Counted from the first letter of the stretch, positions 1 to 64,000 are shown. The stretch is DNA of 64,000 nt from Alphaproteobacteria bacterium (GCA_963667785.2 CAXXMU010000001.1:864001-928000); one strand, 5' to 3'. Numbers and translations: made by a program. The notes: generated by a model not told the origin, from the letters alone.

Positions 1-1
1 C

Positions 2-325
2 CTCGAGCCCCATGTCCTCGTCGACAACGGCGCGAGCCGCGGCTACACGGTGATCGAGGTCAGCGCGCGCGACAGGCCGGGGCTCCTCTACGACATCACG
101 CGGACGCTCAGCGCCTGCGGCGTCTCGATCGGCTCGGCGCATATCTCGACGGTCGGCTCGCGCGCCGTCGATGTCTTCTACGTGCGGGATCGCTTCGGCC
201 TGAAGCTCTCCCGCGACGCCCAGATCGCGCAGGTGCAGGGCCGCCTGACGGAGATGCTCGAGCGCGAGTCCGGCGTCGCGCCAGTCGCGCCAGGCACCGT
301 GCCGCGCCGCCGCGCGGCCGTCTGA
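2..325 (+). CDS. glnD: [protein-PII] uridylyltransferase, C-terminal ACT domain (5' partial)
   Basis: IEVSARDRPGLLYDI...HISTVGSRAVDVFYV ACT motif; lies directly upstream of murJ as in many alphaproteobacteria. Confidence 0.85.
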   Translation, partial: LEPHVLVDNGASRGYTVIEVSARDRPGLLYDITRTLSACGVSIGSAHISTVGSRAVDVFYVRDRFGLKLSRDAQIAQVQGRLTEMLERESGVAPVAPGTVPRRRAAV

Positions 326-359
326 GCCGCGGGTCCGCCGCCGGCCGCGCGCACACGCC

Positions 360-1925
360 ATGGCCCTCGCCCGCTGGGCCGCCACGGTCGGCGGCTATAC
401 CATGGGCTCCCGCGTCCTCGGGTTCGCACGCGACGTTCTGATCGCCTCGATCCTCGGCGCAGGCCCGGTGGCCGACGCCTTCTTCGTCGCCTTCAAGCTC
501 CCCAACTTCCTGCGGCGGCTGTTCGCCGAGGGGGCATTCAACGCGGCCTTCGTGCCTCTCTTCGCCGGCACGCTGGAGCGCGACGGGCGGGCGGCGGCCA
601 AGTCCTTCGCCGAGGACGTCCTGACCGTCCTGCTGTGGGCGCTGCTGCTGCTGGTCGTCGTCGCTCAAATCGTGATGCCGTGGCTCATGCACGTGCTCGC
701 ACCGGGCTTTGCCGACGAGCCGGGCAAGCTCGATCTCACCGTGCAGCTCACGCGGCTCACCTTCCCCTACATCCTGCTGATCTCGCTCGTGTCGCTCCTC
801 GGCGGGGTGCTGAACTCGCTCTACCGCTTCGCCGCGGTCGCCGCCACGCCGATCCTCCTCAATCTCTGCCTGATCGCGGCCCTGCTCGGGCTTTCGCGCT
901 GGACCGAGACCCCGGGGCACGCGCTCGCGGTGGGGGTGACGGTCGGCGGCATCGTCCAGTTCGTCTGGCTGATCGTCGCGGCAAGGCGCGCCGGCATGTC
1001 GCTCCGCCTGCGCATGCCGCGGCTCACGCCGGGCGTGAAGCGCCTGCTGGTCCTTGCCGCACCGGCGGCGCTCGGCGCCGGCGTCGCCCAGGTCAACCTG
1101 GTGGTCGACATCATCATTGCCTCCCTGCTGCCGCCGGGCTCGGTGTCCTTCCTCTATTACGCCGACCGCGTGAACCAGCTGCCGCTCGGCGTGGTCGGTG
1201 TCGCGGTGGGCACCGCCTTGCTGCCGCTGCTCAGCCGCCAGCTCAGGGCGGGCGAGGCGGACGAGGCGCTAAAGAGCATGAACCGGGCGATCGAGATGGC
1301 GCTGCTTCTGGCTGTGCCGGCGGCGGCGGCGCTCATCGTCATCGCCGGCCCCGTGATCGCGGTCCTGTTCGAGCGCGGCGCGTTCGGCGCGACGGAGAGC
1401 GGCGCGACCGCCGGCGCGCTCGTCGCCTATGCCGCCGGGCTGCCGGCGTTCATCCTGATCAAGGTGCTGGCGCCCGGCTACTTCGCGCGCCAGGACACCC
1501 GCACGCCGGTGCGGATCGCCATTCTCTGCCTCGCGGTCAACATCGCGCTCAACCTCATCCTCATGGGGCCGCTCGCCCACGTCGGCATCGCGCTGGCGAC
1601 GACGCTCGCCGGCTGGCTCAACGTGGGGCTGCTGGCGGCGGGTCTCGCGCGGCGCGGCTTTCTCAGGCCCGATGCCCGGCTCAGGCGGCGGCTGCCGCGG
1701 ATGGTTGCCGCCGCGGCCGTCATGGCGGGAGTGCTTTGGGGCGTCGCGTTCGCCCTCGAAGCGCCATTGGGCACCGACGGCCTGCGCATCGCCGCGCTCG
1801 CCGCTCTCGTCGTCGCGGGCCTCGCGGGCTACGCCGCCGCGGCCGTCGCGCTGCGGGTCCTGTCGCTGAGCGAAATGCGTGCCTTGCTCCGGCGCCCGCC
1901 AAGCGAGGAACGAGGCCAAGGTTGA
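360..1925 (+). CDS. murJ: Lipid II flippase MurJ (MviN)
   Basis: SRVLGFARD, ADAFFVAFKLPNFLRRLFAEGAF, YYADRVNQLPLG motifs; multi-TM, 521 aa. Confidence 0.97.
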   Translation: MALARWAATVGGYTMGSRVLGFARDVLIASILGAGPVADAFFVAFKLPNFLRRLFAEGAFNAAFVPLFAGTLERDGRAAAKSFAEDVLTVLLWALLLLVVVAQIVMPWLMHVLAPGFADEPGKLDLTVQLTRLTFPYILLISLVSLLGGVLNSLYRFAAVAATPILLNLCLIAALLGLSRWTETPGHALAVGVTVGGIVQFVWLIVAARRAGMSLRLRMPRLTPGVKRLLVLAAPAALGAGVAQVNLVVDIIIASLLPPGSVSFLYYADRVNQLPLGVVGVAVGTALLPLLSRQLRAGEADEALKSMNRAIEMALLLAVPAAAALIVIAGPVIAVLFERGAFGATESGATAGALVAYAAGLPAFILIKVLAPGYFARQDTRTPVRIAILCLAVNIALNLILMGPLAHVGIALATTLAGWLNVGLLAAGLARRGFLRPDARLRRRLPRMVAAAAVMAGVLWGVAFALEAPLGTDGLRIAALAALVVAGLAGYAAAAVALRVLSLSEMRALLRRPPSEERGQG

Positions 1926-1976
1926 CGGCGCCGCGCGGGGGCGCGATAAGGCGCGCCCCGGCGGAGCGTTCCAGGC

Positions 1977-2969
1977 ATGAAGCGGGTCTTTTCCGGCGTA
2001 CAGCCGACCGGCAATCTGCACCTCGGCAACTATCTCGGCGCAATCAAGAATTGGGTCGAGATGCAGCGCGAGCACGACTGCCTCTACTGCATCGTCGATC
2101 TGCACGCGATCACCGTGGCGCAGGCGCCGGACGAGCTCACGGACAACACCCGCGAGGTCACGGCGGGGCTCATCGCGGCCGGCCTCGATCCCAAGACCTG
2201 CATCATCTTCAACCAGAGCCGGGTAGCGGCGCACGCGGAGCTAGCCTGGATCCTCAACTGCTTCACGCCGCTCGGCTGGCTCAACCGCATGACCCAGTTC
2301 AAGGAAAAGGCGGGGAAGCAGCGCGACAAGGCGCTTCTCGGCCTCTACGCCTACCCGGTGCTGATGGCGGCCGACATCCTGCTCTACCACGCGACCGGGG
2401 TGCCGGTGGGCGAGGACCAGAAGCAGCATCTCGAGCTCTCGCGCGATATCGCCGGCGCCTTCAACCGGGCCTACGATGTCGAATTCTTTCCTCTGCCGGA
2501 GCCGATGATCTTCGGTGCGGCGACGCGGGTGATGAGCCTGCGCGACGGCCGCAGGAAGATGAGCAAGTCCGACGGGTCCGACTACGCCCGGATCAACCTG
2601 ACCGACGACGCCGACACGCTGGCACTCAAGATCAAGCGTGCGAAGACCGATTCCGAGCCGGGTCTCGCCTTTGATCCGGAGCGCAGGCCCGAGGCCGCGA
2701 ACCTGCTCAGCATCTACGCCGCGCTGGCGGGCGAGCCGGTCGAGAGGGTGGTCGCGGAGCACGCCGGGGTGGGCTTCGCCGCGTTCAAGGGCAGGCTCGC
2801 CGATCTCGCGATCGAGACACTCGGCCCGATCGCCCAGCGCATGCGCGAGCTGCTGGCCGATCCCGGCTACATCGACGGCGTGCTGGCCGACGGAGCCGAG
2901 CGGGCCCGCCACATCGGCGATGCGAATCTCGCCGAGGTGCGGCGCATCATGGGGCTGCTCGACGCCTGA
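1977..2969 (+). CDS. trpS: Tryptophan--tRNA ligase
   Basis: [15 protein letters not shown] (HIGH-like), [15 protein letters not shown]. Confidence 0.98.
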
Positions 2970-3099
2970 GCCCCGCCGGGCGGCGTCCGGCTGCCCGAAT
3001 CGCCCAGGAAGCGCCCGTTCCGGGACTTTTCCCTTGCGCCGGTCGCGTGGGAGGCGCATGTAGCGGGCGCGCTCCCGCAGGCATGACACGACCCAGCCG

Positions 3100-4017
3100 A
3101 TGGAGATTTATCTCCCGATCGCCGAGCTTTCAGCCAATGCGCTGATTCTGCTCGTGCTCGGCGGCGGCGTCGGCCTGCTGTCGGGCATGTTCGGCGTGGG
3201 CGGCGGATTCCTGATGACGCCGCTTCTGATCTTCCTCGGCGTGACGCCCTCGGTCGCCGTCGGCACCGGCACCAACCTGATCATCGCCTCGTCGGTTTCG
3301 GGGACGATGGCGCACTGGCGCCGGGGCAACGTCGACTTCCAGATCGGCGCGCTGATCTCCTGCGGCGGCGTCGGCGGCGCCTGGCTCGGCGCCTTCCTCT
3401 TCAAGCTGCTCAGGGACGCCGGCCAGGTCGACCTCGTGGTCTCGCTCTCCTACGTGGTGTTCCTCACGGTCGTCGGCTGCCTGATGGGGATCGAGAGCAT
3501 CAGGGCCACGGTTTACCGGCAGCGCACGGCCCGCCGCAAGGCCCACCACCACACCTGGATACACGGCCTGCCGCTGAAGTTCCGGTTCCGTCGATCGCGC
3601 CTCTATGTCAGTGCGATACCTCCCTTCGCGCTCGGCTTCCTGATGGGCATTCTTGCCTCCATCATGGGCGTCGGCGGCGGCTTCTTCATGGTGCCCGCCA
3701 TGATCTACCTCATCGGGATGCCGACTGCGGTGGTGGTCGGCACGTCGCTGCTCAGCATCATCGTGATCAGCTCGGTCTCCTGCTTCGCCCATGCCGTCAA
3801 CAACAACAATGTCGACATCATTCTCGGCCTGCTGCTGGCGGTCGGTGCCGTTATCGGCGCGCAGTACGGCACGCGTATCGGCGGGCGCATCCGCGCCGAG
3901 CACCTGCGTGGCCTGCTTGCGCTCATGGTGCTCGCGGTCGGCGGCCGGCTTGCCTTCTCGCTGGTGGTGATGCCGGACGATCCCTTCGCGGTGGCGCCGT
4001 TGTGGGGGACTCCATGA
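3100..4017 (+). CDS. Sulfite exporter TauE/SafE family membrane protein
   Basis: Duplicated GxxGVGGGF motifs, hydrophobic helices, MEIYLPIAE N-terminus typical of alphaproteobacterial members. Confidence 0.9.
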   Translation: MEIYLPIAELSANALILLVLGGGVGLLSGMFGVGGGFLMTPLLIFLGVTPSVAVGTGTNLIIASSVSGTMAHWRRGNVDFQIGALISCGGVGGAWLGAFLFKLLRDAGQVDLVVSLSYVVFLTVVGCLMGIESIRATVYRQRTARRKAHHHTWIHGLPLKFRFRRSRLYVSAIPPFALGFLMGILASIMGVGGGFFMVPAMIYLIGMPTAVVVGTSLLSIIVISSVSCFAHAVNNNNVDIILGLLLAVGAVIGAQYGTRIGGRIRAEHLRGLLALMVLAVGGRLAFSLVVMPDDPFAVAPLWGTP

Positions 4018-4793
4018 AACGCGCACCCGGATTGGCGGGACTCGCGCTCGCGCTCGGTCTCGTGGCCTGGTCCGCCGCTGGCGTCTTCGCGACACAGGCG
4101 GTGGCGGCGGAGCACGAGGAACCGCTGCTGATCGCGCTCTCGACGCAGCGCATCGAGATCGATTCGAGCTTCGCCGGCACCTCGATCATCCTGTTCGGCG
4201 CGACCGACGTGGCGGGCGATGTGGTGATCTCCGTGCGGGGACCCGAGGAGCCGGTCGTCGTGCGCCGCAAGCGGCAGTCCGCCGGCGTGTGGATCAACCG
4301 CGAGGCGATCGCCTTCCGCAACGTGCCCGGCTACTACGCCGTCGCCGCGTCGCGACCGCTCGAGGAGATCGTACCGGCCGAGCTGCTCGACCGGGCGCAG
4401 CTCGGCAGCGACCGCCTGCTGCTGGAGGTGATCTGGTTCGAGACACCGGGCGATGCGGACGATTTCCGCGCTGCCCTGCACCGCCACCGCGAACGGGATT
4501 CCCTCTATCGCTCGGAGCCTGCCGTAATCGATTTCATCGACGAGAGGCTCTTCCGCACGGAGATCGAGCTTCCCGCCCACGTGCCGACCGGCGAGTACAC
4601 GGTGGAGGCGTTGCTCGTCGTGGACGGCGAGGTGCTCAGCACCCGGACCGCGGCGCTGAGCATCGAGAAAGGCGGCTTCTCGGCCGACATTTTCGCCTTC
4701 GCGCGGGAGGACGAGGCGCTCTACGGCATCGTTGCCATCGCGCTTGCGCTGGTGGCAGGATGGCTGGGCAGCTTCGCCTTTCGCAAGGGCTAG
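4014..4793 (+). CDS. TIGR02186-like putative transmembrane protein
   Basis: Signal peptide, IEIDSSFAGTSIILFGA, VVVRRK..GVWIN, C-terminal TM; ATGA overlap with the TauE gene. Confidence 0.85.
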   Translation: MKRAPGLAGLALALGLVAWSAAGVFATQAVAAEHEEPLLIALSTQRIEIDSSFAGTSIILFGATDVAGDVVISVRGPEEPVVVRRKRQSAGVWINREAIAFRNVPGYYAVAASRPLEEIVPAELLDRAQLGSDRLLLEVIWFETPGDADDFRAALHRHRERDSLYRSEPAVIDFIDERLFRTEIELPAHVPTGEYTVEALLVVDGEVLSTRTAALSIEKGGFSADIFAFAREDEALYGIVAIALALVAGWLGSFAFRKG

Positions 4794-4814
4794 GAGCGCC
4801 GCGGGGTCTATGCC

Positions 4815-5321
4815 ATGACTGAGCAGACGCCGCCGGAATCGGGCGCAGCCCACGTTGCCGGTCAGGTCACGTTCCTGGTCTGCGTCGCCGACGATGGCCA
4901 TTCCGAGGTCGCGGCGCGGTTCGCCGCCCTGCGCGCGTGCAATTCGGGCGGGCACGTGGCGCTCCTTCACGTCGTGCAGCCGCCGGAGTTCCAGCACTGG
5001 GCCGCGGTCGGCGAGCTCATGCGTCAGGAGACGCGGGAGGAGGCGGACATCCTCCTTCAGACCATGGCCGACAAGGTGGTGGAGGTCACGGGCCGGGCGC
5101 CGAGCATGGCGGTGCGCGAGGGCGGCATCGGCGACGAGATACTGAGCCACATCGCCGAGAACGAGGCGATCAACCTGCTGGTGGTCGGCGCGGCTCCGCC
5201 CGATCAGGGGCGGGGGTCGCTGATCTCCTGGCTGGCCGGCCAGCTCGCCGGTCAGCTCAATATCCCGCTGGTGGTGGTGCCCGGCAACCTGGACGACGAG
5301 CAGCTGCGAGACCTGACATAG
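4815..5321 (+). CDS. Universal stress protein
   Basis: FLVCVAD...AARFAALRA, NLLVVGA, IPLVVVPG USP pattern. Confidence 0.9.
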   Translation: MTEQTPPESGAAHVAGQVTFLVCVADDGHSEVAARFAALRACNSGGHVALLHVVQPPEFQHWAAVGELMRQETREEADILLQTMADKVVEVTGRAPSMAVREGGIGDEILSHIAENEAINLLVVGAAPPDQGRGSLISWLAGQLAGQLNIPLVVVPGNLDDEQLRDLT

Positions 5322-5517
5322 GCGCCCGAGCGGGCAAGCGCCGCGGGCGCACGATGCGGGCCGTTCCGGCGCCGAAATTGGGTCAATTCGGCTTCTCCAA
5401 TAGTTGGGGAAAACCGAGGAGATTCTTCTTGAATCAAGAGCTTGCCGATCCTACTTGACCTCATAGGCACTCTGACGCACGCTCCGGGCGCCCATTCTGG
5501 GCAGGGGTGGGAAAGAC

Positions 5518-6075
5518 ATGTTCATCCAGACCGAGCGGACTCCGAATCCGGCGACATTGAAATTTCTGCCCGGAGAGGCGGTGATGTCGTCCGGGACCGC
5601 GGACTTCCGCGATTCCGACTCCGCGGAGCGTTCGCCGCTGGCGCGGCGGCTGTTTCAGGTCGAGGGAGTCACCGGGGTGTTCTTCGGTGGCGACTTCGTC
5701 TCCGTCTCCAAGTCCGACGATGCCGACTGGCAGTCGCTCAAGCCCGTGATCCTCGGCGTGATCATGGAGCACTTCGTGGCGGGCCATCCGCTTCTCCTCG
5801 ACGATGCCGGGCAGGTGCCCGAGGAGGAGGGTGACGACGGTGCCGATGCGGAACTCGTTTCCCAGATCAAGGAGCTGCTCGATACGCGGGTGCGGCCGGC
5901 GGTCGCGCAGGACGGCGGAGACATCATCTATCGCGGATTCCAGAACGGCATCGTGATGCTTCAACTCCAGGGCTCGTGCCAGGGCTGTCCCAGCTCCACG
6001 ATGACCCTGAAGATGGGCATCGAGAACATGTTGAAGCACTACATCCCGGAAGTCGTGGAGGTGCGCGCCGTCTAG
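5518..6075 (+). CDS. NifU/NfuA family Fe-S cluster carrier
   Basis: MFIQTERTPNPATLKFLPG; RPAVAQDGGDI; GSCQGCPSS CxxC. Confidence 0.95.
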   Translation: MFIQTERTPNPATLKFLPGEAVMSSGTADFRDSDSAERSPLARRLFQVEGVTGVFFGGDFVSVSKSDDADWQSLKPVILGVIMEHFVAGHPLLLDDAGQVPEEEGDDGADAELVSQIKELLDTRVRPAVAQDGGDIIYRGFQNGIVMLQLQGSCQGCPSSTMTLKMGIENMLKHYIPEVVEVRAV

Positions 6076-6112
6076 CACGGCCCGTGCGTCCCGGCCGAGC
6101 CGGGGAGGGAGA

Positions 6113-7591
6113 TTGAGCGTTTTGACCAATGCCGTGGGGCAGGCCTCCGCGCGCGAGCGCGCGAGCGGCACCCCGAGTCATCGGCGGAGCACGCCCGCCG
6201 CGCCATCGGCTGGCGCTCGCGCGAGCGACGGACGGAGGGGCCATCTGTCGGCACTTGGAGTGCTGACGGTGGCGACGCTCGCAGCCTTCGGCGTGGCGGC
6301 CGTCGGAACGGGCGGTATCGCGCCGGCCGCCGCCCGCGGTGCGCCGACGCCACTGGGACTCGCGGCCGCCCAGCCCGCGCCTGCCGTGGTCATGCCGGCC
6401 GCGCCGTCCCGAAGCGCACTGGTCTTCGCGCTGTCCGAACCGCTGCCGCCTCATCGCCGAGCGCCTGCCGCGCCCGACCGGACCTCGGCGCAGCCGCCCC
6501 TGCCTCCGGACAACCCGCTGCACGACACATGGCAGGAGGCGGTGATGGTGCCGGATCGGCCGGAGACCGTCGTTCCCGCACCGGCGCCCGCGGTCGCGAT
6601 GCCTGCGGATCCGCCCGCGAGCAAGGCGGCGCCGGCGAGGCCCGTGCAGAAGCCGATCGTGGTGGCCCATGCCGACGCGGCCGACGCGCCGCCGCCGGTG
6701 GTGCACAAGCCTGCCGCCGGCGCATCGTCGGCCGCCTCGGGTGCCGCTGGCGATGGGGAGGAAGCGCGATCGCTGCGATCGGTGAAGACCGTCGCTGCCG
6801 TGACCGCGCACTTCGCGTCGCTCGGCTACGACCTCGACGCCGTGCGCTCGGCCGCCCGTCCGGTGCCGCGCATCTATCTCGAGTCGCTGCCGCGCGATCT
6901 CGCCCGCATCGGGCATGTCGCCACGAAGAAGAACCTGTTCGTGCAGGCGGTCCTCCCGGTCGTTCTGCGGGTCAACGAGGAGCTTGTCGCTGAGCGCTGG
7001 CGTGCCGAGCACCTGGGAAACAGGCTTGCGCGGCATGGGACGCTCTCGTTCGCCGACGGCAAGTGGTTGCTGGATGCCGCCGAGCTCTACGGCACGAAAC
7101 CGCTCGACGTGCCGGCCCTGCTGAACCGGATGGATATCGTGCCGCCCTCGCTGGCGATCGCGCAGGCAGCGGAGGAGTCCGGGTGGGGTACCTCGCGCTT
7201 CGTGCTGGAGGGGAACGCCCTCTTCGGCCAATACACCTACAAGTCCAAGACGGGCATGGTGCCGATGCGCCGCGACGCCGACCGTCAGCACCGCGTGCGC
7301 CGCTACGAGGACCTGCTCGATGCGGCACGCTCCTACGCCCACAACCTCAACACCCATCCGGCTTACGAGGGCTTTCGTCGCCACCGGAGCATCATGCGCC
7401 GTGCCGGCGGCCCCATCGGCGGCTACGAGCTGGCCGGGAAGCTGTGGAAGTATTCGGAGCGCCGGGCGGCCTACATCGAGACCATCCGCCGGATCATCCG
7501 CCAGAACCGGCTCGACGACTTCGACGGGGCATGGCTGGGCGATCGCCGGTGGACGGCGCTGACCGTCTCGCCCCGCCGATACCCCATCTGA
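6113..7591 (+). CDS. Glucosaminidase-domain (Bax-like) protein with Pro/Ala-rich N-terminus; start uncertain
   Basis: IVPPSLAIAQAAEESGWGTSRF..GNALFGQ, NLNTHPAY, YSER..Y. Confidence 0.85.
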   Translation: MSVLTNAVGQASARERASGTPSHRRSTPAAPSAGARASDGRRGHLSALGVLTVATLAAFGVAAVGTGGIAPAAARGAPTPLGLAAAQPAPAVVMPAAPSRSALVFALSEPLPPHRRAPAAPDRTSAQPPLPPDNPLHDTWQEAVMVPDRPETVVPAPAPAVAMPADPPASKAAPARPVQKPIVVAHADAADAPPPVVHKPAAGASSAASGAAGDGEEARSLRSVKTVAAVTAHFASLGYDLDAVRSAARPVPRIYLESLPRDLARIGHVATKKNLFVQAVLPVVLRVNEELVAERWRAEHLGNRLARHGTLSFADGKWLLDAAELYGTKPLDVPALLNRMDIVPPSLAIAQAAEESGWGTSRFVLEGNALFGQYTYKSKTGMVPMRRDADRQHRVRRYEDLLDAARSYAHNLNTHPAYEGFRRHRSIMRRAGGPIGGYELAGKLWKYSERRAAYIETIRRIIRQNRLDDFDGAWLGDRRWTALTVSPRRYPI

Positions 7592-7668
7592 CCCGCCGAT
7601 TCCCCTGAACGCGCGGACGGCGCGGCGAGAACCGCTGCGGCCGGCCCGGACCCGGGCCGGCCGGGCTC

Positions 7669-8736
7669 TCAGGGATCCCGAGGCGCGACGAGCTGGAGCC
7701 CGAACCAGCGCCAGCGCCCGCCCTCGGCCGGGGCGGTGCAGTTGAGGCGCGCTCGTCCCGGCGGGAACGGCCGGTCGAACCCTATCCGAACCCGGCCGTC
7801 CTCCTCGTGCGCGAGCGTGGCGGCAACGCCGCCCGAGGCGTAGCAGGCCAGCGCCTCGCGCCGCGGCAGCGGCGGCTCGATCACGAAGCTCACCGTGGGC
7901 GGATTCTCCGTCATGATCGGATCGGCCGGCGTTACCGAGCGGGCGCCCAGCGGCAGGGTGTCCACGATCAGCCTGAAGCGATCGATCGCGCCGTAGTTCT
8001 CGTTGAGCGCGAAGCGCGGCAGCGTGAGCATGTCCGAGTGCGCCGCGACGACGCCCGAGTGCTGGCCGAAGGCGGCGGTGAAGCCGAGCTCCGCCGCGAG
8101 CGCGCGGAGCGCAGCGTTCCATTCGCCGAAGGGGTAGGCGAAGAGCGCCGCGTCCACGCCGAGCTCTTCCGCCAGCCGCCGGCGAGCCCGCAGCAGGTCG
8201 GCCCGGTTGGCGTCGTCTTCGCCCTGCCACATGTAGCGGTGGGCGGCGCTGTGGTTGCCGATGGTCACGCCTGCCGCAACCAGCCGGCGAAGCTCGTCCC
8301 AGCTCATGATGCCGGCGTGTCCCTCGTCGACCGGATCGGTGGAGACGAACACGGAGAAGGGAAAACCTGCCTCCGCCAGGCGGGGCCACGCGACCTCGAA
8401 GGTCGACCGCGTCGCGTCGTCGACGGTGATGCCGACGGTTCGGTCCGGCAGCGGCCGCCCTTCCCCGAGCGCGGCGAGAATGTCGGGAACCGGAAGAACG
8501 CTGTAGCCACCGTCGACCAGGTGGTCGATCTGCGCCTCGAACTGGGCGATGGTGACGTTCGTCGACGGGTACCGATCCTCGCCGAAGCGGTGATACATGA
8601 GGATGACCGCGGACTCGGCGGCGATCGCCGCTCCGCCACCCGCCGCGAGGGTGATCGCAACTGCGAGCGCGGCACACGTGGCGCGGCCGGCGCGGCGCGG
8701 CGCGGCGAGGGTGCGGCGGATCGCGCCGGCGTTCAC
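7669..8736 (-). CDS. Polysaccharide deacetylase (NodB-type), secreted
   Basis: ILMYHRF, ITVDDA, IGNHSAAH, FAYPFGE; GTG at 8736 overlaps the ddpX stop (GTGA). Confidence 0.9.
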   Translation of the reverse strand: MNAGAIRRTLAAPRRAGRATCAALAVAITLAAGGGAAIAAESAVILMYHRFGEDRYPSTNVTIAQFEAQIDHLVDGGYSVLPVPDILAALGEGRPLPDRTVGITVDDATRSTFEVAWPRLAEAGFPFSVFVSTDPVDEGHAGIMSWDELRRLVAAGVTIGNHSAAHRYMWQGEDDANRADLLRARRRLAEELGVDAALFAYPFGEWNAALRALAAELGFTAAFGQHSGVVAAHSDMLTLPRFALNENYGAIDRFRLIVDTLPLGARSVTPADPIMTENPPTVSFVIEPPLPRREALACYASGGVAATLAHEEDGRVRIGFDRPFPPGRARLNCTAPAEGGRWRWFGLQLVAPRDP

Positions 8737-9296
8737 GGCGCCATCAGCCCGGTGCCCGCCGCGCTGTCCCACAGCAGGGGATAGCGGCGCGGCGCGAACA
8801 TCTGATAGTGCCACCATTCATTGAGATAGTGGTCCCAGCCGGCCGAGGCCATGAGGCCGAGCAGCAGCATCCGGTTGCGCCGGGCCGCCGGCGTGGGTGC
8901 GTCGCTGCCATGGAAGGCGCGCGGCGTCAGGTCGTCGAAGCCGGTGCCCATGTCGAGGGCCGCGCCGGTCTCCCGGTCCGCGAGGCTGAGATCGACCGCG
9001 ACGCCCCGCGAGTGGGGCGAGCCGCGCCTCGGGTCCGCGAGAAAGGTCGGGTCCGGGCACTGCCGCCAGAGCGACCATTGCGCTTCCACCGGGCGGAAGG
9101 CGTCGAAGATGATCAGCTTCAGGCCCTGCGCGGCGGCGAGTCGGGCGGCGCGCTCGAGCAGCTCCGCTGCGTCCCGGTGCAGATAGCATGCGGCCCTCCG
9201 GTAGATGCGCCGGCCCGTGACATTGTCGTCGGTGGCGTAGGCGAGCGCCAGCGACACGTCGAAACGGGGCGGAGCGATCTCGACCAGGCCGGTCAT
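8733..9296 (-). CDS. ddpX: D-alanyl-D-alanine dipeptidase (VanX/DdpX, M15D)
   Basis: FDAFRP, GSPHSRGVAVDL (SxHxxGxAxD), LDMGTGFD, EWWHY. Confidence 0.93.
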   Translation of the reverse strand: MTGLVEIAPPRFDVSLALAYATDDNVTGRRIYRRAACYLHRDAAELLERAARLAAAQGLKLIIFDAFRPVEAQWSLWRQCPDPTFLADPRRGSPHSRGVAVDLSLADRETGAALDMGTGFDDLTPRAFHGSDAPTPAARRNRMLLLGLMASAGWDHYLNEWWHYQMFAPRRYPLLWDSAAGTGLMAP

Positions 9297-9440
9297 GGGC
9301 GCCGTCCTGCTGCGGCCGGGGGCGTTCGGCACCATAGCACCGCAGCGGCCGGTGATGCATGGTTCCGCGGCGACCCGGTTGCGAACGCCGCCGGGCGGGT
9401 GCTAGAGGCGCGCCAGCGCGAGGCCCAGGGTCTGGTACGG

Positions 9441-10139
9441 ATGATGCTGCTCGGATTCGACACGGCGACGACCGCCTGCTCGGCCGCCCTCTGGGCGGAG
9501 GGCGCGGTGAGGGCGCACAGGCGCATCGAGGCGGCAGGGACGCATGCCGAGGCGCTCGTGCCCATGCTCTGCGAGGTCGCGGCCGAGGCGGGCGCCGAAC
9601 TCGGCCGGATGGATCGGTTCGCGGTCACGGTCGGCCCCGGCTCCTTCACCGGAATTCGCATCGGCCTGGCCACGGCGCGCGGCCTCGCACTCGCCCTGGG
9701 GCGGCCCCTGGTCGGTCTTTCCACGCTCGAAGTCCTGGCTGCCGGTGTTCCCGCGCACGAGCGCGACGGGCCCGTACTCGCCGCCCTCGATGCAGGAGGC
9801 GGCCGGCTCTACGCCCAGCTCTTCGATCGCTCCTTGCGTCCTCTTCGCGCGCCCGAGGCAGTGACGGTCGAGGCGCTGCCGGGCCTTCTGGCGGACGCGA
9901 CGGAGGGGGAACCGCCCATCGTGGCGGGCACCGGGCGCGATGCCGTGCTGGCGGCGCTGCCGCCCGAGGTCGGTGCACGGGCTGCGCCCGGGTCCCCCAC
10001 GCCCGACGCCCGCGTTCTGGTGTGCCGCGCCGCTGCCGCCGCCGGGGACGATGCGGCCGCCGTGCGGCCCCTCTACCTGCGGGAGGCCGGGGCGCGGCCG
10101 CGAGCCCGCTCCGCCGCCAGCGGGCCGGCGCGTGCGTGA
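9441..10139 (+). CDS. tsaB: tRNA threonylcarbamoyladenosine biosynthesis protein TsaB
   Basis: LLGFDTAT..CSAA, HAEAL, VTVGPGSFTGIRIG, PLYLR. Confidence 0.95.
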   Translation: MMLLGFDTATTACSAALWAEGAVRAHRRIEAAGTHAEALVPMLCEVAAEAGAELGRMDRFAVTVGPGSFTGIRIGLATARGLALALGRPLVGLSTLEVLAAGVPAHERDGPVLAALDAGGGRLYAQLFDRSLRPLRAPEAVTVEALPGLLADATEGEPPIVAGTGRDAVLAALPPEVGARAAPGSPTPDARVLVCRAAAAAGDDAAAVRPLYLREAGARPRARSAASGPARA

Positions 10140-10629
10140 GTCGGCTGCCGGCGCCCAGGCGCCGATCGAGGCGATTCGTCAGACCGACCTCGCGGCGGTG
10201 GCCGCGCTCCATGCGCGCTGTTTCGACGAGCGGTGGCAGCCGGAGCTGATCGCGCGCGTCGCCGTCGGGTCCGCCGGCTTCGGTCTCCTCTGGCGCCACG
10301 AGGGAGAAACGCAGGGATTCGTCCTCTGCCGCACGAATGACGCGCGCGGCGAGGTTCTGTCGCTCGGCGTGGCGCCCGGCGCGCGTAAGCGCGGCATCGC
10401 CCGCGCCCTGATGACCGCGGCCATCGACGCGGTCGGCGAGCGCGGAGTCCCGGCTCTCTACCTGGAGGTCGCCGAGGACAACGCCGCCGCGCGTCATCTC
10501 TACCGGACCCTCGGCTTCGCTGAGATCAGGCGCCGCCCCGGCTACTATGCGAGGCCCGAGGCCGAGACGGTGGACGCGCTCACGCTGCGCCGCGTGATCG
10601 CGCCCGCGGCGGGCGGCCGCAACGGCTGA
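10132..10629 (+). CDS. rimI: RimI-like GNAT N-acetyltransferase
   Basis: EVLSLGV..RKRGIA, LYLEVAEDNAAA..LY..LGF..RPGYY; follows tsaB. Confidence 0.8.
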   Translation: MRESAAGAQAPIEAIRQTDLAAVAALHARCFDERWQPELIARVAVGSAGFGLLWRHEGETQGFVLCRTNDARGEVLSLGVAPGARKRGIARALMTAAIDAVGERGVPALYLEVAEDNAAARHLYRTLGFAEIRRRPGYYARPEAETVDALTLRRVIAPAAGGRNG

Positions 10630-10678
10630 CAACGGCCGAGCCCCGCCTCGGACGCACGCTACCGCCCGCGCCGGCGCC

Positions 10679-11488
10679 TCAGGCGGGCTTGGGCGCCCAA
10701 AAACGCTTCTTGATGGGCGGCGAGAGCTTGCCGCTGATGGCGCGGGAGACGCCGTCGGCGATGGTGGCCTGGCACGCTTCCGCCATCGCCTTGCGGGAGC
10801 CGAAGTCCTCGATGGTCACCGGCGGGTGGAACTGGATCGCGATCGTGGCGTTGCCGAGGCCGGCGACGTTCCAGAGATGGCTCGCGAGCTCCATGTCGCC
10901 GTACCAGGCATAGAACGGCCGGTAGGGCCGCCCCATGGGAATCCCGTTCAGGCGCGTATAGGCGATCGAGACCGGCTGAACCACCAGCGGCTTGCCCCGG
11001 ACCGGCTTCTCGGCGATGCCGAAGAAGGCGCTCTTGAAGGGGAGCACCCGGTTGCCGTCGTTGCTGGTCCCCTCCGGGAACAGGATCAGGTTGTCGCCGT
11101 GCTCAAGCCGGCCGGTCATGTCGTCGCGGTGGTGGGCGGTGCGCGACGCACGACGCTCCACGAACACCGTCCGCTGCAGTCTCGCCAGGAATCCGAAGAC
11201 CGGCCAGCCGCGCACCTCGGCCTTGGCGACGAAGCTGCCCGGCACCACGGCGCCGAGTGCGCTGATGTCGAGATAGGAGGTGTGGTTGCAGACGAAGAGG
11301 GTGGGCGCGTTCCGCGACATGGTGCCGTAGCGCTCGATCCGGAAGCCCAGGATGCGGCAGACGCCGCGGTGCCAGACCATCGGCAGATGCTTGGAGAGCG
11401 GCGCCCGGAGCGCCATCAGGACAAGCTGGAAGGGGACCAGGCAGACCGTCCAGCCGAAGAAGCGCAGCAGCACCGCGGCGGCGATCAT
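10679..11488 (-). CDS. olsA: Lysophospholipid acyltransferase (probable lyso-ornithine lipid O-acyltransferase)
   Basis: NHTSYLD (HxxxxD), FPEGTS; ATGA-coupled to the olsB-like gene. Confidence 0.8.
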   Translation of the reverse strand: MIAAAVLLRFFGWTVCLVPFQLVLMALRAPLSKHLPMVWHRGVCRILGFRIERYGTMSRNAPTLFVCNHTSYLDISALGAVVPGSFVAKAEVRGWPVFGFLARLQRTVFVERRASRTAHHRDDMTGRLEHGDNLILFPEGTSNDGNRVLPFKSAFFGIAEKPVRGKPLVVQPVSIAYTRLNGIPMGRPYRPFYAWYGDMELASHLWNVAGLGNATIAIQFHPPVTIEDFGSRKAMAEACQATIADGVSRAISGKLSPPIKKRFWAPKPA

Positions 11489-12264
11489 GTCAGCTTGTCC
11501 CGATAGCGCTGGGTCACGAGATCGGTCTTGACGACGATGCTGACGTCGACGCTGCCCCACTGCCGGTCGATGACCGCGCCGTCGCCGACGAATCCGTTGA
11601 GCCTGAGATAGCCCTTGATCAGCGGCGGCACCGCCTTCAGCGCCGCCCGCCTGTCCACCTCGTCCTTGTCCACCAGGTTCATGTTCACGTAGTGCTCGTC
11701 GCGCGCGCGCGCGCAGAGCGCCGGCGGCGCGCGGTGGAAGTGGTGCAGGTAGGAGAGGGGCTGTGCATGGTCGGCCGGGTCGGTGCCGGGAAAGCTGGCG
11801 CAGCCGAACATGAGGGTGACGTCGTAGTGCAGCACGTAGGCCGCATTGCCCCGCCAGAGCAGGGTCATGGTGGTGCCGTTGCGGTAGGCGGAATCGACGC
11901 AGGAGCGACCCAGCTCCAGCAGCTCGCCCGGGTGGGCGACGATCGCGTCGATGTCGTATTCCCAGGTCGAGTAGAAGCCGCCGTGGGCGTCCGCCACCGA
12001 GCGCCTGAGCAGGCGGTAGGTGCCGACCACCTTGTCGCCGGCGCTGCGGTCATGGTCGATCACCAGCAGATGGTCGGAATAGGCGTCGAAGCGGTCGAAG
12101 TCGCGCTCGCGGGCCGCCATCTCGCCGCTCGGATCGGCCGCCATCTCCTCGTAGAAGACGCGGTAGCGAAGCGCCTGGGCGGCGTCGACGTCCGCCGGCG
12201 AGCGTGCCAGGCGAACCTCGAGGCTCCCGGCGACGATCCCGTCCATGAAATCATCGTCGGACAT
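11485..12264 (-). CDS. olsB: Ornithine-acyl-ACP N-acyltransferase (GNAT)
   Basis: AQALRYRVFYEEM, DFDRFDAYSDHLLV, LELGRSCV..YR, PPLIKGYLR. Confidence 0.88.
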   Translation of the reverse strand: MSDDDFMDGIVAGSLEVRLARSPADVDAAQALRYRVFYEEMAADPSGEMAARERDFDRFDAYSDHLLVIDHDRSAGDKVVGTYRLLRRSVADAHGGFYSTWEYDIDAIVAHPGELLELGRSCVDSAYRNGTTMTLLWRGNAAYVLHYDVTLMFGCASFPGTDPADHAQPLSYLHHFHRAPPALCARARDEHYVNMNLVDKDEVDRRAALKAVPPLIKGYLRLNGFVGDGAVIDRQWGSVDVSIVVKTDLVTQRYRDKLT

Positions 12265-12279
12265 GGGCTTTCGCGCGCG

Positions 12280-12702
12280 CTAGTCCTCGGGCGTGTCCAG
12301 CGGGACCGCGTAGAGCTCCAGCCGATGATCCACGAGCTTGTAGCCGAGCGCCTTGGCGACCGCCGCCTGAAGCGCCTCGATCTCCTCGTTCTGGAACTCC
12401 ACCACCTTGCCCGTCGTGAGGTCGATCAGATGGTCGTGGTGTTCGTCGGGGTGCTCCTCGTAGCGCGCCCGCCCGTCGCGGAAGTCGTGACGTTCCAGCA
12501 GGCCGCATTCCTCGAAGAGCCGCACCGTGCGGTAGACGGTCGCCAGGCTGATGCGCGGGTCGATCTCCGTCGCCCGCCGATAAAGACCCTCGACGTCGGG
12601 ATGGTCCGTCGCATCCGAGAGGACGCGCGCGATCACGCGCCGCTGCTCGGTCATCTTCAGGCCGATCTCGGCGCACCGCCGCTCTAGGGTCGATGACGGC
12701 AC
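12280..12702 (-). CDS. fur: Fur family regulator (alphaproteobacterial Fur/Mur type)
   Basis: GLKMTEQRRVIA, DHPDVE, ISLATVYRTV, HHDHLID; GAGGAG RBS before GTG at 12702. Confidence 0.93.
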   Translation of the reverse strand: MPSSTLERRCAEIGLKMTEQRRVIARVLSDATDHPDVEGLYRRATEIDPRISLATVYRTVRLFEECGLLERHDFRDGRARYEEHPDEHHDHLIDLTTGKVVEFQNEEIEALQAAVAKALGYKLVDHRLELYAVPLDTPED

Positions 12703-12879
12703 GTGGTCCCGCTCCTCCTCGGCCGCTTCCCGCATCGCATTATAGGCGAGGGTGCGAGCCGTGGCGACCACTGCGGCCCGAAGTGCGGCCCGTAGGGGCC
12801 CGCGCGGTGGCAATCGCGCCTCAATTGCCCTAGGTTCGGCGCCAACGACTGTCACGCGCCGGCCCGCCGGCAAGCGCCC

Positions 12880-13299
12880 ATGACCGACCAGAAGCCCCGC
12901 GACGACCGTTCGACGGAAGAGATCATGGAATCGATCGGCCGGATCGTCTCCGAGGGCGAGAGCCGCGGGCCCGTCCCGGACGCGAGCGCGCCGCCCCCGG
13001 CCGTCTCCCGACCCGCCGGGGACGAGGACGTGCTCGACCTGACGGAGATGGTGGACGAGCAAGGCAACGCGATCCCGCCGGGGCGGGCGACGACGGGCGC
13101 CCCGGCGTTCTCCTTTCCGCCGTCCGGCGAGCGGCCGCCATCGCGGCCTGTGGGCGGCGCTCCGGTCAGCGAAGAGAAGCTGCTGGAAGCGCTCCGGCCG
13201 ATGCTCCAGACCTGGCTCGACATGCACATGCCGCCGATCGTCGAGCGTCTCGTGCAGCGCGAGCTCGACCGCGCCGCGCGCCGCTCGAAGCCGGAGTGA
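12880..13299 (+). CDS. DUF2497 / PopZ-like polar organising protein
   Basis: N-terminal EEIMESIGRIV helix, Pro-rich middle, C-terminal LRPMLQTWLD.HMPPIVERLVQREL; directly upstream of valS like popZ. Confidence 0.8.
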   Translation: MTDQKPRDDRSTEEIMESIGRIVSEGESRGPVPDASAPPPAVSRPAGDEDVLDLTEMVDEQGNAIPPGRATTGAPAFSFPPSGERPPSRPVGGAPVSEEKLLEALRPMLQTWLDMHMPPIVERLVQRELDRAARRSKPE

Positions 13300-13358
13300 G
13301 GCGATTCCGCAGCGCGCCACCCCGGCGCCGATCCCCCTGAAACGGTTACGAGACGACG

Positions 13359-16010
13359 ATGCTGGACAAGACCTACCGGCCTGCCGATTTCGAGGGCCGT
13401 CTCTACGATCTGTGGGAGCGGAGCGGCAGCTTCGCCGGGCGCCCCGGTGGCGGCGCGCCGTGGTGCGTGATGATGCCGCCGCCCAACGTCACCGGCAGCC
13501 TGCACATGGGCCACGCCCTCAACAACACGCTGCAGGACGTGCTCACCCGCTATCGGCGGAAGACCGGCCGCGACGCGCTCTGGCAGCCGGGCATGGACCA
13601 TGCCGGTATCGCGACGCAGATGGTGGTCGAGCGTCAGCTTGCCGCAGACGGCACGGACCGGCGCGCCCTCGGCCGTGAGGCCTTCATCGACCGCGTCTGG
13701 GACTGGAAGGCGGAATCGGGCGGTGCCATCGGGCGCCAGCTCCGTCGCCTCGGCGCCTCTCCCGACTGGGCGCGCGAGCGCTTCACCATGGACGAGGGCC
13801 TGAGCCGCGCGGTGCTCGAGGTCTTCGTCACCCTCTACCGCCAGGGCCTCATCTATCGCGACAAGCGCCTGGTCAACTGGGACCCGGTGCTGGGCACCGC
13901 GATCTCCGACCTGGAGGTGGAGCAGCGCGAGATGGCGGACGGCAAGCTCTGGCACGTCCGCTACCCGCTGGAGGGCCGACCGGGCGAGCACGTCGTCGTC
14001 GCGACCACGCGGCCCGAGACGATGCTCGGCGATACGGCCGTCGCCGTGCACCCGGAAGACGAGCGCTATCGCCGCCTCATCGGCAGCCGCGCGGTGCTGC
14101 CGCTGGTCGGCCGCTATCTGCCCATCGTCGCCGACGACTATGCCGACCCGGCGCAGGGCTCGGGCGCGGTGAAGATCACGCCCGCGCACGACTTCAACGA
14201 TTTTGAGGTCGGCCGGCGGCACGGCCTGGAAATCGTCAACGTGTTCGATGCCGAGGCCCGGATCAACGAGAACGCACCCGAGGCCTACCGTGGCCTCGAC
14301 CGGATGGAGGCGCGCGCGCGCGTGCTCGCCGATCTCGAGGCCGAGGGGCTGATCGAGAGGGTCGAGCCACATCTTCACACCGTGCCCCACGGCGACCGCT
14401 CGGGTGCGGTGATCGAGCCGTGGCTCACCGACCAGTGGTACGTCGACGCCGAGACGCTCGCGAGGCCCGCGATCGAGGCCGTCGAGACGGGCCGCATCCG
14501 CTTCGTGCCCGCGCGCTGGGAGAGCACTTATTTCGAGTGGATGCGCAACATCCAGCCCTGGTGCATCTCGCGTCAGCTCTGGTGGGGTCATCGGATTCCG
14601 GCCTGGTACGGCCCAGACGGCCATGTCTTCGTCGCCGTCTCCGAGGCCGAGGCCGAGGAACAGGCCGCGCAGCATTACGGCCGCGCCGAGCCGCTCACGC
14701 GCGACGAGGACGTGCTGGACACCTGGTTCAGCTCCGGCCTCTGGCCCTTCTCGACCCTCGGCTGGCCGGAGCGCACGGCGGCGCTGGAGACCTACTATCC
14801 CAACAGCGACCTGATCACCGGCTTCGACATCATCTTCTTCTGGGTGGCCCGGATGGTGATGCTCGGCATGCACTTCATGGGCGATGTCCCCTTCCGCACC
14901 GTCTACATCCACGCGCTGGTGCGGGACGAGAAGGGGCAGAAGATGTCCAAGAGCAAGGGCAACGTGATCGACCCGCTCGCGCTCATCGACGAGTACGGCG
15001 CCGATGCGCTCCGCTTCACCCTGGCGGCGATGGAGGCGCAGGGGCGCGACATCAAGCTCGCCGAGAGCCGCGTCGCGGGCTATCGCAACTTCGCCACCAA
15101 GCTGTGGAACGCCGCGCGTTTCTGCGAGGCCAACGGGTGTGCGCCGGATCCCGACTTCGATCCGGCGACGTGCCGCGACCGCGTGAACCGCTGGATCGTC
15201 GGTGAGGCCGCCGCCGCCGCCCGCGCCGTGACCGATGCCCTCGACGCCTACCGCTTCGACGCGGCCGCCGGCGCGGTCTACCACTTCACCTGGGATGTCT
15301 TCTGCGACTGGTACCTGGAGTTCTCGAAGCCGGTGCTGGCGGGCGCCGACGGGCCGGCCAAGGCGGAGACCCGGGCCACGGCCGCCTGGGTGCTGGATAC
15401 GATCCTGGGCCTCCTCCATCCCTTCATGCCCTTCGTCACCGAAGAGCTCTGGGGCCGGATCGACGAGGCGCGGGAGGGCACTCTGGTCACGGCGCCCTGG
15501 CCGGCGCCGGACGAGGGCATCGGCGACGCGGACGCGACCCGGGAGATGGACTGGGTGGTGCGGCTCGTCAAGGCCGTGCGCGCCGTACGCGCGGAGATGA
15601 ACGTGCCGGCGGGTGCGCGCATCGCGCTCGGGCTCCGCGGTTCCGCGCCGGAGACGGCGGCGCGCCTGGAGCGCCACGGCGCGGTCATCGCGCGCCTCGC
15701 TCGGCTCAGCGACGCCGAGGCGCTGGAGGGCGAGGTGCCGCCGGGCTCGGTGCAGATGATGCTGGACGAGGCGACAATCGTGCTGCCGCTCGCCGGCGTC
15801 ATCGAGTTCGACAAGGAGCGCGCAAGGCTCGACCGGGAGCTGGGCAAGGTCGGCAAGGAGATGGCGGCGCTGGAGCGCAAGCTCGACAACGAGAAGTTCC
15901 TCGCTCGGGCGCCGGCCCACGTGGTCGAGGAGCAGCGCGGGCGTCTCGACGAGGCGCGCAGGGCGCAGGCCCGGCTGGAGGCCGCGCTGGAGCGAATCGC
16001 GGCATCGTGA
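13359..16010 (+). CDS. valS: Valine--tRNA ligase
   Basis: [31 protein letters not shown]-terminal coiled coil. Confidence 0.98.
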
Positions 16011-16110
16011 ACCCGCCGGGGCGACGTTCGCCGCTTGACCGCAGCCCACCCCACGAGTAAGCCCATCGCGCCGCCGCGAGAGGGTGGGCGGTGCGAGGGA
16101 GAAGGGCGCC

Positions 16111-17832
16111 ATGAGCACGAGATTCGACAAGTCGAAGCTGCCGAGCAGGCACATCACCGAAGGCGCGAAGAGCGCGGCGCACAGGTCGTTCTTCTATGCC
16201 ATGGGCGTCTCCCGCCAGGCGATGAGCCGGCCGATCGTGGGCGTGGCGACAACCTGGAACGAGACCGCGCCCTGCAACATCACGCTGCGCCGCCAGGCGC
16301 AGGCGGCGAAGACCGGCGTCGACGAGTCCGGCGGCACGCCGCGCGAGTTCACCACGATCACCGTGACCGACGGCATCGCCATGGGCCATCAGGGCATGAA
16401 GTCGTCGCTCGTCTCGCGCGACGTGATCGCGGATTCGGTCGAGCTCACCATGCGCGGCCACTCCTACGACGCGCTGGTGGGGATCGCCGGCTGCGACAAG
16501 TCGCTGCCGGGGATGATGATGGCGCTCGTGCGGCTCAACGTGCCAGGCGTCTTCCTCTATGGCGGCTCGATCCTGCCGGGGCGCTTCCGCGGCCGCGACG
16601 TCACGGTGATGGACGTCTACGAGTATTACGGCAAGCTCAACGAGGGCGAGGTCACGGAAGAAGACCTCGCCGAGATCGAGGCGGTGGCGTGCCCCTCCGG
16701 CGGCTCCTGCGGCGGCCAGTTCACCGCCAACACCATGGCCTGCGTTTCCGAGGCGATCGGGCTGGCGCTGCCGCATTCGGCAGGCGCGCCGGCGGTCTAC
16801 GAGTCCCGCGACGAGTTCGCCGTGGCCTCCGGCAACTGCGTCATGGACCTGCTCGAAAACAACATCCGCCCGCGCGACATCGTCACCCGCAAGGCGATGG
16901 AGAACGCGGCGACCGTGGTGGCGGCCACCGGCGGCTCCACCAATGCCGGGCTGCATCTGCCCGCGATCGCGAACGAGGCGGGGATCGACTTCGACCTCGC
17001 GGCGGTCGCCGAGGTGTTCAAGCGCACGCCCTATATCGCCGATCTCAAGCCCGGCGGCCGCTACGTGGCGAAGGACCTGTTCGAGGCGGGCGGCGTGCCG
17101 ATCGTGCTCAAGGCGCTGCTCGAAGGCGGCTATCTGCACGGCGACTGCCTGACCGTGACCGGCAGGACGCTTGCCGAGAACCTCGCCGACGTGGCGTTCC
17201 CCACCGGGCAGGACGTGGTGGTGCCGACGTCTGCGCCGCTCTCGCCCACCGGCGGCGTGGTGGGGCTCAGCGGCAATCTCGCGCCGGAAGGAGCGATCGT
17301 GAAGGTGGCCGGCCTCACCCGGCTCCGCCATGTCGGGCCCGCGCGCTGCTTCGATACCGAGGAGGAGGCGATGAAGGCCGTCGTCAGCCGCGACTACCGC
17401 TCCGGCGACGTGATCGTCATCCGCTACGAGGGGCCCAAGGGCGGCCCCGGCATGCGCGAGATGCTGGCCGTCACCTCGCAGATCTACGGCCAGGGCAAGG
17501 GCGAGGAGGTCGCGCTCATCACCGACGGCCGCTTCTCCGGCGCGACGCGGGGCTTCTGCATCGGCCATGTCGGGCCCGAGGCGGCGGTGGGCGGCCCCAT
17601 CGCCCTGCTCCGCGACGGCGACGAGGTGACCATCGACGCGACCAGCGGCGAGCTCAGCGTCGCGCTCTCGGACGCCGAGCTGGCGGAGCGCCGCAAGGGC
17701 TGGGCGCCGCGCTCGACCGACTATCGGGCGGGCGTGCTCTGGAAGTACGCCGCCACTGTCGGCCCCGCCTACCAGGGCGCGGTGACGCATCCCGGCGGCG
17801 CGGCGGAAACCCACTGCTTCGCGGACCTGTGA
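16111..17832 (+). CDS. ilvD: Dihydroxy-acid dehydratase
   Basis: PCN, GCDKS, GGSCGGQFTANTM, GGSTN, GPKGGPGMREM, TDGRFSG. Confidence 0.96.
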   Translation: MSTRFDKSKLPSRHITEGAKSAAHRSFFYAMGVSRQAMSRPIVGVATTWNETAPCNITLRRQAQAAKTGVDESGGTPREFTTITVTDGIAMGHQGMKSSLVSRDVIADSVELTMRGHSYDALVGIAGCDKSLPGMMMALVRLNVPGVFLYGGSILPGRFRGRDVTVMDVYEYYGKLNEGEVTEEDLAEIEAVACPSGGSCGGQFTANTMACVSEAIGLALPHSAGAPAVYESRDEFAVASGNCVMDLLENNIRPRDIVTRKAMENAATVVAATGGSTNAGLHLPAIANEAGIDFDLAAVAEVFKRTPYIADLKPGGRYVAKDLFEAGGVPIVLKALLEGGYLHGDCLTVTGRTLAENLADVAFPTGQDVVVPTSAPLSPTGGVVGLSGNLAPEGAIVKVAGLTRLRHVGPARCFDTEEEAMKAVVSRDYRSGDVIVIRYEGPKGGPGMREMLAVTSQIYGQGKGEEVALITDGRFSGATRGFCIGHVGPEAAVGGPIALLRDGDEVTIDATSGELSVALSDAELAERRKGWAPRSTDYRAGVLWKYAATVGPAYQGAVTHPGGAAETHCFADL

Positions 17833-17848
17833 CCGAGCACCCTCTTGG

Positions 17849-17939
17849 CGTCATGGCCGGGCTTGTCCCGGCCATCCACGGGTTGTTCGCGAAATAGAGA
17901 GAAAGAACGTGGATGCTCGGAACGAGTCCGGGCATGACG
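17849..17939. repeat. Palindromic REP-like element (alphaproteobacterial GTCATG..CC..ATCCAC type)
   Basis: Arms CGTCATGGCCGGGCTTGTCCCGGCCATCCACG (17849-17880) and CGTGGATGCTCGGAACGAGTCCGGGCATGACG (17908-17939) form an imperfect inverted repeat between ilvD and metC. Confidence 0.85.
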
Positions 17940-17988
17940 GTGGAAGGACTGGTTTTCCGATGCGAATGTCCGTGACGGGCACTAGACC

Positions 17989-19200
17989 ATGACCAAGGAA
18001 AGCGGCAGGAAAGGCCGCTACCGGGACGAGACGCTGCTCTCGGTGCTCGGCCGCGACCCGGCCGCGAACCACGGCGTCGTCAACCCGCCCGTCTATCACG
18101 CGTCGACGATCCTTCACGAGACCGCGGCGGCGCTGAAGGAAGCCACCTTCGGCCCGCGCGAGTACGGCAAGACCTACTACGGGCGCTACGGCACGCCGAC
18201 GACCTTCCCGCTGCAGGACTCCATCGCCGCCCTCGAGCGGGGTCATCGCACCTACCTGTTCGGCTCCGGCAAGGCGGCGATCGTGGCGTCGCTGCTCGCC
18301 TTCGTGAAGAGCGGCGACCACGTGCTGATGACCGACAGCGCCTATGGCCCGACGCGCGCCCTCGCGCGGGGGCTGCTCGCCCGCATGGGGGTGGAGACCA
18401 CCTTCTACGACCCCTGCATCGGCGCCGGCATCGCCGCCCTGATGCAGCCCAACACCAGCGTGGTGGTGGGCGAATCGCCGGGCTCGATCACCTTCGAGAT
18501 CCAGGACTTTCCGGCGCTCGCGGCTGCCGCGCACGAGCGGGGCGCCGTGTTGATCGTGGACAACACCTGGGCCTCGCCGCTGTTCTGTCAGCCTCTTGCT
18601 CTCGGCGCGGACGTCTCGATCCAGGCCTGCACCAAGTACGTCGTGGGCCACTCGGACGCCATGCTCGGCGCGGTCACCACCACCGAGGCCCATGTCGAGG
18701 CGCTGCGCCGCGTCTTCGAGGAGCTCGGCGCGGCGCCCGGACCCGACGACTGCTACCTGGGCCTGCGCGGCCTGCGCACGCTTTCCGTCCGCCTGCACCG
18801 GCACCAGGAGACGGGGCTCAGGCTCGCCCGCTGGCTGCAGGGCCGCCCCGAGGTGAGCCGGGTGCTCCATCCCGCGCTGGAGGACGATCCCGGTCACGCG
18901 CTCTGGAAGCGCGACTTCTCCGGCGCCTCCAGCCTCTTCGGCGCGGTGCTGGAGCCGGTGCCGGAGCCTGCCGTCGACGCCTTCCTCGATTCGCTCGCGC
19001 TCTTCGGCCTCGGCTATTCCTGGGGCGGCTACGAGAGCCTGGCGCTGCCGACCTATCCCTGGAAGCTGCGCGATGCGACGCGCTGGGATCCGGCGTGCCC
19101 GCTGCTCCGCATCTATGCTGGCCTCGAGGATGCCGACGACCTCATCGCCGATCTCGCGCAGGGGTTCGAGCGCATGGCCGAGGCACGCTCGGCGGAATAG
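17989..19200 (+). CDS. metC: Cystathionine beta-lyase
   Basis: VNPPVYHASTI, YGRYGTPT, DNTWASPL, TKYVVGHSD (PLP Lys), GYSWGGYESL. Confidence 0.93.
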   Translation: MTKESGRKGRYRDETLLSVLGRDPAANHGVVNPPVYHASTILHETAAALKEATFGPREYGKTYYGRYGTPTTFPLQDSIAALERGHRTYLFGSGKAAIVASLLAFVKSGDHVLMTDSAYGPTRALARGLLARMGVETTFYDPCIGAGIAALMQPNTSVVVGESPGSITFEIQDFPALAAAAHERGAVLIVDNTWASPLFCQPLALGADVSIQACTKYVVGHSDAMLGAVTTTEAHVEALRRVFEELGAAPGPDDCYLGLRGLRTLSVRLHRHQETGLRLARWLQGRPEVSRVLHPALEDDPGHALWKRDFSGASSLFGAVLEPVPEPAVDAFLDSLALFGLGYSWGGYESLALPTYPWKLRDATRWDPACPLLRIYAGLEDADDLIADLAQGFERMAEARSAE

Positions 19201-19223
19201 ACGCTCGTCAGCAGGGGAAGCGC

Positions 19224-19697
19224 ATGTACAACTGGTATTTCGAGGATCTGGAGCCCGGCCTGCGCTTCGAGACCAGGGGCAAGACCCTGAGCGAGCCGGA
19301 GATCCTGGACTTCGCCTTCCGCTACGACCCGCAGCCCTTTCATATGGACGTCGCCTACGCCGAGGCCGGGCCCTACGGCGGGCTGATCGCGAGCGGCATC
19401 CAGACCATCGCCGTGGCGCTCCGCATGTTCTTCCAGACCCCGGTGTTCGCGCCCGAGATCAGCATCGGCTCACCGGGGGTCGACGAGCTGCGCTGGCTCC
19501 AGCCGGTCCGCCCCGGCGATACCATCCGCGCTACCGGCGAGATCCTCGAGGTGCGGGCGTCGCGCTCCAAGCCGGACCGCGGCATCGTGCGCTACCGGAT
19601 GGAGGTCCTCAACCAGCGGGACGAAGTGGTGATGACCATGCTCAGTGCCGCGATCGTCCGGCGCGCGCCGGCGGCGGCCGGCGGCGACCCCGCGTAG
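19224..19697 (+). CDS. MaoC family dehydratase
   Basis: YFEDLEPG, FAFRYDPQPFHMD, GGLIASG, ELRWLQPVRPGD. Confidence 0.9.
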   Translation: MYNWYFEDLEPGLRFETRGKTLSEPEILDFAFRYDPQPFHMDVAYAEAGPYGGLIASGIQTIAVALRMFFQTPVFAPEISIGSPGVDELRWLQPVRPGDTIRATGEILEVRASRSKPDRGIVRYRMEVLNQRDEVVMTMLSAAIVRRAPAAAGGDPA

Positions 19698-19700
19698 GCC

Positions 19701-20195
19701 TTGGGCGCGACGCTGCAGCGGTCGGTCGGCGGACGCGCCCTCCCGCTGCTCGTCGCGGCGGCGAGCGCCGCGCTGCTGCTCGGCGCCTATCTCTCCCAGC
19801 ACGTGGGCGGCCTCGCGCCCTGTCCGCTCTGCCTCATCCAGCGCTACCCCCACTTCGCCGTCATAGGCCTGGGGCTTGCCGCCGTCGCCGTTGGCGGCCG
19901 GGCCCGGATGGCGCTGCTCGCGCTCTCGGGCCTCGCCCTCCTGGTGAGCGCCGGCTACGGGGTCTACCATGCGGGCGTCGAGCAGGGCTGGTTCGCGAGC
20001 GGCTGCGCCGCCCAGATCGGCGGCAGCGTCGACGACATCAGGGCACAGGTGATGGCGGCGCCGCTGACGCGCTGCGACGAGGTACCCTGGTCGCTCGTCG
20101 GCGTGTCGCTGGCGGGGTGGAACGCGATTGCCTCCGTCGCGGTGGCCGCCCTCGCGTTCTACGGCGCGGGCCGGCTGTGGAGGGCGGGCACATGA
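19701..20195 (+). CDS. dsbB: Disulfide bond formation protein B family
   Basis: GLAPCPLCLIQRYP, YHAGVEQGW, second Cys pair, SLAGWN. Confidence 0.88.
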   Translation: MGATLQRSVGGRALPLLVAAASAALLLGAYLSQHVGGLAPCPLCLIQRYPHFAVIGLGLAAVAVGGRARMALLALSGLALLVSAGYGVYHAGVEQGWFASGCAAQIGGSVDDIRAQVMAAPLTRCDEVPWSLVGVSLAGWNAIASVAVAALAFYGAGRLWRAGT

Positions 20196-20776
20196 GCGAG
20201 GACGAGAAGCGCAGGGACGCACGGCCCGCGGTCACGGGCGAGGACCGGTTGCCCGGCGACCCCACCCGTGACGAGTTGATCGCCCGCATGCTGCGGGTCG
20301 ATCATGCCGGCGAGTACGGCGCCCGGCGGATCTACGACGGCCAGCTCGCGGTGCTGGGTCGCGGCCCGGCGGCGCCCGTGATCCGCGAGATGGCCGAGGC
20401 CGAGCAGGCCCACCTGGATGCCTTCGACGCGCTGCTGGTGGAGCGGCGCGTGCGGCCGACCGCGCTCAGCCCCCTCTGGCACGTCGCCGGCTACGCGCTC
20501 GGCGCCGCCAGCGGGTTGCTGGGAGAGCGGGCGGCCATGGCGTGCACCGTCGCCGTCGAGGAGGTGATCGAGGAGCACTACGCGGCGCAGGTGCAGCGTC
20601 TCGGCGAGGACGAGGCGCCGCTGCGCGAGACGCTCGAGCAATTCGGCGCCGACGAGGCCCGGCACCGCGAGACCGGCCTCGCCCACGGGGCGGAGCAGGC
20701 GCCGGGCTACGAGGCGCTGGCGGCGGCGGTCAAGCGCGGCACCCGGCTCGCCATCTGGCTGTCGGAACGGATTTAG
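20192..20776 (+). CDS. coq7: Demethoxyubiquinone hydroxylase (di-iron)
   Basis: MLRVDHAGEYGARRIYDGQ, ExxH motifs, AMACTVAVEEVIEEHY; ATGA overlap with dsbB. Confidence 0.95.
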   Translation: MSEDEKRRDARPAVTGEDRLPGDPTRDELIARMLRVDHAGEYGARRIYDGQLAVLGRGPAAPVIREMAEAEQAHLDAFDALLVERRVRPTALSPLWHVAGYALGAASGLLGERAAMACTVAVEEVIEEHYAAQVQRLGEDEAPLRETLEQFGADEARHRETGLAHGAEQAPGYEALAAAVKRGTRLAIWLSERI

Positions 20777-20788
20777 CGCGGGGCTGGA

Positions 20789-21577
20789 CTACCGCCCGGT
20801 GAACTTGGGCGGGCGCTTCTCCATGAACGCGGTGCGTCCCTCGGTGTAATCGGCGCTGGTGAAGCAGGCCGTCACCAGGTCCTCGCAGAGGGCCGCGTCG
20901 ACGCCGTCGCCGCCGGCCCGCGCGAGCTCCCCGATCATGTGCTTGCTCGCCCGCATGGAGAGCGGCGCGTTGGCGGCGATGGCGGCGCAGTAGCGCTCGA
21001 CCTCCTCGGCCAGCGTGTCCGTGGGCACGGTCCGGTTGACGAGGCCGATGCGCTCCGCCTCGCTGGCGTCGAAGCGGCGCGCGGTGATGAGGATCTCCTT
21101 GGCGAAGGCGGGCCCGACCAGGTCGGTCAGCAGCTTGAGCGAGCCGACGCGGTAGCCGACCCCCAGCCTTGCGGCCGGAATCGCGAAGGTCGCGTCGGTT
21201 GCGGCGATCCGCATGTCGCAGGCGATGGCGAGGCCGAGCCCCCCTCCCATGCAGTAGCCGCGGATCATGGCGATCGTCGGCCGGTCGACGCCCTTCAACC
21301 GGTGGGTGGCGCCCTCGGCAAGCTCGTCGTAGGCCGCGACCGCCTCTTCGCTCGCGCGCGCGGTCGCGAACTCGGAAATGTCGGCGCCCGAGACGAAGGC
21401 CTTCTCGCCCGCGCCCCGCAGCACGATCACGCGGACCGCGGGGTCCGCCTCCAGCTCATCCAGCGCCTCCGGCAGCGCACGCCACATGGCGACGGAGAGC
21501 GCGTTGTGCTTCGCCGGGTTGTTGAAGGTGATCCAGCCGACGGCGCCGGCGGTCTCGACAAGCAGTTGATCGGTCAT
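20789..21577 (-). CDS. Enoyl-CoA hydratase/isomerase family
   Basis: FNNPAKHNAL, AFVSGADISEF, CMGGGLGLA..CD.R, EGRTAFMEKRPP. Confidence 0.93.
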   Translation of the reverse strand: MTDQLLVETAGAVGWITFNNPAKHNALSVAMWRALPEALDELEADPAVRVIVLRGAGEKAFVSGADISEFATARASEEAVAAYDELAEGATHRLKGVDRPTIAMIRGYCMGGGLGLAIACDMRIAATDATFAIPAARLGVGYRVGSLKLLTDLVGPAFAKEILITARRFDASEAERIGLVNRTVPTDTLAEEVERYCAAIAANAPLSMRASKHMIGELARAGGDGVDAALCEDLVTACFTSADYTEGRTAFMEKRPPKFTGR

Positions 21578-21589
21578 GTCATTTCCACG

Positions 21590-22831
21590 TTAGACAACAC
21601 CGCGACCCCGCAGGTCCTCGATCGCCGCATCGTCGTAGCCGAGCGCGTCCAGAATCTCGCCGGTGTGGGCGCCGAGCTCGGGCGTCGCCGCATGGACGTT
21701 GAACGGCGTGCGGCTGAGCCGGGTGGCCTGGGAGACGATGCGCGTCGGCCCGAGGACCGGGTGCTCGACCGGGTGCGCCATGCCGAGATGCCGCACCTGC
21801 GGGTCGTCGAACATCTCGTCGATGGCGTAGATCGGCCCGCAGGGCACGCCCGCCCGGTTGAGCGCGTCGACCCAGGCGGCGCTCGGCTTCGTGCGGGTGC
21901 GCCCGTTGATGAGGCCGTTGAGCGCGGCGCGGTTCTCCGACCGGGCCTCGCCGGTGGCGAAGCGCTCGTCGGCGATCAGCTCCGGCATGCCGAGCGCCTC
22001 GCACAGGCGCTCGTAGATGGCGCCGCCCGAGGTCGCGATGTTGATGTGGCCGTCGGCGGTCTCGAACACGCCGGTCGGGATGCTGGTGGGGTGGTCGTTG
22101 CCGGCCTGCCCCGGCGCCTCGCCCTCGAACAGGTAGCGCGCGGCCTGAAAGTCGAGCTGGGCGATCATCGCCTGCAGCAGGGAGGACTGCACCCACTGCC
22201 CCTTGCCCGAGCGCTCGCGCTCGAGCAGCGCGACGAGGATGCCGATCGCGGTGTAGAGGCCGGCGCTGAGATCGGCGACCGGGATGCCGACGCGCATCGG
22301 CCCGCGGCCGGGCTCGCCGGTGATCGACATCAGCCCGCCCATGCCCTGGGCAATCTGGTCGAAACCCGGGCGTTTCGCGTACGGCCCGTCCTGGCCGAAG
22401 CCCGAGAGGCTGGCGTAGACGAGGCGGGGGTTGAGCGCGCTCAGCGTCTCGTAGTCGATCCCCAGTCGCTGCTTCACGTCGGGCCGGTAGTTCTCCACCA
22501 CCACGTCGGCGCCGGTCGCGAGCCGCTTGAAGATGGCGATGCCGTCCGGGTCCTTGAGGTTGAGGGTGAGGCTCCGCTTGTTGCGGTGCAGGTTCTGGAA
22601 GTCGGGGCCGTGGCGGCTCTTGATCGGGTCGTTCGCCGGCCCCGGCGTCCACGGCGCCTCGATCTTGATGACGTCGGCGCCCCAGTCCGCAAGCTGGCGC
22701 GCCGCGGTCGGCCCCGCCCGGTAGCGGGTGAGGTCGAGCACGGTGAAGCGCGCGAGCGCGCCGTCTGCCGGGGGATGGGTCATCGGAACCGTTCTACCGC
22801 CACCACTGTCGTCTTGGTAGTGCCCGCTCAC
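21590..22831 (-). CDS. CaiB/BaiF (family III) CoA transferase; start may be 22783
   Basis: VLDLTRYRAGP, GADVIKIE, RNKRSLTLNLK, ADVVVENYRP, GFGQDGPY..RPGFD. Confidence 0.93.
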   Translation of the reverse strand: MSGHYQDDSGGGRTVPMTHPPADGALARFTVLDLTRYRAGPTAARQLADWGADVIKIEAPWTPGPANDPIKSRHGPDFQNLHRNKRSLTLNLKDPDGIAIFKRLATGADVVVENYRPDVKQRLGIDYETLSALNPRLVYASLSGFGQDGPYAKRPGFDQIAQGMGGLMSITGEPGRGPMRVGIPVADLSAGLYTAIGILVALLERERSGKGQWVQSSLLQAMIAQLDFQAARYLFEGEAPGQAGNDHPTSIPTGVFETADGHINIATSGGAIYERLCEALGMPELIADERFATGEARSENRAALNGLINGRTRTKPSAAWVDALNRAGVPCGPIYAIDEMFDDPQVRHLGMAHPVEHPVLGPTRIVSQATRLSRTPFNVHAATPELGAHTGEILDALGYDDAAIEDLRGRGVV

Positions 22832-23721
22832 TCCTCCGAGAAATCGCGGACCGCGCTGTCGAAGCGGCCGTAGCCGGCGTAGTCCACGATCTCGTAGAGG
22901 TGCGCCCTGGTCATCATGCGCGGCACGAGGCCCGGCTGGTCGTCGGATTCGTCGAGGTCGCGGAGCCCGTCCTCGACGGCCTTCATGGCGAGCCGGAAGG
23001 CGGTGACCGGGTAGATCACCAGATTGTAGCCGAGCTCCGCCAGGGTGCGGCGCGACAGCAGCGGCGACTTGCCGAACTCGGTCATGTTGGCCATCAGCGG
23101 CACGTTCAGGGCGGCGCGGAAGGCCTCGAACTCGCGCTCGTCCTGCAGCGCCTCGGGGAAGATCATGGCGGCGCCGGCGTCGATATAGGCCTTGGCGCGG
23201 TCGATCGCCTTCTCCAGGCCCTCGGGACCGCGGGCGTCGGTGCGGGCGATGAGCAGGAAGTTCGGGTCGGTCCGGGCCTCGGCGGCGGCGCGCACGCGGC
23301 GCACCATCTCGGGCACCGGCACCAGGGTCTTGCGGTCGAGGTGGCCGCAGCGCTTGGGCGCCTCCTGGTCCTCGAGGTGGCAGCCGGCGAGGCCCGCCTC
23401 CTCCAGCAGGGCGACGGTGCGGGCGGCGTTGAGGGGCGCGCCGAAGCCGGTGTCGATGTCCACGATGACGGGCAGCGTGCAGGCGCGCACGATCGCCTGC
23501 GCGCGGGCCGTGACCTCGCTCTGCGTCACCAGCCCGATATCGGGCAGGCCGAGATCGGCGGCGAGCGCCGCGCCCGAGACGTAGACGCCGTCGAAGCCCT
23601 GGCGCTCGATCAGCTTCGCCACGATCGGCGCAAACGCGCCGGGGAAGCGCAGCAGGCCGCCGCGGTCGAGCGCCTCCCGCAGAGCGCGGCGGCGCTCCGG
23701 CGCGGGTGCCGCCGCGATCAC
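22828..23721 (-). CDS. prpB: 2-methylisocitrate lyase (ICL/PEP mutase family)
   Basis: GLPDIG, VDIDTGFG, HLEDQEAPKRCGHL, ANMTEFGKS. Confidence 0.85.
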   Translation of the reverse strand: MIAAAPAPERRRALREALDRGGLLRFPGAFAPIVAKLIERQGFDGVYVSGAALAADLGLPDIGLVTQSEVTARAQAIVRACTLPVIVDIDTGFGAPLNAARTVALLEEAGLAGCHLEDQEAPKRCGHLDRKTLVPVPEMVRRVRAAAEARTDPNFLLIARTDARGPEGLEKAIDRAKAYIDAGAAMIFPEALQDEREFEAFRAALNVPLMANMTEFGKSPLLSRRTLAELGYNLVIYPVTAFRLAMKAVEDGLRDLDESDDQPGLVPRMMTRAHLYEIVDYAGYGRFDSAVRDFSEE

Positions 23722-23861
23722 GGGCGGGCTTCCTGCCGCGTGCGTGCCCGGCCGATCAGGGTGCAGCCCTGCATGCGATGGTATATGGTGCGCCGGGCCG
23801 CCCCGCCGCTGGCAGGGCAGGTATACGTGTGCGCGGCGCTGTGGGGCAGAGGAGGAGATCG

Positions 23862-24965
23862 ATGAAGCTGGGCCTTTTCATGATGCCGATCCATAACCAC
23901 GAGAGGGACTATCACACGACCCTCATGGAGGATATCGAAGCGATCGTCCATGCCGATCGGCTCGGCTTCTCGGAGGCCTGGGTGGGCGAGCATTACAGCT
24001 CCAAGTCGGAGCAGATCACCTCGCCCCTGCTCTTCCTCGCGCATGTGCTGCCCCACACCAAGCAGATCGTCGCCGGCACGGGCGTCATCTGCCTGCCGCA
24101 GTACCACCCGGCGGTGACCGCCGGGCAGATCGCCATGTTCGACCACCTGGCGAAGGGGCGCTACATCGCGGGCGTTGGCCCCGGCGGGCTGCCGCCGGAC
24201 TTCGAGATCTTCGGCGTGATGGATGCGGACCGCAACGCCATGATGGTCGAGGCCATCGACATCATGGTCGACATCTGGACCTCGGACCCGCCCTACGAGT
24301 TCAACGGCGAGCACTGGCAGATCTCCCTCAAGGACTGGATCTACGAGGATATCGGGCTGGGCTACATGGCCAAGCCCTATCAGAAGCCCTATCCGCCGCT
24401 CGCCATCTCCGCCATGAGCCCCTTCTCGGGCTCGATCAAGTTCGCGGGCTCGCGCGGCTACATCCCGATCTCGGCCAACTTCATCGGCACCTGGTCGGCG
24501 AAGTCCCACTGGCAGGTCTATGCCGAGGCGGCGGCCAAGGCCGGGCATCCGACCGACCCGGAGATCTGGCGCGTCGCCCGCAACGTCCACGTGGACGAGA
24601 CCGACGAGGCGGCCGAGGCTTTCGTCAAGAAGGCCGACGACAGCACCGACTGGTACTTCAGCTACCTCTTCAGGATCTTCGAGCGGGCCGAGATGAAGGG
24701 ACCCTTCGTCGTCAACCAGGGGGACGACCCGGCGGCGCTGACTCACGAATCGATCCGCGACAACTACACGATCTACGGCAGTCCGGAGACGGTGGCCGAG
24801 AAGATCCTGGCGCTGCGCGACGAGATCGGCCACTTCGGCACGCTGATGCTGACCGCGCAGGACTGGACCGACAAGGAGCGGATGAAGCGCTCCATGTCGC
24901 TGCTCGCCGAAGAGGTCATGCCCAAGGTCAACGCCGCCATCGGCGCGCGGGCGGCGGCGGAGTAG
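23862..24965 (+). CDS. Luciferase-like (LLM) flavin-dependent oxidoreductase
   Basis: MKLGLFMMP, ADRLGFSEAWVGEH, DHLAKGR..GVGPG, GSPETVAEKI; GGAGGAG RBS. Confidence 0.92.
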   Translation: MKLGLFMMPIHNHERDYHTTLMEDIEAIVHADRLGFSEAWVGEHYSSKSEQITSPLLFLAHVLPHTKQIVAGTGVICLPQYHPAVTAGQIAMFDHLAKGRYIAGVGPGGLPPDFEIFGVMDADRNAMMVEAIDIMVDIWTSDPPYEFNGEHWQISLKDWIYEDIGLGYMAKPYQKPYPPLAISAMSPFSGSIKFAGSRGYIPISANFIGTWSAKSHWQVYAEAAAKAGHPTDPEIWRVARNVHVDETDEAAEAFVKKADDSTDWYFSYLFRIFERAEMKGPFVVNQGDDPAALTHESIRDNYTIYGSPETVAEKILALRDEIGHFGTLMLTAQDWTDKERMKRSMSLLAEEVMPKVNAAIGARAAAE

Positions 24966-24999
24966 GCCCGCCCGGGCGACGCGTACGGGAGGGCGGGCG

Positions 25000-25728
25000 A
25001 CGAGCGACTACGCCCTCATCACCGGCGGCGCACGGGGGATAGGCCGGGCCACGGCGGCCCGGCTCCGTGCCGACGGCTGCCGGGTCGTGGTCCTCGACCG
25101 GCTGGAGCCGGAAGACCCGGTGGATGCGTTCGTCGCCGTCGACCTCGCCGATGCGGACGCGACCGCAGGCGCGCTGGAGCAGGCACTCAGCGGGCGGACC
25201 ATCACGCGGCTCGTCAACAATGTGGGCGCCGTGCGCCCGGCACTGCTCGGCGACGCGACGCTCGACGACTTCGACTACCTGATGGCGCTCAACGTGCGCT
25301 CGGCCATCCAGTGCACCAAGGCGCTGGCGCCGGGGATGCGCGCCGCCGGCTTCGGGCGGATCGTCAACGTCTCCAGCCGCTCGGTGCGCGGCAAGGAGCT
25401 TCGCACAAACTACGCCGCGACCAAGGCGGCGCTGATTGGGCTGACCCGCACCTGGGCGCTGGAGCTCGGCGCAGACGGCATCACGGTCAACTGCATCTGC
25501 CCGGGGCCGACGGCGACGGAGCTCTACGTCGAGGCCAATCCGCCGGAGTCGCCGCGCACCAAGGGCGCGCTCGCCGCCATCCCGGTCGGCCGCATCGGGA
25601 CGCCCGAGGACATGGCCCACGCCATCGCCTTCTTTCTCGACGACGAGAGCGGCTTCGTCACCGGCCAGGCGCTGATGGTCTGCGGCGGCTCCAGCCTCGG
25701 CGCCCGCGAGAGCCTGGCCCCGGCCTGA
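25000..25728 (+). CDS. SDR family oxidoreductase; apparent start is non-canonical ACG
   Basis: ALITGGARGIG Rossmann motif lies upstream of the first GTG; NNVG, YAATK, TVNCICPG; GGGAGGG RBS 6 nt before ACG at 25000. Confidence 0.85.
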   Translation, partial: TSDYALITGGARGIGRATAARLRADGCRVVVLDRLEPEDPVDAFVAVDLADADATAGALEQALSGRTITRLVNNVGAVRPALLGDATLDDFDYLMALNVRSAIQCTKALAPGMRAAGFGRIVNVSSRSVRGKELRTNYAATKAALIGLTRTWALELGADGITVNCICPGPTATELYVEANPPESPRTKGALAAIPVGRIGTPEDMAHAIAFFLDDESGFVTGQALMVCGGSSLGARESLAPA

Positions 25729-25746
25729 GTCCTGCGCGCCGCCCGT

Positions 25747-26118
25747 TCAGTCTTGCGGCAGCGCGTAGTAGTCGCCGGCGAACGCGGTGTAGATGTGACG
25801 CTCGATGGCGAGCCCGGTGGCGCCGTCGAGCGTGCCCGCAGTGATCGAGATGCGCTCCTCGCCCGCCGGATCCCAGAACAGGTTGCCGCCGCAGCGGTTG
25901 CAGAACCCGCGCCGCGCGGACTCCGATGAGTCGTACCAGACCAGGGTCTCGTCCGCGTCGATGGCGAAGCGGTCGTTCGGCACCGAGGTCATGGCCGCGT
26001 GGTGGCCGGACGTCTTGCGGCACTGAATGCAGTGGCAGGCGATGACCGGGCGCAGGGGGCCGGTCGCCCGGTATCTGACGCCGCCGCAGAGGCAGCCTCC
26101 GGTGTGCACCTCGCTCAC
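25747..26118 (-). CDS. GFA family (CENP-V-like) Zn-binding protein
   Basis: GGCLCGGVRY, CHCIQCRK, RGFCNRCG. Confidence 0.93.
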   Translation of the reverse strand: MSEVHTGGCLCGGVRYRATGPLRPVIACHCIQCRKTSGHHAAMTSVPNDRFAIDADETLVWYDSSESARRGFCNRCGGNLFWDPAGEERISITAGTLDGATGLAIERHIYTAFAGDYYALPQD

Positions 26119-26151
26119 GTCCTCCTCCCTGTCGCTGCCGCGCGCCGCCCG

Positions 26152-26403
26152 TCAGCTCCGGGGCTGGACCATGGTGCAGGTGATGACCTCCTCGCCAAGG
26201 GCTTTGCATGCTTCCAGGCGGTGCAGGCCTTCCACGAGCACGTAGCGGGCGCCGTCCTCGCGCACCAGGATCGGCACCTTCAGCCCGTCCTCGAGGATGC
26301 TCTCGGCGAGCGCGTCGACCGTCGCCTGCTTGAGCGTCCGGCGGCGCTTGGCCGGCACGTAGATGTCGGCGATGGCGAGGTCCTTGTTCTCCAGTAGCGG
26401 CGT
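26152..26403 (-). CDS. Small stand-alone ParB N-terminal-domain protein; start uncertain
   Basis: IYVPAKRR..VDALAESILEDGLKVPILVR..YVLVEGLHRLEA; GGAGG RBS but no canonical start codon. Confidence 0.75.
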   Translation of the reverse strand, partial: TPLLENKDLAIADIYVPAKRRRTLKQATVDALAESILEDGLKVPILVREDGARYVLVEGLHRLEACKALGEEVITCTMVQPRS

Positions 26404-26589
26404 CGTCTCCTCCCTGTTCCGGCGGCGTCTCCCTCGCAAGCGGGACCCACTCTGGCAAAGCCGCTCCACCCGCGCAATGTCGCCCCGAGGCCGCGAGCGC
26501 CCGGCGCCTGAGGGATATGAAAAACGCACTCTCCGCGGCATGATGGGCAGGCGGGGAATGAAGGTTCTCGACGCTGCGGGGAGGCGACG

Positions 26590-28002
26590 ATGACTGCGAC
26601 CGTGATACGGAACGGGCGGATCGTGACCGCCGTGGACGACTACACGGCCGACATCCTGATGGAAGACGGCCGCGTGCGCATGATCGGCACCGACCTGCCC
26701 GTGGGCGAAGACGTGGCGGCCCACGATGCGGAAGGGCTGCTCGTGCTGCCGGGCGGCGTCGACGTGCATACCCACCTCGACTGGGACTTCGGGCCCGCGC
26801 GCACGGCGGACACCTTCTACACCGGCTCCCAGGCGGCCGCCTTCGGCGGCACCACCACGCTCGTCGACTTCGCCGCCCAGGTGAAGGGTACCAGCCCGCT
26901 CGCCGGCCTTGCCGACTGGCACGAGCGCGCTTCGGTCGCCGCCATCGACGTCGGCGCGCACATGATCATGACCGACGTGAACGACCAGACCCTCGTCGAC
27001 ATCAAGAGCCTGATCCACGACGAGGGCGTGACCACCTTCAAGCTCTTCACCGCCTATCCCGACGTGCTGATGATCGACGACGGCCAGATCTTCAGGACCA
27101 TGCGGCTGGTCGGCGGCAACGGCGGCATGGTGCAGGTCCACGCCGAGAACGGCCACGTCATCGACGTGCTGGTGCAGGAGGCGCTGGCCGCCGGCAACAC
27201 CAGCCCCAAGTGGCACATGCTGACGCGGCCGACCCTGATGGAGGGCGAGGCGACGCACCGGGTGATCCGCATCGCCGAGCTTGCCGAGGCGCCGGTCTAT
27301 CTCGTGCACCTCTCGGCCGGCGAGGCGCTGGACGCGGTGACCGAAGCACGCGACCGCGGGCTCCCGGTCCATGCCGAGACCTGCCCGCACTATCTCTTCC
27401 TCACCGACGAGGAATACGACCGGCCGGGCTTCGAGAGCGCAAAGTTCGTGATGACGCCGCCGCTGCGCGGCGCCGCGCACCAGCACGCGCTGTGGCGCGG
27501 GCTGAAGACCGACGACCTCCAGGTGATCGCCACGGATCACTGCCCCTTCTGCTTCAGCGAGAACGTGCTCGGCCTGCGCCTCTCCAAGGAGCTCGGGCGC
27601 GACGACTTCAGCAAGATCCCCAACGGCGCGCCGGGGCTCGAGACCCGCATGCCGCTGGTCTACGACGGCGGCGTGCGCAGCAACGGCATGTCGCTCAACC
27701 GCTACGTGGAGCTCACCGCCACCGCGCCGGCGAAGCTCTTCGGCCTCTTCCCGCGCAAGGGCACCATCGCCGTCGGCTCGGACGCCGACATCGTGCTCTT
27801 CGATCCCGACGAGACCTGGACCATACGCGCCGCCGAGCACCACAGCCGGGTCGAGTACTCGATGTTCGAGGGCCGCGAGGTCACCGGCCGGGTGAGCAAG
27901 GTGTTCCTCAGAGGCGAGCTCATCGTCGACGGGCGCGAGTGGCTCGGCCGCGAGGGCGGTGGCCGCTTCGTCAAGCGCGGCCAGGCGGGCAAGGCGAAGT
28001 AG
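26590..28002 (+). CDS. hydA: Dihydropyrimidinase / D-hydantoinase
   Basis: PGGVDVHTH, AAFGGTTT, FK (carboxylated Lys), VHAEN, ETCPHY, ATDHCPF, IPNGAPG. Confidence 0.93.
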   Translation: MTATVIRNGRIVTAVDDYTADILMEDGRVRMIGTDLPVGEDVAAHDAEGLLVLPGGVDVHTHLDWDFGPARTADTFYTGSQAAAFGGTTTLVDFAAQVKGTSPLAGLADWHERASVAAIDVGAHMIMTDVNDQTLVDIKSLIHDEGVTTFKLFTAYPDVLMIDDGQIFRTMRLVGGNGGMVQVHAENGHVIDVLVQEALAAGNTSPKWHMLTRPTLMEGEATHRVIRIAELAEAPVYLVHLSAGEALDAVTEARDRGLPVHAETCPHYLFLTDEEYDRPGFESAKFVMTPPLRGAAHQHALWRGLKTDDLQVIATDHCPFCFSENVLGLRLSKELGRDDFSKIPNGAPGLETRMPLVYDGGVRSNGMSLNRYVELTATAPAKLFGLFPRKGTIAVGSDADIVLFDPDETWTIRAAEHHSRVEYSMFEGREVTGRVSKVFLRGELIVDGREWLGREGGGRFVKRGQAGKAK

Positions 28003-28024
28003 AGCGGGCCGAAGCGAGCCGGCC

Positions 28025-29053
28025 CTAAGGCAGCAGCACCATCTTGCCGAAGACGTCGCGCTCGGCGGTCTTGCGCGCGGCCTCCCGAACGTCGGCGAGC
28101 GGATAGACCGAATCGATCACGGGCGCGAGCCGCCCTTCCGCCATCAACGCGAACACGCGGGCGATCTCGCGGCGGCCGCAGAAGTGGCTGCCGTGGATCG
28201 TCATGTGCTTGCGGAAGAGCTCGATCACGTTGAGCGGCACTTCCTCGCCCGCATGCGCGCCGCAGGTGACGAGGCGGCCGTTGAAGCAGACGGCGTCGAT
28301 GCTCTGGCGCAGCACGTCGCCGCCGACGCTCTCGATCACGAGGTCGACGCCGCGGCCTTGCGTGAGCCTCAGCGCCTCGTCCCGGATGCTCTGGCGGGTG
28401 TAGTCGACCACCGCCGCCGCGCCGAGCTCGCGCGCCTTCTCGAGCTTCGCAGGCGTGCCGGCGCTCGCGATCACCCGCGCGCCGTGCAGGATCGCGACCT
28501 GGATCGCCGACGAGCCGACGACGCTGCCGGCGGCGTTGACCAGCACCGTCTGCCCGGCCTGCACGCGGCCGAGCGCCACCGTCATATGCCAGGCGGTGCC
28601 GAGCCCGATCATGCCGGCGGCGGCGGTCTCGAAGGCCAGCCCGTCCGGCAGCGGGATCACCGAGAGCGCGTGGGAGACGCAGTACTCCGCATGTGTGCCC
28701 CACTGGCCCGCGCCGATGCGGCCGTGGGTGAAGTCGACGCCGTCGAGGCCGCTCAGCCAGGGTTCGGACAACGGGTCGCCCTGCGCGAAGTCGATGGCGA
28801 CGCGGGTGCCGGGCGGCGGCCCGTCGGTGCCGGGGCCGAGCGCCGCCACCTCGCCCACGCCCTCGCAGCCGGGCACGTGCGGCAGCGCGACCGGGATGCC
28901 GGAGACGCCCTCGCGCACGTCGTGGTCCAGGTGATTGACGCCGCTCGCACGGATCCGCACCAGCAGCTCGCCGGGCCCGGGCTCGGGCGTCTCGATCTCC
29001 TCGTAGAGCAGGTTCTCGACGCCGCCGTGGGCGCGGATGACGACCGCCTTCAC
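28025..29053 (-). CDS. MDR superfamily (zinc-binding dehydrogenase/quinone reductase-like) oxidoreductase
   Basis: KAVVIRAHGG, VNHLD, PHVPGCEGVG, GRGVDLVIESVG, FGKMVL. Confidence 0.9.
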   Translation of the reverse strand: MKAVVIRAHGGVENLLYEEIETPEPGPGELLVRIRASGVNHLDHDVREGVSGIPVALPHVPGCEGVGEVAALGPGTDGPPPGTRVAIDFAQGDPLSEPWLSGLDGVDFTHGRIGAGQWGTHAEYCVSHALSVIPLPDGLAFETAAAGMIGLGTAWHMTVALGRVQAGQTVLVNAAGSVVGSSAIQVAILHGARVIASAGTPAKLEKARELGAAAVVDYTRQSIRDEALRLTQGRGVDLVIESVGGDVLRQSIDAVCFNGRLVTCGAHAGEEVPLNVIELFRKHMTIHGSHFCGRREIARVFALMAEGRLAPVIDSVYPLADVREAARKTAERDVFGKMVLLP

Positions 29054-29088
29054 GGCAGCGACCTCTCGGCCGGGGAGCTGGCCGGACC

Positions 29089-29733
29089 CTACTCGGCCGC
29101 TTCGGCCGCGACGGCGCCGGAGAGCGCGGCGATGGCCTCCGCGCTCGTGATGATGTCCGCGTACTTCTGGCCCATGTCGAAGAGGTTCGCCTCGTGCGGG
29201 CCGAGGGCGCGGTCGCCGACGCAGTCGCCGAGCACCACCGGGCGGAAGCCGTGGCACATGGCGTCCAGCACGCTCGCGCGCACGCAGCCCGACGTGGTGC
29301 AACCCGCGACCATCACCGTGTCCACCCGCAGCCTGGCGAAAGCAGGCGCGAGGTCGGTGCCGAAGAAGGCCGACGGCACGCGCTTGCGCACCACGATCTC
29401 GCCCGGCGCCGGCGCCAGCGCGTCGACGATCTGGCTCTCCGGCGCGTCCTCGACGAGCGTCGTGAGCGAGGGCACCTTCATGCACATGATGTTCGCGTCC
29501 GCCGCATCGTCGGCGAAGATGACGCGGGTGTGGGCGACCGGCACGCCGCGCTCGCGACAGAAGGCGAGGACGCCCACCGTCGCGTCGATGGCCTCCTGGA
29601 TGTTGCCGCCGCCGAACTTCGCCGGGTCGGTGAAGCCGTTGACGAAGTCGACGATGAGCAGCGCCGCCTTCTCGCCGAAGCCGAGCCGGTTGCCGAAGTT
29701 CTGCGTCTTGTAGATGTCGATGTCCGAAGCCAT
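29089..29733 (-). CDS. Isochorismatase-family cysteine hydrolase (N-carbamoylsarcosine amidase/maleamate amidohydrolase-like)
   Basis: ALLIVDFVNGF, K..PSAFFGT, AGCTTSGCVRASVLDA. Confidence 0.9.
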   Translation of the reverse strand: MASDIDIYKTQNFGNRLGFGEKAALLIVDFVNGFTDPAKFGGGNIQEAIDATVGVLAFCRERGVPVAHTRVIFADDAADANIMCMKVPSLTTLVEDAPESQIVDALAPAPGEIVVRKRVPSAFFGTDLAPAFARLRVDTVMVAGCTTSGCVRASVLDAMCHGFRPVVLGDCVGDRALGPHEANLFDMGQKYADIITSAEAIAALSGAVAAEAAE

Positions 29734-29816
29734 GCCGCACCCCCTGCCGCCGCCGTTGGCCCCCGGAGAACAGACGGTTACTCGCCGCGTGTCAAGCAGC
29801 GCTCGCGGCGGCCGGA

Positions 29817-30212
29817 TCAGGCCGGCGGGCCGCCAGCATCGTCATCGTCGCAGTCGACCGCGACCTCCGCCAGCTTGCCGTTCACGAGGCGGAAGGCGGC
29901 GCTGCCGGCGCTCTCCCTCACCCGGCCCTCCGCGTCTTCGAGGCGAAGCGTGAAGCGGCAGGTTAGCCGCTGCCCCTCCTCGTCCGCCTCGCAGGTGGTC
30001 ACCTCGTGCCGGATCAGCGGATGGGCCGCGAGCAGGCCCTCCAGATACTGCTTGATCCCGCTGTCCCGGCCGCGGTGGTCGCGGCCCGAGACCGAGAGCA
30101 CGGCATCGTGGGCGAAGCAGTCGAGCACCGTGCCGGGACGACGATAATCGATGTTGCTGAAGTAGCTGTGCTCGACCAGATTGATCATCTGGGCGCGCCT
30201 GAGCTTCACCAC
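29817..30212 (-). CDS. NTF2/SnoaL-like protein
   Basis: YF..ID..VLDCFAHDAVL..HRGRDSGI, IRHEV pattern; GGAGAGG RBS before GTG. Confidence 0.7.
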   Translation of the reverse strand: MVKLRRAQMINLVEHSYFSNIDYRRPGTVLDCFAHDAVLSVSGRDHRGRDSGIKQYLEGLLAAHPLIRHEVTTCEADEEGQRLTCRFTLRLEDAEGRVRESAGSAAFRLVNGKLAEVAVDCDDDDAGGPPA

Positions 30213-30343
30213 CGGCGCCTCCTCTCCCCTCCTTCCATCGTAGCCGGGGCCGACAGCGAGCCGAAAGGGCGCCGGCGACGGACGCCGCCCCGCTGGCCAA
30301 AACGGCGCGAAGGTCATAGTCTGGCCGGGAAGGAGCGCTCGCC

Positions 30344-31135
30344 ATGCATGCATTCACCTACCGCCGCGCGACATCGGTGGCGGACGCGGTCGCCGCGTTC
30401 AAGGGCGCCGACGACGGCGCCTATCTCTCGGGCGGCCATACGCTGCTGCCGGCGATGAAGCAGCGGCTCGCGGCGCCCTCCGACGTGATCGACCTGGCGG
30501 GGCTCGACGAGCTGACCGGTATCGCGGTGGATGCGGACGCGGTGAGCATCGGCGCGCTGACGCCGCACGCGGCCGTGGCGGCATCCGCCGAGGTGCGGGC
30601 GGCGATTCCGGCGCTCGCCGCGCTCGCCGGCAAGATCGGCGACCCCCAGGTGCGCAACAAGGGCACCATCGGCGGGTCCATCGCCAACAACGACCCGGCG
30701 GCGGACTATCCGGCGGCGCTGGTGGGGCTCGACGCCACCGTGGTCACCGAGCGGCGTTCGATCGCGGCGGACGAATTCTTCACCGGCCTCTTCGAGACGG
30801 CGCTGGAGGAGGGCGAGATCGTGACCGCGGTGCGCTTTCCGCGGCCCCGGTGCGCGGGCTATGCGAAGTTCCCGAACCCGGCGTCGCGCTATGCCATCGT
30901 CGGCGTGATGGCGGCGGAGACGGCGGGCGGCGTGCGCATCGCCGTGACCGGCGCGGGCCCGTGCGTCTTTCGCGCCACCGCCATGGAGGCCGCGCTCGGC
31001 GGTCGGCTCGATGCGGAGGCGACGCTGCCGGCGCTCTCGCCAGACGGGCTCAACGCCGACATTCACGCGAGCGCCGAGTACCGCGCCCACCTGGTGGGAG
31101 TCATGGCCCAGCGCGCGATGGCCGCGGCCGGCTGA
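30344..31135 (+). CDS. Xanthine dehydrogenase/CO dehydrogenase family FAD subunit (CoxM-like)
   Basis: LSGGHTLLPAMKQRLA, IGDPQVRNKGTIGGSIANNDPAAD, YAKFPNPASRYA, ASAEYRAHL. Confidence 0.92.
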   Translation: MHAFTYRRATSVADAVAAFKGADDGAYLSGGHTLLPAMKQRLAAPSDVIDLAGLDELTGIAVDADAVSIGALTPHAAVAASAEVRAAIPALAALAGKIGDPQVRNKGTIGGSIANNDPAADYPAALVGLDATVVTERRSIAADEFFTGLFETALEEGEIVTAVRFPRPRCAGYAKFPNPASRYAIVGVMAAETAGGVRIAVTGAGPCVFRATAMEAALGGRLDAEATLPALSPDGLNADIHASAEYRAHLVGVMAQRAMAAAG

Positions 31136-31361
31136 GTCGAGACGTTCGCCCGGATCGCGACCGACGCAGAGCGGCAAAATCGCAAAACGAAGCCAATTTA
31201 TCATAACCCGTTGTTGTAAAATAGAAATATAGGGTTCGACTGCCGCCCGGGACGCCAAGCCGATGCGGTGCAGGCCCGTCACGACAAGTTGAAGCATCGC
31301 GACTGGCGCCGGGCGCCGGGAGTGCTGACATTTCACCCGTCACAGGACGGAGGACGGCACG

Positions 31362-32366
<1,005 letters not shown>

Positions 32367-32374
32367 GCGGCGAC

Positions 32375-32478
32375 CTATTCATATCCCTCAGGCGCCGGGC
32401 GCTCGCTCCGCGAGCTTGGCTACGCGCCTATCGGCGCGCGGCGCAGTCGCGCCTTCCGGTCCTGCGGACCGGCTCATC
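32375..32478. repeat. Cluster of short GC hairpins (REP-like) between convergent genes
   Basis: GCTCGC-tcc-GCGAGC (32401-15), CGCGCC-tatc-GGCGCG (32423-38), CCGGTCC-tgc-GGACCGG (32456-72). Confidence 0.6.
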
Positions 32479-32495
32479 CGATGCCCGCACGGCCT

Positions 32496-33281
32496 TCAGT
32501 GCGCCGCGAGGAACTCCTTCACGGCGGCCGTGAACGCCGGCGCCTGCTCGATGTTCGAGAGATGCGCGGTGTCCAGCTCGAGATAGCGGGAGCCGGCGAT
32601 GCGCTCGTGCATCATCCGCATGCCGGCCGGCGGCGTGCCGGCGTCCTGCGTGCCGGCGATCAGCAGCACCGGGTGGTCGAGCGTTTCCAGCCGGTCGAGA
32701 TAGGCCAGTTGCTGGATCGCGCGCGCGCATCCCGTGTACCCGGCGACCGAGGTGGTGAGGATCATTCTCCGCACGTCGTCGATTCGCGCAGCGCCGCTTG
32801 CCCGGTAGCTCGCGGTGAACCAGCGCTCGATGGTGGATTCGACCACCGCCGCCATGCCGCCGTCGGCGACCGCCGCCACGCGCGCATCGAAGGCAGCGAA
32901 GAAGTCGTCGCTGCAGTGTGCCGTGGTGTTCGCGATGACGGAGGCCGCGACCCGGTCCGCATGGCGGAGCAGCAGCCCCTGCGCCGTCATCCCGCCGATC
33001 GAGAGGCCGACGAAATGGCTCTTTCCGATACCCAGATGGTCCCACAGGCCGACGATGTCGCCGATGAGGTCGTCGAACGAGTACGGGCCCTCGACGGGTG
33101 CCGACCTGCCGTGCCCGCGCTTGTCGTAGCGGAGGATGCGGAAGTCTCCGGCAAGCGCCGCTTCCTGCTCGTCCCACATGTGCAGGTTCGTGGCCAGCGA
33201 GTTGGAAAAGGTGAGCCACGGGCCGTTCTCGTTGCCCGAAATCTCGTAGTTGATCGTCACTCCCCGGATATCGGCACGCAT
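32496..33281 (-). CDS. Alpha/beta hydrolase, 3-oxoadipate enol-lactonase-like
   Basis: FSNSLATNLHMWD, RYDKRGHG, GLSIGG nucleophile elbow, AHLSNIEQ. Confidence 0.85.
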   Translation of the reverse strand: MRADIRGVTINYEISGNENGPWLTFSNSLATNLHMWDEQEAALAGDFRILRYDKRGHGRSAPVEGPYSFDDLIGDIVGLWDHLGIGKSHFVGLSIGGMTAQGLLLRHADRVAASVIANTTAHCSDDFFAAFDARVAAVADGGMAAVVESTIERWFTASYRASGAARIDDVRRMILTTSVAGYTGCARAIQQLAYLDRLETLDHPVLLIAGTQDAGTPPAGMRMMHERIAGSRYLELDTAHLSNIEQAPAFTAAVKEFLAAH

Positions 33282-33500
33282 ATGCAGTCTCCCTGTCGTC
33301 ACGCCGTGCTCCCGGCGCAGGGCGGGTCATAACCCAGAATTCTCGTCGGCGTCACGGCCTGCGTCGGCCGCGCTCGAGGGCCGCGTCCGGCGGCGGGAGG
33401 GCCACGCTTGACCGCCCCGGCAATCGCTGCGAAAACCGCCGCATGGCGCGGCCGGACGCCGCCCGTCTCCGCAACATCTGCACTGATATCGGGGGGAGCT

Positions 33501-34670
33501 GTGGGGCGAGGGGACTACCTGTTCACGAGCGAATCGGTGTCTGAAGGGCACCCGGACAAGGTGTGCGACCGAATCTCGGATGCCGTGGTGGATGCCTATC
33601 TGGCGCTCGATACGAACTCTCGCGTGGCCTGCGAGACTCTGGTCACGACCAATCGGGTGGTGCTCGCCGGCGAGGTGCGCGGGCCGGAGTCGATCACGGC
33701 CGAGACCCTCGAATCGCTGGCCCGCACCTGCATCCGCGAGATCGGCTACGAGCAGGAGGGCTTCCACTGGGCCAAGGCCGATGTCGAGGTCCACGTGCAC
33801 GCCCAGTCGGCCGACATCGCCATGGGGGTGGACCAGGCCGGCAACAAGGACCAGGGCGCGGGCGATCAGGGCATCATGTTCGGCTACGCCTGCCGCGAGA
33901 CCGAGGCCCTCATGCCGGCGCCGCTCCACTACGCCCATGCAATCCTGGCCGAGCTCGCCAGGGCCAGGCACGCCGGCGACGCTCCCGGCCTCGGGCCCGA
34001 TTCCAAGAGCCAGGTCACGCTCCGCTACGAGGACGGCGTGCCTGTCGGCGCCACCTCCGTCGTGGTCTCGACCCAGCATGCGGCCGAGCTCTCCCAGGAC
34101 GACGTGCGTGCCGTCGTGCGGCCCTACGTGGTGAACGCGCTGCCCGACGGCTGGATGTGCGAGGAGGACAAGTTCTACGTGAACCCGACCGGCCGTTTCG
34201 TGATCGGCGGGCCGGACGGCGATGCCGGGGTGACCGGGCGCAAGATCATCGTCGACACCTATGGCGGGGCGGCGCCCCACGGCGGCGGCGCCTTCTCGGG
34301 CAAGGACCCGACCAAGGTCGACCGCTCCGCCGCCTACGCGGCCCGCTACCTGGCGAAGAACGTGGTCGCCGCCAACCTGGCGTCGCGCTGCACGATCCAG
34401 CTCGCCTATGCGATCGGCGTCGCCGAGCCGCTCGCGGTCTATGTCGATACCCACGGCACGGGCGAGATCGACGAGGCCCGGCTCGCCGGCGCGCTCAGGG
34501 CGGTGATGGACCTCACGCCGCGCGGGATCGGCGCCCATCTCGGCCTCGCCCGACCAATCTTCGAGCGCACCGCGGCCTACGGCCATTTCGGCCGGGAGCC
34601 CGAGGCCGACGGCGGCTTCTCGTGGGAGCGGACCGATCTCGTGGAGCCGCTCCTCTCGGCGGTCGGGTGA
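33501..34670 (+). CDS. metK: Methionine adenosyltransferase
   Basis: [35 protein letters not shown]. Confidence 0.98.
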
Positions 34671-34703
34671 GGCCCCGGCCCGGCGCCCCCCTCCCGCACC
34701 GCG

Positions 34704-35402
34704 ATGGAGCACCCCAGGCGCCGCGTCTACGGGCGCCGGCTGGGCTACCGGCTCCGTCCCGCCCGCCAGGCGCTGCTCGAGCGGGCATTGCCCCGGCTGC
34801 GCATCGACCTGCCCGAGGACGAGCGGGCACGGCTGGACACCGCGCGCCTGTTCACCGCGCCGCCCGCTGACCTCTGGCTCGAGATCGGCTTCGGCGCCGG
34901 CGAGCATCTGGCGTACCAGTTGCGCGCCAATCCGGACGTCGGGATCATCGGCTGCGAGCCCTTCGTCCAGGGCGTCGCCGCTCTCCTCAGCCGCCTGGAG
35001 GCGGACGGCACCGGCGACCGGGCGCGACTCTTTCCCGACGACGGAAGGCTCCTGCTGGAGCGGCTGCCGGACGCCAGCGTCGGACGCCTCTTCGTGCTGT
35101 TTCCCGACCCCTGGCCCAAGAAGCGCCATCACAAGCGGCGCCTGATCGATGCCGAGACGCTGGCCGGCTTCGCCCGCGTGCTCAAGGACGGCGCCGAGTT
35201 CCGCTGGGCCTCCGACGACCGCGACTATGTGGCGTGGACGCTGGAGCGGGTCGCGGCGAGCGGTGCGTTCGCTCGCCGGGAGGCAGCGGGCGGCGATGCG
35301 GGCCCGCGGCCGGTCGACTGGCCCGAGACGCGCTACGAGCAGAAGGCCCGCGCCGCCGGCCGTGCGCCCGTCTTCCTCAGCTTCCTCCGCATCCCCCGAT
35401 AG
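34704..35402 (+). CDS. trmB: tRNA (guanine-N7)-methyltransferase
   Basis: LEIGFGAGEH, LFPDPWPKKRHHKRR, TRYEQKA. Confidence 0.96.
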   Translation: MEHPRRRVYGRRLGYRLRPARQALLERALPRLRIDLPEDERARLDTARLFTAPPADLWLEIGFGAGEHLAYQLRANPDVGIIGCEPFVQGVAALLSRLEADGTGDRARLFPDDGRLLLERLPDASVGRLFVLFPDPWPKKRHHKRRLIDAETLAGFARVLKDGAEFRWASDDRDYVAWTLERVAASGAFARREAAGGDAGPRPVDWPETRYEQKARAAGRAPVFLSFLRIPR

Positions 35403-35571
35403 GCGACGTGCGACGATGGCACTCAAACGCGGCCGCAGGGCAGAAACGCCTTGAAGCAAGGGAGAATCGCCTTGAAGAATGCATGCGAGGCGGGATAGGG
35501 TAGCGGCGCGGTGCTCGTCGAGGGCGCGGGGAGCACGGCAAGACGTGTGCCCAGGGTTTGAGCAAGGTTGT

Positions 35572-35600
35572 GGTGGGCAGGGATGGCCCGCCTTTTTTCT
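35572..35600 (+). promoter_or_regulatory. rimP-leader terminator-like hairpin (attenuator)
   Basis: GGTGGGC...GCCCGCC followed by TTTTTT just upstream of rimP-nusA, where a conserved rimP leader is known. Confidence 0.65.
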
Positions 35601-35628
35601 GTCCTGTGGGTTGACGAAGATTCGAGAC

Positions 35629-36120
35629 GTGGACACGGAACGGCAGATCGAACAGACGATCGCACCGGCGCTTGCGTCGATGGGCTACGAGGTCGTCCGA
35701 GTCCGCTTCGGCGGCGGCAGGCAGCCCGTGCTCCAGGTGATGATCGAGCGGGCCGACCGGGCGCCGCTCACCGTCGACGACTGCGCGGCCGCGAGTCGCG
35801 CGCTCTCCCTGCGTCTCGAGGAGGAGTCCCTTCCCGCAAGCGACTACGCGCTGGAGGTGAGTTCGCCGGGCATCGACCGGCCGCTGGTGCGGTTGGGCGA
35901 TTTCGTCCGCTTCGCCGGCTTCGAGGCCAAGGTGGAGATGAGCGAGCCGCTGGAGGGCCGGCGCCGCTTCCGCGGCCGGCTGCTGGGTGCCGGCGAGGGC
36001 TGCGTGCGCATGACCGTGGACGATAGCGACGTGTCGCTCCCCTTCGACGGGATCCGCAATGCGAAGCTCGTGCTGACCGACGAGCTGTTGGCTGCAACCG
36101 AGGCGGCGGAGCAGGCGTGA
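35629..36120 (+). CDS. rimP: Ribosome maturation factor RimP
   Basis: LQVMIER, TVDDCA..SR, YALEVSSPGIDRPL, AKLVLTDEL. Confidence 0.96.
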   Translation: MDTERQIEQTIAPALASMGYEVVRVRFGGGRQPVLQVMIERADRAPLTVDDCAAASRALSLRLEEESLPASDYALEVSSPGIDRPLVRLGDFVRFAGFEAKVEMSEPLEGRRRFRGRLLGAGEGCVRMTVDDSDVSLPFDGIRNAKLVLTDELLAATEAAEQA

Positions 36121-37721
36121 TGGCGGAGAGCGACACCACGGGCCTCGCCCGCCTCGAGCTTCTCCAGGTCGCGGATGCCGTCGCCAGGGAGAAGGGGATC
36201 GAGCGCGAGCTCGTGCTCGAGGCCATGGAGCAGGCGATCACCCACGCCGGCAAGCGCAAGTACGGCCAGGAGCACGACATCCGCACCGACATCGACCGCG
36301 AGACCGGCGAGATCAAGCTGATGCGCTATCTCGAGGTGGCCGACGAGATCGAGAACGAGGCCACCCAGATCCCCCTGAGCGAGGCGCAGGAGCGCAATCC
36401 GGCCGCGCAGGTGGGCGACTACCTGGCGGATCCGCTGCCGCCCATCGACTTCGGTCGCATCGCGGCGCAGACGGCGAAGCAGGTGATCGTCCAGAAGGTG
36501 CGCGAGGCCGAGCGGGCGCGTCAGTACGAGGAATACAAGGACCGCGTGCAGGAGATCGCGAACGGCCTGGTGAAGCGCACGGAATATGGCGGGCTGACGG
36601 TCGACCTCGGGCGGGCCGAGGCGGTGATCCGGCGGGAGGACCTGCTGCCGCGCGAATCCTTCCGCAACGGCGACCGCGTGCGCGCCTACATCTACGACGT
36701 CCGCCGCGAGCCGCGCGGGCCGCAGATCTTCATGTCGCGCACCCACCCCAACTTCATGGCCAAGCTCTTCGCCCAGGAGGTGCCCGAGATCTATGACGGC
36801 ATCATCGAGATCGATGCCGTCGCCCGCGACCCCGGCAGCCGCGCGAAGATCGCCGTGCATTCCAACGACAGCAGCATCGATCCGGTCGGCGCCTGCGTCG
36901 GCATGCGGGGCTCCCGCGTCCAGGCGGTGGTCGGCGAGCTGCAGGGCGAGAAGATCGACATCATCCAGTGGTCGCCCGATCCCGCGGCCTTCATCGTCAA
37001 CGCGCTGGCGCCGGCCGAGGTCACCAAGGTCGTGCTCGACGAGGAGGCGAGGCGGATCGAGGTGGTGGTGCCGGACGAGCAGCTCTCGCTCGCCATCGGC
37101 CGGCGCGGGCAGAACGTGCGACTCGCCTCCAACCTCACGGGCTGGGACATCGACATCCTGACCGAGGCCGAGGAATCCGAGCGCCGCCAGGAGGAATTCC
37201 GCTCGCGCTCCGAGATGTTCATGGAGGCGCTGGACGTCGACGAAGTGATCGCCCACCTGCTGGTGACGGAGGGCTTCTCCACCGTCGACGAGGTGGCCTA
37301 CGTGCCGATCGAGGAGCTGGTGGCGATCGAGGGCTTCGAGGAGGAGCTGGCGATCGAGCTCGGCCAGCGCGCCGCGACCTATGTCGAGGCGGTGAACAAG
37401 GAGCTGAACGAGCGCCGGATCGAGCTCGGCGTCAGCGACGAGGTGGCCGCCATCGACGGACTGGATGCGGCGATGGTCGTCGCCCTCGGCGAGAACGAGG
37501 TCAAGACGCTGGACGATCTCGGCGATCTCGCCGGCGACGAGCTCGTCGAGATGCTGGGCGATATGGCGCCGTCGCTCGAAGACGCCAACGCCATCATCAT
37601 GGCGGCACGGGCCCACTGGTTCGACGACGACGAGCCGGGCGACGACGAGCCGGGCGGCGAGGAGGCTGCCGACGAGGCTGCCGAGAGCGCCGTCGAGGAG
37701 CACGAGAGAGCGAACGTTTGA
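36120..37721 (+). CDS. nusA: Transcription termination factor NusA
   Basis: [50 protein letters not shown]. Confidence 0.98.
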
Positions 37722-38350
37722 CCGCACGGGCACACAAGGAGGGCCGCCCGGCCGGGCCGGGCGACGGCAGCCGGCGCTGCATCGCGAGCGGCGCCAGCAA
37801 GCCTCGCGATGCGCTGCTGCGCTTCGTGATCGACCCGGGCGGCACCGTGGTGCCGGATCTCGGCGAGGCTCTGCCCGGACGGGGGCACTGGGTCTCGGCC
37901 GAGCGCGCGGCGCTGGTGACGGCCTGCGAGCGCGGCCTCTTCGCGCGCGCGGCGCGGCGGCCGGTTGCCGTGGCTCCCGATCTGGTCGACGAGGTCGAGC
38001 GTCAGCTCGAGGCCCGGGCGCTGGATCTGCTCGGGCTGGCGCGGCGGGCGGGCGCCCTGGTCACGGGTTTCGACCAGGTCCGCGCGGCGCTCGCCGAGCG
38101 GCGGGTTGCGGTGCTGGTCGAGGCGAGCGACGGCGCGCGGCACGGGCGCGCACGCCTCGGTGCCCTGGCGCGGGACATTCCGGTGATCGCGGAATTCGAC
38201 GGCGCCGCATTGAGCCGCAGCGTCGGCCGTGACAATGTGGTGCATGCCGCATTGTCGCCGGGCCGGCTGGCCGATCGTTTCGTACAGGAGTCCGCGCGAT
38301 TTGCCCGCGTGAGGCAGGAACCCGGCGACCGGGGCAGGCACGATGAGTGA
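37718..38350 (+). CDS. YlxR (DUF448)-L7Ae fusion RNA-binding protein
   Basis: [34 protein letters not shown]; TTG overlaps nusA stop; usual position between nusA and infB. Confidence 0.9.
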
Positions 38351-40979
38351 CGAAACCGAAGCCGGCGATCAGAGTCGGCGGAAGCCCCTCTCGCTGAAAC
38401 GCCCGGGGCGGCTCGAGCTCAAGAAGACGGTCGATGCCGGCCACGTCCGGCAAAGCTTCTCCCACGGCCGCAGTCGCGCCGTCGCCGTCGAGGTGCGCAA
38501 GAAGCGGACGCTCAAGCGTGGCGCCGCCGCCGACGCCGCGCCGGCCGCACCCAAGGCCAAGGCACCGCCGCCACCGCCGCCGCCGGAGCTTGTGGAGGAG
38601 GTGGCGCCGCCGCCGGTTGACGACGTGCACCAGACCTCGTCGGCGCCCCGCACCCGGGTGGTGCTGCGCACGCTGACGAGCGACGAGAAGGCCGCGCGCG
38701 CACGCGCCGTCGAGGATGCGATGCGCGCCGAGCGCGAGGAGCGGGCGCGGGCCGAGGAAGCGGCGCGTCTCCGTGCCGAAGAGGCGGAGCGGCTGGCGGC
38801 CGAGCACGCGGAGGCCGAGCGGCGGAAGACCGAGGAGGACGCCCGCCGCAAGGCCGAGGAGGACGCCCGCAAGCGGGCGGAGGAGGACGCGGCGCGCCGG
38901 CTTCCCCAGCCGGAGGAACCGAAGCCCGAAGCCGCTGCCGCCGAGACGCCCGGCACGGCGCGGCCGCGGCCGGGCGCCGCCCCGACCGAGGAGGAGCGCG
39001 GGCGGCTGCGCCGTCGTGGCGACCAGCGCCGCCCCGCCAGCCCGTCGCGGCGCGACCAGCCGCGCCGGCGCGGCGGCAAGATCACGCTGTCGCAAGCGCT
39101 CGACGGCACCGTCGGCGAGGAGCGCGGGCGCAGCCTCGCCTCGCTCCGCCGGCAGCGCGAGCGCGAGAAGCGCCTGGCCCAGCAGGCACTGCGCGCGGAC
39201 GAGCTCAAGCCCGTGGTGCGCGAGGTCGTGGTGCCCGAGATCATCACGGTCCAGGATCTGGCGAGCCGCATGGCCGTGCGCGGCGCCGAGGTGGTGAAGC
39301 GCCTGATGGAGATGGGTAACGTCGTGACCATCACCCAGTCGATCGATGCCGACACGGCGCAGCTCGTGGTCGAGGAGTTCGGACACCGGGTCAGGCGGGT
39401 CAGCGAGGCCGACGTCGAGATCGGGCTCAAGGGCGACGTGGACACCGCCGACGCTCTGACCGCCCGCCCGCCCGTGGTCACCGTCATGGGCCATGTCGAC
39501 CACGGTAAGACGTCGCTGCTCGACGCCATCCGCTCCGCCGACGTCGTCTCCGGCGAGGCGGGCGGGATCACGCAGCATATCGGCGCCTATCAGGTGGAGA
39601 CGCCGAAAGGCGCCCGCATCACCTTCATCGACACCCCCGGCCATGCCGCCTTCACCGAGATGCGCGCGCGGGGCGCGAGCGTGACAGACATCGTCGTGCT
39701 CGTCGTCGCCGCGGACGACGGCGTCATGCCCCAGACCGCGGAAGCGATCAATCACGCCCGCGCGGCCGAGGTGCCGATCCTCGTCGCCATCAACAAGATC
39801 GACCGGCCGGATGCCGACCCCGGCCGCGTGCGCCAGGCCCTGCTGCAGCACGAGATCGTGACCGAGGAGATGGGCGGCGACGTGCTCGCGGTCGAGATAT
39901 CGGCGACCCAGAAGCAGAACCTCGACCGGCTGGAGGAGGCGATCCTGCTGCAGGCCGAGCTTCTGGAGCTTTCCGCCAACCCCGACCGGGCGGCCGAGGG
40001 AGTCGTGATCGAGGCCAAGGTCGATCGCGGGCGCGGCGCCGTGGCCACGGTGCTGGTCCAGCGTGGCACGCTCAGGGTGGGCGATATCGTTGTCGCCGGC
40101 GCCCAGTGGGGGCGGGTCCGCGCCATGTACGATGATCGCGGCGCCGCCGCCAAGGAGGCCGGGCCGTCGGTACCGGTCGAGGTTCTCGGCCTGAGCGGCG
40201 CGCCCCAGGCGGGCGACGAGGTCGTGGTGGTCGCGAACGAGCGCCGGGCGCGGGAGGTTTCCGAGTTCCGTCAGGCGCAGGCCAGGGAGAAGGAGGTCGC
40301 GCGCGGCGCGCCGCTCAACCTCGAGCAGCTCTTCTCCGAGATCAAGGAGAAGGAGGGCAAGAGCGAGCTTCCGATCCTGATCAAGGCGGATGTCCAGGGA
40401 TCGGTGGAGGCGATCGTCGGCGCGCTGGGCAGGCTCGGCACCGACGAGGTGGCGGTGCGTGTGCTCCATGCAGGCGTCGGCGGGATTACGGAATCGGACG
40501 TGACCCTCGCGTCGGCGTCGGAGGCGACGATCGTCGGCTTCAACGTCCGGGCCAACGCGCAGGCGCGCGAGCTCGCCGCGCGCAGCGGGATCGAGATCCG
40601 CTATCACGCCGTCATCTACGACGTGGTCGACGAGGTCAGGGCCGCCCTCGAGGGTATGCTGCGCCCGGAGGCGCGCGAGCGGATGCTGGGCAACGCCCAG
40701 ATCCTCCAGGTGTTCGAGGTGGGGCGCGTGGGCAGGATCGCGGGCTGCCGCGTGACCAACGGCCTCGTGCGCCGGGGCGCGAAGGTCCGGCTGCTGCGCG
40801 ACGATGTCGTCATCCACGATGGCGCGCTGAAGACGCTGAGACGGTTCAAGGACGACGTGCGCGAGGTGAAGGAAGGCTACGAGTGCGGCATGTCGTTCGA
40901 GAACTACTCCGATGTGCGCGAGGGCGACACCATCGAGTTCTATGAGATCGAGGAGGTGGCACGCACCCTCGACGCATAG
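38343..40979 (+). CDS. infB: Translation initiation factor IF-2
   Basis: [28 protein letters not shown]. Confidence 0.98.
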
Positions 40980-41000
40980 GGCGCGGCGGCCTGGCGGTCC

Positions 41001-41384
41001 ATGAGCAGGGGTGGCGGCCGCGCCGGCGAGCCGAGCCAGCGGCAGCGGCGAGTCGGCGAAATCATCAGGGAAGCGCTCTCCGATACGCTCGCCCGCGGCC
41101 GCTTCCGCGATCCTGTGCTGAACGAGGTGCGGCTGACCGTGACCGAGGTCCGGCCGGCGCCTGATCTGCGCTCCGCCAGGGTCTACGTGATGCCGCTCGG
41201 CGGCGAGCGGGCGGAGGAGGCGATCGACGCCCTGCAGCGCGCCGCCGCGCACCTGCGGGGCGAGGTGAACCGCCGGGTCAGGCTCAAGTTCTCGCCGGCT
41301 CTCGCCTTCGAGCTCGACCGCAGCTTCGAGCAGGTGGAGCGAATCGACAGCCTGCTGGGCGGCGGCGGTTCTGCCGATGGCTGA
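41001..41384 (+). CDS. rbfA: Ribosome-binding factor A
   Basis: SQRQRRVGEIIR, TVTEVRPAPDLRSA.VYV, LKFSPAL.FELD. Confidence 0.95.
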   Translation: MSRGGGRAGEPSQRQRRVGEIIREALSDTLARGRFRDPVLNEVRLTVTEVRPAPDLRSARVYVMPLGGERAEEAIDALQRAAAHLRGEVNRRVRLKFSPALAFELDRSFEQVERIDSLLGGGGSADG

Positions 41385-42270
41385 GCGCTCATCCGCGCCC
41401 GGCCCCCACGGCTGGCTGGTGGTCGACAAGCCGCGCGGGCTCTCCTCGGCCGCCGTCGTCGCCCGCATCAAGGCGCTCGCCTGCGGCGCCAAGGTGGGGC
41501 ATGCCGGCACGCTCGACCCGATGGCGACGGGCGTCCTGCCGGTCGCCGTCGGCGAGGCCACCAAGACGGTCTCGTTCATGATGGATGCGCCCAAGCGCTA
41601 CCGCTTCGGCGTGCGCTTCGGCGAGCAGCGCGATACCGACGATGCCGAAGGAACCGTGATCGAGACCAGCGCCATGCGCCCCGATACCGCAGCGGTGGCC
41701 GCGGTGCTGCCCGCCTTCATCGGCCGTATCGAGCAGGTGCCGCCCGCATACTCCGCGCTCAAGGTCGGCGGCGAGCGGGCGTACGCGCTCGCGCGCAAGG
41801 GGCGGCCCGTCCGCCTCGCGGCCCGCACCGTGGTCGTGAAGAGCCTGACGCTGACGGCGAGCGAGGGTGACGAGGCGTCCTTCACGGTGGAGTGCGGCAA
41901 GGGCACCTATGTCAGGGCGCTGGCCCGCGACATCGCCCGCGCCGCGGGCACGGTCGGCCATGTGAGCTGGCTGCACCGCGCGGCGGTCGGGCCCTTCACC
42001 GACGACGATGCGAATCCACTGGATAAACTGGGCGCGCTCGGGCATAGTCTGGCGCTCGCCGAAAGCCTCCTACCGGTCGACGCGGCGCTGGCCGACATCC
42101 CGGCGCTGCCCTTGACCGCACGCGAGGCGGATCGTCTGCGCCACGGGCAGCCGGTTCCCGCGCCCGGTGCGGCACCCGGAAGGGTCCGCGCCGTTGCGGG
42201 GACCCGTCTCGTGGCGCTTGCCGAGGTCGGCGCGGGCCGGGCCCGCCCGTTGCGGGTTTTCAACATGTGA
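41377..42270 (+). CDS. truB: tRNA pseudouridine(55) synthase
   Basis: [41 protein letters not shown]. Confidence 0.97.
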
Positions 42271-42286
42271 CATGCGGAGTAGCGAG

Positions 42287-42556
42287 ATGTCGATTACCGC
42301 TGCGCGGAAGACCGAGTTGATCTCGGAGTATGCAACCAAGACCGACGATACCGGCTCGCCGGAAGTCCAGGTCGCGATCCTGACAGAGCGGATCAACAAC
42401 CTGACCGAGCATTTTCGGGCCCACAAGAAGGATCTCCATTCCAGGCAGGGCCTGCTGAAGATGGTCAGCCGCAGACGCCGTCTGCTCGACTATCTCAAGC
42501 GCAACGATCAGGAGCGCTACGCCGCCGTGATTCAGCGGCTGGGCTTGCGGAAATAG
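42287..42556 (+). CDS. rpsO: 30S ribosomal protein S15
   Basis: [32 protein letters not shown]. Confidence 0.98.
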
Positions 42557-42702
42557 AATTGGCGTTCGCGTGGACCGCGAGGATGCGGCGCGCGGGTCAA
42601 GAGGGCACGCCGGGAGGCGCGGCATGGGCCGCAGCCACCGGCGTTGCGCCTGCATAGGGGCGGGCCGAATGAGCGGCTCGCCACCGGAGTGAAGGAAACA
42701 AC

Positions 42703-44829
<2,127 letters not shown>

Positions 44830-44971
44830 GAGCCACCGCCCGGAGACGCGACACCTTGCAGCCGGCGCCCATGCTGCCCACATCAGGGAAAGGCGGCAGC
44901 GCCGGCGAGCCCTCGCATCGCCCTGCCGCGGCATGCGATTCGAGCCGGACGCAACGGCGGATGGACTGACA

Positions 44972-46369
44972 GTGAAAGCGTTGAACGCGATCAGGCTGTC
45001 GGGACGCGAGGTTCTGCCCTTGATCGAGGGCGGCAAGGGCATCGGCGTGACCAACGGCCTGAGCTCGGGCGCCTGGGCCGCCGCCGGCGGAGTCGGCACC
45101 TTCTCCGGCGTCAACGCCGACTACTACGACGAGCAGGGCCGGGCGGTGCCGCAGGTCTATCGCGGCCGCACCCGCAAGGAGCGCCACGAGGAGCTCGTCG
45201 ACTACGCGATCAGGGGCGGCATCGCACAGGCGCGGATCGCCCACGACGTCTCCGGCGGCGTGGGGCGGCTCCACATGAACGTGCTGTGGGAGATGGCCGC
45301 CGCCGAGCGCATCCTGCACGGCATTCTCGAGGCCACGCGCGGCCTGATCCACGGCGTCACCTGCGGCGCCGGCATGCCCTATCGACTCGCCGAGGTGGCC
45401 GCGGGCTACGACGTCCACTACTACCCCATCGTCTCCTCGGCACGCGCCTTCCGTGCGCTCTGGAAGCGTGCCTACCACAGCTTCTCCGACTGGATGGGCG
45501 GGGTCGTCTACGAGGACCCCTGGCGCGCCGGCGGCCACAACGGCCTCTCCAACAGCGAGGACCCCGAACAGCCCGAGCCCGCCTACCCGCGGGTCGCCGC
45601 GCTGCGCCGGCAGATGCGCGAATACGGCCTCGACGACGTGCCCATCGTGATGGCGGGCGGGGTCTGGTACCTGCGCGACTGGGAGGACTGGCTCGACAAT
45701 CCCGAGCTCGGCCCCATCGTCTTCCAGTTCGGCACCCGCCCGCTGGTGACCGAGGAGAGCCCGATCTCCGAGCGCTGGAAGCGCAAGCTGCTGACCATGA
45801 AGGACGGTGACGTGAAGCTCAATCGCTTCAGCCCCACCGGCTTCTACTCGTCGGCGGTGCGCAACGACTTCATCAGGGAGCTGGCCCAGCGCGAGCAGCG
45901 CCAGGTCGCCTACACCGCCGAGCCCATCGGCGACCACGACCAGTTGTTCACGCCGGGACCGCGCGGGCGCTCCTTCTATCTGACCAAGGGCGATCTGGAG
46001 CGGGCCGAGGAGTGGATGGACCAGGGCTTCACCTCGGTGATGAAGACCCCCGATACCACGATCATCTTCGTCACCGACGAGAAGGCGCGCGAGATCAGGG
46101 CCGATCAGGCTGCCTGCATGGGCTGCCTCAGCGCCTGCCGCTTCAGCAACTGGGCGACGAACGAGCAGGGCTCGACCGGCAAGAAGACCGATCCCCGCAG
46201 CTACTGCATCCAGAAGACGCTGCAGGAGATCATCCACAGCGAGGACATCGACAACCAGTTGATGTTCGCGGGCCACGCGGCCTTCCGCTTCGCCGACGAT
46301 CCCTTCTACAGCAATCGCTTCATCCCCACCGTGCGCCAACTCGTCGAGCGCCTGCTCACCGGCGACTGA
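44972..46369 (+). CDS. Nitronate monooxygenase/FabK-like FMN oxidoreductase with C-terminal Cys cluster
   Basis: PLIEGGKGIG, GAGMP, AGGHNG, MAGGV, QFGTR, CMGCLSAC..YCI, LMFAG. Confidence 0.8.
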   Translation: MKALNAIRLSGREVLPLIEGGKGIGVTNGLSSGAWAAAGGVGTFSGVNADYYDEQGRAVPQVYRGRTRKERHEELVDYAIRGGIAQARIAHDVSGGVGRLHMNVLWEMAAAERILHGILEATRGLIHGVTCGAGMPYRLAEVAAGYDVHYYPIVSSARAFRALWKRAYHSFSDWMGGVVYEDPWRAGGHNGLSNSEDPEQPEPAYPRVAALRRQMREYGLDDVPIVMAGGVWYLRDWEDWLDNPELGPIVFQFGTRPLVTEESPISERWKRKLLTMKDGDVKLNRFSPTGFYSSAVRNDFIRELAQREQRQVAYTAEPIGDHDQLFTPGPRGRSFYLTKGDLERAEEWMDQGFTSVMKTPDTTIIFVTDEKAREIRADQAACMGCLSACRFSNWATNEQGSTGKKTDPRSYCIQKTLQEIIHSEDIDNQLMFAGHAAFRFADDPFYSNRFIPTVRQLVERLLTGD

Positions 46370-46411
46370 CCGGGCGCCGGCGCCCTCCGCCGTGCTCCCT
46401 TCACCGCTTCC

Positions 46412-47383
46412 TCACCGCTCCTTCACGTAGGGAACGCCGCTCGCCTTCGGCGGCACCGCCTTGCCGACGAAGCCCGCGAGCAGCAGCACCGTGAGAAGGT
46501 AGGGGAGTGCCTGGATCGCCTGCACCGGGATGATCCCGACGCCGGGAACGTCGACCCCCTGGAGCCTGGCCTGAACGGCGTCGGCGAAGGCGAAGAGGAA
46601 GCAGGCGAAGAGCGTCGGCACCGGGCGCCACTTGCCGAAGATCAGCGCGGCCAGGGCGAGGTAGCCCATGCCGGCGGTCATGTCGCGCACGAAGAGCGCG
46701 TTCTGGGCGATGGAGAGGGAGGTGCCTGCGACGCCGCAGAGGATGCCGCAGACGATCATCGCCCGGTAGCGCATGCCGGCCACCGAGATGCCGGCGGTGT
46801 CCACCGCCTCCGGCGCCTCGCCCACCGCGCGGAGCCGCAGCCCGAAGCGGGTCTTGTAGATGAACCACGCCGCCAGCGGGACCATGCCGAGCGCGAGATA
46901 GACGATCAGATTGTGGCCGCTCGCGATCTCCGAATAGATCTGCGCGAGGAAGGGCACGTCGCTCAGCCGGTCGGCGAAGGGGAAGTGAATCGGGCGGAAG
47001 CGCGCGTCGTCGGCGACCAGGGGCGTGTGCCCGCCCTGGCCGAACCAGGCGAGCGACAGCACCGGCCCGAGCCCCGCCACCAGGATGTTCAGCGCCATGC
47101 CGGAGACCACGTGATCGCCCCTGTGGGTGACGCAGGCGAAGGCGTGGACCATGGCCAGCGCCACCGAGGTGCCGATCCCGGCGAGCAGCCCCACCCAGGC
47201 GGAGCCGGTGACGTAGGCCGCCGCCGCGGCGGCGAACGCCGCCCCCAGCATCTTGCCTTCGAGGCCGATATCGACGACGCCCGAGCGCTCGGCGAACATG
47301 CCGGCGAAGGCGGCGAGGATGAGCGGGGTCGAGACGCGGAGCGTCGCGTCGACGACGAGAACGATCCAGGTCACCGCTTCCAT
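46412..47383 (-). CDS. ABC transporter permease (nucleoside/purine-type)
   Basis: ERSGVVDIGLEG, TRFGLRLRAVGE, GYLALAALIFGKW. Confidence 0.93.
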   Translation of the reverse strand: MEAVTWIVLVVDATLRVSTPLILAAFAGMFAERSGVVDIGLEGKMLGAAFAAAAAAYVTGSAWVGLLAGIGTSVALAMVHAFACVTHRGDHVVSGMALNILVAGLGPVLSLAWFGQGGHTPLVADDARFRPIHFPFADRLSDVPFLAQIYSEIASGHNLIVYLALGMVPLAAWFIYKTRFGLRLRAVGEAPEAVDTAGISVAGMRYRAMIVCGILCGVAGTSLSIAQNALFVRDMTAGMGYLALAALIFGKWRPVPTLFACFLFAFADAVQARLQGVDVPGVGIIPVQAIQALPYLLTVLLLAGFVGKAVPPKASGVPYVKER

Positions 47384-47385
47384 GT

Positions 47386-48513
47386 TTAGGCCGCTGCCAT
47401 GCTGCCGCCGTGGCGCGCGCGGCGTGTGAACAGCTTCTCGATCCGCCCGCGGAACATGTGCTCGAGCGCGCCGGAGAAGAGAATCACCAGGCCCTGCAGC
47501 ACCACCACCATGTCGCGCGTCACGTTGGGCATGTCGAAGGCGAGCTCGGAGCCGCCCTGGTAGAGCACGCCGAAGAGCAGCGCGGCCAGCAGGATGCCCA
47601 CCGGGTGGTTGCGACCCATCAGCGCCACGGCGATGCCGACGAAGCCGTAGCCCGCCGTGAATTCGAGCAGCAGGCGGTGGTGCACGCCGATGATCTCGTT
47701 GACGCCCACGAGACCCGCGAGCCCGCCCGAGATCGCCATCGCCAGCATGATCGAGCGCGCCGGCGAGATGCCGCCATAGACCGCGGCCGATTCGTTGTGG
47801 CCGACGGCGCGGATCTCGTAGCCCCAGCGCGTCCGCCAGACGAAGAACCAGAAGAGCACGAGGCAGAGCGCGGCGACCACGATGCTCAGGTTGAGCGACG
47901 AGCGGCCGATGTCCGAGCCGAAGGCGGCGAAGACGTCGTGGACGAAGGGGAGCCACGCATTGGCCTCGAAGGTGCGGCTCTCGGCCGCCTGCTGGCCCGG
48001 CTTGATGAAGACCTCGACCAGGAGGTAGGTCATCAGGGCCGCGGCCAGGAAGTTGAACATGATCGTCGTGATGACGATATGGCTGCCGCGCTTCGCCTGC
48101 AGCCAGCCGGGAATGAAGGCCCAGAAGGCGCCGAAGGCCATGGCGCCGGCGATGGCGAGCGGGATCACCACGGGCGCCGGCCAGTGGCCCAGGAAGAGCG
48201 CGATCAGTCCGGCGCCGAGCCCGCCGAGATAGGCCTGGCCCTCGCCGCCGATATTGAACAGGCCGCAATGGAAGGCGATGGCGACGGCGAGGCCGGTGAA
48301 GACGAAGTTGGTGGTGTAGTAGAGGGTGTAGCCGATCGCCTCGGGATAGCCGACCGCGCCGAGCACGAGCAGCCGCAGCGCCTCGAACGGGTTCTCGCCG
48401 ATCAGCGCGATGATGATCCCGGCGATGAGGAGCGCGAGTGCGAGGTTGATGAGCGGGACCAGCCCGTGGGTGACCCAGGCCGGTGCCTGGGTCGGCCCGC
48501 CGAAGCCGCTCAC
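47386..48513 (-). CDS. ABC transporter permease (nucleoside/purine-type)
   Basis: GLFNIGGEGQ, VITTIMFNF, GYEIRAVG, GYGFVGIAVALMGRNHP; GTGA overlap with ATPase stop. Confidence 0.93.
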   Translation of the reverse strand: MSGFGGPTQAPAWVTHGLVPLINLALALLIAGIIIALIGENPFEALRLLVLGAVGYPEAIGYTLYYTTNFVFTGLAVAIAFHCGLFNIGGEGQAYLGGLGAGLIALFLGHWPAPVVIPLAIAGAMAFGAFWAFIPGWLQAKRGSHIVITTIMFNFLAAALMTYLLVEVFIKPGQQAAESRTFEANAWLPFVHDVFAAFGSDIGRSSLNLSIVVAALCLVLFWFFVWRTRWGYEIRAVGHNESAAVYGGISPARSIMLAMAISGGLAGLVGVNEIIGVHHRLLLEFTAGYGFVGIAVALMGRNHPVGILLAALLFGVLYQGGSELAFDMPNVTRDMVVVLQGLVILFSGALEHMFRGRIEKLFTRRARHGGSMAAA

Positions 48514-50111
48514 CCGCCCCTGGCCTCCGCGTCCGCCGGGCGCTCGCCGGCCATCATCAGCCCGAGCGTCCGCTCGTCCGCCTCGGCCTGCGCGACCTCG
48601 CCGACGATCCTGCCGCCGAACATCACGAGGATGCGATCCGCCAGCGACATGATCTCGTCGAGCTCGACCGAGACCAGCAGGATCGCCTTGCCCGCATCCC
48701 GCATGGCCACGAGCTTGCTGTGGATGAACTCGATGGCGCCGATATCGACGCCGCGGGTCGGCTGGCCCACCAGCAGCACGTCCGGGCTGCGGCCCATCTC
48801 GCGCCCGACCACGATCTTCTGCTGGTTGCCGCCGGAGAAGTTGGCGGTGCGGAGCTGTGGCAGGGGCGGGCGCACGTCGAAGTCCTCCATGGTGCGCCTG
48901 ACGCCGCCGACCACCGCGCCCCGGCTCATCAGGGCGCCCGTGTTGTAGCGCCGCTCGCGGTGGTAGCCGAGGACGCCGCTCTCGGAGGCGTCGAAGGCGG
49001 TGACCAGGCCCATGCGCTGGCGGTCCTCCGGCACATGGCCGAGCCCTGCACGGCGCATGGTCCGTGCCGCCTCGGCATGACCGCCGGCAGGCGCCGGCGT
49101 GCCGCCCATGGCGATCGTGCCTCCTTCGCGGGCGAGCGTGCCGGCGAGCGCCTCCAGCAGCTCCGACTGGCCGTTGCCCGCGACGCCGGCGATGCCGACG
49201 ATCTCGCCGGCGTGAACGGCGAAGCTCACGTCGTGGACGCGGAGCACGCCGCTGCGGTCGCGCACCGCGAGGTTCTCGACCTGCAGCATCGCCTCGCCCG
49301 GCTCGGCCGCGCCCTTCTCCACGCGCAGCAGCACGCTGCGGCCCACCATCATCGCGGCGAGCTGCGCGCGGTCGGTCTCGGCTGTGTCCACGTGGTCGAC
49401 CACGCGGCCCGCGCGCATCACCGTCACCCGGTCGGTCAGCGCCATGATCTCGCGCAGCTTGTGGGTGATCAGGACGATGGTGCGGCCCTGCTCCCTGAGG
49501 GCGCGGAGGATGCGGAAGAGGTCGTCGACCTCCTGCGGCGTCAGCACGCCGGTGGGCTCGTCCAGGATCAGGATGTCGGCGCCGCGATAGAGCGCCTTGA
49601 GGATCTCCACCCGCTGCTGCAGGCCGACGGGCAGGTCGCCGACGATGGCGTCGGGGTCGACGTCGAGTCCGTACTCGCGCTCCAGCCGCTCCAGCTCCTG
49701 CCGGGCCTCGCTGAGCGTGGAGCGCAGCAGGTAGCCCTTCTCCACGCCGAGCACCACGTTCTCGAGCACGGTGAAGGTGTCCACGAGCATGAAGTGCTGG
49801 TGGACCATGCCGATGCCGTGGGCGATGGCATCCTCGGGCCCCCTGATCGAGACCGGTTCGCCGCCCACCCTGATCTCGCCGCTGTCGGCCTGGTAGTAGC
49901 CGTAGACGATGCTCATCAGGGTGGACTTGCCGGCGCCGTTCTCGCCGATGATGCCGTGGATCGTGCCGGGGGCGACGGCGACCGACACGTCCTCGTTGGC
50001 GTGCACCGGGCCGAACCACTTCTCGACGCCGACGGTCTCGAGCGCGGGCACGCCCTCCCCGCCGGAGGAGCCGCCCCCTCCGGCGGCCCCCCGGTGCTCC
50101 TCCTCCGGCAT
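48510..50111 (-). CDS. ABC transporter ATP-binding protein (two NBDs)
   Basis: GENGAGKST, ILDEPT, SGGNQQK, QPTRGVDIGA. Confidence 0.95.
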   Translation of the reverse strand: MPEEEHRGAAGGGGSSGGEGVPALETVGVEKWFGPVHANEDVSVAVAPGTIHGIIGENGAGKSTLMSIVYGYYQADSGEIRVGGEPVSIRGPEDAIAHGIGMVHQHFMLVDTFTVLENVVLGVEKGYLLRSTLSEARQELERLEREYGLDVDPDAIVGDLPVGLQQRVEILKALYRGADILILDEPTGVLTPQEVDDLFRILRALREQGRTIVLITHKLREIMALTDRVTVMRAGRVVDHVDTAETDRAQLAAMMVGRSVLLRVEKGAAEPGEAMLQVENLAVRDRSGVLRVHDVSFAVHAGEIVGIAGVAGNGQSELLEALAGTLAREGGTIAMGGTPAPAGGHAEAARTMRRAGLGHVPEDRQRMGLVTAFDASESGVLGYHRERRYNTGALMSRGAVVGGVRRTMEDFDVRPPLPQLRTANFSGGNQQKIVVGREMGRSPDVLLVGQPTRGVDIGAIEFIHSKLVAMRDAGKAILLVSVELDEIMSLADRILVMFGGRIVGEVAQAEADERTLGLMMAGERPADAEARGG

Positions 50112-50160
50112 GGGGCTTGCGCCTCGGTAGCCGGCCGGCGCCGGCGCCCGCGCCCGCGCG

Positions 50161-51150
50161 CTACTGCGCCATGTAGTCGGTCACCTGGATCGTGCCGGCG
50201 ATGATGTCCTGGCGCGCCTGCTCGATCGCCCCCTCCATCTCGTCCGAGACGAGGCTGCGATTGTGCTCGTCGAGCGCCCAGCCGACGCCGTCCTCCGCGA
50301 GGCCGAGGACCTGGATGCCGCCCTGCCAGGTGCCGTCCTGGGCGGCCGTGAAGGACTCGTAGACCGCCACGTCGACGCGCTTGATCATCGAGGTCAGCAT
50401 GGTGCCGGGGTGGATGTAGTTCTGGTTGCTGTCCACGCCGATCGCGAGCTTGCCAGCGTCCTTCGCGGCCTGGTAGACGCCGATGCCGGTGCCGCCGGCG
50501 GCGGCGTAGACCACGTCCGCGCCCCGGTCGAACTGGCTGCGGGCGAGCTCGCCGCCCTTGGTCGGGTCGTTCCAGGCGGACGGCGTCGTGCCGGTCATGT
50601 TCTGGAAGATCTCGATGTCCGGATTGACGTGCTGCGCGCCCTCCACGTAGCCGAGCGCGAACTTGCGGATGAGCGGAATGTCCATCCCGCCGACGAAGCC
50701 GACCTTGCCGGTCTCGGACGCCATCGCCGCCGCCATGCCGACCAGGAACGAGCCCTCATGCTCCTTGAAGATCACCGACTGCACGTTGGGCAGGTCGACC
50801 ACCATGTCGATCAGGGTGAACTTGGTGTCGGGGAACTCCTGCGCCACCGTCTCGACGGCGGCCGCCTGGGCGAAGCCCATCGCCACCACTACCTGCGCGC
50901 CGCGCCGCGCCATGTTGCGGAGCGCCTGCTCGCGCATGGAGGGGTTCGTGACCTCGAAGTCGCGGTACTGGACGCCGGTGTCCGCCTTGAACCGCTCGGC
51001 GCCGTTGAAGGCGGCCTCGTTGAACGACTTGTCGAACTTGCCGCCCATGTCGAAGACGACGGCCGGCGTGAAGTCTTCGGCCTGGACCTGTGTCATGCCG
51101 GCCACGGCGATGCCGACCGCCGCAAGCGCGGCGACGATGATTCGTTTCAT
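50161..51150 (-). CDS. BMP family ABC substrate-binding protein
   Basis: Signal peptide, GGKFDKSFN, FKEHEGSFLVG, AIGVDSNQ, SMIKRVD. Confidence 0.93.
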   Translation of the reverse strand: MKRIIVAALAAVGIAVAGMTQVQAEDFTPAVVFDMGGKFDKSFNEAAFNGAERFKADTGVQYRDFEVTNPSMREQALRNMARRGAQVVVAMGFAQAAAVETVAQEFPDTKFTLIDMVVDLPNVQSVIFKEHEGSFLVGMAAAMASETGKVGFVGGMDIPLIRKFALGYVEGAQHVNPDIEIFQNMTGTTPSAWNDPTKGGELARSQFDRGADVVYAAAGGTGIGVYQAAKDAGKLAIGVDSNQNYIHPGTMLTSMIKRVDVAVYESFTAAQDGTWQGGIQVLGLAEDGVGWALDEHNRSLVSDEMEGAIEQARQDIIAGTIQVTDYMAQ

Positions 51151-51282
51151 CAGGAAGTCTCCCTTGGGTACGCAGCGAGGGTGGGTCGAGCTTAGCCTGC
51201 ATTACTCACCAGGGTCACGGCCTGCGTCGCGTTCAGCAAAATGCCCGAATCATCCAGCGCCAATCCCCGATTCATACGACGA

Positions 51283-51295
51283 TAAGGCATTGATT
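51283..51295. promoter_or_regulatory. IHF-consensus site
   Basis: TAAGGCATTGATT matches YAA-N4-TTGATW exactly, inside an AT-rich patch at the island's left edge. Confidence 0.45.
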
Positions 51296-51568
51296 TAACG
51301 ATATTTGTTTCCTCCCATGCAGGCCGCCGGAGTCCACTCCGAAAAACGCGGCAGCAAACCGCAACCGGACTTGCCTCTTTCACTGTCTCGTCATGTCCAG
51401 CCGTGCCGCCCGGACATCCAGCACCCTTCCATTGTAAGTCTCCTGCACCTCCGGCCTGTCCGGGGCGCTACCCAGCGCGCCGTCGACCGGTGTCCTTCGG
51501 TGACCGCCGGGGTTCCATCGGCTTGTCGTCTCCATCGTGCGTGACCAATGCCGGTTATGCGAGAACCC

Positions 51569-52162
51569 CTACCCGTTCGATGCAGGCCGCTTCCGCAGCT
51601 TCATGATTGCGGCAAGATTCTGCACCCGGGGCAATACCTTCGACGGATGCCCATCGAACGGAATCTGCAATTCGAGACCGGTCCGTTCCATGTCGAACGA
51701 ATCTCCCTCCAATACCCGGATTTGCTCCACCCGCCGCCCTCGATGCACCTTTAGTACCAGCGAACCGTCGAGAAGACGCAGTCCCGAGACGTTCATTCCT
51801 GTCGCGCGCGTAATCACCCCTACAGTGACTATCGAGTCTCCCGGCTCCACGACCGCGGCCTCGATCATCCTTTCGTCGACCCAGAACGCCTTGAACTTGC
51901 TTCTCTCCCTCGGGTCCTCCCAGGCCAGCAGGTTCCATCGGACCGCCTCGAGATCGGCTTCGGACTGAGCGCGCAGCGCGAACCCCGCCGACTCCGCGAC
52001 CGACGGCGCGCCGCCGTGCCCCCGCCAGTCCGCCTTGTAGTCCGGGTTGGCCCTCAGAGCGTGCCAGTCGCCTATCGGACCCCGGATTTCCGTGTCTTGC
52101 GCCGTTGCCGAGTCCGCCAATCCAATCGTCTCCATCGAAAATCGTCCGTCCGGAATATTCAT
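51569..52162 (-). CDS. DUF6499/FseA-N-like transcriptional-regulator-domain protein (start 52162 or 52135)
   Basis: WHALRANPDYKADW resembles the WEFLRRNPxY motif; later RWNLLAWEDP resembles the RWGL..EDP motif. Confidence 0.55.
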   Translation of the reverse strand: MNIPDGRFSMETIGLADSATAQDTEIRGPIGDWHALRANPDYKADWRGHGGAPSVAESAGFALRAQSEADLEAVRWNLLAWEDPRERSKFKAFWVDERMIEAAVVEPGDSIVTVGVITRATGMNVSGLRLLDGSLVLKVHRGRRVEQIRVLEGDSFDMERTGLELQIPFDGHPSKVLPRVQNLAAIMKLRKRPASNG

Positions 52163-52387
52163 CCTCGCCGACACGGGACGCAACCGGCGCCTGGTCTGCC
52201 AGCCCTTCGCACCCTGCCTACGCCAAGCCCGCACCGTGCCATACCCCGCCGGTCCACGATGCCGTCCGCGCCCGTGCGGGTGCGCCACCGAGAGGGGAGT
52301 GCCGGCCGTGAGCGGGGCGGCGGTCGGGCGTCCGGGAGAGGGCGTCCGGCTGCCGCTTTCCCTCATCGGCACGAAGGAGACGGCACC

Positions 52388-52714
52388 ATGACGGCAGCCA
52401 TGGCGATGTCCGCCAACACGGCGGAGCCGTTCCAGGTTCATTTCTTCGGCACCGGCCTCGCCGACGACCGCTATGTGGTCGAGCGGTTCAAGGCCCGGGC
52501 GGACGGCGACATCGTTCTCGCCCCCGCCGAGGCGCTCGCGGCGAAGGGCCGGCGCAAGGTCAAGCGCACCACGGTCACGCTGAAGGCGGTGAAGGAGCTG
52601 CGGCCCGCCACCACCGAGATCATCATCTGCACCGGCCTCAAGACCCGCGGCGGCATCCAGGTCTGGGGTTCGATCGCGGCCGGCCTTCTGTGCGACCGCA
52701 AGCAGAAGGGCTGA
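52388..52714 (+). CDS. Hypothetical protein, 108 aa
   Basis: AAGGAGA RBS 7 nt before ATG; GC3-rich codons; no recognised family. Confidence 0.6.
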   Translation: MTAAMAMSANTAEPFQVHFFGTGLADDRYVVERFKARADGDIVLAPAEALAAKGRRKVKRTTVTLKAVKELRPATTEIIICTGLKTRGGIQVWGSIAAGLLCDRKQKG

Positions 52715-52899
52715 CGGCCTTCTTCCAGGACGTCCTGCCGGCCCTGCGTCCCCGGCTCGGGGGCCGGGGCAGGCGCCGGGGCGTCCTTCCGTCCCTTTCC
52801 GGATCGGCAGCAAGGAGGCCGCCATGGCTAGCCGCGACTTCGCGAAGAAACGGCGGCGCAATCTCGAACGCTTCCACCAGCGCACCGAGGAGCGCCGCG

Positions 52900-53123
52900 C
52901 CGCCGACCGCGCCCGCACCGTCCACCTGCCGCCGATGGCGGTGGAGCTGTTGGAAGCGTTGCCGCGCGAGGGCAGTACCTGGGTGTTCCCGGGCAACAAC
53001 CGGGACGGGCGCTACACCGGCGGCGGCCTCGACCATGTCTGGCAGACCGTCCGCGCCAGGGCCGGACTGGAAGACGTCCGGCTGCACGACCTCCGCCACT
53101 CTTTGTGCGGCGTAATCTCCTAG
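52900..53123 (+). pseudogene. Tyrosine recombinase fragment (central catalytic region, ends at HDLRHS)
   Basis: RTVHLPPMAVELL..WVFPG..VWQTVRARAGLEDVRLHDLRHS then premature stop. Confidence 0.85.
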
Positions 53124-53299
53124 CACACCGTAATCATTGATTTTATTTTTCTCATACAAGATCCGTAATCGAATAGTCACCGGATTCGATCATGTTCCAG
53201 GTGTCGCATGCCGCATGTCACGCCTGCTGCCCCCATCCGCCGCGATCCCTAAACGGTTACCGCATGCCCGCGCCCCACGATCCGTGAGGGGCATCGGAG

Positions 53300-53615
53300 A
53301 GGTCGCGGCCGCAAGCTCCATCAGGCCGCGCCAGCAGGTCCGTGTTCGAGAGCTGGCCCCGGAACCGGTGCTTCATCACCGCCAGCCCCCCGGTCACCAT
53401 CGGCGCCGCGAACGAGGTCCCGCCCGCCACCCAGGTGCCGCGCTCCCCCGCCGCGCCGGTCTCCTCGTCCGGCCCGAAATAGCCAGGGCGACGCCGTCGC
53501 CCGGGGCCGCGATGCACCACGCGGCCGCAAGACCGCAGCGGTTCGAGTACGCCGCGATCTCCCCGTCCTCTCCCACCGCGACCACCGCCACCGTGTTCTC
53601 GCGTAGCTCCGCGCG
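53300..53615 (-). pseudogene. Frameshifted S8 subtilase fragment
   Basis: VAVVAV..IAAYSNRCG.AAAWCIAAPG in one frame; GTSFAAPMVTGGLA (catalytic Ser motif) in another. Confidence 0.8.
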
Positions 53616-54203
53616 TGATCCCCGCCTCCAGGCTCGGAGACGCCGCGACAATCCCGTTCCGCAGGCAGTAGGGCTGGTTCGGCGCGCAACGCGTGTCCTC
53701 CCTGAGCTTCCCGGCGCTAAAGCCGCTTCGCGCCGAACGCTCCGGCCCAGGCCCCGGTGTCGAACACGCCCGAGGCCTCCTCGTGGCCGCCGCCGTGGAG
53801 CTTTCCGACCGGATGAGCGTTGCCAGCCGTGCCGGAGATGAAACGCCCGTCGGTCGGCTCCGTGCCGGTCCACCTGAGCAACCCGTCCCCGCGCCCCCCA
53901 CTGGCGTCGCCGCCGCCCCGCTGGAACCGGAATTCGAACTCTCCCGCTTCCCGCCGGATTCCCAATCCACCGAAGCGCCATGGCTGGACCGTCCGCCGAA
54001 AAAGCCCGGGGCCCGCTACGCCCCCGGCGCCATGCGCCAAGACGTTCAGCCGAGCCCGGCCTCGGGATCCGCAAAGGCAGGGCCTGAGGGTTTGCCATTC
54101 AACAGGCCAGCCGACGCTCAGCATCGGCGATTATCGGAACAAACGCCGAGGAAACACCAAGACGCGACCACATCGCGCATTCTGTCCCCCTTTGAAAAGA
54201 CAC

Positions 54204-55634
54204 CTACTCGTCAGACTCATTGAGAGCCAGCCGATCACGAAGTACCCGATTCTCCATTGCCATGGATCTAATTCGACCAACATCCATTCCTGTAAGTCGC
54301 AGGAAATGGAGATGAAACAGGGCGTCCAGTCTAAGACAAATACCATACATCTTACTGTCACCAATGCCCCTTGCCCTGCGCTCTACTCTCTTGTCATAGT
54401 GTGTCAAATAGTTCCTCATGTCAACTATGTCTTGCACCAGAGACTTTATTTCATTTGTCGTTCCAAACAGATCCTCAAAGGGCTCAATCAGTCGCTTTAT
54501 TCTCTTTCGCAAAGAAATCTCGTTCGCGTACTTCAGTCTGGACTCCATGAAATTTCTTCTCTCGGGCGGCACTAATTCGATAGTGGTTGCACGCAACCAC
54601 TCAAAGTCGTTCAAATTCATTTCAGTTTCGTCAGAGGTTCTTCTATGAAGAGTTTCTAGAGCCTGTACAAGTGACAGGAAGACGCCATTCAAATTCCTGT
54701 GGGCACCAATTTTAGAAGATAGGTACAAATCAAACGCTGGATATATAGTTTCGTAGTCGGCCAACCATCTCACGATCGTTTTTCCGATATCACCAGAGAT
54801 ATCATTGTATCCAAAAGTCTTGGAGATGCGTGTATCCGGTTGTTGATCTTGCAGTTGACTGTGATAGAAAATACTCGTCACAACCTCCCGATCCCATTTA
54901 TCCAGCTTGTTACTTGAATAACCCTTTACCCATTCTATCGCCACAATCTTGTTCATCACCAAGCAAAGGAAAGTGTGTATCCGGTGTAACATCACGAAAC
55001 AGCGTTCAACGGGGAGCAGCCCCTTCGACGTTAGAGAAACATGCATACGCTGAGAAATCGTGGATGACAGATGAGATACCTTGTAGTCGGGAAGAGAAAA
55101 TGAAGGCGAGAATACGAACTGGAGTCGAATTCCCTCTGGCAAGGCTATAGAAATGTCATCCGGCTGCGTGTAATGAATCGCCCACTCTGCCTTTTCGGAA
55201 TCCGAGTTTAACTTTGGACGAAATCCGGAGATTGAAAACCATTCGTTGAGATTCTCCAACGAAAACTCTATCCGTGAGAACGCAATTGGTTCGTCTTCGA
55301 CAAATGAAGCTCCAACGAACGCCGCGCCAACATGAAATCTCGATTCAGACACATACCCTTCGATAATTCGCACGAAATAGAAGGGATCGTCTACAGCTAC
55401 GCATTTCTCCAAAGTTACCGGGTCATTATCGACTATACCCAAAATACGTTGGGTTTCTTTGCCAAAGGGACTGTTACTTTGAAGCTGTTGGGGATCAACG
55501 GCGGTAGGTCGATGGACTAGTCTCAGCGTTATTTCGCCTGATGTCGAGATACGTAGAGTTCCGGGATAGTGCTGGCCCGGATGGCTTGGAAGCCAAAAGA
55601 ATCCGGGTTTGTCGATGGGATCGGACAGTCGCAT
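54204..55634 (-). CDS. ApeA-like HEPN protein (ApeA N-terminal domain + HEPN RNase)
   Basis: N-terminal GFFWLP..YPGTL, C-terminal FLSLVQALE.LHR and RNYLTH (RxxxxH). Confidence 0.82.
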   Translation of the reverse strand: MRLSDPIDKPGFFWLPSHPGQHYPGTLRISTSGEITLRLVHRPTAVDPQQLQSNSPFGKETQRILGIVDNDPVTLEKCVAVDDPFYFVRIIEGYVSESRFHVGAAFVGASFVEDEPIAFSRIEFSLENLNEWFSISGFRPKLNSDSEKAEWAIHYTQPDDISIALPEGIRLQFVFSPSFSLPDYKVSHLSSTISQRMHVSLTSKGLLPVERCFVMLHRIHTFLCLVMNKIVAIEWVKGYSSNKLDKWDREVVTSIFYHSQLQDQQPDTRISKTFGYNDISGDIGKTIVRWLADYETIYPAFDLYLSSKIGAHRNLNGVFLSLVQALETLHRRTSDETEMNLNDFEWLRATTIELVPPERRNFMESRLKYANEISLRKRIKRLIEPFEDLFGTTNEIKSLVQDIVDMRNYLTHYDKRVERRARGIGDSKMYGICLRLDALFHLHFLRLTGMDVGRIRSMAMENRVLRDRLALNESDE

Positions 55635-56000
55635 TGTCAGCCCTTGCTATGGCGTCATTTTTTGGAATGATGTGAGCGAGCCCGGTTCAGCCGTTCGATC
55701 CGAGGATCTGTTTTGATTTCGAAACAGCTGTCCCCGGTTTGGTAGCACCCAAGGGATAGCCGTGTGTAAGCCCTGTCAAGCGGAGCTGAGGTGTTACCAC
55801 TCCAACCGGAGCGCTTCGGCGGGTACTTCGGTCTCTGGGATGCATCACGCTTTATCGGCACTGCCCGAGGACCGATGCTCACCGCAATCGTGACGGACCA
55901 TTCCGGTGCCCTGTCCCCAGCCACTCTGAGGCGCTTCGGTGCCGGCCACCTCACTCATAGAAATCGCTACATCGTACCCGGGGACACCGACATGGCTACC

Positions 56001-56324
56001 TCAAATCGCCGCCGCGGCTTGGCTGTCGGGTCTCACGTCAACGTGTACCGTGACCCGCAGATTGCTGTCGAGCGCCGCAAGCATTTTCATCAGCCGGTCG
56101 AGCGTGAAGCGCCCGAGGTCCGCGTTCCGAATCCGCGAGAAATCCGCAGCGGCGAAACGGGTCAGCGCGGCGGCCTTGCGGACCGACAGACCGCGGTCGT
56201 CGAGCACCCTGATGATGCGGGCCGCCACCACCGCCTTGGCTTGCTTTAGGTCCGCGTCGGAATCGCCGATGTCGCGGAAAACGTTGCCGCTGCCCCCAAC
56301 CAACTCGAATTTGCTCTCGCTCAT
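56001..56324 (-). CDS. XRE/HTH antitoxin (HigA-like)
   Basis: GSGNVFRDIG, GLSVRKAAALT..ADFSRIRNADLGRFTLDRL; ATGA overlap with toxin stop. Confidence 0.9.
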   Translation of the reverse strand: MSESKFELVGGSGNVFRDIGDSDADLKQAKAVVAARIIRVLDDRGLSVRKAAALTRFAAADFSRIRNADLGRFTLDRLMKMLAALDSNLRVTVHVDVRPDSQAAAAI

Positions 56325-56671
56325 GGCATCGTCTCCCTCCTCAGCCGCGCCAGCCGGCCCCGGACCAGATCGATCTCGGCCTTCGGCGTCCCGATTCCCG
56401 TCTTCGACTTCTTCCGGAACGCATGGATCACCCAGAGCCGGCCCGCCAGCTCCGTCACGTAGACCACCCGCCAAGCGTCCGTACGATAGGGGACGGCATT
56501 CTGCATGACGCCCGGCCCGAGACCCTTCAGCGGTTTCGCGATGTCCGCCTTGCCGCCCTCCGCCCCGATCGTGAGCGCCGTGCCGATCCGATCCCGCACC
56601 GTTGTGGGGAACGACTCGAACGTCTTCCGCGCTGCCTTGACCCAACCGACAGGCCTTGTGTCAAGGTTCAT
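56321..56671 (-). CDS. RelE/ParE superfamily toxin (Gp49/HigB-like)
   Basis: FESFP, AKPLKGLGPGV, DAWRVVY, VIHAFRKKSKTGI.TPKAEIDLVR.RL. Confidence 0.9.
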   Translation of the reverse strand: MNLDTRPVGWVKAARKTFESFPTTVRDRIGTALTIGAEGGKADIAKPLKGLGPGVMQNAVPYRTDAWRVVYVTELAGRLWVIHAFRKKSKTGIGTPKAEIDLVRGRLARLRRETMP

Positions 56672-56677
56672 GGAGTA

Positions 56678-56707
56678 TGTTGTCAGTGGTGACTACACCT
56701 GTCAACA
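56678..56707 (-). promoter_or_regulatory. TA operon promoter/operator: TTGACA -35 within an imperfect inverted repeat
   Basis: TGTTGTCAG (56678-86)...CTGTCAACA (56699-707), one mismatch; TTGACA on - strand at 56705-56700. Confidence 0.55.
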
Positions 56708-56718
56708 GGCCGGACGAT

Positions 56719-56901
56719 GGATTGCGGCATTCGTATGCTTCGATGGCGCTGGCCCTCGGCGAGAGGCTCACGATGATCGGGAAGTTGCTCGGTCACACGC
56801 AGGTGCAGACGACCGCCCGGTATGCCGATCTGGCGCGGGACTCGATCCAAAACGCGGCTGCCCGGATCACCGGGAGCATCGGTGGGGACCTCACCCCTTA
56901 G
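56719..56901 (+). pseudogene. Tyrosine recombinase C-terminal fragment
   Basis: LRHSYASMAL..IGKLLGHTQVQTTARYA (catalytic His and Tyr); no N-terminal part. Confidence 0.88.
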
Positions 56902-57384
56902 CATGGTTGATGATCGTCGCGCGCATCACGCTACGGCCTTGCTCGGACGGCGCACGCCCGGCGGTCTCGACCACCAGCTCTCTGAACTCACCGCCTCCCA
57001 TGCCGGTACCGCAAAAGTACGAGTTCTCATGTCTGACCGACATCGATTGCATTTCCAGATCAACATTTTCTATGCTGCGACATCCTAAATCGCACGCTAT
57101 CCTCCAACATGGCGACAATATTTGTAGACATTACCGAAGATACGAAGAACATTGAGAGAAACAACGACACAATTAGTAGGACTAGTCAAATATATCTCAA
57201 CTATACTCTTGTCTACGATGGGGTATTCTATCTTTTTTATTTTGAATTGTTACATAAATACTGAAATATGTGATTCTATTTTTGTATTTCGGCAATCTAT
57301 GCGTGATATTCTCAAATAATATTGGCGCTTGCTCATCCTCTGCTTTCTGCTATGGTAGGCCTACGATACAGCAGGAGATCTCTC

Positions 57385-57567
57385 ATGACCATCCAAGTGC
57401 AGGACCAGCCGGTCGAGCATTCAGAGGACATTCGCTCTGCCATCCTACAGGATCAGCCGGATAATCCGGCACTCCAGCGTCTGAAGGGGCGCCTGTTGGC
57501 CGACTCCGAGGCGAGCGAAGTCATCACCAGCTATGACCGCATGCACCACCGGCACAGCCGCTCGTGA
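57385..57567 (+). CDS. RiPP precursor peptide, YhhA-type triceptide (cyclophane) precursor, 60 aa
   Basis: AGGAG RBS at 57373-77; acidic leader with PALQRL helix; core ITSYDRMHHRHSRS; 10 nt upstream of an rSAM/SPASM gene. Confidence 0.88.
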   Translation: MTIQVQDQPVEHSEDIRSAILQDQPDNPALQRLKGRLLADSEASEVITSYDRMHHRHSRS

Positions 57568-57577
57568 GTTTCCTCGC

Positions 57578-59713
57578 GTGGCCGCCCCCAGGATCACCTC
57601 ATACCTGGTAAAGGTGGCCTCGCGATGCAACTTGGACTGTGATTACTGTTACGTCTATCATCATGCAGACCAGAGTTGGCGCTCTATGCCGCGACTCTTG
57701 TCTTCGGAGTACCGTGACGCCTTTGTCGCGCGCCTCGCAGAGTATGTTGGAGAAACAGGCCTGTCTCGTGTGTCGGTGGTATTCCACGGAGGCGAGCCGC
57801 TCCTAGCCGGACCACAATGTCTGGCTGATTTTTCAGAAGCAATTCGCGCATGTGTCGAAGCAAAAGTCGACATCGGCGTACAAACCAATGGCCTTCTTCT
57901 AAGCGACTCGGCACTCGACGTCTTCGAGCATGCGGACATTGCCGTATCGCTTAGTTTGGACGGCCCTCGCGCGGCTAATGACAAGCATCGGAACACTCGT
58001 AAGGGCCGATCGAGCTTCAACAGAGTTCTGGCTGCCCTCCAACGTCTAAAGAAACGTCCGGGTATATTTGCTGGCATTATAGCCGTTATAGATGTTTCTA
58101 CTCCTCCGCGAGACTTGTTTGAGTTTTTTGACGAGCACAAACCTCCCAAGCTCGATTTTCTGCTGCCCGATGCACACAATTTGTGTCCTCCTCCGGGTCG
58201 CGATTCTGAACCAGCCACATACGAACAATGGCTAGTCAGTGCATTCGACCTGTGGCTCGATCAGTACTCCCACATTCCCGTACGAACATTTGAATCTCTT
58301 CTGGATTCGGTGTCCGGCCTGGCATCTCACACTGACGCTTTCGGACTTGGAGATGTCAGCCTCATTTCAGTTGAGACGGATGGGAGCTATCACGATCTCG
58401 ACGTCCTGAAGGTCACCCGGGAGGGAGCTACTAAACTTGCCGGTACGGTGCTCGATACTTCAATCGCGACAGTCGCTGCCTCGGACGCTGTCGCGGCTCA
58501 TCGGAAAAGACTTCAAAAGGAAGGCCTTTGCCGCCAGTGTCAAGAGTGTCCGGTGATGCAAGTCTGTGGCGGTGGCTCTCTTCCACATCGGTTTGGTCCG
58601 AACGGATTCGATCACCCCACTGTCTACTGTCGGGAAATGCTTGCACTCATCACACATGTGCGCGCCCGGCTAGATGGAATGTTGCGGAAGTCGTATCCCT
58701 CACCTGTTCTCCGCGCTCCTAGTGTTGACTTAGCCGAATTCGAGCTTGCTGAAACCGCAGCTGGGATCATACAGGAGCTATACAAAAGTGCTCAAGACCA
58801 GGCGCATTTGTCATTCATCAACACGCTTCGAACGCTCGACTCCCAAGATCAAGCGATACACGCCTCGGTAAAGTCCGTTCTGGATTCGCCACCCGATTTC
58901 ATCACCAGATTGGCAACACACCCCGGCGCTATAGCCTGGCAACGGACCATGGCAGCGCAAATGGCCGGGAAAACCGCCCATACGGTGGATGGGTCACCGG
59001 TGCAGGCCGACTGCTCCTATATCCGCTTCCTTCTTAAGCACCCACCCTCCGATCACAATCTCAGTATCGCTGAGGACGACCCATGGCTTCGCGCTCCCTT
59101 TGGCGATGCCATCTACTTCGAAACGGAGGAAGTCGCCGCCAACGGACGAGCAGTCGTCGAACAGGCATTCCAAATAATTGACCGCTGGCGTCCCGCTCTT
59201 GGACAGGAGATGCGCATTGCCTCTAAGGCTGTCCAATTCGTTCGTGACCCGCTCGCCAATCCAAAGAAGATCGTGTCATTCAGCGACAATTCAGTTCCCG
59301 GTGCGCTCTATGTTTCGATTATGCAGGACGGAAGCTTGATTGACTCATATGATCTAGCCGATTCATTACTCCACGAGCATCGACACCAAAAGCTCTACCT
59401 TCTCGAACGGCAAAACCCTACAGTTGAGCCGACTTCCTTATTGGTTCCGTCGCCTTGGCGGGAAGACCCACGGCCGCCCTCGGGTCTACTGCATGCGATG
59501 TTCGTCTTCGTGGAGCTGCGGCGCTTTTGGAGTTTCGTTCACGATCAAGGTCCAGCCCGGCTCCACAACCGCGCTGCCAATCAGCTTCGTGATACCAATG
59601 CGCACCTTGCGCAAGCTTTTGCCACGCTTGAAAATTGTCCACTCACTCAGACTGGAGGCCAACTCGTGGAAGTTCTCAAATCGGCGTTCGCCGCCAACAA
59701 TCTAGCGGCCTGA
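57578..59713 (+). CDS. Cyclophane-forming radical SAM/SPASM maturase (YhhB/FxsB-like) fused to a C-terminal HExxH domain
   Basis: KVASRCNLDCDYCYVY (CxxxCxxC), FHGGEPLL, QTNG, SLDG; SPASM CQECPVMQVCGGG..TVYC; LLHEHRHQKL and SPWREDPRP..LLHA. Confidence 0.9.
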   Translation: MAAPRITSYLVKVASRCNLDCDYCYVYHHADQSWRSMPRLLSSEYRDAFVARLAEYVGETGLSRVSVVFHGGEPLLAGPQCLADFSEAIRACVEAKVDIGVQTNGLLLSDSALDVFEHADIAVSLSLDGPRAANDKHRNTRKGRSSFNRVLAALQRLKKRPGIFAGIIAVIDVSTPPRDLFEFFDEHKPPKLDFLLPDAHNLCPPPGRDSEPATYEQWLVSAFDLWLDQYSHIPVRTFESLLDSVSGLASHTDAFGLGDVSLISVETDGSYHDLDVLKVTREGATKLAGTVLDTSIATVAASDAVAAHRKRLQKEGLCRQCQECPVMQVCGGGSLPHRFGPNGFDHPTVYCREMLALITHVRARLDGMLRKSYPSPVLRAPSVDLAEFELAETAAGIIQELYKSAQDQAHLSFINTLRTLDSQDQAIHASVKSVLDSPPDFITRLATHPGAIAWQRTMAAQMAGKTAHTVDGSPVQADCSYIRFLLKHPPSDHNLSIAEDDPWLRAPFGDAIYFETEEVAANGRAVVEQAFQIIDRWRPALGQEMRIASKAVQFVRDPLANPKKIVSFSDNSVPGALYVSIMQDGSLIDSYDLADSLLHEHRHQKLYLLERQNPTVEPTSLLVPSPWREDPRPPSGLLHAMFVFVELRRFWSFVHDQGPARLHNRAANQLRDTNAHLAQAFATLENCPLTQTGGQLVEVLKSAFAANNLAA

Positions 59714-59717
59714 ACAC

Positions 59718-60716
59718 TTGATCGTACTCCCCGTCGACTCCCTCCCATCCGCACCTGCCGACCAGCACGGGGCTTTGAGGAACTACTTTTGCGACAAGGA
59801 CGCACGAGCAAAGCGAACAAAGGACGGCTGGGAACTGACCCTAGCTTGGTCCGATGATCTTGATCGTCATGTCGATCCGAAGCTCCCAATTGGCCTCAGC
59901 TGGTGGAGCAATGGCATCACGCCCGCGGATATGGTACTAGCCATCCGCCCTTCTGGACGACTACTCACTTCCCTTTACGATACTTGGGCACTGTATGGCT
60001 GGAGTGAATGGCTTGCAGGCCAGACCACTCCAGACGCTTCCACGGTAGTCATTCTTCACGTCGATGATCATAGAGATCTCGACCCTCCGAGATTGTTCAT
60101 TGAAAACTCTCACCTTCGGGATCCTTTGACAGGCCGCAGTGTAGAACTTGACAACCCCGACAGCATTCGAAGTGCAATCCTGAGCGGCGCTGTAGGAATG
60201 GGAAGCTTCATGACACCATTTCTCCACGCAGTACCAAACGCTGAGGTGCGGCACCTTTGCCAACCTCCGAAAGCTTCGAGAACTCGCACCTACCAAATTC
60301 AAACACACGATATAGCCGATTCTCTTATCGATAAAGACGCACGCAGACCGGCAGTCTATCTCCATGAGAAAGTCGACGTTGTTGGACCCGGTACATATAG
60401 AGTAACACCCGATGTTGAAGAATGGTTGAGCGACATTGGGTCGGCCCCAATCCTACTTCACATTGACATGGACTTTTTCAACAACCGATATGATGGTGAC
60501 AGTGATTGGCGAGAGCGGGACAGTAATCTTGATCCACCTCTACAGGAAATTCTAGCCAAGATTGACAAATTGACCACCGCTTTGGAGGATAATGAGATTG
60601 CGTCGCGCATTGAACATATAGCAGTTGCATTCTCACCAGGCTTCTTTCCGGCCGAGCACTGGAGTACAGCTGCGGATCGCCTATTGCCGGCCTTAGAGCG
60701 ATTACATGGCAGCTAA
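59718..60716 (+). CDS. Ureohydrolase/arginase-fold metallohydrolase (UPF0489-like; candidate peptide arginase)
   Basis: ILHVDDHRDL (DxHxD) and LLHIDMDFF (DxD), AFSPGF; TTG 4 nt after the rSAM stop. Confidence 0.7.
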   Translation: MIVLPVDSLPSAPADQHGALRNYFCDKDARAKRTKDGWELTLAWSDDLDRHVDPKLPIGLSWWSNGITPADMVLAIRPSGRLLTSLYDTWALYGWSEWLAGQTTPDASTVVILHVDDHRDLDPPRLFIENSHLRDPLTGRSVELDNPDSIRSAILSGAVGMGSFMTPFLHAVPNAEVRHLCQPPKASRTRTYQIQTHDIADSLIDKDARRPAVYLHEKVDVVGPGTYRVTPDVEEWLSDIGSAPILLHIDMDFFNNRYDGDSDWRERDSNLDPPLQEILAKIDKLTTALEDNEIASRIEHIAVAFSPGFFPAEHWSTAADRLLPALERLHGS

Positions 60717-61176
60717 GCGCTCTTCAAAGTCGAGCAGGCGCCGGAGGCCCGTACGGCCCACGCCGAAGCCGCCCCCCACAACTGCGAAGTCTAAGGAAGG
60801 CCCCATCTCTCCCGAAGATGTCCTCCTCAAGCGGACCCGGGGAACACCGGGCCGAGGAGACGGACCAGGTGGCGAGAAGTGGCGAGTCGAGGCTGCAGGC
60901 CAACGCGCCGGTCACGTCTACGTCAACGTCATAGACGAACCTCCAATTGGCACGCACGCTTCTATTCAAATTTTTCTGAACAAGAAGAGCCAAGGTCGCC
61001 AAATTGGTCGCGTCGCCTATCGGGCAGCCTGTGAAGAGAGTCAGCATGACACCATCTATGCCCACATGAGCAGGTCCAACCACGCCTCGCGTCGCGCCGC
61101 CGAGGAGGCTGGATTCGTGGACGTAACTCCAACGGGCCACGCACAGCTCATCATGCGCCGATCTCGCCAATTGTGA
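60706..61176 (+). CDS. GNAT family N-acetyltransferase (RimJ/RimL-like) with basic N-terminal tail
   Basis: SQGRQIG acetyl-CoA motif A, SNHASRRAAEEAGF; overlaps upstream gene by 11 nt. Confidence 0.75.
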   Translation: MAAKRSSKSSRRRRPVRPTPKPPPTTAKSKEGPISPEDVLLKRTRGTPGRGDGPGGEKWRVEAAGQRAGHVYVNVIDEPPIGTHASIQIFLNKKSQGRQIGRVAYRAACEESQHDTIYAHMSRSNHASRRAAEEAGFVDVTPTGHAQLIMRRSRQL

Positions 61177-61763
61177 ATCAGCACGCCACGCTGCCACCTT
61201 GGCTAAAGCCCTCGGCCCATACCGACATCCTTCATGTGGCTGCGAAGATACGCCCCGCACTTCGCACCGAGCTTACTATCCCAGTTTCACACAATGTTGT
61301 CCGTGCCTGGATGCGGCACTTAGGATGGTACACAGCTATCGACGGTGACGACTTCATCGTCGTATCACCCTCCCCCAGACTGGCTCGCATGATTCTTGCC
61401 ATAGATCGTGACGTCACTCCTCACACTTTTCGGCTGGGCCATGCACTTGGCTACCCAACTTGCTGCTGTCGTGCAGCCGCAGGCGTTGGAGAGCAAAATC
61501 TTGACACTTGGGCGCTTGAATTATCTCGACGACGCTTCATTGGGCGCTTCAAGCTCATTGATCCGACCCGCTATAGAGATGGAAACGCGCTAATCAGCCA
61601 TATCCCCTGCTCAACCTTCTGTCACGCTTCGCTTCAGATTGCCGAAGCCACACTCGCGGCTCTGCGTAGATCCAATTCACCATTGCCGGTCTTGCGTGCT
61701 CCGGCACTGAGAGCCTTCACTTCTAGCCTATTGCGACGAGACTTGACGCGTACCCATGCATGA
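61173..61763 (+). CDS. DUF483-like Cys-motif protein
   Basis: LGHALGYPTCCC and SHIPCSTFCHAS; GTGA overlap with GNAT stop. Confidence 0.6.
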   Translation: MNQHATLPPWLKPSAHTDILHVAAKIRPALRTELTIPVSHNVVRAWMRHLGWYTAIDGDDFIVVSPSPRLARMILAIDRDVTPHTFRLGHALGYPTCCCRAAAGVGEQNLDTWALELSRRRFIGRFKLIDPTRYRDGNALISHIPCSTFCHASLQIAEATLAALRRSNSPLPVLRAPALRAFTSSLLRRDLTRTHA

Positions 61764-61788
61764 CGATGTGGACGCTGAGGCGCGCGAA

Positions 61789-63804
61789 TTAGAACCCGAG
61801 TTCCTTCTTTAGAACTTCAACTGTCTCCGTCACAGCGAGAACTTCATCCCTCGCAGCCCTTGCCGCCTCTACGAGCTCGGTAAGCTCCGCATCTGGCACA
61901 CCGCGTTGATATGCCTCTTCCACACGAAAAAATAATCGCTTCGCTTCCCCTAGATACTCCAAAGCCTCTTTCTTACGACCCTTATCAACTAACCAATTCC
62001 CAAAATCACGGCAGGCTTGGGCCAAATGATGATGACCGCCGATAGCCTCCGACGTTCCCAAGTCAGACCAGACACCACCTATTGCTCGACGACTTTCTTG
62101 AACCGCTTCCGAGAAAGCGGCCTCACCTTTCTCGGCATTGGCGCGCATCAACAAGAGCGCGCCTCGTAGGTCGAGTATTCTCGACCCATGAACGGATTGT
62201 GCGGTGAAATCGTGCGCAGCAAGGAGTTCATTAATAGCTTCTATGGCGGGTTCTCTATCCCCTTGTGAACCTGCCTCTATGGCGGCCGCCGCCAAATCGC
62301 GTGTACAATGTATCCAGGTATCACCATTGCGATCAAGTGTTGCCAACGCGCTCGAATACGCCTTGATTGCGCCATCCCACCGAACACTGCGCCCTTTCGC
62401 TTTCTCGGCCAGAGTAGCTAGGGTCTGCCCAAATCGCCAATATCCTTCACCGTCTGAACTAACCATTCGCAAATACCAATCCCACAGTCTCGCTGCCTCC
62501 TTCAATCGTGCTGAGGATTTCGCCTGAGCAGCCGCGCTCGGAGAGGACGCATCACGGTCACCCAGACGTTGAAGTGCTATAGCACGAATACGTGCGGCCT
62601 CCGCGAACCGCTTGGCCAATGCAGGCGACACTTGATCCAGAACCGCGACATCGTCGCCTGCCAGGATCAGACCCGCAGCGTGTTCAATAAGTGCTTGCGA
62701 GCCCTTCTTGCCATGATCGCTATCCTTGAAGGCGTCTATTGCTCGGCGATAGCCCTTCATCGCAAGCTCAATTTCAGGGCTAGGTTTGTTATCAACGACG
62801 GCCGCGTGTCTGGCTTCCAGTGGAGACACCGGCTGCGCTATCCACGCGGGATGAAATTCAAGAGCTCGAGTTAATGTTGCAAAAAACACGTCTGCGTCTT
62901 GGCCAAGTATATAGAACTTGTTCGGTCCTGAAAGCAGCCGTCTGACCTCACTTCTTGTAATCGAATAATCGTTCTCGTGAAATATCCAATAAATTACCAA
63001 ATTCGGAAACTCTTCAGACGCATCAAACAGAAGCTCCATCACACCATCTTCGCCTCCGGCGTACCCGACTACGACTAAGAATCCTGTATCCTTTAGCATC
63101 CCGAACATTGCGCCTCTCATGGACAATGTCCGTCCTGCCGCTAGCATTGCTTGCCGGCTGTTGAGTGGGCTGTACGCATGTAACGAGCCATGCAGATGTA
63201 CTACTTGCGGCATCGCAGGGCGAGAAGATATCCGCTTTAGGGCTTCAAGACCATCCGCGATCACTGGAACATGACCGGCGAGAAGAATACCTTCCAGAAT
63301 GAGGCGATCGAAATTTGTGGTAAGTACGCTATGCACATAATGCTGTACAACAAGTTCTCCCAAACAAATATGGGCCCAATTGATCTTTCCAGACGCCTTT
63401 GCGACACTCCTTTGAATGATTTCACGTTGCTGCGGGTCCGAACGGATGTGCTTCTCAAATATTTCCGAGTAGTAGTCTGACCAAGTTGCTCCTTTCCTAT
63501 CAGTCAAGTGATTCTTTTCCTTAAGCCACTTGAGCGCACTCATTGCATCGACAGAGGTTGCTCTTGTGCCTGAATATTGTCGATACAGGGATATTGCACA
63601 TTCCTGAGCGATTTCACTGGCCAGAGGAACTCCGGCGCTTGCCGAGCACCCCGCACCGATCAGAAACACCGCGCCTCCACAATTCGGATCGTCTGGAATT
63701 TCCGAAACCTGTGGCCAGATCGACGTGCGTTTCAGCAACTTGAGTTGGTTAGCCAATTCGTCGATGTCGGCCTCTCTCGCCAATTTGCCGGTATAATCAG
63801 CCAT
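61789..63804 (-). CDS. SIR2-family (SIR2_2) NADase-like domain + C-terminal helical/TPR-like repeats
   Basis: FLIGAGCSASAGVP, VLTTNFD, VHLHGS, LVVVGYAG; Ala-rich helical C-terminal half. Confidence 0.85.
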   Translation of the reverse strand: MADYTGKLAREADIDELANQLKLLKRTSIWPQVSEIPDDPNCGGAVFLIGAGCSASAGVPLASEIAQECAISLYRQYSGTRATSVDAMSALKWLKEKNHLTDRKGATWSDYYSEIFEKHIRSDPQQREIIQRSVAKASGKINWAHICLGELVVQHYVHSVLTTNFDRLILEGILLAGHVPVIADGLEALKRISSRPAMPQVVHLHGSLHAYSPLNSRQAMLAAGRTLSMRGAMFGMLKDTGFLVVVGYAGGEDGVMELLFDASEEFPNLVIYWIFHENDYSITRSEVRRLLSGPNKFYILGQDADVFFATLTRALEFHPAWIAQPVSPLEARHAAVVDNKPSPEIELAMKGYRRAIDAFKDSDHGKKGSQALIEHAAGLILAGDDVAVLDQVSPALAKRFAEAARIRAIALQRLGDRDASSPSAAAQAKSSARLKEAARLWDWYLRMVSSDGEGYWRFGQTLATLAEKAKGRSVRWDGAIKAYSSALATLDRNGDTWIHCTRDLAAAAIEAGSQGDREPAIEAINELLAAHDFTAQSVHGSRILDLRGALLLMRANAEKGEAAFSEAVQESRRAIGGVWSDLGTSEAIGGHHHLAQACRDFGNWLVDKGRKKEALEYLGEAKRLFFRVEEAYQRGVPDAELTELVEAARAARDEVLAVTETVEVLKKELGF

Positions 63805-64000
63805 TACTTCCTTTGATCTCCGCCAGAGTTACCCCACTTATCGACCTATCTCGCAATTAGGCAAGAAAATACTTCGGTCATTCCCAGCGTCCCCGTTCAT
63901 TGAAGCTATACCTTGAGACACCACACACGATCTCTTTGCCTCATAGGCTCTCCGGCATCCAGACCGGTAGCCGTGCGTCCGTCAACCCCGCAGATCTCTG

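Follow-up and report, generated by a model that had tools for sequence, protein, structure and literature searches.

We analysed a 64,000-nucleotide stretch of DNA from an Alphaproteobacteria bacterium (GCA_963667785.2, CAXXMU010000001.1:864001-928000), hereafter called the window. An island with a GC content of 45-57% extends from about position 54,000 to about 400 bases beyond the window end, and the DNA on either side has a GC content of about 70%. First in the gene order is a gene for an ApeA protein (54204..55634, minus strand), which matched the Pfam families ApeA_NTD1 (PF18862; 6e-35, 121 bits) and HEPN_Apea (PF18739; 6e-26, 92 bits), both above the cut-off, as well as PADLOC PDC-S58 (3e-62). 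A type II toxin-antitoxin pair on the same strand consists of an HTH_37 (HigA-like) antitoxin candidate (56001..56333; Pfam HTH_37, 2e-18) and a Gp49/HigB-like toxin (56321..56671; Pfam Gp49, 4e-12). Next is the C-terminal remnant of a tyrosine recombinase (56656..56901, plus strand), whose match is confined to the last 45 or so residues of the XerC/XerD/integron-integrase profiles. DNA similar to positions 56746-56891, within this remnant, occurs at a second place in the same genome. A RiPP operon on the plus strand and a convergent gene for a SIR2-TPR protein complete the series. This gene order had been proposed in a sequence-only reading of the window, and every gene was found where that reading placed it. 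The same reading held that, within the window, the island has no transporter, peptidase or immunity membrane gene. Two analyses confirmed this: profile searches of the island proteins gave no match to transporter or peptidase families, and a hydrophobicity scan of ORFs of at least 35 amino acids between 56.9 and 64.5 kb returned just two short ORFs, each inside another gene. The host-GC DNA past the window contains a PAPS-reductase-domain gene, a weakly matching MoxR-like gene, a DUF2201 'putative metallopeptidase'/VWA gene, and a gene for a 1645-aa NACHT protein; flank clustering did not find any of these again next to the 52 related operons.

The first gene of the operon is yhhA, which encodes the precursor peptide. 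The open frame (57322-57567) reaches back to a TTG at 57322, and the likely start is the ATG at 57385, with GGAG 9 nt upstream, giving a peptide of 60 aa (57385..57567, plus strand). The peptide matched NF041705, the YhhA equivalog model, at 6e-16 (58.3 bits, cut-off 36). Its core, ITSYDRMHHRHSRS, has the aromatic-X-Arg motifs YDR, HHR, and HSR within the last 12 residues, and is near-invariant in 52 loci from Alpha-, Beta-, and Gammaproteobacteria and a planctomycete. The second gene, yhhB (57578..59713, plus strand), encodes a YhhB radical SAM/SPASM cyclophane synthase fused to an aKG-HExxH beta-hydroxylase domain. NF041707 (YhhB) gave 489.4 bits (cut-off 445) and TIGR04269 gave 1e-154; TIGR04267 matched residues 542-714 of the same polypeptide over its cut-off (1e-38). 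The translation contains CX3CX2C as CNLDCDYC and HExxH as HEHRH. The yhhB open frame runs from an ATG at 57533 to 59713, and the start is probably the GTG at 57578; alignments with YhhB homologues begin at about query residue 16, and RefSeq yhhB genes start 12-16 nt past yhhA.

On these profile matches, the operon (57,385-61,763) is a triceptide operon of the YhhA/YhhB type. It is thus not an unknown RiPP system but a member of two characterised triceptide families, YhhA/YhhB and ChlB-like. In comparison with YhhA/YhhB/YhhC (Sugiyama et al., JACS 2022), whose NCBIfam equivalog models both the precursor and the maturase pass, the Tyr-X-Arg and His-X-Arg core motifs are shared. The first ring includes Asp in both, which YhhC converts to erythro-beta-OH-Asp according to the accessible text of two reports (PMC11002830, PMC12186529). 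The YhhB links, as given in the first of these, are C3(Tyr)-Cbeta(Arg) and C2(His)-Cbeta(Arg) (PMC11002830). Whereas YhhC is a separate protein in that system, the aKG-HExxH domain is fused to YhhB here. The YhhC 2OG-Fe(II) oxygenase model (NF041706) matched none of the operon proteins in the window, and the YhhC family was found in two related loci (L044 and L068); the fused HExxH domain may take the place of a separate YhhC. The two-domain architecture is shared with the ChlB-type fused enzymes (Morishita et al., Nat Chem 2024), for which the accessible text describes cyclophane formation followed by beta-hydroxylation of Asp and His (PMC12636437). The ChlB-type enzymes have another host group and another precursor, and the likeness is one of architecture and published activity.

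The family of the window's operon differs from YhhA/YhhB/YhhC also in having three or four additional tailoring genes. The product of orf7 (59718..60716, plus strand) was modelled with a pLDDT of 93, and the best Foldseek match of the model was the peptide arginase OspR (8brp; E 1e-9, TM 0.5, rmsd 7.9), with agmatinases next. Residues H114, D116, H118, D120, H248, D250, and D252 are invariant among 36 sequences. The protein had no Pfam match at E 0.01, fell below the thresholds of the peptide-arginase family (pfam12640), and matched NF052474 weakly (23.7 bits, cut-off 350). From the model, orf7 is predicted to be a metallohydrolase with an arginase fold, distantly peptide-arginase-like; it was present in all 52 related loci. 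The following gene encodes a GNAT acyl/acetyltransferase (60706..61176, plus strand; Pfam Acetyltransf_1/3, 2e-5), which was found in 50 of the 52 loci, the remaining two ending at a contig edge. The two genes are joined as a single ORF in one related locus (L025), and on pRt1078 the annotation gives a single protein of 447 aa for both. The last gene, orf9 (61173..61763, plus strand), encodes a Cys/His-rich DUF483-like protein; DUF483 clusters were the nearest in the ESM Atlas (score 0.93), and a structure search of the PDB gave no clear fold match. Its residues H84, C97, C98, D111, H143, C146, and C150 are invariant among 19 sequences, and tblastn detected it in 27 of the 52 related loci. A GT2 glycosyltransferase gene, present in 40 of the 53 cassettes, is absent from the window's copy.

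The acyltransferase of the landornamide and selidamide pathways is a GNAT protein. The accessible text on these pathways describes the action of the peptide arginase OspR and then acylation of Orn (PMC12703449). The likeness lies in an arginase-fold enzyme that adjoins, or is sometimes fused to, a GNAT protein beside an Arg-rich RiPP precursor. The differences are that orf7 is under the Pfam/NCBIfam peptide-arginase thresholds, and that all three core Arg residues are predicted ring residues.

The SIR2-TPR gene (61789..63804, minus strand) ends 25 nt from the stop codon of the operon. Its product matched Pfam SIR2_2 (PF13289; 29.2 bits, cut-off 24.5) and PADLOC Aga_SIR2 (2e-28), and its best PADLOC matches were pAgo-associated SIR2 proteins. 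The motifs GAGCS, TTNFD, and HLHGS, which we take to contain the catalytic residues, are invariant among seven sequences.

The triceptide operon and the SIR2-TPR gene form a conserved 6.6-kb module (57344..63989). In blastn, the module matched a metagenome contig (L084) at 81.5% identity over 6527 nt, and another locus (L002) in two blocks with a 2.5-kb insertion between them; the cassette and the SIR2-TPR gene travel as a single DNA block. The module is mobile. Related cassettes were found on large plasmids, and integrases, transposases, conjugation genes or toxin-antitoxin genes lay next to the cassette in 23 of 53 loci; a search of phage collections did not find the cassette. The 52 related loci have yhhA, yhhB, and orf7 in common. 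Their flanks are otherwise unrelated, and 761 flank ORFs fell into about 640 clusters. The ApeA, HigB and HTH proteins of the window were found in none of the 52 related loci, and ApeA is an island neighbour outside the conserved module. The operon does lie in a defence setting, as had been claimed, but the conserved module does not include ApeA, the toxin-antitoxin pair, or the integrase remnant.

Among the 137 flank proteins scanned, 133 of which were nearest-neighbour cluster representatives, we found no conserved exporter or peptidase beside the 53 loci, which extends the absence noted in the sequence-only reading to these loci. The absence of a peptidase says little, because aKG-HExxH and other aKG enzymes are able to cleave RiPP backbones and clusters of this kind occur without proteases, according to the accessible parts of two reports (PMC12636437, PMC12912966).

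The SIR2-TPR gene adjoins 5 of the 53 cassettes, on either strand. A search of 400 other genomes of the class returned no full-length relative. In a metagenomic search, all four SIR2-TPR relatives with at least 38% identity adjoined a YhhB-like gene, and none of 17 matches to the SIR2 domain only did so. In some sister cassettes, PtuAB or a DUF4062-TPR protein, both unrelated to SIR2-TPR, stands in its place. The PtuA ATPase and PtuB HNH genes directly adjoin the cassette and are often co-directional with it; in 300 other Sphingomonadales genomes, the PtuA subfamily had two matches, both beside a YhhB-like radical SAM gene with HExxH. These reverse-linkage samples are small (four for SIR2-TPR, two for PtuA). 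Partners are swapped beside near-identical cassettes, the sister cassettes L015 and L021 have different ones, and at least three changes are needed to place the SIR2-TPR label on the YhhB tree. Any of the three linked partners was nearby in just 14 of 53 cassettes; therefore, the majority of cassettes stand alone. SIR2-TPR is a specific but optional accessory partner of the operon family, and the earlier pairing of the SIR2 gene with the RiPP operon is upheld by the 5 of 53 cassettes and the four metagenomic relatives.

Defence genes were enriched around the homologous operons, as would be expected from the sequence-only reading. A strong PADLOC family occurred within 3.5 kb in 22 of 53 loci, against two clear (at most four, with two doubtful) of 20 control loci. 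The scan covered 300 of the 407 flank-cluster representatives inside 5 kb, namely those within 3,555 bp, with gene calls from a rough caller. Strong or weak families occurred in 32 of the 53 loci, and defence or mobile/toxin-antitoxin markers in 45; 21 loci had no PADLOC match within 3.5 kb. At least 12 system types were represented, among them Septu, Shango, short and long pAgo, IetAS, Shedu, Tiamat, PifA, AbiE, PDC-S06/S11, and ApeA. With one-sided Fisher tests, the enrichment gave p 0.0085 (22/53 vs 2/20) or 0.035 (18/53 vs 2/20), and p 0.07-0.19, not significant, with the generous control count (4/20); the control loci come from other phyla, their distances are counted from the radical SAM gene and not from the cluster ends, and some loci are not independent (e.g. 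L041/L042, L008/L010, and the Septu-linked sphingomonads). RefSeq plasmids gave the same defence picture. The published baseline for a random gene to be near defence systems is 4.7%, as stated in the accessible part of a preprint (Shomar et al. bioRxiv 2024.06.26.600839).

The reading that we favour, with about as much doubt as confidence, is that the operon is an intracellular RiPP module with a defence role that works with SIR2-TPR. We hold in the same balance that the peptide, cationic and near-invariant, is active within the producer cell as part of an anti-phage system of the abortive-infection type. The proposal of the sequence-only reading, in which the modified peptide stays intracellular and has a defence role, is partly supported. 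By analogy with YhhB/ChlB chemistry, the maturase would close three 3-residue cyclophanes (Y-D-R, H-H-R, and H-S-R) and beta-hydroxylate Asp or His. The fold and the gene fusions suggest that the arginase-like orf7 may convert ring Arg to Orn, which the GNAT protein would then acylate. The likeliest mechanism, though itself doubtful, is that the helical TPR part of SIR2-TPR binds the peptide or its precursor and so gates the NAD+-consuming SIR2 domain. PtuAB or the DUF4062-TPR protein would fill this place in other lineages. That the tri-cyclophane peptide is a ligand or restraining 'antitoxin' for these interchangeable effectors is likewise doubtful, but such a system would be a new abortive-infection class, in which a radical-SAM-made RiPP has the role of retron msDNA or CBASS cyclic nucleotides. 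A cofactor-like or signalling role also fits a protease-resistant, near-invariant peptide. We know of no natural role for the triceptides, a large RiPP class; a defence role, if true, would give one triceptide subfamily a biological function. The specific pairing with rare SIR2-TPR and PtuAB subfamilies gives a concrete, bench-testable hypothesis of a peptide-gated effector, and at 6.6 kb the module could be cloned in its entirety.

Two known systems bear on this reading. In Retron-Septu (Ec78/Eco7), PtuAB is restrained by msDNA, a non-protein product of neighbouring genes, according to the accessible text of two reports (PMC12819146, PMC12640716). As in some related cassettes, PtuA and PtuB lie directly beside genes whose product is a small non-canonical molecule; the molecule here would be a modified peptide and not msDNA, its restraint of an effector is purely our inference, and the window's own copy has SIR2-TPR and not PtuAB. 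The lanthiphages (Shomar et al. bioRxiv 2024.06.26.600839), as described in the accessible part of the preprint, are also RiPP clusters enriched in defence islands, with conserved core motifs and extra conserved enzymes of unassigned role. However, they are class I lanthipeptides, are found in Actinobacteria only, and have LanB/LanC enzymes unrelated to the radical SAM enzyme here. In the preprint, 26.6% of them are near defence systems (+/-23 genes), compared with 42% here (3.5 kb), figures obtained by different methods. The accessible part of the preprint reports no dedicated effector-like partner such as SIR2-TPR or PtuAB, and the anti-phage function of the lanthiphages was tested experimentally, whereas the present module is known from sequence alone. 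Our literature search found no description of YhhA/YhhB/YhhC in a defence-island setting or with SIR2-TPR/PtuAB partners, as far as the accessible texts go. If the defence reading is true, 'chemical' or peptide-based phage defence would take in proteobacterial radical-SAM peptides as well as the lanthipeptides of Actinobacteria.

The strongest alternative, which we consider unlikely but worth serious attention, is an ordinary triceptide natural-product cluster making an antibiotic, a metal binder, or a signal, with SIR2-TPR and PtuAB as separate, co-transferred defence genes. The cassette would then often lie beside defence genes because it moves with plasmids, ICEs, and islands and shares their hot spots with those genes, and export and leader removal would be left to general or unlinked functions. 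The large plasmids, the mobile or toxin-antitoxin genes adjoining 23 loci, and the 21 loci with no PADLOC match agree with this; the His/Arg-rich core could bind metals, and two distant relatives are in settings that look like the ordinary natural-product type, one (L057) beside a LanM lanthipeptide synthetase and the other (L073) with S9 peptidases nearby. Many RiPP clusters also do without proteases, according to the accessible text of one report (PMC12636437). Against it, no exporter adjoins any of the 53 loci, metal-uptake genes do not recur in the flanks, and the reverse searches found the rare SIR2-TPR and PtuAB subfamilies only beside Yhh-type genes, which plain co-transfer does not predict. 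Antibiotic RiPP cores are usually variable, unlike the near-invariant YhhA core.

SIR2 enzymes are known as NAD-dependent deacylases or ADP-ribosyltransferases. SIR2-TPR could act in the RiPP pathway itself and not as a defence effector, with a tailoring or regulatory role in which it ADP-ribosylates the peptide or strips a GNAT-added acyl group in an NAD+-dependent manner; we consider this improbable. The GNAT gene in the operon and the tight linkage of SIR2-TPR to the cassette favour it, as does the existence of an ADP-ribosylated triceptide, minviopeptin, which is modified by MicD according to the accessible text (PMC12912966). However, just about 10% of the cassettes have SIR2-TPR beside them, on one strand or the other; in PADLOC it matches pAgo-associated SIR2 proteins best, and its replacement by the unrelated PtuAB or DUF4062-TPR in sister cassettes fits an effector better.

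Finally, a device for addiction, inter-element competition, or counter-defence of mobile elements, with no direct anti-phage role, in which the peptide restrains toxic SIR2-TPR or PtuAB and loss of the element leads to cell death, would agree with the occurrence of the cassette on plasmids, ICEs, and islands, with the effector-like partners, and with the comparable restraint of PtuAB by retron msDNA, but is very improbable, as the majority of cassettes have no toxic partner nearby and such tripartite toxin-antitoxin systems, in the accessible reports, are in practice also phage defences (PMC12819146, PMC12640716).

The DNA with 45-57% G+C extends from about position 54,000 to about 400 bases beyond the window end, and the host DNA has about 70% G+C. 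In this island, we found the ApeA gene (54204-55634, reverse strand; match to Pfam ApeA_NTD1 and HEPN_Apea, and to PADLOC PDC-S58 at 3e-62), the gene for a Gp49/HigB-like toxin with an HTH_37 partner (56001-56671, reverse strand), a C-terminal remnant of a tyrosine recombinase (56656-56901, forward strand), the five-gene triceptide operon (57385-61763, forward strand), and a SIR2-TPR gene convergent with the operon (61789-63804, reverse strand). No gene for a transporter, a peptidase, or a membrane protein was found in the island, and this gene content confirms what the sequence-only reading had described, namely a RiPP operon among defence genes in an island without such genes. The recombinase remnant and another one (52824-53123) flank the ApeA and HigB/HTH segment on both sides. 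Their DNA resembles separate sites in the same genome, at about 458.9 kb and about 453.3 kb of contig C1; thus, they are two decayed integrases, and a single integrase split by the insertion of ApeA and the toxin-antitoxin (TA) genes was ruled out. Neither tRNA genes near the island nor att-like flanking direct repeats were found, and a promoter and terminator scan of 56.9-64 kb gave nothing useful above the shuffled background.

Beyond the window end, the G+C content is back at the host level. The genes there (1457-17437 of the DNA running past the end, L001) encode a PAPS-reductase-domain protein with a weak BrxP-like match, a weakly matched MoxR-like ATPase, a DUF2201 'putative metallopeptidase'/VWA protein, and a NACHT STAND protein of 1645 aa, and may represent a second, older defence-type cluster. 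The DUF2201 gene, which is the sole peptidase-like gene, is not within the island and was not seen again at the related loci.

Judged from the sequence matches, the operon is a member of the known YhhA/YhhB RiPP family. With 58.3 bits, the precursor exceeds the cut-off (36) of the NCBIfam model 'YhhA family cyclophane-containing RiPP'. The large enzyme scores 489 bits (cut-off 445) with the model 'cyclophane-forming radical SAM/SPASM peptide maturase YhhB' and has an 'aKG-HExxH-type peptide beta-hydroxylase' domain (1e-38) as its C-terminal part. The likely start of yhhA is the ATG at 57385, with GGAG 9 nt 5' of it, and that of yhhB is the GTG at 57578. The core, ITSYDRMHHRHSRS, has three aromatic-X-Arg motifs (YDR, HHR, and HSR) and is nearly the same in Alpha-, Beta-, and Gammaproteobacteria and in one planctomycete; I47, T48, S49, Y50, D51, R52, H57, and R59 of the precursor are invariant in 51 sequences. 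Published work states that YhhB links C3(Tyr) and C2(His) to Cbeta(Arg) (PMC11002830), that erythro-beta-hydroxy-Asp is the product of YhhC (PMC12186529), and that a fused rSAM-HExxH enzyme hydroxylates Asp/His after the cyclophane is formed (PMC12636437, citing Morishita et al. 2024). By this chemistry, the maturase would make three cyclophanes and carry out beta-hydroxylation.

The predicted fold of orf7 (59718-60716; pLDDT 93) has the peptide arginase OspR as its best PDB match (8brp; Foldseek E 1e-9, probability 1.0, TM 0.5), followed by agmatinases, and seven His/Asp residues are invariant across 36 orf7 sequences. As orf7 falls below the sequence thresholds of the arginase families, we call it 'arginase-like' and not a family member. 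The GNAT gene is located directly 3' of orf7. The two are fused as one ORF in one related locus (L025, 3331-4812) and are annotated as one 447-aa protein in Rhizobium tumorigenes pRt1078. The conversion of Arg to Orn and its subsequent acylation are known in other RiPPs (PMC12703449), and the same two steps possibly follow here. The orf9 protein carries invariant Cys/His residues and resembles DUF483 clusters (ESM Atlas score 0.93). Its fold gave nothing at E 0.001 in Foldseek against the PDB. A wide VIA-align search ranked 2guk (Z 7.3, unknown function) and NleE (Z 5.2) best, with scores too low to assign a fold.

The maturase search, with one genome per species, gave 122 relatives, and the best 80 were retained. 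Among these best 80, 52 have a YhhA-type precursor adjoining a fused YhhB, so that 53 loci including the window were compared (L-numbers denote the other loci and contigs). The related loci contain orf7 in all 52 cases, GNAT in 50 (both exceptions stop at the contig edge), and orf9 in 27, and none of the 52 contains ApeA, HigB, or the HTH protein. A GT2 glycosyltransferase gene is added in 40 of the 53 loci and is absent from the window and its own genome; in seven loci a small methyltransferase-like gene takes its place, and a true YhhC is present in L044. The GNAT and the small methyltransferase-like protein form one ORF in two Pseudomonas loci (L020, 13121-14311; L023, 13076-14356).

We examined the neighbourhoods of the 53 cassettes with genes called by a rough in-house caller and clustered flank proteins. 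Of the 407 cluster representatives located up to 5 kb away, the 300 nearest (up to 3,555 bp; the other 107 lie at 3.5-5 kb) were run against PADLOC. Pfam was run on four cassette proteins and 133 of the nearest 150 representatives, the remaining 17 having a strong PADLOC/NCBIfam match already or fewer than 95 aa. Within 3.5 kb, a strong PADLOC family is present at 22 of 53 loci (18 if a match along most of the profile is required), a strong or weak one at 32, mobile-element or TA markers at 23, and any of these at 45. The systems comprise Septu PtuA/PtuB, Shango SngABC, short pAgo with REase-APAZ, long pAgo with Helical-REase, IetA/IetS, Shedu, Tiamat, PifA, AbiE, PDC-S06/S11, ApeA, and the SIR2-TPR protein. 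As a control, we took 20 further loci found in that search (FxsB-type actinobacterial loci, two from Saccharibacteria, and one unfused sphingomonad locus); the 126 flank proteins encoded no more than 3.5 kb from their rSAM genes gave two clear matches (Shedu at L070 and DpdF at L071) and two doubtful ones (a Ser/Thr kinase and a PolA-like protein). The defence enrichment around homologous operons that follows from the sequence-only reading was observed against the clear control matches (one-sided Fisher, 22/53 vs 2/20, p 0.0085; 18/53 vs 2/20, p 0.035) and is not significant when the doubtful ones are included (22/53 vs 4/20, p 0.07; 18/53 vs 4/20, p 0.19), in a comparison where the control is imperfect, being from other phyla and measured from the rSAM gene instead of the cluster ends, and where related loci are non-independent. 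For comparison, Shomar et al. (bioRxiv 2024.06.26.600839), counting within +/-23 genes, give 26.6% for lanthiphages against 4.7% for a random gene.

Three plasmids annotated in RefSeq have the same kind of neighbours: Piwi and SMEK with integrases; Fic and ParDE; and an AAA ATPase and HNH pair with DEAD helicase, JAB, and ThiF proteins. IetA/IetS (AAA ATPase and S8 protease) lies 0.3-5 kb from the cassette, on either side, in L007, L022, L041, L042, and L059, and is co-directional after the GT2 gene in L041 and L042; it is a candidate for a further specific partner, or conceivably for a leader protease.

From this context, we consider the chances about even that the product acts in phage defence inside the cell. 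An ABC/MFS exporter or a RiPP-type peptidase does not recur in the flanks of the 53 loci. The missing peptidase is weak evidence, because HExxH and other aKG enzymes can cleave RiPP backbones and such clusters occur without proteases (PMC12636437; PMC12912966); the lack of an exporter in each of the 53 loci is a stronger point. The alternative that this is an ordinary natural-product cluster carried on mobile DNA, which the exporter result disfavours, is somewhat unlikely. Two settings fit that role: a distant verrucomicrobial cassette has genes for a response regulator and a LanM lanthipeptide synthetase beside it (L057, 3611-14543), and two S9 peptidases are encoded immediately downstream of one unfused YhhABC cluster from a sphingomonad (L073, 15030-19620).

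Five of the 53 cassettes (those of the window, L002, L003, L016, and L021) have the SIR2-TPR gene no more than 2.5 kb away, in convergent, divergent, or tandem orientation depending on the locus. No full-length relative was found in 400 other genomes of the same class, where the one match (9e-22) is to the SIR2 domain alone. A metagenome scan with the SIR2-TPR alignment gave 21 relatives; a YhhB-like gene is adjacent in all four with at least 38% identity (L084, L085, L086, and L090) and beside none of the 17 SIR2-domain-only relatives (27-31% identity), although these and the other reverse-linkage samples are small. The cassette and SIR2-TPR form one DNA block, 81.5% identical over 6.5 kb between the window and L084. 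L002 shares this block with a 2.5-kb insertion (14155-16645) between the operon and SIR2-TPR, whose ORFs (188, 445, and 53 aa) match no Pfam or PADLOC family.

The motifs GAGCS, TTNFD, and HLHGS, which we take to be the catalytic motifs of the SIR2 domain, are invariant. Our most specific guess, which we hold with low confidence, is that the TPR part binds the peptide or precursor and controls the NAD+-consuming SIR2 domain. A complex prediction with SIR2-TPR (7-row alignment) and YhhA (51 rows) gave no answer (score 0.00) and favours neither side. By analogy with minviopeptin, an ADP-ribosylated triceptide, SIR2-TPR might instead be a tailoring enzyme; with the gene near only these few cassettes, we hold this to be quite improbable.

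Returning to the defence reading, other partners are found elsewhere. A PtuA/PtuB pair is directly upstream of the cassette and co-directional in L004, L013, L030, and L034, and also adjoins unfused YhhABC-HExxH clusters (L068 and L073). These PtuA proteins are 32-67% identical, a divergence similar to that of the YhhB proteins. A search of 300 other Sphingomonadales genomes with this PtuA gave two relatives (E 1e-40 or better), both within 3 kb of a YhhB-like rSAM gene and an HExxH gene. DUF4062-TPR is divergently upstream in five sphingomonad loci, and no full-length relative was found in 300 other genomes of the order. A common peptide-binding module of SIR2-TPR and DUF4062-TPR was rejected, as the helical parts have no specific similarity (BLASTP E 0.12). 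In a quick YhhB tree of 55 rows (L032 and L059, with a stop codon within the match, were left out), the SIR2-TPR label requires at least three changes. The sister cassettes L015 and L021 have DUF4062-TPR and SIR2-TPR, respectively, and L004, with PtuAB, is in the same tight clade. A 3.5-kb metagenome contig (L085) combines SIR2-TPR with a PtuB-like gene and the 3'-terminal part of a YhhB-like HExxH gene; thus, both partner types can share one locus. Any of the three partners accompanies only 14 of the 53 cassettes. PtuAB or DUF4062-TPR may fill the role of SIR2-TPR elsewhere, much as retrons hold PtuAB in check (PMC12819146; PMC12640716).

The 761 ORFs called in the flanks, which show no other relationship, group into about 640 clusters; thus, the cassette is self-contained and mobile. 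It is also found on large plasmids, with no match among 50,697 phage records or in IMG/VR. An addiction or competition module of mobile elements, which would suit the location on plasmids, seems very improbable. A metallophore role was rejected, with no recurring metal-uptake or TonB genes among the nearest neighbours. A parallel with actinobacterial Fxs clusters and their 'TIR-like FxsC' and 'FxSxx TPR protein' was dropped, since both proteins were absent at E 1e-10 from the actinobacterial loci scanned.

This RiPP family has been described before, as has the idea that RiPPs can act against phages. Literature searches on RiPPs in defence islands or against phages gave only lanthipeptide work and general surveys or reviews, those on cyclophanes and anti-phage gave nothing related, and none of the matches listed for Septu/PtuA combined it with a relevant radical SAM use. 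Neither the defence-island association of this triceptide subfamily nor its specific pairing with SIR2-TPR, PtuAB, or DUF4062-TPR was found in the literature searched, which did not include Sugiyama 2022, Morishita 2024, or supplements.

On the R. tumorigenes plasmid (L115), the Yhh cassette has a His-Xaa-Ser system (hxsB, hxsC, and hxsA; 14655-18017), another enigmatic radical-SAM peptide system, 0.8 kb downstream. In L002, the closest genomic relative, a group II intron reverse transcriptase gene is upstream of yhhA.

Follow-up and report, generated by a model that had tools for sequence, protein, structure and literature searches.

We analysed a 64,000-nt stretch of DNA from an Alphaproteobacteria bacterium (GCA_963667785.2 CAXXMU010000001.1:864001-928000; hereinafter designated the window), towards whose end a short gene for a putative ribosomal peptide precursor stands directly upstream of a radical SAM (rSAM) gene of the YhhB/ChlB type. 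The genes and signals in and around this cluster are listed below in the order in which they lie.

52824..53123 and 56656..56901, plus strand: integrase fragments
54204..55634, minus strand: ApeA-like HEPN gene (PF18862, PF18739; PADLOC PDC-S58, E 2.8e-62)
56001..56671, minus strand: Gp49-like/HTH_37 toxin-antitoxin pair
57373..57377, plus strand: Shine-Dalgarno-like AGGAG, read from the sequence, 7 bases upstream of the precursor ATG at 57385
57385..57567, plus strand: YhhA/ChlA-family triceptide precursor, 60 aa, ATG to TGA (by NF041705 and ChlA matches)
57578..59713, plus strand: fusion of a cyclophane synthase (radical SAM/SPASM, ChlB/YhhB type) with a beta-hydroxylase (aKG-HExxH, ChlH type); start proposed at GTG 57578, longest ORF from 57533
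59718..60716, plus strand: arginase-fold protein of 332 aa (hereinafter designated R), a distant OspR relative by profile search, AF2 model, Foldseek and VIA-align
60706..61176, plus strand: GNAT acyltransferase, 156 aa (PF00583, 25.1 bits, cut-off 20.7), sharing its first 11 bases with the R gene
61173..61763, plus strand: DUF483-like Cys/His protein, 196 aa, its start overlapping the GNAT stop by 4 bases
61789..63804, minus strand: SIR2-like gene, convergent neighbour (PF13289, 29.2 bits; PADLOC pAgo-associated SIR2 models, E 2.1e-28)

The precursor and its fused maturation enzyme

Direct translation of 57385..57567 yields a peptide of 60 aa, MTIQVQDQPVEHSEDIRSAILQDQPDNPALQRLKGRLLADSEASEVITSYDRMHHRHSRS, the end of which is also written ...EVITSYDRMHHRHSRS and whose C-terminal core is ITSYDRMHHRHSRS. 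The core holds three triplets, Y50-D51-R52, H54-H55-R56 and H57-S58-R59 (residues 50-59, YDRMHHRHSR), and the pattern aromatic-x-R-x-aromatic-x-R-aromatic-x-R occurs once, at the precursor, in the six-frame translation of the window (127,996 residues). An earlier note on this DNA had picked out the same motifs, YDR, HHR and HSR, the last two back to back, and the translation places them where the note did. Its remark that no Gly-Gly leader cleavage site is visible is likewise borne out over the whole 60-aa peptide, in which G35 is the only glycine.

The note had also held that the supplied ORF track mis-starts this gene and lets the rSAM ORF run into it. Indeed, the mechanical ORF list opens the precursor frame at TTG 57322, giving 81 aa, and opens the rSAM frame at ATG 57533, giving a 35-base overlap with the precursor. 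M1 of the 60-residue form is invariant across 41 aligned homologues, whose starts are those with which their genes had been called. A start codon in the rSAM frame lies 0-95 bases past the precursor stop in five of six independent relatives (L004, L005, L006, L009 and L010) and overlaps that stop by 4 bases in the sixth (L007); in two of the six, L006 and L009, the rSAM frame is closed further upstream. Because the relatives offer an rSAM start codon around or after the precursor stop, with the frame closed upstream in two of them, GTG 57578, 11 bases past the stop, appears the likelier rSAM start in the window. A scan of 57000..57700 returned three promoter-like sites (1.4 expected), none of them in a good position to drive the precursor gene, and it detected no terminator.

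The precursor scores 58.9 bits against NF041705, the NCBIfam model for the YhhA family of cyclophane-containing RiPPs (cut-off 36), with residues 26-59 aligned to positions 2-33 of the 33-position profile. It is the only match above the cut-off in its own genome, and the cut-off is reached in none of 14 control genomes; Pfam holds no match to the precursor. In a search of the PDB, the peptide matches the ChlA chain co-crystallised with ChlB (9gmc_B) with an E value of 5.6e-8. The tail of the ChlA R3A mutant present in 9gmc, ITSYDAMHHRHNRS, aligns with the core of the window, and the latter differs from wild-type ChlA in a single residue, Ser for Asn in the third triplet.

A search of a protein collection recovered 231 relatives of the precursor at E <= 1, and tails were counted for 120 among the matches listed. 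Within these 120 listed tails, the last 14 residues are identical to those of the window in 108, the others being ...HNRS (8), ...HSRA (3) and an extended form (1), so that HSR, with 111 of the 120, is the commonest third triplet. Genome and metagenome loci add further variants, namely YDK in L009, HTR in L011, YSR/HNR/HNR in an Oscillospiraceae bin and VYDRVHNRHNRGR in genome G275. The earlier note had proposed to align the precursors of homologous rSAM genes, and such a comparison sustains its motif: every homologue seen keeps the frame Y-x-(R/K)-x-H-x-R-H-x-R, with a single replacement of Arg by Lys, in L009. The positions of the acceptor Arg and of the donor Tyr or His are fixed, and the middle residues of the triplets vary (H, T or N at position 55). 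Towards the N-terminal side, the leader carries the motif NPALQRL-x-x-R, within which 41 sequences show no change at N27, L30, R32, L33 or R36.

At the DNA level, 40 distinct versions of the last 14 codons differ from the window by 204 synonymous and 24 non-synonymous changes. Not one non-synonymous change falls on Y50, M53, H54, R56, H57 or R59, and position 58 is the most variable of the core, with seven non-synonymous versions. The excess of synonymous over non-synonymous differences and the fixed core positions therefore indicate that the peptide is translated and strongly selected. Taken together, the sequence comparisons confirm the ORF as a genuine gene, which encodes the predicted precursor of a triceptide (a ribosomal peptide with three-residue cyclophanes) of the YhhA/ChlA type. 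An unchanging core over a range from Bacillota to Alphaproteobacteria is out of the ordinary for a RiPP and points to a single conserved target.

The next gene encodes two enzyme domains in a single chain. Its rSAM part scores 489.4 bits against NF041707 (YhhB/ChlB; cut-off 445) and its HExxH part, at residues 542-714, 133 bits against TIGR04267 (cut-off 40). Searching the PDB with the ORF returned ChlB (9gm3, E 4.9e-137) over residues 18-381 and ChlH (8s5f, E 3.2e-80) over residues 397-717. The rSAM motif CNLDCDYC (CX3CX2C) lies at residues 32-39, the C-terminal SPASM cysteines at 333, 336, 339, 345 and 366, and the HExxH motif reads HEHRH at 614 (all in ORF numbering). YhhC, the separate oxygenase of the split systems, gave no match to NF041706 at E <= 0.01 in the genome of the window, which is 98% complete; the same model detects YhhC in G275 at 229.9 bits. 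On these matches, the architecture in the window is the fused Chl type and not the split YhhA/B/C type.

The arginase-fold protein R and its operon

Searches with the single sequence of R gave no PDB match at E <= 10 and no Pfam match at E <= 0.01. A profile built from 11 R orthologues has a sole match in the PDB, the peptide arginase OspR (8brp, E 5.5e-6), and aligns lHvDDHrD of R with LHVDEHSD of OspR. The AF2 model of R (pLDDT 90.7) returned OspR as its top Foldseek match (E 1.7e-9), and VIA-align superimposed the two over 220 residues with a Z score of 17.5 and an rmsd of 3.4 A. Other ureohydrolases, including agmatinases and arginases, reached a Z score of at most 11.8, 5.7 units below OspR. 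The earlier note had called this neighbour an arginase-fold enzyme, and the profile match, the structural match and the retention of the DxHxD and DxD motifs all speak for that assignment; the modelled structure confirms the predicted fold as an arginase alpha-beta-alpha fold with OspR as nearest relative.

The metal ligands of OspR are His12, Asp39, His41, Asp43, Asp165 and Asp167 (PMC10028609). Among 104 representatives of the R family, H114, D116, H118 and D120 are present in all and D250 and D252 in 103. D116, H118 and D120 of R align with the ligands D39, H41 and D43, and HIDMD of R matches the OspR motif LDIDLD. The EEH(N/H)EAF motif of peptide arginases, which supplies the first ligand His (His12 in OspR), is absent from R, and residue 88, which the offset of the structural alignment puts in the His12 place, is Asp in 90, Glu in 12 and His in 2 of the 104 representatives. 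R has no formal membership in the curated arginase families, scoring below the cut-offs of both PF12640 (UPF0489; 15.2 versus 27) and NF052474 (FlmR/OhkR; 23.7 versus 350). One member of the family, P0183, passes PF12640 with 29.6 bits (cut-off 27).

The R family comprises at least 471 representative clusters at E <= 0.001. Residues 1-78 of R (window 59718-59951) form an N-terminal beta/alpha part outside the OspR alignment, which may bind peptide. Oddities within the family include one protein of 978 residues with an ATP-grasp domain and several members with unassigned N-terminal extensions of 150-340 residues. Among the best 150 representatives, R is fused to a GNAT domain in 15, and this domain is a homologue of the GNAT encoded in the window; the order is R-GNAT in 14 and GNAT-R in one (P0123, P0135 and P0128 are among the fused proteins).

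The third gene downstream of the fused enzyme encodes a protein in which H84, C97, C98, C146 and C150 are invariant across 19 sequences. As regards DUF483, five of six members score below the cut-off of PF04467 (best E 2.1e-4), and the Atlas score to DUF483 clusters is 0.93. With respect to its fold, a profile found no match in the PDB and Foldseek returned none at E <= 0.001. A wide VIA-align search put first 2guk, a protein to which no function is ascribed (Z 7.3), and NleE (Z 5.0), which falls in the range that the tool designates as common; neither match is informative.

Is R part of the same operon as the precursor? We took loci that had been found without reference to R, because YhhA occurs in 2 and R in 1 of the 401 genomes searched in the class, too few for a test of co-occurrence. 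Among 32 metagenome loci found via the precursor alone, 18 are informative in that they extend at least 5 kb downstream. R is present in all 18, followed in each by the GNAT gene; the DUF483-like gene is present in 17 and a GT2 glycosyltransferase gene in 15. Among these loci are several near-duplicates (L021/L022 and L029/L031, for instance), which makes the independent lineages fewer than the loci counted. From the opposite direction, nine of ten loci found through R carry the precursor and the rSAM gene, and the tenth ends at a contig edge; these R-found loci span Alpha- and Betaproteobacteria, Acidimicrobiales, a Rubricoccaceae bin and an Oscillospiraceae bin. As judged from this gene order, R belongs to the precursor operon. 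RefSeq records name the precursor and rSAM genes yhhA and yhhB and list the R gene as 'hypothetical protein'.

In most relatives, GT2 is the last gene of the operon. The window, L003 and L015 have a convergent SIR2-like gene instead, and a search with the L027 protein as query found no GT2 gene in the genome of the window. The window operon encodes neither an exporter nor a dedicated protease. Two loci stand apart. L009 has two copies of R (L009:8-565 and L009:1910-2905) together with the precursor tail YDKMHHRHNRS, in which Lys takes the place of the first ring acceptor. L047 (G275:C1:3412000-3430000) is a split cluster of yhhA, yhhB, yhhC (2OG oxygenase) and an HExxH gene without R; a transposase-like ORF lies between its precursor and rSAM genes, and a PtuA-like ATPase gene upstream scores 61.8 bits, below the cut-off.

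Genomic setting and distribution

From its start to about 53.5 kb, the window has a GC content near 70%, which falls to 45-57% between 54 kb and its end. The cluster sits in a low-GC mobile and defence island, the first 5 kb or so of which hold the ApeA/HEPN gene, the toxin-antitoxin pair and two integrase fragments, an arrangement that allows for decaying or silent cargo. The SIR2-like gene downstream also adjoins the cluster in L003, L015 and L027, and is taken here as a neighbour of the operon. Within the class, the operon is rare and patchy: the two YhhA-bearing genomes out of 401 include that of the window, which is also the only one with R, and YhhA is absent from the three genomes of the same family that were searched.

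Of the 95 ORFs that flank 22 related loci, 20, spread over 14 of the loci, have a PADLOC match at E <= 1e-8, compared with one of 28 ORFs in the first 51 kb of the window itself, a control that amounts to one genome and 28 ORFs. The flanking systems are diverse and include a pAgo with a REase partner (L014), a Hachiman-type helicase (L013), DarG (L017), IetA (L006), Ppl (L005), CapP (L007) and SIR2 (L003, L015 and L027). Such flanks show that the operon is island cargo, not that it has a defence function.

Proposed maturation and relation to known systems

By homology to tested and crystallised relatives, the NPALQRL-x-x-R leader motif would dock the precursor on the rSAM domain encoded by the next gene, which would then link the C-beta atoms of Arg52, Arg56 and Arg59 to Tyr50 C3, His54 C2 and His57 C2, respectively. 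The resulting three rings (50-52, 54-56 and 57-59) would lower the mass by 6 Da. YhhB couples C3 of Tyr and C2 of His to the C-beta of Arg (PMC11002830) and forms HNR cyclophanes (PMC11499958); closure of a ring on HSR rather than HNR is something we infer. The earlier note had envisaged up to three rings from Tyr or His to Arg; this agrees with the published chemistry of the family and with a core one residue away from that of crystallised ChlA, and the three predicted rings are to that extent a correct reading but not a new one, the family having already been named, tested and crystallised. The note had missed this prior curation and structure solution, as it had the fused aKG-HExxH domain and the GNAT and DUF483-like genes that complete the operon.

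Once the rings are in place, the fused aKG-HExxH domain would beta-hydroxylate the middle residues Asp51 and His55. In PMC12636437, which cites Morishita 2024, the rSAM-fused HExxH protein is an aKG/Fe enzyme that beta-hydroxylates Asp and His only once the cyclophanes exist. From the sequence matches, hydroxylation is expected at Asp51 and is probable at His55. YhhC of the split system, which makes erythro-beta-hydroxy-Asp (PMC12186529), belongs to a separate 2OG-Fe(II) oxygenase family, NF041706.

Further tailoring would involve R, which may take the guanidino group off one or more core arginines to leave ornithine, and the GNAT, which may then acylate the freed delta-amine, as the arginase/GNAT pairs of selidamides do; removal of the leader by the DUF483-like Cys/His protein is a guess. 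Conversion of Arg to ornithine by an arginase and acylation by a GNAT are proven in selidamides (PMC8784127), and it is because of this precedent, together with the pairing and fusion of R and GNAT, that we propose the same order of steps here. A route from Arg through ornithine to acyl-ornithine is a reasonable candidate. Arg52 would not be the sole target of R, because L009 has Lys at this position yet keeps two R copies, and R is not required for ring formation, because the YhhA/B/C-type cluster of G275 exists without it. Against such tailoring, all three core arginines are already cross-link acceptors, and an arginase site may be unable to accommodate an Arg in that state. In the literature covered, we found no role for R, the GNAT or the DUF483-like protein in YhhA/ChlA pathways; the primary Yhh and Chl reports, which may note one, lie outside that scope. 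As an overall explanation, a triceptide precursor that acquires rings and hydroxyls, with tailoring of the kind proposed, is to our mind very probably the best account of the cluster as its sequences compare. Taken by itself, the step from Arg to ornithine on the core falls somewhat short of an even prospect.

How do these readings stand against their alternatives? The precursor spans just 60 codons and finds no match in Pfam, as a chance open frame would, but the conservation pattern already refutes this view: the score above the NF041705 cut-off, the 231 homologues at E <= 1, the preponderance of synonymous codon differences and a position before the rSAM gene that is fixed in every locus leave it a negligible likelihood. 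The third ring invites a more specific doubt. The literature covered names rings of the YDR type and HNR rings only, and the tested substrates have HNR as the third ring; with position 58 being the most variable of the core, one of the three triplets could remain without a cross-link in the variant of the window. This seems very unlikely, given that HSR is the commonest form among the listed tails, that H57 and R59 never change in the 40 DNA versions and that the middle residue is the variable one in triceptides. Three rings are the reading we retain for the window. Hardly more persuasive is the proposal that the operon travels on mobile defence islands as cargo and that its product acts in phage defence or in conflict between strains and is not a conventional secreted one, which would leave the chemistry unaffected. 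The enrichment of PADLOC matches over the control, the ApeA/HEPN and SIR2 flanks, the low-GC region within a genome of about 70% GC and the lack of an exporter would all suit such a role; however, mobile islands gather defence genes irrespective of their other contents, the neighbouring genes are too varied and unrelated for any to be a fixed partner, eight of the 22 loci show none and the control is small. We regard this role as improbable, and keep to the description of the operon as island cargo.

The alternative that weighs most concerns the reaction catalysed by R. Rings and hydroxyls might form as described, with R hydrolysing some other amidine or amide or a small molecule instead of deguanidinating a core Arg, and the GNAT acetylating a new N-terminus or another amine. 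R does miss both curated arginase cut-offs and is without the first His motif, its fold is also that of agmatinases, formiminoglutamases, guanidine and metformin hydrolases and acetylpolyamine amidohydrolases (Z 9.7-11.8), and every core Arg is a cross-link acceptor. On the other side, OspR stands well above any other ureohydrolase in Z score and is the sole profile match in the PDB, P0183 carries the R family past PF12640, the strict pairing and the fusions with GNAT mirror the selidamide arginase/GNAT pairs (PMC8784127), and the core offers three invariant Arg and no Lys. We consider a different substrate for R rather unlikely, and core Arg the better candidate. If it is core Arg, this would also explain how the product could have been overlooked, an N-acetyl-ornithine residue (156.0899) being only 11.2 mDa lighter than Arg (156.1011) by our own arithmetic. 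The full extension of this reading is that the R/GNAT pair, with the DUF483-like protein and mostly GT2, rewrites C-beta-cross-linked Arg to ornithine or acyl-ornithine, which would yield an undescribed triceptide bearing beta-hydroxy-Asp, beta-hydroxy-His and imidazoles and directed at one conserved target, for example as a metal-binding or a conflict or defence factor on mobile islands; such a product is unlikely on present showing and is offered as speculation.

The gene in the window adds one copy to a RiPP family that has been curated, tested biochemically and crystallised, so that little is new in the precursor itself; possible novelty lies downstream, in an R family of several hundred representative clusters that is tied to these operons and to GNAT. 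The ChlA/ChlB-ChlH triceptide system of Chlorogloeopsis sp., reportedly the subject of work by Morishita et al. in Nat Chem in 2024 and Ruel et al. in JACS in 2025, has the same fused two-domain enzyme and the same leader motif as the window (PDB 9gm3, 9gmc and 8s5f). The two cores are identical but for one residue, HSR in the window and HNR in ChlA.

The split system YhhA/YhhB/YhhC was reportedly described by Sugiyama et al. in JACS in 2022. Summaries of it stand in PMC11002830, PMC11499958 and PMC12186529. The precursor and rSAM protein of the window pass the YhhA and YhhB models and would make the same Tyr/His-to-Arg cross-links. By contrast, the rSAM gene of the split system is unfused, with YhhC and an independent HExxH protein encoded after it, an arrangement seen in G275; the genome of the window is without YhhC, and G275 is without the arginase-like gene.

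Minviopeptin (MicA-D; PMC12912966) shares with the window a set of three aromatic-x-X triplets served by one rSAM enzyme, and its auxiliary enzymes require the peptide to be cyclised first. Its rSAM enzyme, however, is of a PasB-like lineage, its triplets are YSK, HAS and FTK, and its tailoring consists of ADP-ribosylation and oxidative C-terminal cleavage.

R itself is best compared with OspR (8brp; PMC10028609) and with KspR/KspN and PhaR/PhaN (PMC8784127), with which it has in common the arginase fold, the DxHxD and DxD motifs and a GNAT that is adjacent or fused. It differs from OspR in having what is probably Asp or Glu at the place of His12 and an additional N-terminal part of about 78 residues, and from OspR, KspR and PhaR in scoring below the PF12640 and NF052474 cut-offs. 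The candidate substrates differ as well: those of OspR and the selidamide enzymes are proteusins or lanthipeptides, whereas in the window they would be C-beta-cross-linked Arg residues of a radical SAM peptide. If R does make ornithine on such a cyclophane, the reach of peptide arginases would be extended to radical SAM peptides.
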